From contig NC_082714.1 in the NCBI RefSeq assembly GCF_030144855.1, positions 132,432,001-132,496,000 on the forward strand: a stretch of DNA of 64,000 bases. Reading direction: 5' to 3'. Origin of the DNA: Hypanus sabinus (taxonomy: Eukaryota). Below the pieces are notes generated by a model that was given only the letters and a program-made list of their open reading frames with translations, had not been told where the DNA came from and ran no database searches. The position numbers and the translations under genes were made by a program. Positions 1 to 64,000 of the stretch are shown piece after piece; position 1 is the first letter of the stretch; every line of letters starts with the position of its first letter.

Positions 1-236
1 TACCCCTGAGATGAATTCCTTCCTCCTGACCAATATTTCTCCTTGATAATAGATGACAGATTATTTGACTGCATCTTATTTGTTTTTGGACCTCAGCATT
101 CACTCCCTTTCCTGAAAAGAGCAAATGTACATTATTCCACCTCACCAGCACCTGCATTCAACAGATCATCCAAGCAATTTCTGTTACTTTCTACAAGATA
201 TACGTCATATACAGAGATGCCATATCTCAAGAGTAT

Positions 237-342
237 ACCTGAGCCTCCAGGTGCCCGTGCGTCAATACTTTACACCCTCACTCGGACTTCTGTACCTGTC
301 ATAACCGAGTCCCAAGTTAATTTCAGGAACAGGACCTCAACT
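237..342 (+). mobile_element. Penelope-like element (GIY-YIG C-terminal) remnant, copy 1
   Basis: Aligns by eye to 927-1035 and shares the 17-mer TCTGTACCTGTCATAAC (289-305 vs 983-999). Confidence 0.55.
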
Positions 343-384
343 TAAGAAAGACCATAAGATATAGGGGTAGAATTAGGGCATTTT

Positions 385-703
385 GCACAGAGAAAGGCGC
401 TGCTACTTCACAGCTTTAGCAACCTGGATTCAATCTTGCTCTCCAATACTGTCTGCATGGATTTTGCACATTATCCCCATGTTCCCCTTGCGTGCTCTCG
501 TTTTCTCCCACAAACAAAAGATGTGGTTGATTAATTGGTTACTATAAATCGTCACTAGTGTGCAGATAATGGTAGAATGCAATGAGTGTTGATGGGATTA
601 TGGGGTGGATAAAAATGGGAATTATATAAATGGGTGCTTGATGATGCGTGCAGACCTAATAGGCCACAGACCTGTTTCTAAGCTGTTGGACTCCATGATT
701 CTA
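385..703 (+). mobile_element. tRNA-derived SINE (elasmobranch HE1-like), decayed
   Basis: B-box-like GGATTCAATCT followed by CTGTCTG; core CTCCCACA...TTAATTGGT; CR1-like tail GGCC..AGACCTGTTTCTAAGCTGT. Confidence 0.65.
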
Positions 704-1095
704 TTCCACCACGACATTCTGAGAGATGTATCGCTCACTGCTCTGTTCTTCCTTCTCCGCCAACAACTCTCCTTCTCACAGTACATTGCAGGAGTTGCCA
801 TACAAAAAATGTGGTTGATTACCTCTTCCCATTCCACCATCCAGTTTAGTGTCCTGCATTCAGTGCCCACATTGTGGTAAATGAAATGCAGATCGTGTTA
901 CCACTTTGCAGAGTCACAGCAGTGAACCTGAGTTTCCAGTTGCTTGCACCTCAATTCTCCACATTCCACTCTCTCCCTGATCTCTGTACCTGTCATAACA
1001 GGGTCCAACGTAAGCCTGAGAAACTGCATCTCAACTTCTATCTGGGCATGCAGCAACCTTCCGGACTTGATGTCAAATTCAACAATACCAGGTAA
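704..1095 (+). mobile_element. Penelope-like element remnant (GIY-YIG endonuclease C-terminus)
   Basis: ORF 874-1095 ends CHNRVQRKPEKLHLNFYLGMQQPSGLDVKFNNTR*, the same C-terminal pattern as the Penelope-like copy at 60.4-60.9 kb (RLEEQHLIF.LGSL..DGMNIDFS). Confidence 0.7.
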
Positions 1096-2484
1096 CAAAA
1101 AAAAAAATCATCGTTTCTGCCTGGTTAATTGTTTGCCTGTCTTCTTTGTTGTGGAGTAAAGTTTCCGGATGATAAATGTGTTCAAAGCTTTTCCTTTGCA
1201 AGTAGGTGCATCACTGCTCCACTCAGTGGTGAGACCAACACCAGTATGTGAACTCAAGCTCTTCTTTGACTTCTGCCTTGTGCAGTGGAAGCCTGAGACA
1301 GGCTGAGCCACAATGGGCTGTCGGGAAGAGGTATCCTAAGGAACTGACAGCTATCAACCAACATGGATTGGTGCAACTTCTGAGAGATGTGACGTTAGGT
1401 TTATAGAATGTTCCCTGGCAGCTGACAAAACTAGGGGAAGTTCTGACATTGTTCAGGTAGTGGTACTTTTCTGGGCTGGGCTGTGACTTGAAGATTACAA
1501 AGAATTAGACTGAATGAAATCACATCAAGAAGAATGGTGGACGTGGACTTGTTAATTAATCTTGGGATATAACTGAGGACTTGGAAAGGGAAAAAGCTGC
1601 TTGGCATTTTGACAGATAATGCTCAGTAGAAGCATAATAATATGATCACACATCTCCGGCTGTATCTGAGTGATTTACAGCTGCAGCTCACACAGATTCA
1701 TTGTACCATGTAGCAGCAAAATTTGAATGGAAAGATTTGCATTTCAAGCACGACAGATATTCTCTCCACAGCTAACATCATAAAATATTGCAAATTCAAC
1801 AATGATTAATTAAAAAAATATTTCTAAGAAATTGATGGGGAGTACAGTGATATAGTTTATCATGCAGAGATGAGATGGTTCGGCAGGGTTGTTTTATAGT
1901 CACATTATGGGAGGAAGCCCTCTCACAAAGCTCCCTTGGAGAATGCTCAGTGCCTTTGTGATCTTTCTTTACTGCTCATTTTAATGTTCTGAATGTTCAA
2001 TTTCAGGGGAAAGTGTCATAATGTCTGACTTTGTCAGCTAAATTGCACGAGTTCAGACTAAATTGAACATTTCTGTGCAGAGCTGCAAAAGGTGATGTAT
2101 CCCACCTTCCTACCAGTCAGCTGAGCCTTCTCCCCGCCACCCACGATGGTGACCCAGAGTGGGCCTGCATTCATTTAGCTGTAATTCCCAGAACTTTGAA
2201 GAGAAAAAAGGTGAATAAAGTTCTTCCAGCTTTCACAGAATCAAACTGGACTTTATCAAACTTCTATGGTTGATGATAATCTGATCCATTAGGATGTTGG
2301 TTGGATCAAAAAATCATTCTGTTATTGTGTCATCAGGCTGTGATGGGACAATCAAATTACGCTGCCTAATATCAGTACGTGTCATAATTCCGTGCATTTT
2401 AAATAAGGAGGTGATTTAACAGTTTGTTGCTTCAATGAAGTGTTAACACAAATTAGGGGTTAATAATAATTTGGTTGTTATGTA

Positions 2485-2706
2485 CAGTGCCTATAAAAAG
2501 TATTCACCCCTTTTTTCATGTTCTGTTTTGTTTAACAATATTGAACATTAATTTGACTTTTTTTTTGACACAGATCAACAGAAAAACTCTTTAGTGTCAA
2601 AGTGAAAACAGATCTCTACAAAGTGATCTAAATTAATTAGAAATATAAAACACAAACGAATTGATTGCATTAGTATTCACCACCCTTTAATATGATGCAT
2701 TAAATC
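2485..2706. mobile_element. Tc1-family transposon terminal fragment (IR/DR type)
   Basis: TA|CAGTGCCTATAAAAAGTATTCACCCC terminus, and an inner direct repeat AGTATTCACC at ~2672. Confidence 0.75.
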
Positions 2707-2707
2707 A

Positions 2708-3528
2708 AAGTGTTCCTTTACCTTAAACTCCTCTAATCAATTTTGATGTATTGCACAACATCCAATCCAGAAAGGCTGATTCCCTGGTGGGTTCTGCCAT
2801 GATCTGCACAAAAGATTGGCACGCTCTACCTCGTTGGCAGTTAAGTATATTTCATGATTGTATACAATAATTTTTCCTTTTTGAGAGTCTGATGCGGCTA
2901 GTGTTGATGACATGGAGTTTGTGATGATTTGTCAGCAGATTTTAGAAACGGCTAATTTATATTGTTTTTATTGAAGAAATGATTGCCGAATTCCAATGAA
3001 GCAAAGGGAGTGAAGAACAAAAGAATTGCTAGTCCATTTGTAGCAGAAAGACTTAATGAAGCAGTCGAAAATATAACACTGAAAGTTCATGAGGTCAGGA
3101 CTGAGCAGTCAGGAGAAATATTTAGGTACAATACAGAAATATGTTACCTGTGTGTATTGTCATGATGCAAAAGTTGCCAGAGAATTTGCAAGGGGGAAGA
3201 AGGACGAGTGATATTTGCAAACTTGACTTTTTAAAGCATCATTTAGCAAACAAAGCAATATGGATGGTGTGCAAAAGCTCTGGCAAGAAAACCCTTCATT
3301 ACCCACTACAGGCCTGCTACATATGTTTTGTGAGAATACAGATGAACGAAAGCGAGAATGATCAAACGCAGAGGAGATCAAAGTTCTTGTTGACAGTGCT
3401 TTGCTAGCTGTTAAACTGAATACTCTATATATAAAATTCAGTGAGCACACGTTGTCGTCACCGGGCAAAAAATTGCACAGCAAAAGATTTTTGCACACAC
3501 TGGTCATTACAAATTAGAGTGCACATTG
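2708..3528 (+). mobile_element. Internally deleted hAT transposon (ZNF862-like N-terminal zinc-finger region)
   Basis: Frameshifted CVYCHDAKVAREF...KLDFLKHHL peptide. Ends AGTGTTCC... and ...TTAGAGTGCACATTG resemble CAGTGTTCCCTCTAA-type TIRs. Confidence 0.55.
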
Positions 3529-3670
3529 CTTGTGGGCATTTTACAAATTGCCCCTCTTGGGATCCACTACCAACCTGATTTTTCCAATCTACCTGCACAA
3601 TGAAATTCCCCATGACTACCATAACATTACCCTTTCCATGTGCATTTTCTGTCACTCATTGTAATTTGGA
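3529..3670 (-). mobile_element. CR1 LINE endonuclease fragment
   Basis: ORF 3458-3655 reads VVMGNFIVQVDWKNQVGSGSQEGQFVKC, matching the CR1 EN motif VIMGDFN..IDW (compare 30672-31022). Confidence 0.75.
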
Positions 3671-3729
3671 TGTCAATATATAACTTTTATAAGGAACATT
3701 TTACCCTTGCAGCTTCTTACCTCTGTCCT

Positions 3730-4980
3730 CAATGATTCTACATCTTTGTCTACTTTGTCTGCCACAGAGAAAGTCATTGCAAAGGTCCTTCTCAGCCGCC
3801 TCCTGCTGAAGAGCTGTTCCCGAATCACAGTGTGGATTCTATCTATATAGAGGCACACTGGATATGACCCCAAGACAGGTTCAGCAACACGAGCACCCTT
3901 TCCTAGCCTTGTTTTCATTTCTTAAGGGCTTTTAACAATGTCAAACACGAGGAACTGCATGGTTGCACTTCCTCTCCAAAGGTTTTCCTACGGGAGCAAA
4001 TGTAAAGAAACAGGATAAGTTGGAAATTGTCCAATCTTGCCTATCTTTACTCCATAGTCAAGGTCATTCCAACTTTATATTGAGCTGCAGTGACAGACAA
4101 TGTTTGAGTATGCACACGTTCACAGGCTAAACTCTAAACCATTGTTGACTTATTCACTGAAGTATTCTAGAGAAAGGGCCTTGCACATAGCATCTGCAAA
4201 AATTGGGGCTCTGCTGGACAACACCACCCTTCAACAGCAGAAGTCCTTGACAAATTCTGGAAAAGGATGCATTGCCTCCTGTGCTTCAGGAGCCATCTTT
4301 CAATGAAGGCAGACACCAGTGGTGCAACAGCACAAGCTTTGACTTTCCGAGGAAAATGGCATTTGAAATTCAGGATTTCGAGAGCTGTACAAAAAAAAAG
4401 ATCATGCCCCCTTGTACACTTTTGAATTGGGAAATACCCACAGCTGACTTCTCAAAGCACTAGAGAGATAGAAATATTTTCCTCTCAGCAAAACAATGAA
4501 CATCAGCATTCCCTCCACAGCCCATCCCTCATTCTAAGGCTCTAATTACTCACAGCCAACTTTGATATGCAGGTCACTTTGTCTGCACACCTAGCATCAC
4601 ATCCCTGAAAGTGGCAGTTCTGTTCCAAGTTCTGTCACAGCAAGGGATTATCATACAGATGAAATTATTGTGTGGTTTTCTCAAAGGCTGAATAAATAAA
4701 GGGTATATTCTCACTGACACAAATCCCATGCCCGCTCAAGATGAGAAAGGGCATTCGAGATGGCACTGAGCACAGTGTACATGGATCAGGAGCACACAAT
4801 TGCCCAGGATGAAGAGTGGCATGAAAATACTATGTAATGAAAAGACCCATTTTCCTGCCCCATTAAGCTCTATCTGCCCCATCAGTCTCTGGGTTCCACA
4901 CTGGTCTTATCAGCCCATTCAGAACCCACAGAAATGCAGTTAAAGCAAGTCAGATTCAACCCTGCCTAAGAAAGAAGAGA
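3730..4980 (+). mobile_element. RTE-clade LINE, highly decayed 3' part
   Basis: Encodes remnants of LSATEKVIAKVLLSRL..EELFPESQCGF..RGTLDM, with a 3' end GLIS..RTH followed by CTGCCTAAGAAAGAAGA. Confidence 0.65.
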
Positions 4981-6739
4981 TAAGAAATAGTCAATGTCTC
5001 CCATGAATTACTAGTTCTATACTATTGGCTCACTTTGTGTTGAATATCCAAATTATATTACTTAAAAACTGTAAACAAAAAGATTAACTGAGTTAATTTT
5101 CCACATATGCTTTTATGACTGTCTGTGGTCTAATACCTAAATGTATTCCCAAGAAATCGTGACCTTAATGTTCAATAAAAAGATACTTTAATATGACATT
5201 TATTATAATGCTGACTCTTATGTGTTACAGTGGAGGCAACAAAGAGGATTTAATAATTTGTATGTTGCAAGCAAAGGAAACAAAATAAACAATGGCCCTC
5301 ATTCAATCCAGGGAAATAAACCCAAACCAAATATTGCAGACGTAATTCAACCAACAAGTAATTGAAAGATTTATAATAATATCTGAACATGGTGATAATG
5401 TAATTTCAAATGAAATCATTTACATCTGGAAAGGATCCATTTTTAAATCAATTTCTTGGAATGATGGTCAGAAAGTAAGGAGTAGATAGCTTTTATAGAT
5501 TCTTAATTTGCTCCGTAAAGAATATTCATAATAAATCCTGTCAGAAAATGGGCTAGACATTTAAAAATCTGATAACTGTGCAATGCCCTAATACTGGCAG
5601 CAGGAAAAATATAATTCAGCATCTCAATGAGTCTGTGCTCAGCTTGAACCACAGATGCCATCGTCACTTAGTGTTAGTCTGAAGAGACCACAGACCCTTA
5701 AGTTTTAAAAGTTGCTTTAAGTCCTTGTAAATGAATCAGGGAGCCAATCTGTTACCCATTAAATCTTCCATTTGTCTTGTGTTTATTAACTGACTGTCAT
5801 TTGATTCTATTGCTGGATCCCAAATAGATATACTTTCTGCAATAAAAATGCTGTATTTCTTTAGCTGATTGACATAGTCCTTCAAAAAATGGGGACATAG
5901 GAGCCTTTGGGTATTGCATTAGATGCAGGCAGACATTTAATACAGCTTCAGGACATGCTGCCTACTGGAATTAATGGCTCAACTTTGACAACTGAGATGC
6001 TTTTGACAGACGTTTCCTGCATTTTGCAACCAGCGAGGGTGCTGCCATAGAAAGGCATGCTGTTAGACATCGTCTGCTACTGTAGGGCAGCAGACAGAAT
6101 GGCTTCTGACTGGAGTGGTGGGTGGTAATGCATGATAAGTGCAAGCACCATGATCAGAGACTCAGTTTCCATTTCACAGTCACCATCACACCTTTCATCC
6201 CACTTGCTTGTTGCTGCCTTCAATGAGCTGCTGAACACTTGGCTGCCGGTCAGACGTGCACTGACCATCCAAGTCCACGGTAACTGCCAGTCTATAAAAG
6301 TTGACTTTCAGCAGATGAAAGTCATTGGCTACAGGCCTGCAATTGTACCTGTGAAATTGCATCATTTAATGCTTTGTACAATGAATCTTTTACATTATCA
6401 CAAAAGCTCAAAGTATCATGTCTCTCATGCACCAAGCACTAATAATGTGACTGGGACATCACATATTGCTTTTGGGGCAGTGTCTTCACAAGATGGGTGA
6501 CCCAGCCATTCCTAACAATGAAGCTGGAGGAATAGTTGACAGTTGCAACTGCAGAGGGGAATATGAAATTTAGAATTAAGAGTAATATTTTAATAATAAT
6601 TACTTACTCCAAATATGCATATTAAAAAACTTGTATATGATATGTTGCTTACATAGCAGTAGTTTGGCCAACATAATTACTGCATGTACATGTGGTCATT
6701 ATATATTTAAACATGTAAACAAACTTTTCAGTAGCCAGT

Positions 6740-8430
6740 GGAATCATATAGCAGAAAAATAGGTCCATCTCGCCTTTTCTGACTGTAATAGTCACATTTT
6801 CCAACATTAGACCTTCATTGCTTCTAAGCCTTTTCTATACATGTACCTGTCTAAATGCCTTTAAATATTTAATTGTATCTACCTCTGCCATCTTCTTCAA
6901 CAGCTTGTTCCAGATAACTACCACTGTGAAAAAACTTGCCCCTCAAATTTCCTTTAAAGTTCCCTCCTCTCACCTAAAACCTGTTCCCTTTAGTTCAAGA
7001 CTTCACGGCCCTGCAAAAAGGACCCTACCTATCCTATACTTCTCTCTCACAATTATTATTACTCTTTTAGGTTACCCATCTGCCTCCCACTTTCCAATGA
7101 GAATAAACCCCGAATCTTTATAACCTCAGTTCTCCATTCCAGGCAAAGCCCTTGAGAATCTCTTCTGCACTCTTGTTATTACTACCATATCCTTCCTGAA
7201 GTGCAGGGACCAGAATTTTACAGAAAACTCCTAATACAGCCTCATCAACGCTTTGTACAGCTGCATCATGACATCACAACTCTTGAATTCAGTGCCTCAG
7301 CCTGTGAAACAAACATACCAAATGTCTATTTAGCTACCCTATTCGCCTGTGTGACCTTTTCAGGAAGCTATAAATTTGCATCCAAAGATCTCTTCCTAAG
7401 GTCCTTGCCCATTACCAAAATTTGTCTTCCCAAAATACATTAACTCAATTGCCTGGATTAGATTCCATCTGCTGCTGTTCCGCCCAGCTGTGTGTACACA
7501 CACGTACACACACACACACACACACACCATTTACTACAGACTTTCAATCAGGTAAGCACCTATCTCCAGTACTATCTCTTCCTTTCTAACACAAGCCAAT
7601 TTTTGAACCTGTTTGCCATCATGCCTTGGATAACTCTGAACTTTGCCAAAGGTCTTACTAAAGTCTATGCAAACTATGTCTTCTACTCTGTTGTTATTGA
7701 TTTTCTTAGTCACCTGCACAAAAAAAACAAGAGATTTGAGAGACATGATCGCCCGGCAACAAGCAAAGCCTACTCCTTTTACCAGTCCCTGCTTTTCCAT
7801 ATGAACATAAATCCTGTCCCTCAGAATCTTCTCCAGTAACTTCCCTACATTTGATCTAAGGCTCACAGGCCTGCAGTTTCCAAACATATCTCTACTGCCC
7901 GAGGAGCCAACATTCTCTGTCCTTCAGCCCTCTATTCCCTCATTCATCATCAAAGCAGATCAAAGTAGCAGCTTCCTCCTCCAATGCTTCCATTGATACC
8001 CTAGGATAGATTGGATCAGGCCTGGGGATTTTTCCACACTAAAACATTTCTAACATGCCTTCAGAAACCGGTGTATACTTCCTTTACCCTACTATCTTGG
8101 TATCCGCTCTCCTTGGTCAATACTATGTAGTACCTTGTTCATATCCCCTGGCTCAACAAAGACTACCTCCTTGGTTTCTAAGCAGAAGTAATATTTCCCT
8201 GGCTACTCTCTTGTTTCTAACATACTTATTATAAGTTTTAAGATCATCCTTGACAATGTTATTTTTGGCCCCTTTGTACCCTCCTAACTTCCCAAGTTCT
8301 TGCCATAACCCCTATAAACCTCAATACCAATTACTTATTCCTGAAATTGTTTCCTTCTTTTCCCGAATAAAACCTCAAATATTCTTTGTTAAATAAAATA
8401 ACCATCTTTACCTTCTACACTTACAGGAGA
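6740..8430 (-). mobile_element. CR1 LINE, decayed
   Basis: ORF 7534-7887 reads GNCRPVSLRSNVGKLLEKILRDRI...IDFSKTFGKV (RT). CR1 3' end near 6740. Confidence 0.8.
7496..7526. repeat. (CA)n microsatellite
   Basis: ACACACACGTACACACACACACACACACAC. Confidence 0.9.
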
Positions 8431-9099
8431 TTCTGTGAGTATCATGGCTCAGATCTAGAAATCAGTCAGTCTTGATATAATTAGGAAAAGTATTTATATC
8501 ATGTTTTTAAAATTTTAAGACCAACTTCAATCCATTAAAAATAGCTTTTGTTAGTGGCAGATGGAATTGTTTACATGTCAAGCTATATAACTATATACAC
8601 AATTCTAATTTGTTTCACTGCTTAATGGCGACACTGCTTGAATAACATTATGCTCACTCCACCGAGCAGCCTAATTTGAATAGAAGTTGCCAGATGTGTA
8701 CCTGGTACAGGTATCATATAGGCATTATATTTTATCACAAGAATTTATTAAGAGCAGTCAACTTTGGGCAGCTTGCCCTGGTGAATATGTTCTACAATTA
8801 ATTATATGTAGAAAGTATGGGCTTGGATTGAGCTTAAGGTCTTCAGTTGCAAACACAACCATCTAACTGTAAACAGAATGGTATTGTACAGATGAAGAAA
8901 GTATGCAAACTCAGAATAAACAAATCATATAATATGGTTTGCCTTAATTTGATTCAATTAATTTTAAAAGTGATGCATATGAATCTGATCCAATGATTTA
9001 TATGTATATTTTTCAAACTTAGAATAAACTCTTTTTCAGGCTGGTCATCTTTGAAGCATATAAGCTGTGATTTGAGCTTTCTTCTTTGTGGATCAGACC

Positions 9100-9710
9100 C
9101 TTTAAAGGGCCGATGGAGAATCCAGCATAACCTAAAAATGAGGAGGAACTAGTCACTACTGTCTGCCTTCCCTACATTGCCACAGTTTCTGGATGAATCA
9201 CCAGGATCCTGAAGAAATACCAGATTAATACCATCTACAAACCCGTAAGGAAGCTCAAATCACAGCTCATGTGGGTCAAAGATGACCCGGGACTCAGGGT
9301 GGCTGCTGTTCACAGGGTTCCCTGTGGATGCAGAGCAGCACATATCAGCCAGTTGACACACACAGTGGAAACCTGCATCAAGGAGCACGGGAGTTGTATG
9401 CACTTAGGTTACCCGGAGAAATCGACGGTAGCAGAACGTTACATTCTCAGCGGCCATAGGATTGACTTCAATGGCACAAAACTCCTGTGCCAAGCCAATG
9501 GCTTTTGGGACTGCCTGGTGAAGGAAGCCATTGAAATAAAACTAGAGGAAAAGTATTTTAATGAAGATGAAGTTCTCACTGTAAGTAAGAACTGGAATTT
9601 GATTGTAAACAAGGAGGTACAGTGGAAACATGATTGGACGAGGACCAACCAATCAAGAGGGACGGATGATAGGGGTATAAATACCATCAGACCAGACAAA
9701 CCCAGGCATC
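9100..9710 (+). mobile_element. Penelope-like element 3' part (GIY-YIG endonuclease and start of terminal repeat)
   Basis: LPYI..VS..I.RILKK..I..IYKP..KL...KD..G..VHRVPCGC..HISQ..IKEH..STVAE..GHRIDF..VKEAIEI..FNEDE..SKNW, followed by CCAATC and TATAAATA. Confidence 0.85.
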
Positions 9711-10035
9711 CTGTAGGTCATCCTTGGGCAAGGTGTTAGCATCTACTTAGACCTCCAATCAGGGTCATGTGAAGCCATAGGGATAAGTGGTGGATGAGCG
9801 TATGAATAGCTGGTGCATATCACAAGTTCTATAAAACCACTGACAATCCACTGACAGGCAGACAATCCCTGAAGAATATTGAGAATTGTTGGGTCACCCT
9901 TCTTGTAAAGACACTGCCCCCAAAGAAGGCAATGGCAAACCACTTCTGTGGAAAAATTTACCGAAGAGCAATCATAGTCATAGAAAATCCATGATCGCCA
10001 GAGTCATATGACACACCACATAATGATCATGATGA
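9711..10035 (+). mobile_element. Non-autonomous SINE-like element with RTE/BovB-type motif
   Basis: Contains GAAGGCAATGGCAAACCACTTC (~9924-9946) and ends in an ATGATCATGATGA tail. Confidence 0.55.
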
Positions 10036-10049
10036 CAGACAGGTTAAGT

Positions 10050-10345
10050 GCATGCAAGCTTTGTCCCGTGAAGGTGGTCGAGACCAGAACTAGAAGTCAT
10101 AGGGTTAGAGTGAAAAGTGAAATATTTAAGGGGAATCTGAGAGGCAACTTCTTCACTCAGAGGGTGATGCAAATATGGAACGAGCATCAGTGGAAGTGGT
10201 AGATGCAGGTTCAATTGTGATATTTAAGAGAATTTCGGGTAAGTACAGGGATGGGGGGGATATAGAGGGCTACAGTCTGGGAGCATGTGAATGGGGCTAA
10301 ACAAGAGGGATGGGATCAGATGGGTTGCTGAGCCTTTTTCTGTGC
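10050..10345 (+). mobile_element. CR1 LINE 3' end
   Basis: RTRSHRVRVKSEIFKGNLRGNFFTQRVMQIWN. Confidence 0.85.
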
Positions 10346-10349
10346 TGTA

Positions 10350-10660
10350 GTTCTCTGACTCAATCAAACCCTTCCTTCCTACAAAGCACATGACCCTCCA
10401 TTTTTTTTTCATCCATGTGCCAAGATGAGTCTTTTAAATGCCTCAGTTGTATCAGACACTATCACCACACCTGGCAGTATGTTCCCAGCACCCTCAACTC
10501 TCTGTGCAAAATCCTTCCTCTGCGATCTCCCCTAAACTTTCCCCCATTAACCACAAAAGGATGTCGTCCAGTATTGGCCACTGCTGCTCTTGGTAAAATA
10601 CGCTGGCCTTCTACTTTCAATGTGCCTCTCATAAGCTTATATACATCTAATAAGCCACAC
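10350..10660 (-). mobile_element. CR1 LINE 3' end, tail-to-tail with the previous copy
   Basis: DVYKLMRG...TGRHPFVVNGGKFRGDRRGRILHREL within ORF 10462-11001. Confidence 0.8.
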
Positions 10661-10741
10661 AGGGCCAGTACTTCTGCGTAATAATTTCCTGCTCTAAACA
10701 TAATAATAATAATGATAATTATTATTAAAATTAAAAAAAAA

Positions 10742-13700
10742 ATTTCAGGGTGACTCTCTAAGCCCACTATGACTTTTTCCCTAGCTTTAAACCCCCTCTC
10801 TAATTTATTGAATTGGATGAAATAGGGTAACAAATCAGAAACGACCAAATGATTTATACATTGACTACATTTCATACATGGATGATTTGAAACTATGCAT
10901 TCCTTCAACAGTAAAACTAAAGCAATTAATTCAAATAGTAGAATTTTTAAAAAAGATATAAAGATGAACTTTGAATTAGTTAAGTGAAGAACACTAAACA
11001 TAAAGAAAGGTGATATACCTAGTAGAAATTAAACAGACCAGCAGGATACAGTACGACCAATGGATAAATATGAAACATGTAAGTACTTGGGATATCAACA
11101 ATTAAAGATAGATCATACTGCAAGGCTTAAGAAAATCTGCCCAGCAATAGTAAGACCATGACAAAAACAATAAACACTTTCGCTGTAACCATAAGATATA
11201 GGAGTCAAATTAGGCCATCATTGCGCCATCAAATGCTCTTCAAATGATAAGCCATTCACTTGTTCAATCATTTTTGTGAACCTCCTTTGAACTGTCTCCA
11301 GTCTTAGCACATAATTTCTAAGAAAAGGGGCCCAAAATTGCTCAGAATACTCCAAGTGAGGCTTCACCAGTGCTTTATAAAGTCTCAACGTTACATCCTT
11401 GCTTTTATATTCTAGTCTTCTTGAAATGAATACTAACATTGCATTTGCCTTCCTCACCACAGAGTCAAACTGCAAATTACTCTTCAGGGAATCCTGCATA
11501 AGGATTCCCAAGTCCCTTTGCACCTCAGTTTCTTGTATTTTCTCTCCATTTAGAAAATAGTCAACCGTTTAATTTTTTGCTATCAAGCTGCATGACCATA
11601 CACTTCCCGAAACTGTATTCCATCTGCCACTTATTTCCCCATTCTCCCGTAATCTAAAACCTCTGTAGCCTCAAAACTTACTCAAACCTACCTACCCCTG
11701 CACCTATCTTCATATTGTCTGCAAACCTTGCAACAAAGCCATCAATTCCAACATCCAGATCATTGACATATGTAAAAAGAATCGATCCCAACAAAGACCC
11801 CTGTGGAACACCACTAGTCACTGGCAGCTAACCAGAAAAGGCTCCCTTTAGTCGAACTTTTTGCCTCCTGCCAATCCATGCTAGAATCTTTCTTGAGATA
11901 CCATGGGCTCAGTTTGTTAAGCAGTCTCATGTATGGCATCTTGTCAAAGGCCTTCTGAAAATCCAAGTACACAACATCAACCAATTCTTCACTGTTTATC
12001 CTGCTTATTGTTTCTTCAAAGAATTTCAACATATTTGTCAGTCAAAATGTTCCCTCGAGGAAGCCATGCTGACTATGGGATATTTTATCTTGTGCCTCCA
12101 AGTGCCCTAGACCTCATCCTTAATAATTGATTCCAATATCCTCCCAACCACTGAGGTCAAAGTAATTGGCCTATAGTTTCCTTTCTTCTGCCTCTCTCCC
12201 TTCTTGAAGAGTTGAGTGACGTATACAATTTTCTGGTCTTCTGGAACCTGTCTGTTATTCTTCTTCTTTCCGTCCTAGGTAGTGTTAACTTCAGTGTATT
12301 TGAGTGCACATAGTGTTTTCTAAAATCTGTCATTTCATTCCATTTTTTTGGTAAATTTTCCAGATCAGTTTTGGACCAAGATATTATACCAAAAGAATAT
12401 GTTAAGGAAGATATGTGGCTAAGGAGTTGGTGTAGAAGGGAGGGTATAATATTTTTGGATCATTGGGCTCTCTTCCAGGGAATGCGGGACCTGTACAGAT
12501 GGGACGTTTTGCACCGGAACTGGAGAGGAACTTAAATCCTAGTGCGAAGGTTTGTTAATGCTGCATGAAGGTGCTTAAACTGGAGTTACAGTGGGATGGG
12601 AACCAGAGTGTCAGAACAGTTAGTGGAGAGGTTGTGGAGGCAGATATTGGTAAGACCTCAGACGAAGTTAGGAATCAAAAGGTTGAGCACGGTGTGACTA
12701 GTGTCCTGAGCTGCCAGTATTTCAACGCAATAAGTATGGTAGGAAGGGCAGCTAATCGTACTGAAGATGAGGTGACTAGTTTAAACACAGAAGCAATATG
12801 CAGTGAGGAGAGGCTGTTGCCAAGACAAAATTGCAGTCAACAGGATGAGTTGGAACCTAAAAGCAGACAGAATTGAAAAGGGTGAATACAGGACTGAAGG
12901 TGTTATATTTGAATGCATGCAATATATGGAATAAAGTAGATGAATTTGTAGCACAGTTACATGTTGGCAAGCATGATGTTGTAGGAATCATGGCTGAAAG
13001 AAGATTATAGCTGTGAGCTTAATGACCAAGTATACACATTGTATCAAAAGGACAAGCAGAGTGGTGAAAGGTCTTGGGGAGAGGATGTATCCTATGGTGG
13101 GAGAGTCTAAGACCAGACAGCCTGGTTTCAGAATATAGGGGTGTCCTTGCAGAACGTAGATGAGGAGCAATTTCTTTAGCCAGTGAGTGGTGAATCAGTG
13201 AAATTCTTTGCTACAGGCAGCGATTATGCTTATGCTAACATAGCATTTATCTTCCTCTTAGACTCTACCTGCAAATTAACGTAGCAAATCTTGCACAAGG
13301 ATTCCCAAGTCCCTTTGCACCTCAATTTTAGTATTTTCTCTCCATTTAGAAAATAGTCAACCTTTTTATTATGTATATTTAAGGCAAAGATTGATAGATT
13401 CTTGATTATTCAGGGCATGAATGGATATGGGGAGGTGGCAGGAGATTGGGGCTGAGAGGAAAATTGGATCTGCCATGATGAAATGACAAAGCAGACTTGA
13501 TGGGACAAATGGCCTAATTCTGCTCCTATATCTTATGGACTTAAAAATTTACACAACAGTCTGATAACATACATAGTTTCATCAACGAAAACAGGATTCA
13601 CCATTCCATGCGAGCATATGCAATTCTGATAAGTACATACCATTAGACTTAAATGAAAGCACAACCCAGAAAAATAAAGAAATTATCACTTTAGAAGAAA

Positions 13701-14567
13701 AAATTAACCAATGGAAGAGCATGACCTTCATGAAAAACATCCCCACTATCTGTCAGACTAGATGTCATCAAAGAAGCGTCGAATGCCTGGCTCAGAGTTA
13801 GAGACGTATTCCCAGAAACAGAGAGGTTCCTTGTGGCAATACAGGATCAGGTGGTTAACACAAAAAATTATTTAAAAATACATAATAAAAAGCTACCAAT
13901 TCAAGTAGATAAAGCAGAAAATGCCAAGAGAAACCAGTCATTATCCAACACATTACAGGATCCTGCAGCAATTTAACTCAATCTGATTACTCACACAGGC
14001 ACAATCAAGTGGTACACATCATTCACCAAAGTCCTACCTGAGAATACAAACTCATAAAAGACACCATACCTTACGATAAATACAAGCCTGGTCCAGTTTT
14101 AGAGTCAGAGTCCTACAAAGTATATTACAACCTACCCGTTATTACAGATAGGACAATCCATTATAATTGTCCAGATCTAATATTACAGGATAAATAAGCA
14201 GGAACAGTTTACTTAATAGATTTCACCATTCCAAAAACACCTAACATACAGAAATGCTAAGTGAAAAGCACCGGAAATATGCTGAATTAAGAGGAAAATT
14301 GAAAGACTATGGAACACTAACAGAGTATACATTGTCCCAATAGTAATATTTACAACTCATATCACCCCAAAAGGTTTGCACAATAGCATTAAACAATTGG
14401 GCCTACACAGCAACATTTATATAAATACCCAGAAAGCCACAACACTAAACACCATTAGAGTAGTCCAAAAGTTCCTAGCAATTGGGAAATGAGTGTGCTT
14501 GGCAATGCCCATACCTCAGGTTTTACCAGCTTGAGCTAAGAAAAAAACAAAAATACAAAAATAATAA
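10742..14567 (+). mobile_element. R4/Dong-clade non-LTR retrotransposon (RT, CCHC, restriction-like endonuclease), 5'-truncated and interrupted at 11189-13538
   Basis: FQGDSLSPL..LALNPLS; MDDLKL; KYLG; FPETERFLVAIQDQVV.TKNY; IQHITGSC..HRHNQV; ITDRTIHYNCPDLIL.DK..LID; QKATTLNT.R.VQKFL. (TAA)n lies at both ends (10701-10726 and ~14560). Confidence 0.85.
11189..13538. mobile_element. Composite CR1 block bounded by inverted CR1 3' ends
   Basis: Left end CCATAAGATATAGGAGTCAAATTAGGCCAT; right end ATGGCCTAATTCTGCTCCTATATCTTATGG. Minus-strand RT at 11220-12250; plus-strand ORF1/EN/3' pieces at 12410-13538. Confidence 0.85.
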
Positions 14568-17500
14568 TCTAACAAGCAAGAGCCAAGTAGCACAGAGTAT
14601 AAAGAACTACAAATGATTAAGACTGTTGTCAACTTGATAAATATGTCCAGGTATTGTCACGTCTTAAAATTAGTCATAAAGTGGAAATGCGGTATTTAGG
14701 AAAATCACTGGATCTAATAACTGAACGTAGCTTGGACGTGCAAACCACCAGCCATATTCATTTGGGAAAGGTGTTCAAATGGGTCTTACCCAGGGAGTTT
14801 GGACAGCTCAGCTTTAGATTCCTGACTTGTGCAGGACAAATCACTGGAGAGACCGATAAACAGTACTCATTGACGTTCTTTGAATTAGAGATGGGTAAGT
14901 GATTTGGGATTGTCATTGGAAAGGTTTGTTAATAACAAAAATGGGAAACACATGCCTGTGGACAGGATTTGTTTAAATCCTCTGAGTCAATGTTCTGTTT
15001 AGGTCATTCATTGAGAATGACCATTTGGATCAGGTATTAGAGATCAGTGGTCACCCAAGGAATAATTTCCCAAAATTACTTCTACCTTCCTTTACTTTTT
15101 TCATCCAATGAATTCAAAGATTGTAGTAAATCAAGTATAGTTTTGGACCTTAAGTACATTGATAAAGGGGTTACCAAGTTGCCAGATACTGCCATGCATT
15201 ACATTTAACATCATTAATAGTTCTAATAAATGGACCCACTAAATATAAGACAGTACAAAAATATAACAACATAGAAAGGAGAAAATTATATATTGTAAAT
15301 TATGCTTAGTTACCTTAAGTAAATGACAAAAATAACTGATTTTAAATGATCAAAGTCATGATAGAAGGAAATTACTTTTGGAGTATTTGGCAATAACTGT
15401 TAAATGCTTTCATTATAATGTCATATTAACTTGCTGTAAACAAAGTGAAAAGTATACAGCACATCTTAGTCTGCCTAAGTAGTAGAACTTCCACTTGTAT
15501 CCCCTTGACAATTACCTCCATCATTTTACACAAAATCCCAAAGATCTCAAAATATCAACAGAAGTGGGAAGTTTCACCGAAGTTATAAATATGCAAATAC
15601 TGCTACTATGTACTCTGAATTTCAGAAGTCAATCAGTATGTACATTTTAAGAAGTATAATGGACTGATTAATGAAGTTACAGAGATATGCTTACTGACAA
15701 TATACTTATAGTTTGTACCAATAATAAGTTACATTGCCTAAAGGTGGTATTGCGGAAATTACTTACTCTGGACAAAATCCTATGATACTACCATATACTG
15801 TATATTTTGAAAGGAACCAAATCAATGCTTAAAAAGTGTTTCTTTACATTTTTATCTTGCAGTATCTTAGGTTTCTTCAATAATGTGTCATTTACACAAT
15901 ATGTAACAGCACCTTTACAGTGATTTTGTCTAAACCAAAAACATGCATCTTGATACCAAATGACCAGATGTAACAAACTATAAAATAAGTCACAGAATGT
16001 GGGTCAGTTGCAACTTTGGGAGACATGGCAACTTCAAATAGGATGGCCAGGATGCTAGTGAAAGAAAGTGCCTCGTTAATGCCTGGATGGCGACCTATCA
16101 TGAAGAGAAGCTATTCAATTTACATAAATGCAAGAAACATTCTACTTTAGTCAAATTTACTTTGAACTTTTGGGAAGCATTTCTGCAAGCACAAGTTAGT
16201 TAGTATCCAATTATGTTAGGAATGATCAATAATAATTTTTATGAAACATCAACATGAAGTGGAGCCTGATAAATTATGTGATTGTTCCTGGAATAAAGAA
16301 AAAAATTATGTTACATGAATATTTTGACAACTGAAGAAAATTCTGATTAATAAATGCAGATTGAATGGCTTTAATCTTTAATCAACAGAAGTTAATCCCA
16401 CATACTTATTTTATAAAAGTCTAGATGTTTTACAATATCATTTCATTTTTATTAGATCATGTCTAGAGTAGAAAAACAATTTATAAAATGATAATGGCCA
16501 GCTATGACAAATATTTACATATATTATGAATGTACATGATCCATTGTTTTGCAATTTGGTAGATACAGCTGAGCTGTACCTCTTCCTCAATGCATCCATT
16601 ATGTCATTGTGAAAATATTAGTAACCTAACTTGGTGTGATGGGAAACCTAATAGAATTGCACACAGATAAAACACATAAAATAGACATGATCTAATTAAT
16701 GTGTGTTGTACTCTACAGACTATTAATCAAATCAGAAATCTTTAAAAAGCTATCAAAAAAAAATTGGATCTATTTATTTTATAAGATGCCTCATGGTATA
16801 TCTAAGAAACATTTTCATGCCTGCACTGTTATCACAGGATCATCACTGTTTGTGAGATCCCCCGATGGATAATTTGAGCAAAGGAATGCCAGGAAAAGAA
16901 ACAAAAGGACAGCTCAGTGCATCTACTTTGCTTGGTTTCAGAAGAGAAATAAATATCGTCCAAGAAAGTCAACTGGAAATTGTTTTATACTACCACTTGA
17001 CAAAATCTTCCAGCTAAAGACTCTACAAGCCTAGGGTGTATTCTATTAACTTAGATAGACTGGCAGATGAATTCAAAGACAAAAAATAAAGAGAGAATAT
17101 AGTAAAAGAAAGAAAAATTGTAACTATACTGTAAATTCACTGCTTCTGAACATTTTTGCTTGTTTTCACTTAATGCATCTTTCATATTCATAATCACTGA
17201 ATACAAATAAAAAGCTTGGCATGGAGTGGAGAACTCATCATTTGTCACTCACGTGAGATATACAAAAGTGTCCAATAGTTAATACAAGGCAAGTTTTCTA
17301 TTTGATATCAGAACCAACTAAATCTTCCAATTGTGTTCAGTTGCTAACTTTCCTCTTCAGATTGCACACTTATAATGTATCTGCAGCCAAAGAAATGGGA
17401 ACAGCCCATGTGTCCAAGGTACCACCAGGATCTCCATGGTTAGGAATCACATGCTGTCTCTGCTGCCATGGTTACTACTTCTCTTTCTCCCTCTTCCCAT

Positions 17501-17982
17501 AAGTATCAAGCCACCACTTATAAACAGTGTGCTCAGTATGAAATGAGTGGAGAATGAACCACTCCACAAAGAGTACACTTTGTAAAGTGCTGATGTTGTG
17601 CTGTCATCCCAAAATTGCCTTTACAACACCTATAATACTTTAGAAAATCTGGTGACCTATTTATTTTGCTACTGTTTCTGAAAAGCAACTTACTTAAGTT
17701 ACTTTCAGTATTGTCCACAATGTGAACAGATTTCAGATTTGAACCATCTAATGTTACAGGTATATTGAACCTTTAAAGATGACATTTAAAATGGCATTGA
17801 TACACCAGACTAGCTTCTCAAAGGTTTAACTTTAACTTGTACTATTAATTCAATTCTAGTTTTAATAGTTATTATCTGCATTTTAATTGCTTTATTAATT
17901 CATTTTGTGATTTTCTGTTAAAAGCACATTAGATAAATCATAGAATAAGCAGAACATTACTATAAACTGCAAGAAAGGTCTT

Positions 17983-19183
17983 TCTAAATCTTTTTATTAG
18001 TATTAGTAATATGGACAGAATACAAATGATATATTGATAAAGAAATTACCAACATACACATTCCATTACATATGAAAAAAAAACATACATAATAGTTACA
18101 ATATATATGAGTTTACCAAGACCTAAGCCATAAGATATATGTATGGACATAGTAAATCTAAATATTTCATAATGTATAATATAAAGAAAACAGAAAAAGG
18201 AAAGAAAAAAACAAAAAAAAATTTTTATAATGCAAAACTAGCTAATCTAATAACTATAACTAATAAGTAAAAAAAAGAAACAAAAAAAAGAGAAGGAAAA
18301 AAAAAGGGGGCTGTTTATAATATCTCACAAAAATAAGTATTCATCAATGCCGTCACTTCCAGTCGTCTCAAAATACATAAGCTAAAAGCTGGGAAATCAA
18401 ATGAACTTGGCACAGGGTCATATTACATCATATGAAAATGTTGAATAAATAGTCTCCATAACTTTTCAAATTTAATAGAAGTCTCAAAAGTACCACTTCT
18501 AATTTTTTCTAAATTTAAACATAACATAGTTTGAGAGAACCAATTAAATACAGTGGGAGGATCAATTTCTTTCCAATTCAACAATATAGATCCAACAAAT
18601 ATAACTTGCCGAGATTTCATTTTTTTTTAGATATTTACAGACTAGACATTTTTTAAATTCTGTACTCTCTTCAGATACTTTGGAGAGTTTATTTGAATTA
18701 GACCCTTTTCAAAAAGGGCTTATTTCAAAACTTTATAATATAATTATGAAGATACGTTCAGAGCCTCTTTATAAGACTAAAAAGGATTGGGAAAGAGAGC
18801 TTAGTTTTAGTATTTCTAGTGAGAATTGGGATAGAATTCTTCAATTAGTTAATACATCATCGTTATGTGCCAAACATTCACTAATACAATTTAAGGTCGT
18901 ACATAGGGCCCATATGTCCAAGGATAAATTAGCTCGTTTTTACTCTCATATAAGTCCTATTTGTGATAGATGTCATTCTGAAATTGCGTCTTTAACTCAC
19001 ATGTTTTGGTCGTGTTCATTTTTGGAGAAATATTGGAAAGATATTTTTGATATTATTTCTGCGGTTTTGAATATTGATTTACAACCTCATCCTATTACCG
19101 CAATTTTTGGTTTACCAATGTTAGACTCACTGCATTTATCTTCTTCAGCCCGTCGAATGATTGCATTTCTAACTCTGATGGCT
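17983..19183 (-). mobile_element. L1-clade LINE, 5'-truncated with 5' inversion, 11-bp TSD
   Basis: Minus segment 17983-~18592: SILLNWK..W..LEKI..F.K.W..F, 3' UTR and AATAAA. Plus segment ~18593-19183: YNLP..HFFRYLQ..FKVVHR..CDRC..HMFWSC..LMAR. TSD AGAAAGGTCTT at 17972-17982 and 19184-19194. Confidence 0.92.
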
Positions 19184-20359
19184 AGAAAGGTCTTAACAAG
19201 AACAATTCATGCATTGCTGTTCTCCGTTGTGAAATTGCAGAGAATTCACATCAACCTACATCACAGATAAATCAGAGATAGTATTTGCTTAGCAAACCTG
19301 ACCTTTGATACATGTGTAATAAATCATAAAAACATGCTGCTTCCCTTACCCAGTGGAAAATCTATGATTTAAAAAGGCTCAGCTTGCTCCTGGCATTTTG
19401 CGCTAGTTTCCTGATGATCTTTATGAGTAAGCTCAAACTAAGTTTTATTATCAATGAAAATTACTTCCCTCATGGTGTGACAAAGACTTCAGTTTCCCTT
19501 TGCCAAGTGGACTTGTACAATGTTAGGTAAACTAGGAGCTAAATATGATACCCCAAAGTAGTCAAAGTAAGTTCAGAAAAATCAATAAAGATGTAGTGTG
19601 TATGTATAAACAAGGGAATTGCAGATAAACATACAGAAAAAAAGCCTCTTATCCACATGCTGACCAGCAGCAAACTTGCTGATATGTATGAAGCGATTAT
19701 GGTGGTAACTAAAATGTCGAAGCTATTTACCTGCTTACATTTTCATGGCATTGTTCACAGGATTAACTGAAGAACTCAGAAAAGGAGCAAATGCACTTTC
19801 AAGCACTTCTGGAAAGCTGTTTCATTTACCTCTTGCAGTAAGTAACAAAAGTAACTTAAACTTTCACACCGGCCAATACATTTGATGTTATGCTGCTCAC
19901 GATAAGTGGCTACTGAATGAACTGAATTAAAACTCTAGGACCTTTGTTCAATTTTATTTTGTTTAAATGTATCCTTTCCAGTCTTTGGTGCATTGGGGTA
20001 ATCTACTCTTATAATTAGTCACTAATTAAATGAGAGAGAAATAAAATCAACTTAATTTATTAATTACTGTTACCACTGGTTTATTTTATAATCATTATAA
20101 ATTAATGATCACTGAAATGAATTGTCTACTGATTTATTTGAAAAGATATTGGACTTTACCTGCCAACAAACATATTATGTTGCAACTCAGTTTATGATTT
20201 ACTGATGGCTACATAATGGTATTTCAAAGTCATTCGAAGGTTTGGGTAACACCTTATCCAGAAATCTAGTCATGATGAATTAAGATTTGTCAATATATTG
20301 ATTTGTTCAAACAAGTCACTGAATAAAATTCTGACTTAAATATTTCATTCCTTTTCATT

Positions 20360-20620
20360 TATTCATGGGGTTTGGGCAGTGTGGTCATGGCCTGTATTTA
20401 TAGCCCATCAGTCGCTACTCTGGAGAAGGCAGTGATGACCTGACTTCTTGGAGTTCTGCAAGGTGTATGATGAAGGTTGTTGGATATGGATTTTTAGAAA
20501 ACATTTTGAAGGGAGAACAGTGAATGAAGAGTGTTGTATTTCCAAGCCAGCATGGCTTGTGAGTTGGGAGGAAACCTGCAGGAGATGACGTCCCCTTGCA
20601 TGCCTTGCTGCTCATGGCAT
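20360..20620 (-). mobile_element. Old elasmobranch LINE 3' end / SINE remnant
   Basis: ATTTATAGCCCATC..GAGAAGG..TTCTTG..TATTTCCAAG..GAGGAAACCTGCAGG pattern; a related piece lies at ~55985-56090. Family and strand are tentative. Confidence 0.45.
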
Positions 20621-21460
20621 TCTATGACCACAATGTTCTTTACAACAAATGGCAAACAATTAGCACTAAAGTTACAAGCCCAGGACAGGATTGGTATACA
20701 TACTGAATCACCTGTTTTCTCGTGTTTTTAAATATTTCTATTGCTAATTGAACCAGACAGTTTTTAGCTAATCTCTCTAAAACACTTTTTACATTTATTA
20801 TCACAGTTGTAAGAGACCAAGGGCAAGGATAAACCTTGACACATTGAATTAGACTTTTCTTTACTTCTCAATGATATTTCTCCAAACATTATTATCATCA
20901 ACTATGTAAGACTCCTTTGTAGACATGAATTACCCAAGAAGCCTGGACCAGTCCAATCAAGGTCCTTCCATCCAAGCACTGAAAACTAGTATGGCAGGTC
21001 ATTATATGCATGATCTGGTTTCCACACATAAAATATTTTAATATAACACTTAAAATACAAAATTTATATTATGTTTCAGCTGTATAAGCACTCCTTTACT
21101 AATCGTCACAATTCTGTTTTCTGGAGTGGTTGAAATGGGGAAAACAAAGCTCTCAATAACCACGCAGCCGTAGTCCAGACATTTCAGTTTTGCTAATAAG
21201 CAATTACATCTTTTAAAGATGGTGCTGGGTAAGTTTAAAATTGGTCAAATGTCACACTTACCGCGACTTTTGTGCGCTAAGAATTTGTATCCCAACGACC
21301 CACTTTCTTTTACTTACAAGATTATACTGGAGGAACTATCTGATAAACTAGAGTTAATCTAATCTTAATATCATTCTCGTCCAGATCCGTACAACAGTTT
21401 CAGAAGATCTAAATTGTATTTATGACTTGTAATACAATATATACAGTATTCTGGAATTAC

Positions 21461-22027
21461 CTTGGCGGCCACCGAGGAGCTGGGTTTCTCTAAAAGGTCC
21501 CAAAGTTTCTTCCTTTTGTCCGCACAGAAGGTGTTATCAAATTCTTCTCCCTCTCTGTCCCTCATGGTCTCAGCTTCTCGCTTCAGTTCCTCGTTCATTT
21601 GTTCCTTTTTCTGGTGATACCTGGCTTGGCAACAGGACTCCAGATAAATTTCGTCTATCCCCCAGTAGTCAAGCTCCTGGCTGAAGGACAAAGCGCACAT
21701 CTCTTCCATCATATGCAACTTGCCAGTACGGTAAAAATTCAAAATAGAAGTAAAAGCTCCCGGGTGACGATCAAAAAAGTACTCGTTCTCCTCCAAGTTA
21801 TAATCATCACAGCTCTCCATAAGGGACTCGTGAGTATTGCAATCCCGGAGCTTGCCCAGTCGCGTCCGGGGTAACCGGTCCAAGGTTCTCCACAGTACTT
21901 CGTGTGCAAGTCCCCCAACATTGAGTTTTACCCTTCTGGAACAAGCCTTGCTCCTGATGATCTCCACGGGATCTGGAGGTAGGGAGCTTGTGGATCGAGA
22001 CCCCCCTCTATTCATCCCCGTGGGCAT
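21461..22027 (-). CDS. KCNB1: Voltage-gated potassium channel Kv2.1, first coding exon (N-terminus and T1/BTB tetramerisation domain, 189 codons)
   Basis: [60 protein letters not shown]...[14 protein letters not shown] closely matches vertebrate Kv2.1. The MPxGM start and AHEV/SFSQELD favour KCNB1 over KCNB2. AAG|GTAATT phase-0 donor at 21460, the usual Kv2 intron position after VAAK. Confidence 0.96.
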
Positions 22028-22160
22028 GCTTCCAGTTTTCTTCTGCAAGGTTGGATATTATCTCACATTAACTATCCGAGCGTTGGATCTCAGTGCAAGA
22101 TTTTCATCTGGCTGCTTTTACACCCATCCTCGAAGCTGGAAAAAAAGGGAGAATAAAAAA
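22028..22160 (-). other. KCNB1: KCNB1 5' UTR portion with candidate splice acceptor (exon start 22135)
   Basis: Minus strand reads TTTTTTATTCTCCC(T)nCCAG|CTTCG, with AG at 22137-22136. Confidence 0.6.
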
Positions 22161-22360
22161 GGTATTTGGTGACAAGATCCAAATTGTTCTTCAGATTCAA
22201 TTGACCTACAGAAGGAGCAAGTACATCTCTAACGTAGTGTCAGGAGGTGCGGGCGCGGCGCCTTATCCAGTAATCAGTAATAGCTCATTAATCTGCTCAA
22301 AGGACAGATTTCATTGCGAGCAGACAGTGACCAGAGGCGTGCTGGTGCAGAAGGCCAAGG

Positions 22361-22386
22361 AGCGCTGTCCACAAGCCGGCGCTGAA
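22361..22386 (-). promoter_or_regulatory. Non-canonical RE1/NRSE (REST) site with 7-bp spacer
   Basis: TTCAGCGCC-GGCTTGT-GGACAGCGCT versus consensus TTCAGCACC-nn-GGACAGCGCC. Confidence 0.65.
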
Positions 22387-24758
22387 CGGAGACGCAGAGA
22401 CTGACAGCTGGAGGAGAATGGCAGTCACCTCTCACATCACACCCCGGAGAAAGCCACAACTCTTCAACTTGTCTCCATCAACAAATGACACCACCCTAAT
22501 ACCACCCCCATATCAGGAAAGTTGCGGACTAATTTACCCTGTTATCAGAATTAGATTTGTGCATCTACCTTACATCAAAAATTACTTATATTAAAAAAAA
22601 ATTGAGCCCTCACTCTGCTCTTCCCGATAGGCAATCTAGATTTAACCCGAAATTCCGCTGGACCTAGAAATACTGGTTGCAATTTGGGTTCCGTTCACAA
22701 ACCACCCACTTGCTGTATTGTTTCAACGGCACTCGTGTTTAAAATGTGTGAACTGGAATAATGACCGGCACCGCGCGACGTTCCCCGCAATACCACCGGG
22801 TGGATTCTCCCGTTTTTTTAATTTTACATCATGGATGTATATTTGTTCCCTAATGTGATCGCATTTAAAATTAGTCTATACATTGACTATTCTTGTTTGC
22901 ACAATAAACACCAACGGTAAAGCAAAGTTCACTAGCAGGCAGCTGAAAGATTAAACGCCAATATTTGCATACGTTTTATATAATTCTCAACGGTTTAAAA
23001 TAAATAAAGTCATGGACATACGGAAACCACCTATGTCAAGAAATAAAGGATCGCCAGGTCTTTAAAGGAGCCGCAATGTTTTCACCTTTTTGTTTGTCCC
23101 TCAAGGAACCGGAATCATGCTTGCACAACAGCGAGAGGTCAGCTCCTCCGTCAATAACCAATGTGAAGTTGGTTTCTGCTCCCGGCTGGCAAATGCAACC
23201 AATGACTTTTCACGCTAAAGCAGCAGGTACATGTTTCCCCACATTCCCTAATCAACCTTCCTGCCATTTTATATTTGCCCCTGCTAAACAATCATCGTCC
23301 CACATGCCACTCATCTCGTGCTCAGATGCAGAGTTGGCCGAAGAACAAGTTTAAGGAGACGTGACCTTCCCTCTGTGACTGTGCGACAGGCTGACCGTTT
23401 CCCTCGGTGCACCCTGCTTCGGATGTGATTCTAATCAGCACAGCCTCCGAGAGATACACCGTCATGCAAAACTGCGGAGTACAAAGAACAGCGACAAAAG
23501 AAAAAAGAACAAATGGAACGTTTGTTTGCCAAGCACTGTTAGAGGGTTTTCCAGCTATTTGCCTTGCAAAGTACGCCGGTGCTCACCCTGGCTGGGCTAC
23601 CACTGTGCTATAGCTCACTCCTGTTAGAAGAGGACCTGTCAGAATAAATTTCACTTCCAGAGAGTCACATTTTTGATTGTGCTTTTAAGTGTGGAAGCAA
23701 AATTTAAATGATCAATTTATGTTTGAATATAGCCTATTCCAGCCGACTGCTTTTAATCTCAGAATAATGTACACAAAGCTTAACCTGAATACTAATCTAA
23801 AATCATCTTCACAATGTTGAGTCAAAGAGCGCGTCCCTTCACATTCGTACAAACCTTCAAGTTTCTCTCCTATATTCCTCGTGGTGAATATACATGAGTG
23901 GTTCAAAGCTTTCCGGTGCTTCCCGGCGCCCTGTAAATGTTTCCCTGATGACAACAAATCTCCGCCATCCCCTTTGATGGAGCCTCGCATAGTTACTGCT
24001 TGATAGCTGAGTGCAACAGACAATTTGGCGCAATTTACTAAAAAGGTATACCCACCCCCACTCCCAAACCTCCACGCAAGATTATTTTCAGAATTTTCCC
24101 GATTGAAAATTAAATACAAGTAATGTTTATGCGATTAACGTTCCACTATATTCACCAATACACTGATTGTCTACTATTGGGTTGCAACTGGACTTACGAC
24201 GGTATGGGGCACGGGGATCATATAAAGAAAACAAATGCCAGCTCTGTAAGCCCTCTATTAATACAAGTGCAATCAGTTAACAAAAATAGCGTTTTAACCG
24301 CAGTGGATATAGACAACATCTTCAGCATGCGCATCTGCCACTTACCCTAGTGATTAGAGTAATATTTTCTAAACTCATGACACGCTGAGTTTATGTCCAT
24401 AACCTAAAATCAGCCGGAGATGAGGTAAGAATCATTTGTTTTACGAACCTTGTATAAAACCTATTGCTGTATTGAAGTAAAATCCTATTGGATTAACAAG
24501 GGCTGCTTAGAGATGAAAACGGCTCCGCAACACCGAGCGAAAATGGGCATCTATCAGCTCTGCGCTACACGTTTTATCATCCAGCTAGATTTTTTTTTGC
24601 CAGGATCCAAACAATTTCGTTGTCCGCGAAAAGCTCTCCTAATTTATTTCCGCTGTCTGTTAATGGAGATCAACAAGTCTGGATCTGCAAAAAGCTCCTT
24701 CATCCTTATATTCTTCCCGAGTTAAAAAGCTTGAAATCTATATAAAAATGGGGAGAGA

Positions 24759-24777
24759 TGTTGCCACCTAGTGGTTG
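24759..24777 (-). promoter_or_regulatory. CTCF motif
   Basis: Minus strand CAACCACTAGGTGGCAACA matches the core CCASYAGRKGGCR with no mismatch. Confidence 0.7.
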
Positions 24778-25794
24778 CTGTTATCCTGCAACAATATTAA
24801 CAAAAATGATTCCTTCAGGTTTATTGCTTCAACTTGCGTTTTTGGTAACAAAAATGATTCTTATGTAGCTTTACTTCAAAACGTTTGATGCACTTTAATT
24901 TTGTTCCCGTTAGAATTGCTATCATTAATATTAAATTGTTTGTACAGAAATCATTCTAAAATTCATTGTACAGGAGGTTTTGAACAGATTCCTCCTAACC
25001 TTTTACATGAGAATGACATTTTTATCTTAAACTCCCAGCTTATTTTTACAAATACGACGTGAATATATAACACAAAGCCCCGATTTTCGAGAATGTAGCA
25101 AGTTAAGGTCTCGCAAGAGCTACGTCACAGCTACATCACCTGAGTCTAAGACAATCCCAGTCTTGTTTCAAACCTTTGGAGAGCATGTTGCAAACTAAAT
25201 CACTTTTTTTAAAAAAAGGACTACGTTCTCAGAGTAGGAAACTCTGCTAGTGGGTAAGCACATGTCAAGACAGCGTTCAGGCGCTAACGACGCTGAAAAT
25301 CACTGGCAATTTACATTATTGATCGGGTATCCCTGGAAGGCATGATTTATACTAGGCATTGTTCACACACAGGTGAAGTAGATAATACCCTCAATAATTA
25401 AAAACACAAGTGACAGACTTTGCGAATGTGACTTTGTAATTCATTATCCCTTAATGTCCCCCTTGATTTTTGTTAAAATTGGCTATTTGATGCTTTCTCA
25501 ACGACATTACTCCCTTCTTTGGTTTTACCCACTCTTGCCTATCCAATCATAGAACACTTTCATAAGTAGCTTCTAGTAGTCATTGGCAAAGTTGGTGTGT
25601 GGTCTGCTGAGAAACAGTCATCTCCATGATCCCCCCTTGACAATGCCATCTACAGATATGAGTTACATTTACTTACATAGAATACCTCCATCTCCACTCT
25701 GTCTCTGTCTCACAACTACTGCCTCTTAGTTGTCAGATGCTTGATACATCCTTCGGTTTTAGATGAGCTCAGTTTGCGGCAGTGAAATGTTAAG

Positions 25795-26590
25795 TCTGAA
25801 TCAGAATCAGGTTTCTTGTCAGTGATATGTCATGAAATTTGTTGCTTTGCAGCAGTGGTACAGTGCGAGACATAAAAAAATCTACAAGTTATAATAAGAA
25901 ATATAAAAATCTAAGTAGGTGGTACAAAAAGAGGGTGAATTAGTGAAATAGTATTCGTGGGGCTCACTGGACCCAGAGAATTCTGATGATAGACAGCAAG
26001 GATTGTGTGTTCTCAGAGTATTTTACCTCCTTCCTGACAGTAGTAATAAGAAGAGGGGACACCCTGGTTGGTGAGAATCCTAAATGATGGATGCTGCCTT
26101 CTTAAGGCATCAGCTTTTGAAGATTTCCTCAGTGGGGGATGGTGGGGGGGAGAAGCTAGTGCCCATGATGGAGCACGCTGAGCTTGAGGCCCTCTGCAGC
26201 TTTTTCCCAAACCTGTGCACTGGTGCCTTCAGACCAGAGGGTGTTGTAACCAGTCAGAACGTTCTCCACAGCACATCTGTAGAGCCTTCGGTGACCCACA
26301 AAATCTCCTCAAATTCCTAATGCTGGTGTGCCTTCCCCATAATTGCATTGATATGTTGGGCCTGGAACAGATACACAGTAATGCTAGCCCCCAGGAACTT
26401 AAAGCTGCTTACCCTTCCCACTGGTGACCCTTCACTAATATGTGTTCTTGCAACTTCCCCCTCCTAAAGTCCACAATAGGTTCCTTGTTCTTAGTGAGGC
26501 TGGGTGCAAGGTCATTGTGACACCATTCAATCTATCTCACTCCTGTATGCATCCTTGTCACTATCTGAGATTCTGCCGACAACGACAACA
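25795..26590 (-). mobile_element. Rex1/Babar LINE 3' part, decayed
   Basis: GAATCAGAATCAGGTTT tail; homologous by eye to 44020-44900. Confidence 0.75.
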
Positions 26591-28357
26591 AACGTAGTCT
26601 GAAACTATACTTTTTGGTCCCACAGTAAATATACTCTCCAATCCAAAGATTTTATCCTACTCTCACATTTTAGTCACCAAGACACAAATAGCATACTCGA
26701 TATTCTATTTGAATTCAAATGCCTTCTTTTGGTATGTTGACCAACTATGCTCCACTAGGACTACCATCTGCATTTTTATCACCACTGGCATTATTACAAT
26801 GCTTTGCAATTTGGTCTCTGACTTTCTACCATCGTACCATCACCTCATTAAAAGTTCTGCTGCTCATACCCCATCACACCAGATCACATCAGCACCCCCT
26901 GAACTTAGCATTGCTGCTTTTCTGGTAAAGCTTTTATGAGTAAAGACAGTTAAACATTAAAATGATTTTATGTACTATGGAATTGAAATTACTATTAGAG
27001 ATCTTGTTTTGTTAATACTGAACATGCTCATGGTAACTTTTTTTTTCGGAATTGAATTTTTAATCCAAGTCCATTATTTTTTATCTATGAAGTCAGACAA
27101 TCTGAAGTGAAACTAAATGCACCACAGCAAGACAATTAAGTTAATCTGCAGCAGACAAGACTATACAGAAATAAAATTATCTTGTTGTGATGATCATCTA
27201 AACTGTCATTTACTAGGTGCATGTAAAGGTTTTATTTAAGCTAATCAATTAGCAACGACAGATGTCCCAAAAGGCTCTCACGGACAAGATAACGAAAGGC
27301 ACAGAAGGCAACTATGATTAGTTATAAGAATTTAAGGCATGGACTATTATTAGGATAATTAACTAGAACTGCTTTTCCAGGTCTCCTGCCATTGAAGTAA
27401 CCCAATGCCAGTGCTAATGCTGTGTAGTCCAGGCATGATCTCAGTGTTCATTAACAGGCTGACAAACTTCTAACTTCACGTTATCATCAACTTCTGATGC
27501 TGCATTATCCCTGCCTCTAGAACTCATCTCCATACATCTGAACATTATCTCACTCTAACAATTTACTTAGTCCTCTTAATCTCAAGAATCCAAATTGGCC
27601 AGAATCCAACCTCCTAGCTGACAGTCAATGTTATTTCATGTTTATGTACCACAATATCTTCATTATACTGCTTCAATAGGTTTAATTTAAACCATCCTAC
27701 TGATCATCTATGTATTCATCCATGACATCAATCAGGCATTTTGATGCATGTTTAATAGAAATGTTATATTACCAGAAAGGAAACACAGAGAAGATTGACA
27801 GGTGATTGGATTTATCTAGTGGGTTAGAGTCATATAGAGCAATACAGGTTGGAAACAAGCCCTTTGGGCCACCATGTTCATTTTTCCCCTCTGTTCGAAT
27901 ATGCAATAAAGGAGCTTCACAGGCCGGGAAGAGTGTTAAAAAACTTAGGAATAGGAACAGGACTTTTAATTCTCCAGTAACCTATGCAAAAGTGCTGGAG
28001 GAACTCTGTAGGTCAGGAAGCATCTATGGAGAGGAATAAACAGCTTACCCTTTCACTCAGTGAAGTCCTGATTTTGGCGAATGGAGTCTAGGTAAATTAG
28101 GGGCATTTGTAAACTTCCTACGGGAAAAACTATTAATTTTATATATAAAGTTCTTAATTGAGCTGGCACCTGATGTGTTTGAATGTGTTGGAATTTACAT
28201 TTCTATGACCTCTTGTAGCAGGAAGTGTTTTCTCACTGTTTTTCTCAATGGCTTGCATTTTCTTTTCAGGTTATTTCCATTGGTTAAAAATTATTCTTTT
28301 CCATCGAATTCCTTTCATAGCCTTAAAATTCCTAGCTAAGCCATGTCATGATCTTAA

Positions 28358-31102
28358 ATAGAAACATAGAAACATAGGAAATAGGTGCAGGAGTAGGCCA
28401 TTCGGCCCTTTGAGCCTGCACCACCATTCAGTATGATCATGGCTAATCATCCAACTCAGAACCCTGTACCTGCTTTCTCTCCATACCCCCTGATCCCTTT
28501 AGCCACAAGGACCATATCTAACTTCCTCTTAAATATAGCCAATGAACCGGCCTCAACTGTTAACTGTGGCAGAGAATTCCACAGATTCACCACTCTCTGT
28601 GTGAAGAAATTTTTCCTCATCTCAGTCTTAAAAGGCTTCCCCTTTATCCTTAAACTGTGACCCCACGTTCTGAACTTCCCCAACATCGGAAACAATCTTG
28701 CTGCATCTAGCCTGTCCAATCCCTTTAGAATTTTATACATTTCAATAAGATCCCCCCTCAATCTTCTAAATTCCAGTGAGTATAAGCCTAGTCGATCCAG
28801 TCTTTCTTCATATGAAAGTCCTGCCATCCCAGGAATCAATCTGGTGAACCTTCTCTGTACTCCCTCAATGGCAAGAATGTCTTTCCTCAGATTAGGGGAC
28901 CAAAACTGCACACAATATTCTAGGTCTTGTACAACTGCAGTAGGATCTCCCTGCTCCTGTACTCAAATCCTTTTGCTATGAATGCCAACATACCATTTGT
29001 CTTTTTCACCGCCTGCTGTACCTGCATGCCCAACTTCAATGACTAGTGTACAATGACACCCAGGTCTCGTTGCATCTCTCCTTTTCCTAATTGGCCACCG
29101 TTCAGATAATAATCTATTTTCCTGTTCTTGCAGCCAAGGTGGATAACCTCACATTTATCCACATTAAATTGCATCTGCCATGAATTTGCCCACTCACCTA
29201 ACTTATCCAAGTCACCCTGCATCCTCTTAGCATCCTCCTCACAGCTAAAACTGCCACCCAGCTTCGTGCTATCCGCAAACTTGGAGATGCTGCATTTAAT
29301 TCCCTCGTCTAAATCATTAATATATATTGTCAACAACTGGGGTCCCAGCACTGAGCCTTGTGGTACCCCACTTGTCACTGCCTGCCATTCTGAAAAGGTC
29401 CCGTTGACTCCCACTCTTTGCCAACCAATTCTCTATCCACATCAATACCGTGTGCTTTAAGTTTGCACACTAATCTCCTGTGTGGGACCTTGTCAAAAGC
29501 CTTTTGAAAATCTAAGTATACCACATCCACTGGCTCTCCCCTATCCACTCTACTAGTTACATCTTCAAAAAATTCTATAAGATTCGTTAGACATGATTTT
29601 CCTTTCACAAATCCATGCTGACTTTGTCCAATGATTTCACCTCTTTCCAAATGTGCTGTTATCGCATCTTTGATAACCAACTCTAGCATTTTCCCCACCA
29701 CCGATGTCAGACTAACCGGTCTATAATTCCCCGGTTTCTCTCTCCCTCCTTTTTTAAAAAGTGGGGTTACATTAGCCACCCTCCAATCCTCAGGAACTAA
29801 TCCAGAATCTAAGGAGTTTTGAAAAATTATCACTAATGCATCCACTATTTCTTGGGCTACTTCCTTAAGTACTCTGGGATGCAGACCATCTGGCCCTGGG
29901 GATTTATCTGCCTTTAATCCCTTCAACTTACCTAGCACCACTTCCCTACTAACATGTATTTCCCTCAGTTCCTCCATCTCACTAGACCCTCGGTCCCTTA
30001 CTATCTCCAGATTATTTATGCCCTCCTTAGTGAAGACAGAACCAAAGTAGTTATTCAATTGGTCTGCCATGTCTTTGTTCCCTATGATCAATTCACCTGT
30101 TTCTGACTGTAAAGGACCTACGTTTGTCTTGACCAATCTTTTTCTTTTCACGTTACCATAAAAGCTTTTACAGTCAGTTTTTATGTTCCCTGCCAGCTTT
30201 CTCTCATAATCTTTTTTCCCTTTCCTAATTAAGCCCTTTGTCCTCCTCTGCTGGTCTCTGCATTTCTCCCAGTCCTCAGGTGTGCTGCTTTTTTTTTGCT
30301 AATTTATATGTTTCTTCTTTGGACTTGATACTATCCCTAATTTCCCTTGTCAGCCACATGTGCACTACATTCCCTGGTTTATTCTTTTGCCAAACTGGGA
30401 TGAACAATTGTTGTAGTTCATCCATGCGATCTTTAAATGCTTGCCATTGCATATCCACCGTCAACCCTTTAAGTATCACTTGCCAGTCTATCTTAGCTAA
30501 TTCACGTCTTATACCTTCAAAGTTACCCTTCTTTAAGTTCAGAACATTTGTTTCTAAATTAACTATGTCACGGTCCATCTTAATGAAGAATTCCACCATA
30601 CTATGGTCACTCTTACCCAAGGGGCCTCGCACGATAAGATTGCTAACTAACCCTTCCTCATTGCTCAATATCTAATCTAGAATGGCCTGCTCTCTAGTTG
30701 GTTCCTCGACATGTTGGTTCAGAAAACCATCCCGCATACATTCTAAGAAATCCTCTTCCTCAGCACCCTTACCAATTTGGTTCACCCAATCTATATGTAG
30801 ATTGAAGTCACCCATTATAACTACTGTTCCTTTTTTGCATGCATTTCTAATTTCCTGTTTAATGCCATCCCCAACCTCACTACTACTGTTAAATGGCCTG
30901 TACACAACTGCCACCAGAGTTTTCTGCCCCTTAGTGTTACGCAGCTCTACCCATATTGATTCCACATCCTCCAAGCTAATGTCCTTCCTTTCTATTGCGT
31001 TAATCTCCTCTCTAACCAGCAATGCTCCCCACCTCCTTTTCTTTCCTGTCTATCCCTCCTGAATATTGAATATCCCTGTATATTGAGCTCCCATCCTTGG
31101 TC
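28358..31102 (-). mobile_element. CR1 LINE ORF2 (APE endonuclease and RT), relatively well preserved, 5'-truncated
   Basis: ORFs 30672-31022 (VYRP, MGDFN), 29375-30151 (KSPGPDG, NYRPVSLTS, DFQKAFDKV), 29043-29414 (GVPQGSVLGP, KFADS) and 28456-28911. (CTATGTTT)n-type tail. Confidence 0.95.
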
Positions 31103-32066
31103 TATACTTAATATATTTGGGAATACAAACTATGTTTTGGGGAATATAGTATTTTCCCATCATGTAAATCTTTCATTCCCACAATATTCTGTTAATCCTG
31201 CAGTGTAGTTCTTGCAGAAACAGTTTATTCTTTCTAAGGCTTGATACCATGAATTGGACATAGTTCTCCAGATGCTGGTTAGCATGGAATCTAGTCACTT
31301 CATCATTGGTTACTGTACCTTCAATTGCCAAAACCCTAATCAATGGGGAATCCTCTTAGCTTCTCAACTTCAAATTCTGCCTTTAAAGAACTCATCATGA
31401 TTTGGTGAGCTTGCTTCACCTTCTTATATAAGTGGCTTGATATCATATTTTATTTGAAGATATTCCAGAGAGTACCTTGAGATAACTTGGTAAGTTAAGA
31501 ATGAAATACAAATAAAAATCATTGACTTGTTCAGCGAAGCAAATAGAAAAGTTGGAAGATAAAAACCTTCACCAACCGGTTGATGATGCACAACTCTGCA
31601 CGCTGGTAATAAAGATCCACAATAAAGTGTAGGAAAACATGGAACATCTTCCACATTTTGAAAGCCACCACTCAGAGAAAGCAAACAGTGATAAAAAAAA
31701 GTTTAGTGTCGCAGCACAGCATCTGTCACCAGAGGGAAGGGGTGCAGACTTGTAACACATGGTTTGATAGGAATCCATCTTCTATGTTTCAGAGACTATA
31801 TAGTACTGTACTCATATACAGTAGTCATCTTAAAGTGGGGAAGGGAAAGATACATTTCTCCAAGTCCATTGTCAGGACAGAGAAAATCTTTCCCAGGGCA
31901 ATGAATGGAGTATCACCTTTACATTTGGCCATCTGTGAATGGTGTACCATGCCATTGCTGTGGCTAACAGAACATTCCCAATGCAGAGACACATCATGGG
32001 AAGAGAGCATTGCAAGACAGCAGGACAGAGAAAATTACTTAATGATTTCCTCAAATGCTTTCTTAG

Positions 32067-32820
32067 AGTGAATGTACCTACAGAGAAGAAGTCATCACCC
32101 TGACACACTGGTGTCAAGAAAACAACCTCTCCCTCAATGTTACAAAAAAACAAAGGAGCTGTTTGTGGACTACAGGAGGAATGGAGACAGGCTCACCCCC
32201 ATTGACATCAGCGGATCTGCGGTTGGGGTTGAACAGCTTTGAGTTCCTCAGCATAAACATCATTGAGGATCTCACGTGGTTTGAACATACTGGCTGTGAC
32301 ACAACAGTGCCTCTTTCACCTCAGATGGTTGAAGAACTTTGGTATGGGCCCCCAAATCCTAAGAACTTTCTACAGGGGCACAACTGAGAGCATCCTGACT
32401 GGCTGTATCACTGCCTGGTATGGGAGCTGTATTTCCCTTAATCGCAGGATTCTGCAGAGAGTGGTGTGGACAGCCCAACACATCTGTAGATGTGAACTTC
32501 CCACTATTGAGGACATTTACAAAGACAGGTGTGTAAAAAGGGCCCAAAGGACCCTGGGGATCTAAGTGACCCCTATCACAAACTGCTCCAGCTGCTACCA
32601 TCCAGGAAAAGGTACCGCAGCATAAAAGCCAGTACCAACAGGTTCTGGGACAGCTTCTTCCACCAGACTGCTTAATTCATGCTGGTACAACTGTATTTCT
32701 ATGTTATATTGACTGTCCTATTTATTATAAATTACCATTGCACATTTAGACAGACGTAACATAAAGATTTTTACTCCTCATGTATATGAAGGATGTAAGA
32801 GAAGTTAATTCAATTCAAAT
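32067..32820 (+). mobile_element. Rex1/Babar LINE 3' part
   Basis: WCQENNLSLNV.K; FYRGTTESILTGCITAWYG; (AATTC)n tail. Confidence 0.85.
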
Positions 32821-32939
32821 CCTTATTCACTGACTGGCAGTCAAAATCAATAAAGAGCATCTAAGAGGGTTTTGTGCAGTGCAGATCTTTTCTCTTCCAT
32901 AGGCCAAGTGCAAATGATGGAAGTAGTGTAGAAACCCCC

Positions 32940-33060
32940 AGGCAACCTGCCAACTCCATCAATCACTTCCTGCCCAACTTGTGGTAGAGTGTACAGTTCC
33001 GACATTGACCTCATCAGACACCTCCAAATCCACTGAACTTGTGTGGAAGTTGTTCTTATG
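32940..33060 (+). mobile_element. RTE LINE 3' tip
   Basis: SCPTCGRVYSSDIDLIRHLQIH* C-terminal C2H2-like motif. Confidence 0.55.
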
Positions 33061-34744
33061 CTGAAGTAGCTGCTTACAAAGAATAGTAAATATAAATGGA
33101 ACTTTTTCCGATTATAAAGTGGCCAGTTTTTCATTTTTTCCCCCACTTCTTTTCTTGATTATCTTGGACATGTCAATTAGCATGATGTAGGATTCCAGTA
33201 AGTTAATGCAATTTACAAACATCTTGACAGTGCACTCATTTGTAAGCATATGAGCTTTTTACTTTATGGTGGAGAAAAGGTAATTTATGAAGCATTTGAA
33301 ATGCTTGGGTGAAATGCATTGCACTAAGGAACTTATGCAGCTGTATCCTGCACTGAGTTAATTAATATGCAATTATTACAATCATTGACCTTTACCTGGT
33401 ACAAATCCAATCAATGGAGAGCTCTCTTCCTGAATTTGTGAGGGATTTTTTTGGAAGTAATATTCATTCAAATGCTCCTCTGGTGTTAATACTAGTCAAT
33501 AATTCTCACTTCAACAATGAAATCCAGTTCATTTTTTCTATGTTTGGATTAAGTAGCAATGAGGTGTAAACTAAAATGGGTTGGCATGACCTAAAATCAG
33601 ATCGTTGCCAAAGTCCACATGAATAAGTGATTCACGGCTGTGATCTGAATGACACTTCTCATTACTTTGCTGATGACTGCAACAGGCAGACAGGCTGATT
33701 ATTGCTGACTGGGGTTATTTTACTTCAAGAACTATCTGGGTAATTTTCTATGGCCTCAGGATTTTCCATGATTTTTCTTCCTTATCCTCCATGAATCTGT
33801 CAGCTTTGATGCTGGATCTTAGCAATGCGATGACTGCAGTGGAATAGAGTGTAAACCTGGACATCACCTTTGGAATTCTTATTCATGCATTTGTGGCCTG
33901 CTGATGGAACCAGCCACGAGGCTTGAGATACCTACTTCAACTCAAGTAAAGGACATAGCCAAGAACAGGTCCAAGCCAATGATATTTGACACAGTGATAT
34001 AGCTGATGAAAGTATTCTTTAAATAATTTACTGATCTAGATCTTTCTAGCTCCAACCCCCAACAAGTGGGCAGACTCAACCCCGGCCATCTGTCTAATGC
34101 CACCAACTCTATTGATCAATGAGCCTCATACCTCTATCAATCTGCCTCGAGTCTGACTCATGGCAGCCAGTCCATTGATAAACTACTGACCTTGTTTTGT
34201 TAACCTGCTGGCCAATACTTCTACACATCTCCCTGGTCAACCATCCCTCTCATTCACAGCCTATTGACAATTTGTTCTTGCCATCTTCTTTTCAGATCCC
34301 CTCTTTCCCCAAATCCTGGAAGACTGTAATTCTTGAATCCACTCTAACCCTCTACCATTTTGTAGTGTGCCCTCAGATTGACCAGATTTCCTATGTGTGG
34401 CACTACAATGGCAAAGTGTAAGGCCTTTTCTTTTTCCATGAATCATGAGCATCACTGAGCTTTGAAGTGGTAGACACTTGAACAAAATGCTTGTAGGGTT
34501 AAAGCACGCTGCCAGATGGCACATTGCACGTTCAGAAGTTCCATTCAGTGCTGGACATTTGTTAAATTTTGTTTGGTCAGTATTCAGCACTTATGCTTGG
34601 CAATAGATTTGAACTATTCTAAATGTGATGATGTTAATATAGGAAGCAGTTTTCAAATGTCTTCTGAAGCATAACGAACAGTTCATGAAGAACTTAAGAT
34701 AACATTCTAGGAGAAATGTCGGTGTCAAACACAAATGACAGTGA

Positions 34745-37700
34745 ATTTATTTACGGTAGTTAAAGATACAATACAATAAGCCAGCATTGCCCAATTACAC
34801 CCGATGAGCCTGCAGTACCAAATTACACCCGATGAGTCTGCAGTACCCAATTACACTCGATGAGCCCCCAGTGCCCAATTACACCCGATGAGTCCCTAGT
34901 GCCCAATTACACCCGATGAGTCCACAGGGCCCAATTACACCCGATGAGACCCCAGTGCCCAATTACACCCGATGAGTCTGCAGTACCCAATTACACCCGA
35001 TGAGTCCACAGGGCCCAATTACACCCGATGAGTCCACAGTACCCAATTACACCCGATGAGTCCACAGGGCCCAATTACACGCGATGAGTCCACAGGGCCC
35101 AATTACACCCGATGAGTCCACAGGGCCCAATTACACCCGATGAGTCCACAGGGCCCAATTACACCCAATGAGTCCACAGTACCCAATTACACCCGATGAG
35201 TCCACAGGGCCCAATTACACCCGATGAGACCACAGGGCCCAATTACACCCGATGAGCCCCCAGTGCCCAATTACACCCGATGAGTCCACAGGGCCCAATT
35301 ACACCCGATGAGCCCCCAGTGCCCAATTACACCCGATGAGCCCACAGGGCCCAATTACACTCGATGAGTCCAAAGGGCCCAATTACACCCGATGAGTCCA
35401 CAGTGCCCAATTACACCCAATGAGTCCACAGTGCCCAATTACACCCGATGAGCCCCCAGTGCCCAATTACACCCAATGAGCCCACAGGGCCCAATTACAC
35501 TCGATGAGTCCACAGGGCCCAATTACACCCGATGAGTCCACAGGGCCCAATTACACCCAATGAGTCCCCAGGGCCCAATTACACCAGATGAGTCCACAGG
35601 GCCCAATTACACCCGATGAGCCCCCAGTGCCCAATTACACCCGATGAGTCCACAGGGCCCAATTACACCCGATGAGCCCCCAGTGCCCAATTACACCCGA
35701 TGAGCCCACAGGGCCCAATTACACTCGATGAGTCCAAAGGGCACAATTACACCCGATGAGTCCACAGTGCCCAATTACACCCAATGAGTCCACAGTGCCC
35801 AATTACACCCGATGAGCCCCCAGTGCCCAATTACACCCAATGAGCCCACAGGGCCCAATTACACTCGATGAGTCCACAGGGCCCAATTACACCCGATGAC
35901 CCCACAGTGCCCAATTACACCCAATGAGTCCCCAGGGCCCAATTACACCCGATGAGTCCACAGGGCCCAATTACACCCGATGAGCCCCCAGGGCCCAATT
36001 ACACCCGATGAGCCCCCAGTGCCCAATTACACCCGATGAGACCCCAGGGCCCAATTACACCCGATGAGTCCACAGGGCCCAATTACACCCGATGAGCCCC
36101 CAGTGCCCAATTACACCCGATGAGACCCCAGGGCCCAATTACACCCGATGAGTCCACAGGGCCCAATTACACCCGATGAGCCCCCAGTGCCCAATTACAC
36201 CCGATGAGCCTGCAGTGCCCAATTACACCCGATGAGCCCCAAGTGCCCAATTACACCCGATGAGTCCACAGGGCCCAATTACACCCGATGAGCCCCCAGT
36301 GCCCAATTACACCCGATGAGTCCCCAGGGCCCAATTACACCTGATGAGTCCCCAGGGCCCAATTACACCCGATGAGTCCCCAGTGCCCAATTACACCCGA
36401 TGAGTCCACAGTACCCAATTACTCCCGATGAGCCAACAGGGCCCAATTACACCGGATGAGCCCTCAGTGCCCAATTACATCCAATGAGTCCCCAGTGCCC
36501 AATTACACCCGATGAGCCTGCAGTGCCCAATTACACCTGATGTGCCCCCAGTGCCCAATTACACCCGATGAGTCCACAGGGCCCAATTACACCCGATGAG
36601 CCCCCAGGGCCCAATTACACCCGATGAGTCCACAGGGCCCAATTACACCCGATGAGCCCCCAGGGCCCAATTACACCCGATGAGTCCACAGGGCCCAATT
36701 ACACCCGATGAGTCCACAGGACCCAATTACACCCGATGAGTCCACAGGGCCCAATTACACCCGATGAGCCCCCAGTGCCCAATTACACCCGATGAGTCCC
36801 CAGGGCCCAATTACACCCGATGAGTCCCCAGTGCCCAATTACACCCGATGAGTCCACAGTACCCAATTACTCCCGATGAGCCCACAGGGCCCAATTACAC
36901 CGGATGAGCCCGCAGTGCCCAATTACATCCAATGAGTCCCCAGTGCCCAATTACATCCGATGAGTCCCCAGGGCCCAATTACACCCGATGAGCCCCCAGT
37001 GCCCAATTACACCCGATGAGTCCACAGGGCCCAATTACACCCGATGAGTCCACAGGGCACAATTACACCCGATGAGCCCCCAGTGCCCAATTACACCCGA
37101 TGAGCCCACAGTGCCCAATTACGCCCAATGAGTCCACAGGGGTAATTACACCCAATGAGTCCACAGGGCCCAATTACACCCGATGAGTCTCCAGTGCCCA
37201 ATTACACCCGATGAGCCCCCAGTGCCCAATTACACCCGATGAGTCCACAGGGCCCAATTACACCCGATGAGTCCACAGTGCCCAATTACACCCGATGAGC
37301 CCCCAGTGCCCAATTACACCCGATGAGTCCACAGGGCCCAATTACACCCGATGAGTCCACAGTGCCCAATTACACCCAATGAGTCCACAGTACCCAATTA
37401 CACCCGATGAGTCTCCAGTGCCCAATTACACCCATGTGACCAATTACACCCGATGAGTCCACAGGGCCCAATTACACCCGATGAGCCCCCAGTGCCCAAT
37501 TACACCCGATGAGTCCACAGGGCCCAATTACACCCGATGAGTCCACAGGGCCCAATTACACTCAATGAGTCCACAGGGCACAATTACACCCGATGCGTCT
37601 CCAGTGCCCAATTACACCCGATGAGCCCCCAGTGCCCAATTACACCCGATGAGTCCACAGGGCCCAATTACACCCGATGAGTCCCCAGGGCCCAATTTCA

Positions 37701-40700
37701 CCCGCTGAGCCCCCAGTGCCCAATTACACCCGATGAGCCCCCAGTGCCCAATTACACCCGATGAGTCCACAGGGCACAATTACACCCGATGAGCCCCCAG
37801 TGCCCAATTACACCCGATGAGTCCACAGGGCCCAATTACACCCGATGAGCCCCCAGTGCCCAATTACACCCGATGAGTCCACAGGGCCCAATTACACCCA
37901 ATGAGTCCACAGGGCCCAATTACACCCGATGAGTCCACAGTGCCCAATTACACCCGATGAGCCCCCAGTGCCCAATTTCACCCGATCAGTCCCCAGTGCC
38001 CAATTACACCCAATGAGCCCCCAGTGCCCAATTACACCCGATGAGTCCACAGGGCCCAATTACACCCGATGAGCCCCCAGTGCCCAATTACACCCGATGA
38101 GTCCCCAGGGCCCAATTACACCCGATGATTCCACAGGGCCCAATTACACCCGATGAGCCCCCAGTGCCCAATTACACCCGATGAGTCCACAGGGCCCAAT
38201 TACACCCGATGAGTCCCCAGGGCCCAATTACACCCGATGAGTCCACAGGGCCCAATTACACCCGATGAGCCCCCAGTGCCCAATTACACCCAATGAGTCC
38301 CCAGGGCCCAATTACACCCAATGAGTCCACAGTGCCCAATTACACCTGATGAGCCCCCAGTGCCCAATTACACCCGATGAGTCCACAGTGCCCAATTACA
38401 CTCAATGAGTCCACAGTGCCCAATTACACCCGATGAGTCTCCAGTGCCCAATTACACCCGATGAGCCCCCAGTGCCCAATTACACCCGATGAGCCCCCAG
38501 TGCCCAATTACACCCGATGAGTCCACAGGGCCTAATTACACCCGATGAGCCCCCAGTGCCCAATTACACCCGATGAGTCCACAGGGCCCAATTACACCCG
38601 ATGAGTCCACAGGGCCCAATTACACCCGAAGAGCCCCCAGTGCCCAATTACACCCGATGAGTCCACAGGGCCCAATTACACCCAATGAGTCCACAGGGCC
38701 CAATTACACCCGATGAGTCCACAGTGCCCAATTACACCCGATGAGCCCCCAGTGCCCAATTTCACCCGATGAGTCCCCAGTGCCCAATTACACCCAATGA
38801 GCCCCCAGTGCCCAATTACACCCGATGAGTCCACAGGGCCCAATTACACCTGATGAGTCCCCAGGGCCCAATTACACCCGATGAGTCCACAGGGCCCAAT
38901 TACACCCGATGAGTCCACAGGGCCCAATTACACCCGATGAGCCCCCAGTGCCCAATTACACCCGATGAGTCCACAGGGCCCAATTACACCTGATGAGTCC
39001 CCAGGGCCCAATTACACCCGATGAGTCCACAGGGCCCAATTACACCCGATGAGTCCCCAGGGCCCAATTACACCCGATGAGTCCACAGGGCCCAATTACA
39101 CCCGATGAGCTCCCAGTGCCCAATTACACCCAATGAGTCCCCAGGGCCCAATTACACCCAATGAGTCCACAGTGCCCAATTACACCCGATGAGCCCCCAG
39201 TGCCCAATTACACCCGATGAGTTCACAGTGCCCAATTACCCCCAAATGAGTCCACAGGGCCGAATTACACCCGATGAGTCTCCAGTGCCCAATTACACCC
39301 GATGAGTCCACAGGGCCCAATTACACCCGAATAGTCCCCAGTGCCCAATTACACCCGGTGAGCCCCCAGTGCCCAATTACACCCGATGAGTCCCCAGGGC
39401 CCAATTACACCCGATGAGTCCACAGGGCCCAATTACACCCAATGAGTCCATAGGGCCCAATTACACCCGATGAGTCCACAGTGCCCAATTACACCCGATG
39501 AGCCCCCAGTGCCCAATTACACCCGATGAGTCCACAGGGCCCAATTACACCCAATGAGTCCACAGCGCCCAATTACACCCGATGAGTCCACAGTGCCCAA
39601 TTACACCTGATGAGCCCCCAGTGCCCAATTACACCCGATGAGTCCACAGGGCCCAATTACACCCAATGAGTCCACAGGGCCCAATTACACCCGATGAGTC
39701 CACAGGGCCCAATTACACCCGATGAGTCCACAGGGCCCAATTACACCCAATGAGCCCCCAGTGCCCAATTACACCCAATGAGTCCCCAGTGCCCAATTAC
39801 ACCCGATGAGTCCACAGTGCCCAATTACACCCGATGAGCCCACAGGGCCCAATTACACCCGATGAGTCCACAGTACCCAATTACACCCGATGAGTCCACC
39901 GGGCCCAATTACACCTGATGAGTCCACAGTGCCCAATTGCACCCGATGAGCCCCCAGTGCCCCATTACACCCGATGAGTCCACAGGGCCCAATTACACCC
40001 GATGAGTCTCCAGTGCCCAATTACACCCGATGAGCCCCCAGTGCCCAATTACACCTGATGAGCCCCCAGTGCCCAATTACACCCGATGAGTCTCCGGTGC
40101 CCAATTACACCCAATGAGTCCACAGTACCCAATTACAGCCAATGAGTCCACAGTGCCCAATTGCACCCGATGAGCCCAAAGTGCCCCATTACACCCGATG
40201 AGTCCACAGTGCCCAAATACACCCGATGTGTCTCCAGTGCCCAATTACACCCGATGAGTCCACAGTGCCCAATTACACCCGATGAGTCCACAGTGCCCAA
40301 TTGCACCCGATGAGCCCCCAGTGCCCCATTACACCCGATGAGTCCACAGTGCCCAATTGCACCCGATGAGCTCCCAGTGCCCAATTACACCCGATGAGTC
40401 CACAGGGCCCAATTACACCCGATGAGTCCACAGGGCCCAATTACACCTGATGAGTCTCCAGTGCCCAATTACACCCGATGAGTCCACAGGGCCCAATTAC
40501 ACCTGGTGAGCCCCCAGTGCCCAATTACACCCGATGAGCCCCCAGTGCCCTATTACACCCGATGAGCTCCCAGTGCCCAATTACACCCGATGAGTCCACA
40601 GGGACTAATTACACCCGATGAGTCCCCAGTGCCCAATTACACCCGATGAGTCCACAGTGCCCAATTACACCCGATGAGCCCACAGGGCCCAATTACACCC

Positions 40701-41390
40701 GATGAGTCCACAGTACCCAATTACACCCAATGAGTCCACAGGGCCCAATTACACCCGATGAGTCCACAGTGCCCAATTGCACCCGATGAGCCCCCAGTGC
40801 CCCATTACACCCGATGAGTCCACAGGGCCCAATTACACCCGATGAGTCCACAGGGCCCAATTACACCCGATGAGTCCACAGTGCCCAATTGCACCCGATG
40901 AGCTCCCAGTGCCCAATTACACCCGATGAGTCCACAGGGCCCAATTACACCCGATGAGTCTCCAGTGCCCAATTACACCCGATGAGTCCACAGGCCCCAA
41001 TTACACCCGATGAGCCCCCAGTGCCCAATTACACCCGATGAGCCCCCAGTGCCCAATTACACCCGATGAGCCCCCAGTGCCCAATTACACCCGATGAGTC
41101 CACAGGGCCCAATTGCACCCGATGAGCCCCCAGTGCCCCATTACACCCGATGAGTCCACAGGGCCCAATTACACCCGATGAGTCCACAGGGCCCAATTAC
41201 ACCCGATGAGTCCACAGGGCCCAATTACACCCATGTGACCAATTAACCTACTGACCCGTACATCTTTGGGAAGTGGAGGAAACCAGAATACCAGGAGGAA
41301 TCCTATGCTTACAAACTCCTTACAGACAGCAGTGGAATTGAATTTGGGTCACTGTGGCTGTTACATTACACTAACTGCTGTGCTACCATG
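34745..41390 (-). mobile_element. tRNA-derived SINE whose internal 28-bp segment is amplified into the minisatellite
   Basis: The array runs directly into CCCATGTGACCAATTAACCTACTGACCCGTACATCTTTGG..GGAAACC..ACAAACTCCTTACAGACAGC..GGAATTGAA..GCTACCATG, a reversed SINE head with A/B-box remnants. An AT-rich tail lies left of the array. Confidence 0.85.
34789..41232. repeat. 28-bp minisatellite, about 230 copies
   Basis: Unit GCCCAATTACACCCGATGAG(T/C)CC(A/C)CAG(G/T). The 28-bp period is confirmed by register recurrence every 420 bp. Confidence 0.98.
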
Positions 41391-41559
41391 ATGAAGGTTA
41401 AAATGAGCTTTCCTTCCTTACAGTTATCAAGTCATATAGCCAAAGAGGGGCTTGGGGTTTAACATTTCATCTGAAAAATGTTGTATCTGACAATGATACA
41501 ACAGTATTTCAGTGTCATATTTAATTAACAGCCTTATGTAATAACAGAACAGACAAAAA

Positions 41560-42700
41560 AATTGTCAATGGACAGTGTTTACTTGATTTTCAAAAACACA
41601 TTGACAAGTGCCACTCATAAAGCTGCTTAACAAGATAAGAGCCAATGGTATCACAAAAATGATACTAACATGGGTAGAAGATTGGCTGGCTTGCAGGGGG
41701 AAAGAGTGGGAACCTCGTCTAGTTGGCTGCTGGTGACTAGTGGTGTTCCATAGGTGCTGGTATTGCAACCACTTCTTTTTATGTTGTTTGTCTATGATTT
41801 GGATGGCGGAATTGATAACTTCTTGGATGGGTTGGTGGACAATCTGAAGATAGGTGGAGGGGCAGGTAGTACTGAGGAAGCAGGGAGTCTGCAGAATGAC
41901 AGATTGGGTGAATGGGCAAAGAAACGGCGGATGGAATACAGTGTAGGGAAGTGTATAGTCATGCACTTTAGTAGAAGGAATAAAGGCATAAACTATTTTC
42001 AAAATGCGAAGAAAATTCAAAAATCAGTGGTGCAAAGGGACTCAGGGGTCCTCAGGCAGGATTCCCTAAAGGTTAACTGACAGGTTCTGTGGGTGGTAAG
42101 AAAGGGATATACAATTCTAGCATTCGCTGCGAGAGGATTAGAATATAAGAGCAAGGGTGTAATGCCGAGGCTTTGTAATGCATAGATCACTTGAAGTATT
42201 GTGAGCAGTTCTGGGTCCTTTATCTAAGGAAAGATTTTCTATAGAGATGGCATTAGAGAGGGCCCAAAGGAGGTTCACAAAAATTATACCAGGAATGAAA
42301 GGTTTAACATATGAGGAGCACTTGATGGCTCTGGACATGGACTGGCTGGAGTTTAGAGGAATAAGGGAAGGATCTTGTTGAAATCTATCAAATATTGAAA
42401 GGCCTATATAGAGTGGATGTGGGGAGGACCAGAGGGCACAGCCTGAGAATAGAAGGACATTTGTTTAGAACAGAGATGAGGAGGAATTTCCTTAGCTAGA
42501 GTGTAGGGAATCTGTTGAACTCATTGCCACAGATGGCTGTGCAGACCTAGTCATTAAGTATATTTAAAGCGGAGATTAATAGGTTCTGGTTAGTCTGGGT
42601 TATTAAAGTTTATAGGCAGAAGTCAAGAGAATGAGGTTGAGAAGGATAATGGGTTAGCCATGATGGAATGGTGGAGCTCTTTTGTCTTATGGGCTTAAGG
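41560..42700 (+). mobile_element. CR1 LINE RT and 3' end, decayed
   Basis: YLIFK..DKCHS; PLLF..VYDLD.GI..DNLKIGG; QRDSGV; same family as 11220-12250. Confidence 0.88.
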
Positions 42701-42714
42701 TCTCACATCACCAA

Positions 42715-43995
42715 CCATTTGGGTTCAATTCTGTGCATGTGAGTTTACGTTTTCTCTCTGTGACTGGTGGGCTACCAGTTCACTGGTCTCTATCCACATC
42801 CTAATGATACACAGGCTGATCACTGTAAGTTGTCTTCAATATATTGACAAATGGTAGAATCAGTGGGCAATTGATAGGAATGTAGGGAGATTAGATTAAT
42901 GGGAGAAATTAATATATGATTTGAATTTTCTGACTGGGAGACCTCAGTCAGTCCAGATCAGAAGCAGCATCTCCAACACCATCACACTGAGCAAGGGGGC
43001 TCCCCAGGGCTGTGTGCTCAGTCCACTGCTGTTCACTCTGCTGACCCACGACTGTGCTGCAACACACAGCTCGAATCACATCAGCAAGTTCGCCGATGAC
43101 ACGACTGTGGTGGGTCTCATCAGCAAGAACGACGAGTCAGTTTACAGAGAGGAGGTGCAGCGGCTAACGGACTGGTACAGAGCCAACAACCTGTCTCTGA
43201 ATGTGAACAAAACAAAAGAGATGGTTGTTGACTTCAGGAGGGCACGGAGCGACCACTCTCCAGCAGTGTCTCTACTTTCTGCGAAGGCTGAGGAAAGTCC
43301 ATCTTCCACCGCCCCCCCCCCCCCCCCATCCTCATCACATTCTACAGGGGTTGTATTGAGAGCATCCTGAGCAGCTGCATCACTGCCTGGTTCAGAAATT
43401 GCACCATCTCAGATGGCAAGACCCTGCAGCGGATAGTGAGGTCAGCTGAGAAGATCATCAGGATCTCTCTTCCCGCCATTACAGACGTTTACACCACATG
43501 CTGCATCCGCAAAGCAAACTGCATTTTGAAGGACCCCACGCACCCCTCATACAAACTCTTCTCCCTCCTGCCATCTGGGAAAAGGCACCGAAACATTCAG
43601 GCTCTCACGACCAGACTATGTAACCAGTTTCTTCCCCCAAGCCATCAGACTCCTCAATACCCAGAGCCTGGACTGACACCAACTTACTGCCCTCTACTGT
43701 GCCTATTGTCTTGTTTATTATTTATTGTAATGCCTGCACTGTTTTGTGTACTTTATGCAGTCCTGGGTAGGTCTGTAGTCTAGTGTAGTTTTTTGTGTCG
43801 TGTTACGTAGTTCAGAGTAGTTTTTGTATTGTTTCATGTAGCACCCTGGTCCTGAAAAACGTTGTTTAATTTTTACTATGTACTGTACCAGCAGTTATGG
43901 TCGAAATGACAATAAAAAGCGACTTGACTTGACTTGATTGCTCTGACGAGCTGGCATTGGCTCAAGGGGCCGAGTGGCCTTCCTCTTCATCATAA
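42715..43995 (+). mobile_element. tRNA-SINE remnant interrupted by the Rex1 insertion
   Basis: GGGTTCAATTC head at ~42721; the tail GGGCCGAGTGGCCT resumes after 43937. Confidence 0.55.
42917..43936 (+). mobile_element. Rex1/Babar LINE, 5'-truncated with internal deletion
   Basis: [60 protein letters not shown]; AATAAA and (GACTT)n tail. Confidence 0.93.
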
Positions 43996-44019
43996 TTAAA
44001 TATTGTATAAGGAACATGG

Positions 44020-45675
44020 TGGAAATCCGAATCAGATTTAATATCATCAGCATATGTTGTGAAATTTGTTAACTTTACAACAGCAGTACAATGAAATACA
44101 TGATAAATAAATATAAAGAAAGAGTTACTTTAAGTATATATATGGTCTATTAAATGGTTAAGTAGTTCAAAAACAAATAAAAAAGTAGTGAGGTAGTGTT
44201 CATGGGTTCAACATAGATTTAGAAAACGGATGGCAGAGGGGAAGAAACTGTTCCTGAATCACTGAGTGTGTGCCTTTGGGCTTCTGTACATCCTTCCTGA
44301 TGGTAACAGCGTGAAGAGGGCATCTCCTGTGGTGGGGCTCCTTAATGATGGATGCCACTTTCCGAAGGCACTCTCCGTGAAGGTGCCTTTGATACCATCA
44401 AGGCTGGTACCCATGATTGAGTTCACTAATTTTACAAGTTCCTGCAAGTTATTTTGATCCTGGGCAGTAGCCACCCTCCCCCACCCCCATACCAGAGAGA
44501 TGCAGCTATTCAGAATGCTCTTCAAGGTATATTTGTAGAAGTTTTTGAAGGTTTTAGTTGACAAACCAGATCTCCTCAAACTCTAATGAGATAGAGCTGC
44601 TGTCTTGCCATCTCTATAGCTGCATCAGTATGGTGCATCTGGGTTAGGTCCTCAGAGATATTGACATCCGGTCACTTGAATTTGCTCACCCTCTCCGTTT
44701 CTGATCCTTCTATGAAGATTGGCTTGTCTTCCCTCACCTTATGCTTCCTGATGTCAACACTCAGTTCTTTAGTCTTGCTGACGTGAGGGCAAGGCTGTTG
44801 CTTCGACACCACTCAACTAGCTGGTATTTCTTAGTTCTGTATGCCCCTTCGCCATCATCTGGAATTCTGCCAACAATGGTTGTATCATCAACAAATTTAT
44901 AGATGCTGTTTGAGCTACGTCTCACCACACAGACATGGATGTGGAGAGATTAGATCAGTGGGCCAAACACATATCCCTGTGGAGCGCCAGTGTTAATTAT
45001 CATTGAGGTGGGAATGTTATTTCCAATCGTCACAGATTATGATCTTCTGGTTAGGATATCAAGGATCCTGTTGCAGAGAGACCTAGGTTTTGTAACTTTT
45101 CAATCAGGACATTAGGAATGATGAGTTATAGTCAATAAACAACATCCTAACATAGATATTTGCATTGCCCAGGTGAGGAGAACCACTGAGATCGCGTTTG
45201 CTGTAGACCTATTTTGGTGACTGGCAAATAGGAATGGGTCCAGGTCCTTCCCAAGACAGGTGTTGATGCTAGCCATGGCCAACCTCTTGAAGTATTTAAT
45301 CACCTTAGATGTGAGTGCTACAGGACAATAGTCGTTGAGGCAGCTTGCACTGCTCTCCTTGGGGACTGGTATAATTATTGCCCTTTTGAAGCAGGCGGGA
45401 ACTTCCGACTGTTGCAGTCAGAGATTGAAATACTCCTGCCAGTTGGTTAGCACAGGCTGTCAGAGCCATACCCGGCACTCCATTGGGCCTGGCTGCCTTG
45501 TGAGGGTTCACCCCCTTGAAAGACAGGCTGACATCAGCCTCCGAGCCAGAGATCACAGGGTCATCGGATGCTGCAGGGATTCTCTTAGCTGTGGTTTTAT
45601 TCTTCCTTTCAAAGCGAGCATAAAAAGCATTGAGCTCGTCTGGCATAAAGCATCGTTGCCACTCATGATGCTGAA
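44020..45675 (-). mobile_element. Rex1/Babar LINE, decayed
   Basis: PDELNAFYARFE..KAARPNGVPG..CANQLAGVF; LDPFLFA..NRSTANAI; FTLLPSGR. Confidence 0.9.
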
Positions 45676-45679
45676 TATA

Positions 45680-45919
45680 CAAGCGGTGATTGATATGTTT
45701 GTGGCCTAAGGTAGAAGGAGTCAATTTTAGAAAACCCAGCACATTTATTTTTCAACATAGTCCCCTGCTACATTTACACACTTAGTCCAGCCGCCGTGGA
45801 GCATACAGATCTTGGATCTCCAGAAATTGTCCACAGCAGGGGTGATTGTGATTGTGCAGAAAGTTTGAAGTTAATAATCTCCTTCTACCTTAGGCCACGA
45901 ACTTATCAATCACCCCTCG
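45680..45919. mobile_element. Mariner-type MITE, 240 bp, ~41-bp TIRs, TA TSD
   Basis: TA|CAAGCGGTGATTGATATGTTTGTGGCCTAAGGTAGAAGGAG ... CTCCTTCTACCTTAGGCCACGAACTTATCAATCACCCCTCG|TA. Confidence 0.92.
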
Positions 45920-46163
45920 TACAACAATCAAGCAATATCTGTAAAGGGAGAAAGAGAATAACATCCTTAAGTATGTTTCCGAGCCTGAAGATTGGTGGGT
46001 GAGAGGTAGTACCATGGAACTGTGTGAAACCATGGGTTATTACAGTCAGAAATGTACCTACTTAACAAAGCAGTTGAGGGAGGAACAGAATCAATACAAA
46101 AGTAATCAATGTTCACTCCCACTTCTTTCCCCATTGAATGCAGAAAGTAGAATTGTTAACTTA

Positions 46164-46738
46164 CACTCAGTGGCCACCTTATTAGGTACCTCTTGTACTT
46201 AATAAAATGGCTACTGAGTGCCTGTTCATGGTCTTCTGTTGCTGTAGCCCATTCACTTCAAGGGTTCAACATGGGTATTCAGAGATGCTCTCTCTTGCAT
46301 ACAAGTGTTGCAATGCATGTTTATCTGAGTTACTGTCACCTTCCTGTCAGTCCAGAAATTGGTCATTCTCTTCTGACCTCTCTCATTTACAAGGCTTTTT
46401 TTTTGTTCACAGAACTGTCACTCAATGGAATTTCTTTTGTATTTTTGCACAATTCTCTATAATTTCTAATAGCAGTAGTGCTTGAAAATCCCATGAGATC
46501 AGCAGTTTCTGAGATACTCAAAGCACCCTTTCTGGCACCAACATTCTGGCATCATTCCACAGTCAAAGCCACTTAGATCACATTTCTTCCCCATTCTGGT
46601 GTTTAGTTTGAACAACTGTATCACTTGACCATGTCTGCATTCTTTTGTGCATTGAGTTGCTGCCACATGATTGGCTGATTGCATATCTGCATTAACGAGC
46701 GGGGGTACAGGTGTACCTTATAAAATGGGCACTGAGTG
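46164..46738 (-). mobile_element. Non-autonomous Tc1 derivative
   Basis: TA|CACTCAGTGGCCAC... and ...GGGCACTGAGTG|CA termini; the minus strand retains the Tc1 transposase start MGKKCDLSGFDCGM. Confidence 0.88.
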
Positions 46739-49175
46739 CATTTTATTTGACTATTAGCAGTATCTAAACATTTAAAAGTATTTTAAACATTTTAATACTT
46801 CAAATTATTAATCAATTGAAGATAATGAAAAGAAAAGATTATTTTAGATGAAGTAAGAAAAAAGCCTTTATCTTGACTTATCTTGTCTGATCTTTCCTAC
46901 CTTTTCCATTTTCCTTGCAGCTGAACCTCATCACTCGGAGCGTCATCTGGTAACATCTGTTATTACTTCTGCCCTCTGAGCATATAGAATCCTTGTCAGC
47001 AGATGGAAGTTATATCCATGGATACACAGCACAGTTCTGTCAATGAATAATTCCAAAATAAATATTTTCTTAATGTCTGCCTTCACTCTGCTTATGTGTC
47101 ATCAATTGTAAATGCACATGCAAGTAGGTGATAAAAGCTGCAGTTTAAAATCATTCTGTGAGTTTGTGAGTGTATTACTCTCTATATCTAGAATCAGGGC
47201 TATGATATTGATTTGCTGCCTAGAGTTGACTAACTTGTAATAAGGACATTCAGAATGGTCTATATTGGATAAATATAGTAAAAGTGGTTTAATCAGAATG
47301 AAAAAAAAATCACATTATTAGGCAATTTCCTCACTGACAAGGTCAAATCAAATGAACACCATTCTTAAAAATGAAATCATTGTCACAGCTGCCAAAAATG
47401 GACCGGCCTACTTGGGGCTAATTGTGCCACTTCCTCCAATATCTTCGTTCACTGCTCCATTTCTTACACTTTGAAATCTATAATTGCACCATAACCTCTA
47501 CACTACTTCAAGACTCACTTCAGAATTACTCACAGACAATGACCTTATCTTGCATGAACATTATGGATATTTATGTTGGCATATTGGCCTTGACAGATAG
47601 GGGTGATAATATATTTCTCATTAATGAAGCTTGAAGTCTACACTTCCCATCATTTATCATTCTCAGTCGTCACTTTCAGCTAGTGATGTGCTTCTTCAGT
47701 AAGTGATATCTGAGTCTTCCTTGGCAACTTCTGTGCTGAGCTGATCACCTTGTTCCAGCTCATAAACTTTCTACCCAATTTTCACCCCTGTTTGTCACCA
47801 CCACCTTCTCAAAAGTAATTCGGCAAGGTAATGCCTTGACCTTGCCAGAGTACAAAAAGAAAACTTGGCAAGGCAGGAAATTAATAAATGAAAATTTAAT
47901 TGGGGTTTTCTACATTGCAGCAGATCACATAAAATATACTGTAGTTATTTATGGCATATTGTAAGAAAAGTAGCTTTATGCCATGAGCATTTGTTATAAA
48001 TATTAAGCTAGATGCTGATAAGAAACAACATCATAATTTTCACACATTTCAGCTTTTTGAGATAGAAAAAATATCATACTTTTGTTCATTCATATATAAA
48101 TTAAAAATATTTTCCTTGCTAGTGTAATATTCATTCTAATTGAAAGCATGCAATATTAATCCTTGTGCCTTTAGAATTTCTTTTGGTACCATAAGCTGGC
48201 CAATTTCCTCTTATTGTGTGTGCATTTCACTTTGGTAACTTTATTTGACCAAAGTTTCTTCTTGGACATATACTGCATGTTAGATAAAGAACATTCTACT
48301 ATCTTGATAATGTTGGAAGAGTTAACTGATTCCAAAGTTTGCTGGGCCAAAGATTGACAATCACATCAATTAGCTCTATGGGACTTACAGTACACAAAGA
48401 AGAGAAATGAGCTTGATTTATTGTTTGTGAAAAATGAATAATTCCTTTATTATGTTACAAAGGCCTATGGCATCATTGAGTTGCATTTGGTGTGAAGTGG
48501 TGTACTTTGTATTTTAGGACATGAATAAATCATATTAGTCTTAGATTTACAGCTGTTAAATATTTTTGAAGAATTCTTACATACCACGCATTAAGAGATT
48601 ATTTAATTCCTTTTAAACAAAACTAGTAATATGCATCAGTTTAATGGCAGTAATGAATATGAAGGACAATTATTATTTCTTCATTGATATTTATGCAGGA
48701 TATCGACCCAAAATATCAATCAATCTTTACCTTCATGGATGCTGCTTGACTTGCTGAGTACTTCCCAAAGTTTATTTTCTGTTAAGTTAGTTTAAAAATT
48801 ACAGTTTCTTCATAAAATGTAATATGTAAAATGCTTTTAAGATGATTCAAGTGTTCATTTCAAATAACTCCTGAACTAGATCTGAAAATGCACTTTTCTC
48901 TGCTTGTGAGAACGTCTCCCATGATCATTAAACATAGAATGATACAGCACATGAACCAGCCGTTCAGACCATGATGTCTGTGGTGACTCTGATGTTAATA
49001 TAAACTACACATCTACCTGCAAACAGCCTATATCCCTCCATTCCAGCTTTGTTTGGAGAAGTGTCTGTCTACATATCTCTTAAATGTTGCTATTGTATCT
49101 GCTCTCATCACTTCTCTGGCAACGTGATTCAGACAATTACAACTCTGTAAAAAAAAACTTGCCTGGTAGATCTCC

Positions 49176-49375
49176 TGTACCATATAGCCTACATTATAAT
49201 AAGGGACTACTTTATGTTGCAGTTACACGTTGTTGAATGAGCTATTAGGCACATATTGATCTGTACATGTGTGTTCAGTGTTTGGTTTCTACCAGTAAAG
49301 AGCCATGAACCTTAGCTCCCATCTCCAGCATTTTTATTAATAGCATTGTTGTGTAGCCAGGCCACATACACAACA
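49176..49375 (+). repeat. 5' LTR
   Basis: TGTACCATATAGCC...CATACACAACA, a direct repeat of 54879-55094. Confidence 0.95.
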
Positions 49376-52300
49376 AATTGGTGACGAGGTTAATGAACCT
49401 ACGTTGTATCAGAACTTTGTGTTTTAATTGATAATGACACTTGGAAGAAGAGCACAAGAAACAAGCCAAGGAGCGGGAGAAGGAGGCAGAGTGAGGCCGC
49501 GAGTCTGAAAGGAAGCAGGAGCACAGCTGGGATTGGGAACGTCAGGAGACCAAGAGATACTGTCGGAGCCACAGCACGTCCAGGTGAGACCCCAGCCAGT
49601 GCTGACCCCCAGGGGCTGAGGGTCTGCCTGCCCCAGAAGGGAGATAAAAAGGAGCGATACACACATCTAGACAGCGTGTGCTCGTGGCACTAGCAAAAAG
49701 GTCACAAGTCAAAAAGAAAACAAGGGGAAAATGAGGCTAAATTAATATAACAAACATGGCGATGATTGGAACCATTACAGCATTTGATAGTGGCATTGAA
49801 GACTGGGCAACTTACATTGAAAGAGTGGAGTTATATTATGAGGCTAACCGTGTTAAGGATGGAAAGAAAGCCAGTGTCTTACTCAGAATTATAGGAGCAC
49901 AAACAAACGGCCTACTGCGGAGCTTGTTAACCCCTGCAAAGCCAGCTGACAAAACATTCAAGCAAATAGTAGACACTCTCCAACTCCAAGAGCACTTAAA
50001 CCCCAAACCACTCACTGGTCATTGCTGAAAGATTTAAATTTCACAACAGGAATCAAAGCAAAAATGAAAGCATTTCTGAATATTGTGTTGAACTGTGCAA
50101 ATTATCAGAACATTGTCAATTTGGAGCTGCACTATGGGACGCATTGAGGGACAGGTTAGTGTGTGGCATGTACTGTGAAACCACACAGAAGCTGCTTCTG
50201 TGTGAAAGAGACCTTACATTCGAGAAGGCGCTAAACATTGCAATATCAACGGAAACAGCTGCACGAGGTGCATCCAAGATACAACAAAAATCTCTGCAAT
50301 ATGTCACAAATAAAATATCACTGAACAGAAATGAAGGAAAGAAATGTTACCATTCTGGGAACAGGTCACATGACCTTGATGACTGTTGGTTTAAAGAAAA
50401 ACAATGTAGAAACTGTGGCAAACAGGGCCACATTGCAGAGTATGTAAAGCTAGTCAACAGCAGAAAAAGGGCAAAATACAGAAGCCCCAGAAGGGAAAAT
50501 ACAGCAAGGTACACAAAATGAAAGAAGGCGGTTCTGATGAAAATGACTCAGACGAAAGTGAATTGTCTTGTTGGCAGCTTCACAGCGTGAAAGAGACAGA
50601 TGATCGAAGAGTAATATGGATCACTCCACAAGTGGTGGGTGTGAGACTGAAAATGGAGTTGGACACAGGCTCAACTTTAACAGTGATCTCTGTACATGAC
50701 TACAAATGACTATTTTTGCACATACCTTTGAAATGAACAAAACTTTTACTAAAGACTTACACAGGACAGAAAGTGTGTCCAGAAGGCAAAATTAAAGCAA
50801 CAGTGACCTACGGAGATAAAACACAGCTACTGAACCTCTATGTACTGAAAAGTGGAGGACCACCATTGCTGGGATGTGAATGGCTCAGGAAAATCCAGTT
50901 GGATTGGCCCACCATCAAGGCACTAGTTGTGTCAGCAAAGGCAGGCAGCAAGGCTACAGCTGAGAGACTGTCACAAGTAATTGCTGACTCTGAGGAAGTG
51001 TTCATGAAAGGAACAGGAGCACTTCAGGGCATGAAGGCAAAGATTGAGATTGAGGAAAATGCATGTCCAAAATTTTACAAAGCCAGACCAATGCCATATG
51101 CAATCTGTCCTACAGTAGAGGCTGAGCTGAAAAGTCTGGAGCAGACTGGGGTCCTGTCAAAGGTGGATTAGAGTGAATGGCTATTGTTCCTGTGATGAAG
51201 AAAACCTCCAGCACAAAACCAGGAAAACCAAGCAAGGTGTGCATATATGGTGATTTTAAAGTGACTGTTAACCTGGTTCTCCGCACAGTACAGTATCCGT
51301 TCCCTTGTATTGAGGACATCTTTGCTTCTCTGTCAAGAGGAAAACATTTCCCAAAACTTGATTTGACCTAGGCTTATCTCCAAATGGAAATTGATGATGC
51401 ATCCAAGAAATACCTGACAATAAATACACACAAAGGACTTTACCAGTACAATAGTTTGGTGCTTGGGATAGCATCAGCTCCTGTAGTCTGGCAAAGGGCA
51501 AAGGACCAGGTCCTGCAGGGGATTCCAGGGACTCAGTGTTACCTGGATGACATCACTGTCACCGGCAAAGATGTCATCTTTCTAACCTTGAACAAGTGCA
51601 CACCAGGTTACGAGAATATGGGCTCAGAGCTAATCGACAGAAATGTGAGTTTTTCAAAAAGGAAATCTCATACTGTGGGCATGTGATCAACAAGGATGGC
51701 TTACACATGTCTCAAGACAAGATAGAAGTGGTGCTTAAGGCACCATCGCCTGAAAATGTGTCTCAGCTGAGAGCCTACCTTGGACTAGTGAACTACTACC
51801 ACAAGTTCTTGTCTAACCTAGCCACAGTCCTACACCCACTAAATGCATTATTACAGACAGGGGACAATGGAAATGGACTGAGAGCTGTGAGAAAGTATTT
51901 CAAGAAACTAAAAGACTCATAACTTCAGAATGGATACTCGTGCACTTTGACCCCTCCTTAGCAAGCCAACTAGCTTGTGATGCCTCAACCCATGGGATAG
52001 GAGCCGTGTTATTGCACCAGTTTCCAGATGGCTCAGAAAGACCAATAGCCTTTGCCTCAAGAACGCAAACTTTAGCTGAACGTAACAATGCACAGATTGA
52101 CAGAGAGGCCCTAAGCCTCATATGGGGAGTCAAAAAATTCTGTCACTACCTGTATGGCCACAAGTTTACCTTGTTGACTGATGAGCAACCTCTTATGTCA
52201 ATCTTCAATCCAAGAAAAGGCGTTCCAGTGATGACAACACAATGGCTGTAGCGATGGTCTCTGTTCTTAGGAAGTCACAGGTATGACATTGAACACAAGG

Positions 52301-53377
52301 GGACCAAGCAACATGGCAACGCAGATGAGTTGTCACGTTCGCCACTGCTGACTTCCGAGATAACAACACAAATGGATTCAGCAGAGGTCTTTCACACAGC
52401 AATAATTGAACGATTACCAGTAACAAACAGCCTCATTGAAAGGGAAACACGCAACGACCCTATGTTGTCATAGGATGTATGACATCACGGTAAAGGGATG
52501 GCCAGTGCGGGGTAACACACTGTCTCCAGCCTTCTCAGCGAGGAAGGAGCAGTTGTCAGTATGTCGGGGAACACTAATGTGTGTCTCACGAGTTGTGATT
52601 CCTCCCAAGCTACCACCAGAGTGCTGGAGGAACTGCACGAAGGGCACCTGGGCACCGTGAAGATGAAAGGTCTTGCCCATGCCTATGTGTGGTGGCCAGA
52701 AATCGATAAATAGATTGAGGACATGACCCAGAACTGCTCTGGATGTCAAGAGATCCAGAACATGCCACCTCAAGCCCCTCTCCATCTGTGGGAGTGGCCC
52801 TCATCACCATGACAATGAGTGCACATCGACTTTGCTGGACCATTCATGGACTTTATCTTTTTAATCGCAGTTGATGCACATTCTAAGTGGCCGGAGGTCA
52901 TCAAAATGAAGACAACCACATTGATAAGACCGTTACAGTTCTGAGGGCCATGTTTGCCAGGAATGGCGTACCAGAGTAAGTCTGCACAGACAATGGACGA
53001 CGATTTGTCTCTGAAGAATTCCAAAGTTTTGTGAAGAACAATGGAATTAAGCACTTTACATCGGCACCTTACCATCCATCCACAAATGGCTTGGCAGAAA
53101 AATCTGTACAGTCATTCAAGAAAGCCCTCAAGGCAAGGGACTGTGAAAATCGAGCACTACGACACAAGATAGACAACTTCCTCCTTGCCTATCATAATGC
53201 AGTACATGCAACCAATAATCAGACACCAGTGATGATGTTTCTAAACAGGAACCTGAGGTCCCGTATGGATCTTCTCAAACCAGATGTACGGTGTGATGTG
53301 GAGAACGGACAGTTCAAACACTTGAATGCTAAGTCAACACAGAGCTTCAATGTGGGACAGTCAGTTCTTGCACATGA

Positions 53378-54291
53378 AGATGGCGTGAAGATGGCCATTG
53401 AAGCAAGATGGCGGCGCGACGCAGCGCGCTGCGGCCACTAATAAATGAATATCTGTTACCTGTAAGTAGGGGCCGTGTACAATCCTGATTTGATGGAGAC
53501 GGTCGTGAGAAGCATGGAGGAAGATCTGGTGGAACATTTGAAATGCCTGTTTCGCTGCCACTGCTACTGTGTGATTGAAAAATCTCCGGGAGGAAGGCCC
53601 CGAATCCTCGGATTTGTCTGTCGCTTGGCGGCCGGTGCCAGGGTCGAAGCGCTCGGCAGAGATGGTCCTCGGTGCTCGGTGCTCGGTGTCAGAGGGCTGG
53701 TCGGAGGCTTGAAGTTTTCGGACTGACTCGGAGTTGGCTGTGGTCGGGGCTCCCAGGCTGCTGTATCGGCAAGCTGCAGCGCTGGAGGTTCATGGCAGGA
53801 AGAGTTTTTCTTCCTTCTACCGTCTGCGTGAGATGATGGGCTGTCGGGACTTTGCGACTATCTTTTAAAACCATGCCATGGACTGCTCTTAATCAGATTA
53901 TGATATTGCTTTGCACTGTTGAAACTATGTGTTATAATTATGTGGTCTTTGTCAGTTAGTCTTTTATCAATTATGTTATTGTCTGCACTGTTGAAACTAT
54001 ATGTTAAATATAACTATATGTAACTATGTGGTTTTGTGTAGGTCTTGAAGCTTTAGTTTTGTCTGATGGGTTTGTAGTTCCTTTCCGGGGAACGTGCTAA
54101 GACGGTAGCGCGATATCGATACACAGCAGCCTCTCCGGACTCTGGATTGGGGATTACCAAACGTTACATGGTTTTTCTTGTGTGGTCTGTTTTGTGCTTT
54201 TTTCGTGATATCATTCCGAAGAACGTTGTCTCATTTTTTAACTGCATTGTATTTGTAGTTATAAATGACAATAAACTGAATCTGAATCTGA
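53378..54291 (+). mobile_element. Non-coding, CpG-rich non-autonomous retroposon nested in the Gypsy integrase 3' region
   Basis: Splits the Gypsy VLAH|DY codons with an ATGA duplication (53374-53377 and 54292-54295). 5' end has AAGATGGC three times; 3' end has AATAAA plus (CTGAAT)n. Confidence 0.8.
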
Positions 54292-54878
54292 ATGATTACC
54301 AGACTGGCAGCCAGGTTTAATTTCCGCCAGGTGGGAGTACAGAGTACAGGTGGGAGAGAACGTATGGAGACGGCATGTGGATCAAACCCTGAATGCTCGA
54401 GTGAAAAACACAACAACTTGCCCGGACTCTCATGACATAGAGGCATGTCATATGGATCAAATACTGAATGCTCAGGTGAAAAACACAACAACTTGCCCGG
54501 ACTCCCCGGGTGTAGAAGCAAACACTCCTGCTGTGACCACATCAGTCTCCTCCACAGATGAGTTCGTCATCAGTGCTGAGGACCCACCTGAGGTACCTGT
54601 GGAGACTCATTCCCCAAAGCAAACGTTTCCAGTCAGACATTACCCGGAGAGGCAGAGGAGACATCCCTAGAGACTTGAGTTATAAATGGGTCTTAGACCA
54701 AAAGTAAAAAAAAAGCTTGTTATAATTTGACATTATTACATTACTTTGTTATAATTTGATATTATGTTACTCAGTAAACAAATGGTAGGCATTTGTATGT
54801 TAGGGGTAAACATATTTGTTTAGCATAGTGCCCCAGTTAAAAAAAAGTTGATACACTATTAAAATAAAAGGGGAGGAG

Positions 54879-55094
54879 TGTACTGTATAGCCTACATTAT
54901 AATAAGGGACTACTTTATGTTGTAGTAACACGTTGTTATTAGGCGCATATTGAGCATGTGCTATTAGGCGTGTTTTGATCTGTACGTGTGTGTTCAGAGT
55001 TTGGTTTCTGCCAGTAAAGAACTATGAAATTTAGCTCCTCTCTCCAGCGTTTTTACTAATAGCATTGTTGTGTAGCCAGGCCACATACAGAACA
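54879..55094 (+). repeat. 3' LTR
   Basis: TGTACTGTATAGCC...CATACAGAACA, 16 bp longer than the 5' LTR. Confidence 0.95.
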
Positions 55095-56094
55095 TCTCCT
55101 TTAAACTTTTCCCCTTTCCCTTAAATCTACGCTTTCCGGTATTTATGATATTCACCTTGGAAAAAGATTCTAAATGCCTATCCTATCCATTCTTCTTGTA
55201 ATTTGCTATACTTTTCTCAGCTTGCCCCTCAGCCTTTGATGCTCCAGAGAAAACAATCCATTTGTTTAACCTCTCCATATAGCTAGAGCTCTCTAATCCA
55301 GGTAACATACTGGTGAGCGTGTTCTGCAACCTCTCCAAAGCATCTGATGAAGACAAGCATGCTGTATGCCCTCTTCACCAGCCTGTCTATTTGTGTTGCC
55401 ATTTCAGGAAACTGTGGACTTGCACCTCAAGCACGTTTTGAACGTCAATGCTCCAAAGGTTCCTGTCATTTAATCTTTCCTCTTTCAGTGGACCTTGCAA
55501 AGCGCAACACATCACACTTGTCTCTTTAAACACCATTTGTCATTAAAAGTTAAGTTCTCAAGCAGTGCTCCTGGCAGTCCCAAGAAAGGAGCGTAAATTT
55601 TAACCTCATTCTGACATCATAAGAAGAAATTGATGTATTACCTTCAAAGGTGATGAATACTAGGTGAATTTATTTACTGGGGAATCATTTTGCTTAACAG
55701 ACTGCAGACAGTGGCTGTTTCACAGTCTTAAGAAACTCTTGAATACCCTTTAGATATTTCTCTCTTGTCCTATTATGGTTAATGCAACATCACAATGGAA
55801 TCTGCTTCCTGAGGGAACTCTGTCATAATACTAAAGTAAAATGTAAACAAAGTCAGATTAGAAATTTACAAATGACACTTATCATGGACTGGATGATGAA
55901 AACTGAAACTGCAGGATCAAGGTGGCCACTGTGTGATTTAACAAATCCTTTAAAAGGTGTGAATATCACCGGTAGGGTCAGTAATCATTAGGTATTCCTA
56001 AATGCCCTTGAGATGACAGTGGAGAACCATCTTTTGAACGACTGTATGCCTTTGTGGGAATGACCTCCTCCAAAGTTCTGGGATTTCCAGAATT

Positions 56095-56345
56095 TTAAGA
56101 CCATAAGGTTTTGGAGCAGAATTAGGCCATTTGGCTCAGTGAGTCTGCTCTGCCATTTCATCATGGCTGATCCAATTTTCCTCAACCCCAATCTCCTGCC
56201 TTCTCCCCATATTGTTCCATGCCCTGACCAATCAAGAATCTATCAAACTCTGCCATTAAATATACACAAATACTGCTGACTATGGCAAAGAATCCAATAT
56301 TTTCCCAACCACTAAGGTCAGACTAACTGGCTTGTAGTTTCTTTC
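56095..56345 (-). mobile_element. Internally deleted CR1 3' end
   Basis: CCATAAGGTTTTGGAGCAGAATTAGGCCAT tail, then a jump to YKPVSLT RT sequence at ~56300. Confidence 0.75.
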
Positions 56346-59300
56346 AGAAACATAGAAAACCTACAGCACAAAGCTGTGTCGAACACATCCCTACCTTAGA
56401 ACTATCTAGGCTTTACTCATAGCCCTCATTATATTTCCAAGTTTTATGTAGCCATCCAGGAGTATTTTAAAAGACCCTATCGTTTCCACCTCCAGCACCG
56501 CCGTTGGCAGCTCATTCCATGCACTCACCACTGTCTGGTTAAAAAACTTAACCCTGACATCTCCTCTGTACCTACTCCCCAGCACCTTAAAACTATGTCC
56601 TCTCATGCAAGCCATTTCAGCCCTGGGAAATGCCTCTGACTATCCACATGATCAATGACCCTCATTATCATGTACACCTCTATCGGGTCACCTCTCATTC
56701 TCCGTCGCTCCAAGAGAAAAGGCCGAGTTCACTCAAACTATTTTCATAAGGCATGCTCCCTAATTCAGGCAACATCCTTGTAAATCTCATCTGCACCCTT
56801 TCTATGGTTTCCACATCCTTCCTGTAGTGAGGTGACCAGAACTGAGCACCGTACTTCAAGTGGGGTCTGACCAGGGTCCTATATAGCTGCAACATTACCT
56901 CTTGTCTCTTAAACTCAATCCCATGATAGATGAAGGCCAATGCACTGTATGCCTTCTTAACCACAGAGTCAATCTGCATAGCAGCTTTGAGTGTCCTATG
57001 GACTTGGACCCCAAGATCCCTCTAATCCTCCATAGTGCCAAGAGTCTTTCCATTAATACTATATTCTGCCATCATATTTGACCTACCAAAATGAACAACC
57101 TCACATTTATTTGGGGTTGAACTCTATCTGCCACTTCTCAGCACAGCTTTTCATCCTATCAATGTCCCGTTGTAACCTCTGACAGCCCTCCACACTATCC
57201 ACAACACCCCCAACCTTTGTGTCATCAGCAAATTTACTAACCCATCCCTCCACTTCCTCATCCAGGTCATTTATAAAAATCACAAACAGTAGGGGTCCCA
57301 GAACAGATCCCTGAAGCACACCATTGGTCACCAGCCTCCATGCAGAATATAACCAGTCTACAACCACTCTTTGCCTTCTGAGCGGAAGCCAGTTCTGGAT
57401 CCAAAAAGCAAAGTCCCTTTGGATCCCATGCCTCCTCACTTTCTCAATAAGTCTTGCATGGGGTACCTTATCAAATGCCTTGCTAAAATCCATATACACT
57501 ACATCTATGACTCTACCTTCATCAATGTGTTTAGTCACATCCTCAAAAAACTCAATCATGCTCGTAAGGCACGACCTGTCTTTGACAAAGCCATGCTGAC
57601 TATTCCTAATCATATTATGCCTCTCCAAATGTTCATAAATCCTGCCTCTCAGGATCTTCTCCATCAACTTTCCAACCACTGAAATAAGACTCACTGGGCT
57701 ATCCCTACTCCCTTTCTTGAATAAGGGAACAACATCCGCAGCCCTCTAATCCTCTGGAACCTCTCTTGTCCTCATTGATGATACAAAGATCATTGCCAGA
57801 GGCTCAGCAATCTCCTCCCTTGCTTCCCACAGTAGCCTGGGATACATCCCGTACAGTCCTGGTGACTTACCCAACCTGATGCTTTCCTAAACTCCAGCAC
57901 ATCCTCTTTCTTACTATCTACATTCTCAAGCATTTCAGTCCACTGCAAATTATCCCTACAATCACCAAGATCATTTTCCGCAATGAATACTGAAGCAAAG
58001 TATTCATTCAGTACCTCTGCTATTTCCTCTGGTTCCATACACATTTTTCCACTGTCACACTTAATTGGTCCTATTCTCTCACATCTTATCCTCTTGCTCT
58101 TCACATACATGTAGAATACCTTGGGGTTTTCCTTTATCATGTTCACCAAGGCATTCTCATGGCCCCTTCTGGCTCTCCTAATTTCATTCTTAAGCTCCTT
58201 TCTGCTGCCTTATGACCTTCTATATTCCTATCATTACCTAGTTTTTTGAACCTTTCATAAGCTCTTCTTTTCTCCTTGACTAGATTTTCAACAGCCTTTG
58301 TACATCATGGTTCCTGTACCCTACCATCTTATCTCTGTCTCATTGGAATGTACCTATGTAGAACTCCACGCAAATAGCCCCTGAACATTAGCCACACTTC
58401 TTCTGTACATTTCCCTGAGAAAACCCGTTTCCAATTTAAGCTTCCAAGTTCCTGCCTGATAACCTCATAGTGCCCCTTACTCCAATTAAACGTTTCCCTA
58501 ACTTGTCTGTTCCTATCCCTCTCTAATGCTATGGTAAAGGAGATAGAATTGTGATCACTGTATTCAAAATGCTCTCCTACTAAGAGACCTGACACCTGAC
58601 CAGGTTCATTTCCCAATACCAGATCAAGTAGAGCCTCTCCTCTTGTAGGCTTATCTACATATTGTGTCAAGAAACCTTCCTGAACACACCTAATAAACTC
58701 TACTGCACCTAAATTCCTCACTCTAAGCAGATCTCAATCAATATTTGGGAAGTTAAAATCTCCCACCACAACAACCTTGTCATTATTACTCCTTTCCAGA
58801 ATCTGTCTCCCTCTCAGCTCCTCAATGTCCCTGTTACTATTGGGTGGTCCATAAAAATACACCCAGTAGAGTTATTGACCTCTTCCTATTCCTAACTTCC
58901 AACCACAGAGACTCTGTAGACAACCCTTCCATGACTTCCTCCTTTTCTGCAGCCATGACACTATCTCTGATCAACAGTGCCATGCCCCACCTCTTTTGCC
59001 TCCCTCCCTATCCTTTCTGAAACATCTAAAGCCTGGCACTTGAAGTAGCCATTCCTGCCCCTGTACCATTCAAGTCTCTGTAATGGCCACCATATTATAG
59101 CTCCAAGTGCTGATCCACACTATAAGATCATTAGCTTTATTCATGATACTCCTCGCATTAAAATAGACACATCTCAAACCACAGGTCTGAGCACGTCCTT
59201 TATCACTTGTCTTTCCTCCCTTTCGCACTGTCTCCAAACTTTCTCTATTTGTGAGCCAACCTCCCATTCCTCCAACACTTCAGTTTGGTTCCCATCCCCC

Positions 59301-60400
59301 TGCATTTCTAGTTTAAACTCTCCCCAATAACCTTAGCAAACCTTCCCGCCAGGATATTGGTCCTCGGGAATTCAAGTGCAACCCATCCTTTTTGTACAGG
59401 TCATGCATGGCCCTGAAGTGTTCACAATGATCCAGAAGCCTGAATCCTTGTCCCCTGCTCCCATCCTTCAGCCATGCATTTATCCTCCACCTCATTCTAT
59501 TCCTATACTCACTGTCACATGGCACACGTAGTAATCCTGAGATGACTACCTTTGAGGTCCTGCTTCTCAACTTCCTTCCTAACTCCCTGTAGTCTGTTTT
59601 CAGGACCTCCTCCCTTTTCCTACCTATGTCATTGGTACTAATATGTACCACGGCCTCTGGCTGTTCTTCCCACTTCAAGACATTATGGACGTGATCAGAA
59701 ACATCCCGGACCCTAGCACCTGGGAGGCAAACTACCATCCGTGTTTCTTTCCTGCATCCACAGAATTACCTATCTGATCCCCTAACTATAGAGTCCCCTA
59801 CTACTGCTGCCATCCTCTTCCTTTCCTTGCCCTTCTTAGCCACAGGGCCAGACTCTGTGCCAGAGGTGTGACTATCCCCAGGTAGACTATCCCCCCAAAA
59901 GTACTCAAACAGGAGTATTTATTGTTAAGGGGGACAGCCACTGGGGTGCTCTCTAGCACCTGCTTCTTGCCCTTCCCTCTCCTGACTGTTACCCACTTTT
60001 CTGTCTTGTGATCCTGGGGTGACTACATGCCTATAGCTTCTCTCTATCATCTCTACACTCTCCCTGACCAGACGAAGGACATCAAGCTGTAGCTCCAGTT
60101 CCCTAACACGGTCCCTAAGGAGCTGCAGGTCAACGCACCTGGTGCAGATATGGTCATCTGGGAGGATAGGAGTCTCCAGGACCTCCCACATCTGACACCG
60201 AGCACAGAAAACCGGCCTCACACACATACTTTCTGTCTTTATTTTAAACAGATGACCTACCTGGCCTCAACTCTTTATTGGAATGCCTCCCTACTCTGTC
60301 TCCCACTACGCTGTCGCCCACTCCTCTGATGCCTGCTCTGTAAATCTGTCCTCTTTTAAACTCTTCCCTCTGTTCTCACTGGTCTCCCTCTTGAAATTTA
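56346..60400 (-). mobile_element. Near full-length CR1 LINE (ORF1 zinc finger/leucine zipper plus SGNH esterase; ORF2 EN and RT), inactivated
   Basis: ORF1: CARCQMWE..CTRC..LQLL..RVRELE and CLPGARVRDV..VVHISTNDI..KDGLHLN. ORF2: CVYFNARSI..VAITET, LLDLVL, SDH, DFSKAFDKV, QGSVLGP, KFADDTK. Confidence 0.95.
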
Positions 60401-61277
60401 TCCTTGCAAGTGGAACAAGTGCCACATCTGCCCCTGTATCACATCGCTCACTACCATTCAGGGTCCCAAGCAGTCCTTCCAGGTGAGGCGACACTTCATC
60501 TGTGAGCCAGTTAGGCTCATCTATTGTATTCGGTGCTTCCTGTCTGGCCTCTTGTATATTGGTGAGACCCAACATAGATTGGAAGACCGCTTCGCCGAGC
60601 ATCTATGCTTCATTCTCTGGAAAAAGAGGGATCTCGCAGTGGCCACCCATTTTAATTCCACTTCCCATTCCGATATGTCTATCCATGGCCTCCTCTACTG
60701 TCGCAGTGAGGTCACACTCAGGTTGGAGGAACAACACCTTATATTCCAACAACACAGCCCTCTCAGCCTGAAACATTGACTGTACTTTTATTGATAGATG
60801 CTGAGTTCCACTAGCATTTTGTGTGTGTTGCTTGGATTTCAGACATCTGCAGATTTTCTCATTTGTGACCTTATATTTGATCTGGGTAGCCTTTAATCTG
60901 ATGGCATGAACATTGATTTCTCAAAATTCCAGTAATGCCCCCCTCCCCATTCTCCATATGTCTTTCTCAGTTTACCCTCTTGCCTGCCCATCACCTCCTT
61001 CTGGTGCTCCTCTTCCTTTTCCTTTCTTTATTGGCCCTCTGTCCTCTTTTATTAGATTCTCTTTTCCAGCCCTGTATTTCTTTTATCAATCAACTTCCCA
61101 ACTCTTTACTTTACCCTTTCCCCCTTCCTGGTTTCACCTATCACCTTGTGTTTCTACCTCCCTTCACTCTGACTCCTCTTCTTTTTATCTCCAGTCTCGG
61201 CCCGAAACATTGGTTGTATCCTTTTCCTTAGATGCTGCTTGGCCTGCTGAGTTCCTCGAGCACTTTGTGTGTGTTAC
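60400..61277 (+). mobile_element. Penelope-like element 3' part (GIY-YIG and pyrimidine-rich tail)
   Basis: LIYCIRC..GLLYIGET.HRL.DRFAEH..VATHFNS..RLEEQHLIF; terminal CCCGAAAC..GATGCTGCTTGGCCTGCTGAGTTCCTC. Confidence 0.9.
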
Positions 61278-62057
61278 TTCAATAATCAGGCCTGGTTTTG
61301 CTGACATTGAGTGACAAGTTGTTGCTGTGGCTCCATTCAATCTCCCTCCTATTTGCTGATTGGTCACCACCAATGATTTGGCCCACAACAGCAACATCAT
61401 CCGCAAACTTAAATATGCCATTGGAGCTGTACTTCACCTCACAATCATAACTTATAAAGTGAGTAGAACAGGGGGCTAAGCACCAGCCTGTGCTGATAGT
61501 AATTGTGGAAGAGATGCTGCTGCCAATCCAAACGTCTGGGGTCTGCAAGTGAGGAAATTGAGGATTTAGGCACAAGGAAGTACTGCGAATTAGGCCTTGC
61601 AGCTCATCGATTAGTTTTGAGGGAATAATAGTGTTGACAGCAGAGTATTCTGATGAGACACCTTTACTGTCAAGATATCCAGAAGAGCCAATGAAATAAC
61701 ATCTACTGTTGACCTGCAGTGACAGTAGGCAAATTGGAGCGGATCCAAGTTGCTCCTCAAGCAGGAGTTGATGACCTTTGTCACCAACCTCACAAAGCAC
61801 TTTATCACCATGGATATAAGTGCCGTTGGATGATAGTCGTTGAGGTAGGTTACCATGTTCTTCTTGGGCACCTGTATAATTGAAACCTGCTTGAAGCAGG
61901 AGGCTACCTCAGACAGCCAAAGGAAAGGTTAAGGATATCAGTGAACACTCCAGCCAGTTGAATTTCACAGATCTTCAGTACTCAGCCAGGTTTCCTGTCT
62001 TGGCCAAATGCCTTCCATGGGTTCACCCTCCTGAAGGCTGCTCTGACATCAGCCAAG
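61278..62057 (-). mobile_element. Rex1/Babar LINE RT fragment
   Basis: PKK..LNDYHP.AL.S..KCF.RLV..LDPLQFAY; FKFADD..VVGQI; NNLSLNVSKT. Confidence 0.88.
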
Positions 62058-63464
62058 TGTTATAGTTGAAATTAAATCTTAATATTCTAAGAGAGGCCAT
62101 TTAAAGTGTTTAAAAGTACAGTGAGGTAATTTCTATTTTGCTTTTAGTTTTTCAGATTGCATTTATTTGTTTCTGATTTGTCTCTGGTATTCCTTGGTGT
62201 GAAGAATTAGGGAAGCATTAACTATATTACCTTCTGTTCACCATACTGAAGCTTTCAAGTTCCTTGCTTTATATTTTTCATGGTGATAGTCATCATCATT
62301 ATCATTATAACATTCATAGTCTATGTAAAGCCTACACAATTCAGAGGACTATTTTCATCAGTGCCAAATTTGATCGATCAGTTGCAGGTTCACAACTATA
62401 TCTGTCTGCAATGTTCTTCACATCTTATGTTATCAATCTTGCATTTTTATCAAAGAGACTTCATCTTGATTATAGCAGTCCACATGACAGAATGGTAGAA
62501 GTGACCATCCTTCCCACTCTCGTGTGCCAAGTACATTCCACCTCATGAAAATATGAGGAATAATCAAAGGTGTTGGACATTCTTTTTAGAGACACCCAAT
62601 GCCTTCCATCTATGGTAACGAACTATTTACTGGAGGAGCAGCATCTGGAGAAAAGGAACTATCAACTTCTCCATTTGAAATCACCGAGTTCCTTGAGAAA
62701 ATTGCTTGTTGCTTCCGATATCAGAGCTTGCAATATTTTGTAAATTTCATCTGTAGTTCCTGGCCATACCAAGGAATATGTTTCAATTTTTTTTAAACTT
62801 TCATAGTTAAAGCAAAGAAAAAGCTCAAACCACTCAAAACTTTGTATTTGTATTTGGATTGGACTGTAGTTGTTTGCAATATGGAAGTTCAAGGTTGCTT
62901 CAAGCCAGGACAAGAACCAGGAGAGTGCTAACCACTTTAGAAAAGAGTGGAAGGGGAAATGTAACTCAGAGTAATGGGAATCCAGTCATTACACGTCATT
63001 AGAATTCTGTTGTAGGAGAACTATCAGTGTATTATTATTCCCAGGCAGCAAAAGTTAAACAAAGATGAAGCCAAGTCTCCAAGGCCTTTAAGGTTATGGT
63101 TATGACCCACACTGATGTAATATAGCCTCCATATTAAACTCATAGGCAAGTAATTCTTAATGTTCCTTTGATATATTATCACGTCCACACTTATGAGATC
63201 TATATATACACTTCAATAGATGATGCCACAGAACTTCCACTGACAAGCTCACATAGGTAATCACTATTGAAAATTGGTTAATTAGTAATTTTCATAGGAA
63301 ATGCACAAGCACAATCTTTTGATGAATATACAAGATCTGCTGGTATGAGGATTTCATTTAAATCTATTGGAAATGTAAGAAAAAAAGGAAGATAACACCT
63401 ACAGATTCACAAACAAGGTAGTTATTTAAAACTGAGGTGCATGGAAATTTCTTCCCTCAATGAA

Positions 63465-63665
63465 GCTTTTGAATTCTCTGCCTCAAATGGTGGTGGAGGC
63501 GAGATCATTGCTAATACCTATGTAAGTTGGAAGTAGGTAAATATATGGAGAATTTACAACTATAAGGAACTTATACAGGTGAAGATTTGAGGCCAGCATG
63601 ATCATATTACGTGGTGAGGTAGGCTTGAGGTCTGGTGGCCCACTCCTGTTCCTATTTTCTTGTGT
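63465..63665 (+). mobile_element. CR1 3' tip, decayed
   Basis: GAATTCTCTGCCTCAAATGGTGGTGGAGGC..GCAT..GGCTTGAGG..ACTCCTGTTCCTATTT. Confidence 0.7.
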
Positions 63666-64000
63666 ATCAGTAGCATGCCTTGTCAATTGTATAATTTCAT
63701 TAATAACAAAGGAAGCTTCTAACAAATATTAAGGGAATGTGACAATATGCCCTGCTATGTGCCAAGGGAGGGAAAGGCTGTCTGTTAACAGAAACATTTC
63801 CTGAAATGAGATCCACAGCACATACGTGCATATATGCACTTTTCTCCTTTAGCATTCAAGCCGGGTCACACAGAGATTCCACTTCTAGACTGCAAGCTCT
63901 GTGAAGTTGCTAAAACCTGCATCTCAGCATGGAAATTTGGTTTAAGGTCTTTAATCTTAATGGAGACACAGCAGCTGAAGGCTAATGAAGAAATTTTATT

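Follow-up and report, generated by a model that had tools for sequence, protein, structure and literature searches.

Can the twin-priming outcome, in which the 5′ part of an L1 insert is flipped relative to its 3′ part within one target-site duplication (TSD), be recognised in a native L1 of a cartilaginous fish? The question is raised by a 1.2-kb insert in the genome of the stingray Hypanus sabinus. The twin-priming structure of L1 was reportedly set out by Ostertag and Kazazian in 2001, and to our knowledge nearly all descriptions of twin priming concern mammalian L1. The mechanism itself is already known, and the interest of the locus is that the L1 concerned is native to a host outside the mammals. 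An earlier note, made from the letters of this DNA alone, had proposed a twin-primed insertion, and the proposal is here supported by a single TSD, by the orientations of the two L1 pieces and their adjacency in the element, by a 4-nt microhomology and by the lack of loss at the inversion point. We consider it highly probable that the 1.2-kb insert is a single L1 retrotransposition resolved by twin priming. All positions given below are those of the window, the whole stretch of 64,000 nt of Hypanus sabinus DNA that was analysed.

In 5′-inverted human L1s microhomology at the 5′ junction is typical and the TSDs are long (Kojima 2010, PMC2912911). The TSDs of L1 inversions measure 10-20 bp (Yamaguchi et al. 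2014, PMC4245944), and those of mammalian and zebrafish L1-clade LINEs 7-18 bp (Ichiyanagi and Okada 2008, as cited in PMC6007223). Yamaguchi et al. (2014, PMC4245944) compared de novo LINE inserts in human HeLa and chicken DT40 cells. Human L1 gave 5′ inversions in human cells; L1 in chicken DT40 and zebrafish L2 gave none, zebrafish Nimb-2_DR in DT40 gave a single one, and the authors concluded that 5′ inversions depend on both host and element (PMC4245944).

Results

One exact target-site duplication and its empty site

The features of the locus and the related L1 copies used as references are collected in Table 1. The 11-mer AGAAAGGTCTT is present as two exact copies enclosing 1,201 bp, at the very positions where the earlier note had placed an exact 11-mer TSD, and between the copies two head-to-head L1 ORF2 pieces and nothing else were found. 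Both copies coincide exactly with the ends of L1 homology. The probability of such a repeat by chance was assessed with a liberal control, in which stretches of 41 nt placed at random in the non-satellite part of the window were compared in 28,954 pairs; 0.055% of these had a word of at least 11 nt in common, which places a chance TSD at about 5e-4 or less.

Table 1. Features of the L1 insert, with window positions, and related L1 copies, with their sources.
Feature	Position or source	Strand	Remarks
Left TSD copy, AGAAAGGTCTT	17972-17982		Followed directly by the L1 3′ end in reverse complement
Non-inverted L1 3′ segment	17983-18592	-	ORF2 end, stop, 3′UTR; L001 680 onward
Single C at inversion junction	18593		Fits neither piece in the references
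Inverted L1 5′ segment	18594-19187	+	ORF2 C-terminal region with CCHC zinc knuckle; L001 67-679 at 81%
Right TSD copy, AGAAAGGTCTT	19184-19194		Nick site TCTT/AA between 19194 and 19195
L001	ENA metagenome ERZ23499067, scaffold 70148		Related L1 copy
L005	ENA metagenome ERZ23499067, scaffold 140840		Related L1 copy
L002	ERZ25070917		Several LINE fragments crowded on one contig of 16.6 kb

On the + strand the reconstructed empty site reads ...TGCA AGAAAGGTCTT / AACAAG..., with the nick in TCTT/AA, which is a variant of the site cut by the L1 endonuclease and the same sequence that had been claimed for the empty site before. The site is TTTT/AA-like, and the 11-bp TSD falls within the 7-18 bp expected of L1-clade LINEs. 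Sequence comparison of the flanks found no repeat copies of them in the window and yielded no nested-transposon reconstruction of the empty site.

The repeat can be stretched to 14 nt with one mismatch, GCA or GCT followed by the 11-mer, at 17969-17982 and 19181-19194. A 14-bp TSD with one mismatch was considered and rejected, GCT being better read as an L1 Ala codon that is present in both L001 and L005. The extra match before the 11-mer is probably due to chance, with a 14-nt stagger and a mismatched primer as the alternative.

The two L1 pieces

The flipped piece on the + strand was matched to residues 1038-1201 of human L1 ORF2p (E 1.1e-8) and, at approximately 18833-19036, to the Pfam family zf-RVT (PF13966) with 29.4 bits against a cut-off of 27.5 (E 1.3e-6), and the pattern CX2CX7HX4C of a CCHC knuckle is seen in its translation. 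Judged by this C-terminal ORF2 segment, the insert, a 5′-truncated copy that holds in its two pieces about the last 255 ORF2 codons, is an L1-clade LINE, a class taken here to include both L1 proper and the Tx1 subgroup. The flipped piece carries a single frameshift in the T-run 18620-18628 and is near 18666 shorter by 21 nt than its closest relative, L001. It has no 3′UTR or tail of its own and breaks off inside ORF2, where it meets the TSD; its final four nucleotides, AGAA (19184-19187), are common to TSD and element.

The sense piece on the - strand codes for the last 55 codons of ORF2 (SILLNWK...HMM, 18592-18426), followed by the stop codon at 18425-18423 and a 3′UTR of 440 nt with an AATAAA signal (reverse complement of 17993-17998). 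Its first 317 nt correspond to L001 680-990 at 82% identity. The A-tail, described earlier as nearly absent, is indeed not visible in the 10 nt that separate AATAAA from the TSD, and since the TSD starts with AA on the - strand, at most two tail A could be hidden in it. Likeness to L001 ends approximately 150 nt past the stop codon, and the 3′UTR of L005 has nothing in common with that of the - piece. The distal part of the 3′UTR, about 300 nt long (17983-18280, - strand), has no counterpart in L001 or L005 besides a shared T-rich tract; this stretch could be a subfamily-specific 3′UTR or a 3′ transduction.

Adjacency of the pieces in the element

Whether the pieces are neighbours in the element was judged from three independent related DNA copies (L001, L002 and L005) and from related proteins. 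The DNA copies are only 72-82% identical to the insert, and the junctions are therefore precise to about 1 nt and not absolutely. In L001 the + piece corresponds to 67-679 and the - piece starts at 680, in L005 the break between + and - pieces falls at 564/565, and L002 has the same AGAAGATCT at the junction. A word search with the + piece retrieved seven related proteins. The protein P0001 (256 aa, 82% identical) runs uninterrupted across the junction (...AFLTLMARRSILLNWKEINPP...), and when it was compared with the window by tblastn, residues 4-201 were placed on the + piece and residues 202-256 on the - piece, with the break at 201/202. For P0004 the break is at 140/141, residues 141-194 lying on the - piece, and P0005 is split at 228/228, nearly abutting. 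In all, three or four related proteins are continuous across the junction as LMAR-R-SILLNWK.

By these alignments the + and - pieces are adjacent in the element and no base appears lost or duplicated between them, within the limits set by the references. The contiguity in the protein of the head-to-head ORF2 pieces, proposed from the open reading frames alone, is in this way borne out by L001, L002, L005, P0001 and P0004, and alignment to the relatives, where the earlier note had named alignment to a family consensus as a way to check it, placed the breaks at the same base with all three DNA copies. L001 is also the nearest relative of both halves, with 81% identity for the + piece and 82% for the - piece, although the references are too few, and too remote, to supply diagnostic sites. 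A shared nearest relative at equal identity tends to speak against an origin of the halves from different subfamilies.

No other copies of the element were found in the window, either by blastn of the element or by tblastn with the seven related proteins. A metagenome search with P0001 returned only two distant loci of 34-41% identity, too remote to serve for a family consensus or a count of inverted copies. Vertebrate L1 fragments 72-82% identical to the Hypanus sabinus element are found in metagenome assemblies, where they presumably represent host DNA of a related fish in the samples.

Junctions with the target and at the inversion point

The sense strand of the element is the - strand of the window, and the sense 3′ piece ends at the side nicked by the endonuclease. 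The flipped piece has its 3′-most element coordinate against the outer TSD copy, and the sense piece begins at the next base of the element. At the outer junction the family sequence is GCTAGAA|GATCT and the window reads GCTAGAA-AGGTCTT, the AGAA belonging to both target and element. The microhomology of the TSD with the Arg codon, previously given as AGA, is real and comprises 4 nt, 19184-19187. The overlap TC/TCC that had been claimed for the inversion point found no support in the references: L001 has A at 66 and A at 679 (T on the + strand), so that neither piece accounts for the C at 18593. The C could be filler, or else a base that is substituted with respect to the references.

A model for the insertion

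The TSD, the orientations of the pieces, the sequence of the nick site, the microhomology and a contiguity precise to the base are read directly from the locus; the succession of steps and the enzymes at work are inferred from the mammalian model as follows. The L1 endonuclease would have nicked the + strand at GGTCTT/AACAAG (TCTT/AA), and the TCTT-3′ end would have served as primer for a reverse transcription beginning right where the poly(A) of the L1 RNA starts and giving the antisense cDNA that now occupies 17983-18592. An antisense L1 3′ end directly after the left TSD copy is what is expected if TCTT-3′ primed the first strand. The - strand would have been cut 11 nt off, and its 3′ overhang ...CCTTTCT-3′ would have paired its TTCT with AGAA in the same RNA, at an internal annealing site in the Arg-Arg codons of ...LMARRSILL.... 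From there a second cDNA would have been extended 5′-wards for about 610 nt, now lying from 19183 back to 18594. If the first reverse transcription halted exactly at the second primer, nothing would be lost or duplicated between the pieces. The two cDNA 3′ ends would then have been joined with one extra or ambiguous base, followed by fill-in, with the resulting order of TSD, flipped 5′ piece, sense 3′ piece and TSD. Being truncated and flipped, the copy would have been dead on arrival.

Alternative origins of the head-to-head arrangement

A final layout nearly identical to that of twin priming would be reached if a conventional 5′-truncated L1 (family position of about 67 to the 3′ end) had inserted first and its 5′ 610 nt had later been inverted locally, by two breaks that were rejoined or by a replication error, and the 4-nt overlap at 19184-19187 could in that case be a microhomology-mediated repair joint. 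Such an inversion would however need one break exactly at the boundary of L1 and TSD and the other within ORF2 without the loss of any L1 base. Inversions of this kind rarely leave both junctions so clean, whereas both the structure and the microhomology are predicted by twin priming (PMC2912911), and we give a later inversion only a small chance of being the right explanation. The clean outer junction also bears on a source element or transcript that was already inverted, was transcribed from an outside promoter and was retrotransposed whole. One TSD around both pieces would be produced in this way as well, but the end of the flipped piece coincides exactly with the TSD and shares microhomology with the target, which is a property of the insertion site and not of the source. 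Other copies with the same inverted arrangement were found neither in the window nor in the retrieved related loci, and a pre-rearranged source is regarded as most improbable.

Two independent L1 insertions, or an insertion combined with a rearrangement, could also have come to lie head to head, the 11-mer being a chance match, as short repeats do arise by chance. Against this, three references agree on the base at which the pieces abut, the 11-mer stands exactly at both outer edges and both pieces are equally diverged from L001. As the + piece lacks a 3′UTR and a tail and ends internally in ORF2, it cannot have had a target-primed reverse transcription of its own, which in practice excludes an independent insertion, and this origin appears scarcely credible. 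Twin priming of a single L1 is the reading adopted in what follows.

Discussion

The insert resembles the 5′-inverted L1s of human and mouse in having one TSD (10-20 bp there and 11 bp here) and a T-rich/AA nick site. As in those copies, the inverted piece comes from the part of the element that directly precedes the sense piece, its 3′-most coordinate lies at the 5′ TSD with a microhomology of a few nucleotides, and little or nothing is lost at the inversion point. It differs from the human and mouse cases in that the host is a cartilaginous fish and the element a native fish-type L1 distant from mammalian L1 (E 1e-8 with the C-terminal domain of human ORF2p), and in being a short insert of 1.2 kb with no visible poly(A) tail.

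A search of the literature on twin priming, in which the matches listed were mammalian studies, found no 5′ inversion of a native L1 outside mammals, the zebrafish L1 integration studies of Ichiyanagi and Okada lying outside that search. This fits the statement made earlier that twin priming is little documented outside mammals. In contrast to the cell lines of PMC4245944, the inversion structure is carried here by an L1 native to the germ line of a non-mammal. A base-precise case from the germ line of a stingray would mean that the twin-priming outcome is not confined to mammals. The inference drawn in the earlier note, that the capacity of gnathostome L1 for twin priming is ancestral, is an argument from parsimony that one locus cannot establish.

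A wider proposition, held tentatively and with a slight leaning to the negative, is that twin priming is routine for native L1 elements, and perhaps for Tx1 and RTE, in elasmobranchs, at a frequency comparable to that in mammals; of human L1s that have TSDs, roughly a fifth are inverted. If the proposition is true, 5′ inversion would be independent of mammal-specific host factors, contrary to what the cell-culture work suggests, and would be a property of L1-type integration older than the split between cartilaginous and bony vertebrates.

As to the surroundings of the insert, the first exon of KCNB1 was located on the - strand, as an open reading frame at 21371-22048 with its ATG at about 22027 and a match to residues 1-199 of Kv2.1, a protein of solved structure (E 1e-119). 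This position of exon 1 places the L1 insertion approximately 2.3 kb inside intron 1 of KCNB1, and not upstream of the gene. KCNB1 and the sense L1 piece with its AATAAA run in one direction. From the standpoint of KCNB1 itself, a large intron harbours an ordinary dead fragment of L1. It is the features to the right of 22048 that lie upstream of KCNB1.

What the first reader, a model, noticed from the sequence alone, without database searches (positions are those of the whole stretch)
34745..41390. 6.45-kb minisatellite born inside a SINE, about 13 kb upstream of KCNB1
Seen: about 230 units of 28 bp lie between the SINE tail (left) and SINE body (right), and the last unit runs seamlessly into CCCATGTGACCAATTAACC. 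The first unit (CAATAAGCCAGCATTGCCCAATTACA) is the most diverged, while the interior is homogeneous and the host SINE is decayed. From my recollection of this SINE family, the unit equals a single-copy CCCA-bounded 28-mer in it, so microhomology slippage seeded the array. Inference: a recent, large expansion from an old TE. Every copy of this abundant SINE could be a minisatellite nursery.
Basis: partly seen in the sequence, partly recalled or inferred. Interest (0 to 1): 0.7.

Follow-up and report, generated by a model that had tools for sequence, protein, structure and literature searches.

The report
SINE-born 28-bp minisatellite in stingray
A 6.4-kb run of about 230 copies of a 28-base unit upstream of a stingray's KCNB1 gene grew out of one short piece of an old, dead SINE jumping element, which is a clear but ordinary example of a known way that repeat arrays are born.

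Summary
Window 34788-41232 is a 6,445-bp array of about 230 units of 28 bp with almost no indels. It runs straight into a decayed minus-strand tRNA-derived SINE, and lies about 12.7 kb upstream of KCNB1 exon 1.

In contigs of three related rays, more than 500 other copies of this SINE per run fit 41219-41269 and then continue leftwards with non-array sequence. Joined to the window, that sequence gives a single 28-nt segment bounded by CCCA on both sides. It matches the unit in register at 20-23 of 28 positions (shuffle test about 0.002).

An 18-bp relic of the right-hand junction sits inside the array at 37422-37439. With duplicated multi-unit blocks, it shows growth by unequal exchange.

Not shown:
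- the array length in reads, because no run of this species was served;
- that the left flank is the SINE tail;
- that other SINE copies carry arrays.

SINE-derived satellites and TE-derived minisatellites are already published, and this scan has already found TE-born minisatellites elsewhere in this genome. This is a new member of a known kind, with no sign of function.

The parts
34745..34787 (-). Left flank, possibly the decayed 3' tail of the SINE. It includes a degenerate 'unit 0' at about 34763-34790.
   Evidence: Read directly. Unit 0 matches the family 28-mer at 10 of 18 non-anchor positions, and 6 of the 8 mismatches are transitions (hand count). The tail identity rests on my memory of shark and ray SINE tails only. 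The 13 letters that the family reading has left of the 28-mer are not recognisable here.
34788..37421 (.). Left block of the array, 94 units of 28 bp (one of 27).
   Evidence: It holds all six units that keep G at unit position 22, the state of the SINE family reading. These include the first two units.
37422..37439 (.). 18-bp odd unit, a relic copy of the array/SINE junction inside the array.
   Evidence: The 16 nt at 37431-37446 are identical to 41230-41245. The sequence switches from SINE body to unit inside the shared CCAATTA.
37440..41220 (.). Right block of the array, 135 units of 28 bp (one of 29).
41219..41269 (-). The part of the SINE that other family copies still fit. It includes the final CCCAATTACACCC, which is both the end of the last unit and native SINE sequence.
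   Evidence: table 7. In runs X17 and X19, 523 and 593 contigs hang loose before 41219. In X17, X18 and X19, 683, 490 and 771 contigs hang loose behind 41269. Summed depth here is about 45,000-156,000, against about 6-18 for unique flank.
41270..41392 (-). Decayed SINE body and tRNA-like head, with A-box-like and B-box-like motifs.
   Evidence: Read directly on the reverse complement. It shares 24 of 30 positions, with 2 gaps, with the family loose-end consensus. ARAGORN and Rfam find nothing. Contigs of X17 and X19 run from 41313 and 41315 into unique flank, so the insertion is shared with those species (table 8).
21371..22048 (-). Context: KCNB1 (Kv2.1) coding exon 1.
   Evidence: E = 4e-114 to KCNB1 chains, residues 1-182.

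Best explanation
This is a selectively neutral minisatellite that arose inside one old copy of an abundant tRNA-derived SINE of stingrays. Near its 3' part the SINE has a 28-nt segment that begins with CCCA and is followed by a second CCCA. In this copy the segment had already lost its two CpGs when it was duplicated in tandem, probably by replication slippage or unequal exchange between the two CCCA (the Haber-Louis type of origin). The array then grew to about 230 units by repeated unequal sister-chromatid or homologue exchange and gene conversion, which also spread a few variant unit types. One such exchange paired the CCAATTA of the SINE body with the CCAATTA of a unit and left a copy of the junction in the middle of the array. 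The many G4 motifs on the G-rich strand may add to instability. Shown: the array, its join to the SINE, the single-copy 28-mer in other family members, the internal junction relic and the block duplications. Inferred: the seeding mechanism, neutrality and any role of G4.
For: - Array.
- Family reading. In two runs the loose-end consensus before 41219 is identical. Joined to the window letters that those contigs fit, it gives a CCCA-bounded 28-mer.
- Match to the unit: 20/28 to type A, 22/28 to type B and 23/28 to the best units. Over the 18 letters outside the shared anchor the score is 12/18 in register and at most 8/18 in the 27 other rotations. Only 233 of 100,000 composition-preserving shuffles reach 12.
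- Abundant family: 490-771 contigs per run with loose ends at the two borders.
- Old host copy.
- Growth by unequal exchange: the 16-nt junction copy at 37431-37446. Rare unit types also recur at lags of 13 and 30 units, with a run of five identical units at lag 13. The variant map is interspersed, with 80 types.
- Ancestral-looking units with G at position 22 occur only on the tail side.
- Methylation-type decay: the unit's single CpG is lost in 39 of 227 units (17%), against about 1.8% minor letters per site, summed by hand from the table.
- Published precedent for the kind: PMC10702118 and PMC3389668.
Against: - The family reading comes from a 30-letter consensus with only 0.58 agreement, made from contigs of related species, so the 28-nt length could be off by one in some subfamilies.
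- Outside the shared 10-13-nt anchor the identity is moderate (10-13 of 18).
- The left flank could not be shown to be SINE tail, and no target-site duplication was found. So 'inside one SINE' is proven only on the right side.
- A 4-bp direct repeat is shorter than the 5-20 bp that Ahmed and Liang counted as evidence for this origin.
- The array length is unverified by reads.
Confidence: 0.8

Rival explanations
1. The tandem duplication was already present in a minor SINE subfamily, or the unit is a dispersed satellite family. In that case this array is one of many loci seeded by transposition or segmental spread, not a local birth.
For: In one related species (run X19) contigs laid on pure array sequence at 40950-41149 sum to depth 3,082-7,200, against about 10.6 for unique flank. 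X17 gives 86-226 and X18 gives 2.5-26. After scaling by SINE depth, X19 has a 20-80-fold excess. SINEs with internal duplications of about 30 nt are reported.
Against: More than 500 contigs per run show the single-copy arrangement at the junction. The tool states that summed contig depth is not a copy number. Family contigs can also be laid on type-B units at 84% likeness, which inflates these bins. No second locus has been seen.
Confidence: 0.12
2. The array length, or part of its internal order, is an assembly artefact.
For: No read set from the source species was available, so nothing supports the 6,445 bp directly. Long tandem arrays are a known source of assembly error (PMC6868369, seen in the list only; I did not read it).
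Against: The array has 80 unit variants in a non-periodic order, a unique internal junction relic, and only two length-variant units. An assembler is unlikely to invent these. A 6.4-kb array is within the span of current long reads (general knowledge).
Confidence: 0.06
3. The array is a functional regulatory element of KCNB1, for example a cluster of CCAAT or homeodomain (TAATTG) sites or a G4 block.
For: The array holds 243 CCAAT, 209 TAATTG (minus strand) and 69 canonical G4 motifs in 6.4 kb, and lies 12.7 kb upstream of the gene on its strand.
Against: The motifs are a by-product of repeating one unit. There is no conservation evidence. Related species appear to differ widely in unit depth. 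CpG decay fits a methylated, silent repeat. No expression or chromatin data were examined.
Confidence: 0.03

Closest known systems
SINE-derived satellites (sSats) of squamate reptiles (Vassetzky et al. 2023, PMC10702118)
   Same: Both are tandem arrays whose unit is a portion of a SINE, with a terminal unit that continues into the SINE sequence up to its end. Both are partly homogenised, and copy number varies strongly between related species.
   Different: The host is a cartilaginous fish and the SINE family is different. The unit is only 28 bp, so this is a minisatellite. A single locus has been seen so far. The squamate paper says it is unknown whether such arrays exist outside squamates.
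TE-derived minisatellites of the human genome (Ahmed and Liang 2012, PMC3389668)
   Same: The array starts from a segment of an inserted TE and expands later by local duplication of units. A subset is flanked by short direct repeats, as in the Haber-Louis model.
   Different: Most human cases have only two units; this one has about 230. The direct repeat here is 4 bp, below the 5-20 bp counted in that study.
G-rich, G4-forming human minisatellites CEB1 and CEB25 (PMC2673046, PMC3486850)
   Same: Both have a unit of a few tens of bp, strong G/C strand asymmetry, and G4 motifs repeated along one strand.
   Different: G4 formation and G4-dependent instability were not tested here. Only about 40% of units carry the motif. 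DNA hairpin potential is no better than in shuffled sequence.
Other TE-born minisatellites noted by this scan in the same stingray genome (s1-213483, a Penelope-derived 42-bp unit in 91 copies; s1-146561, a solo LTR expanded to 5 kb)
   Same: Same genome and same process: a short piece of a dead TE amplified to a multi-kb array (AI notes that I did not check).
   Different: The source elements are different, and here the progenitor segment sits in a SINE.

Membership tests
SINE-derived satellite / TE-derived minisatellite | The repeat unit is alignable to a defined segment of the SINE family. | tested here: met
   The family has a 28-nt segment in register with the unit, identical at 20-23 of 28 positions. 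The in-register rotation is the best of 28, and the shuffle P is about 0.002 for the non-anchor part.
SINE-derived satellite / TE-derived minisatellite | The array continues at one end or both into SINE sequence up to the SINE terminus. | tested here: met
   On the right end the last unit runs into the SINE body and tRNA-like head at 41219-41392. On the left end the tail identity is unproven.
SINE-derived satellite / TE-derived minisatellite | Several loci exist in the genome (satellite-like spread). | tested here: inconclusive
   There is one locus in this window. Unit-like depth is high in one related species only.
Haber-Louis origin (duplication between short direct repeats) | The progenitor segment is flanked by a short direct repeat one unit length apart. 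| tested here: met
   CCCA occurs at both borders of the 28-mer in the family reading. It is only 4 bp, and the state of this particular copy at the time of the duplication is unknown.
Classical hypervariable minisatellite | Unit of 10-100 bp, GC-rich with strand asymmetry, and interspersed variant repeats. | tested here: met
   The unit is 28 bp. GC is 0.57 against 0.42 for the window. GC skew is about -0.33. There are 80 variants with two main types.
Classical hypervariable minisatellite | Length polymorphism among individuals. | not testable with these tools
   No run of the same species was served.
G4-forming minisatellite (CEB1/CEB25-like) | G4 motif in the repeat. | tested here: met
   There are 69 non-overlapping G3+N1-7 motifs on the minus strand of the array, against 2 in the other 57.5 kb. 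This shows the motif only.
G4-forming minisatellite (CEB1/CEB25-like) | G4 folding and G4-dependent instability. | not testable with these tools
   This needs biophysics or a yeast Pif1 assay.
tRNA-derived SINE (possibly V-SINE/HE1 of sharks and rays, named from memory) | tRNA-like head with A and B boxes. | tested here: inconclusive
   Box-like motifs can be read on the reverse complement of 41330-41392, but ARAGORN and Rfam give no hit.
tRNA-derived SINE (possibly V-SINE/HE1 of sharks and rays, named from memory) | High copy number, dispersed. | tested here: met
   490-771 contigs per run with loose ends at the borders of 41219-41269, and depth three to four orders of magnitude above unique flank.
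tRNA-derived SINE (possibly V-SINE/HE1 of sharks and rays, named from memory) | Family-specific conserved central domain and a LINE-matching 3' tail. | not tested
   No consensus of HE1 or other ray SINEs was at hand. A text search for core strings found nothing relevant.
tRNA-derived SINE (possibly V-SINE/HE1 of sharks and rays, named from memory) | Target-site duplication flanking the insertion. | tested here: not met
   No shared stretch of 9 nt or more between 34680-34790 and 41370-41470. This is expected for an old copy, so it is weak evidence.

The most novel reading that the evidence does not exclude
The CCCA-bounded 28-mer of this stingray SINE is a recurrent seeding site. Arrays of the same unit would then have arisen or expanded at many SINE copies, giving a SINE-derived, G4-motif-rich satellite family whose size differs more than 30-fold between closely related stingray species. 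That is the pattern hinted at by run X19 against X17 and X18. It would extend SINE-derived satellites from squamates to cartilaginous fish.
Probability: 0.2. Interest if true: 0.5.

Novelty: new member of a known kind. Interest (0 to 1): 0.3.

Why it matters
The locus shows both the progenitor state and the product. The progenitor is a single 28-mer in hundreds of family copies. The product is a 230-unit array that carries a fossil of one unequal exchange. This makes it a tidy teaching example of how a minisatellite is born from a transposable element and then grows.

It also adds a cartilaginous-fish case to SINE-derived tandem repeats, which the 2023 squamate paper left open for other taxa. 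This stingray genome seems prone to multi-kb minisatellites. The array may be a useful length-polymorphic marker near KCNB1. Nothing suggests that it changes how the gene works.

Tried and rejected
- **Other SINE copies in the window:** blastn with word size 7 found none.
- **Other copies through translated SINE peptides:** The search for homologous proteins found no candidate. The full HMMER search gave one unrelated repetitive protein.
- **Exact-pattern scans of public collections with SINE strings:** four were empty. A 17-mer gave 22 loci that were all chance matches of 17-21 nt.
- **Rfam and ARAGORN on the SINE:** no hit.
- **Target-site duplication:** none found.
- **Hairpin-driven slippage:** rejected. 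Four units folded as single-stranded DNA are no more stable than shuffles on either strand (z from +0.25 to +1.0).
- **Divergence gradient from the edges to the interior:** only a slight rise in the first ten units.
- **Raw reads of run X21:** they come from a distant species and touch only a conserved RT fragment at 42950-43150.
- **Text search for SINE core strings in papers:** nothing relevant.

Full report
**What is there**

Tandem Repeats Finder reports a single array at 34788-41232 with period 28 (also scored at 56 and 84), 90% matches and 0% indels. It is the only large tandem repeat in the window. A 16-nt core of the unit is found 227 times with up to three mismatches, where shuffles give 0.32.

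Parsing on the invariant CCAATTACAC anchor gives 231 anchors. Of the spacings, 227 are exactly 28 bp, one is 27, one is 29 and two are 18. The array is 6,445 bp, has GC 0.57 against 0.42 for the window, and shows a strong C-over-G excess on the plus strand.

There are 80 distinct unit variants. Two types dominate: type A with TCCACAGGG (55 units) and type B with CCCCCAGTG (33 units). They are interspersed in the manner of a minisatellite variant-repeat map. Mismatches to the consensus are spread evenly along the array, with only a slightly higher value in the first ten units.

**Setting**

An ORF at 21371-22048 on the minus strand matches residues 1-182 of solved Kv2.1/KCNB1 structures at E = 4e-114. 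The array therefore lies about 12.7 kb upstream of the KCNB1 start codon, on the gene's side of the strand.

A reverse-transcriptase ORF of the window is 91% identical to a protein named for Hypanus sabinus. Earlier notes of this scan call the genome the Atlantic stingray. I take that identification as probable.

**The SINE on the right**

From 41233 to about 41392 the reverse complement reads as a tRNA-derived SINE, with A-box-like and B-box-like motifs and a body. It is too decayed for ARAGORN or Rfam to detect. No second copy exists in the window.

- Laying contigs of related rays on 40950-43949 at 80% likeness worked.
- Runs X17, X18 and X19 are related species, not the source. Their contigs match unique flank at 96-97% (table 8).
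- In X17 and X19, 523 and 593 contigs fit the window from 41219 rightwards and hang loose to the left. Both runs give the same 30-letter consensus for the loose part.
- In all three runs, 490-771 contigs hang loose behind 41269, where this copy has decayed. It shares 24 of 30 positions, with two gaps, with the loose consensus there.

Joining the left loose consensus to the window letters that those contigs fit gives a family reading. A 28-nt segment starts with CCCA and ends with the CCCAATTACA anchor. It is followed at once by a second CCCA, which opens the SINE body. To the left of the segment the family continues with non-array sequence, so the segment is single-copy in most family members.

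The match to the array unit:

| Comparison | Score |
|---|---|
| Type A, all 28 positions | 20/28 |
| Type B, all 28 positions | 22/28 |
| Best units, all 28 positions | 23/28 |
| 18 letters outside the shared anchor, in register | 12/18 |
| Same 18 letters, any of the other 27 rotations | at most 8/18 |
| Composition-preserving shuffles reaching 12 | 233 of 100,000 |

The claim is therefore supported by a test. Two caveats apply. The loose consensus has only 0.58 agreement, and it comes from related species, so the length may vary by a base in some subfamilies.

**Order of events**

- The two CpGs of the family 28-mer are absent from every unit, whereas a new CpG (CCCG) is present in about 85% of units. 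The founder segment was therefore already decayed when it was first duplicated.
- That CpG has been lost in 39 of 227 units (17%). The other non-type sites show about 1.8% minor letters (summed by hand from the table). This is the signature of methylated CpG decay within the array.
- The SINE insertion itself is shared with two related species, whose contigs run from 41313 and 41315 into the unique flank.
- The array is thus younger than the SINE. The unit-to-unit difference is of the same order as the 3-4% divergence from those species, so 'recent' holds only in a relative sense.

**How it grew**

At 37422-37439 there is an 18-bp unit. The 16 nt at 37431-37446 are identical to the right-hand junction at 41230-41245. 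The sequence switches from SINE body back to unit within the heptamer CCAATTA, which the body and the unit share. The simplest reading is an unequal exchange that paired the body's CCAATTA with a unit's CCAATTA. It placed a second stretch of array behind a complete copy of the junction.

The two blocks now hold 94 and 135 units and share the main types in similar proportions. Rare unit types recur at lags of 13 and 30 units, and a run of five identical units recurs at lag 13, which marks multi-unit block duplications. All six units that keep G at unit position 22, the family state, lie in the left block and include the first two units. This fits an older tail-side part.

Single-stranded DNA folding gives no hairpin advantage over shuffles. 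The minus strand carries 69 canonical G4 motifs, against 2 in the rest of the window. They are contributed by the unit types with a C run. G4-dependent instability is documented for the human minisatellites CEB1 and CEB25 (PMC2673046, PMC3486850). Here it is only a possibility.

**What remains open**

- *Left flank.* The left flank at 34745-34787 could not be shown with tools to be the SINE tail. It resembles shark and ray SINE tails as I remember them, but the 13 letters that the family reading has to the left of the 28-mer are not recognisable. No target-site duplication was found. A deletion next to the array is likely.
- *Array length.* The length is unverified, because no run of this species was served.
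- *Other arrays.* Whether other SINE copies carry arrays is unknown. The single-copy state dominates at the junction. In run X19, however, the summed depth on pure array sequence is 3,082-7,200 against about 10.6 for unique flank. X17 and X18 give 86-226 and 2.5-26. The tool warns that this is not a copy number, and family contigs can be laid on type-B units. After scaling by SINE depth the X19 excess is 20-80-fold, so a large array or several arrays in that species remain possible.

**Comparison with what is known**

SINE-derived satellites with a terminal unit that continues into the SINE are described in 56 squamate genomes. The authors note that it is unknown whether they exist elsewhere (PMC10702118). 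In humans at least 23% of minisatellites and satellites derive from TEs, and a subset is flanked by short direct repeats as in the Haber-Louis model (PMC3389668). A search for papers holding SINE, minisatellite and elasmobranch found none.

This scan has already noted TE-born minisatellites in the same genome, from a Penelope element and from a solo LTR (unchecked notes). The finding is therefore a new member of a known kind. It is well documented at one locus, and there is no evidence of function.

Noticed in passing
window 29375-30151 (-) and proteins P0008, P0029: Two proteins filed under the bacterium Aeromonas cavernicola, on contigs of 621 and 1,760 bp, match this stingray CR1-like reverse transcriptase ORF. 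P0008 is 93% identical and P0029 is 54% identical. That bacterial assembly probably contains DNA from an animal, for P0008 most likely a ray or shark.
   Followed up: no
window 41550-43949: Apart from 42750-42849, the whole right flank of the SINE is high-copy in three related rays. Summed contig depth is 1e4 to 1e6, against about 10 for unique sequence, so the array sits at the edge of a pile of transposable elements.
   Followed up: no
window 34788-41232 (-): There are 69 canonical G-quadruplex motifs on the minus strand of the array, against 2 in the other 57.5 kb. The array also holds 243 CCAAT and 209 TAATTG motifs. All are by-products of repeating one unit.
   Followed up: partly
window 50144-53441 (+): ORFs with a zinc-knuckle motif and an integrase-like end suggest a degraded LTR retrotransposon.
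   Followed up: no
window 42950-43150: Raw reads of a distant species (run X21) pile up only here, at under 95% likeness. This is a conserved reverse-transcriptase segment of a LINE shared across distant taxa.
   Followed up: no
protein P0121: The only HMMER hit of the translated SINE is a 144-aa protein made of four repeats that carry a GFLLVLWFPP-like motif. It is probably a translated tandem repeat of some other organism's element.
   Followed up: no
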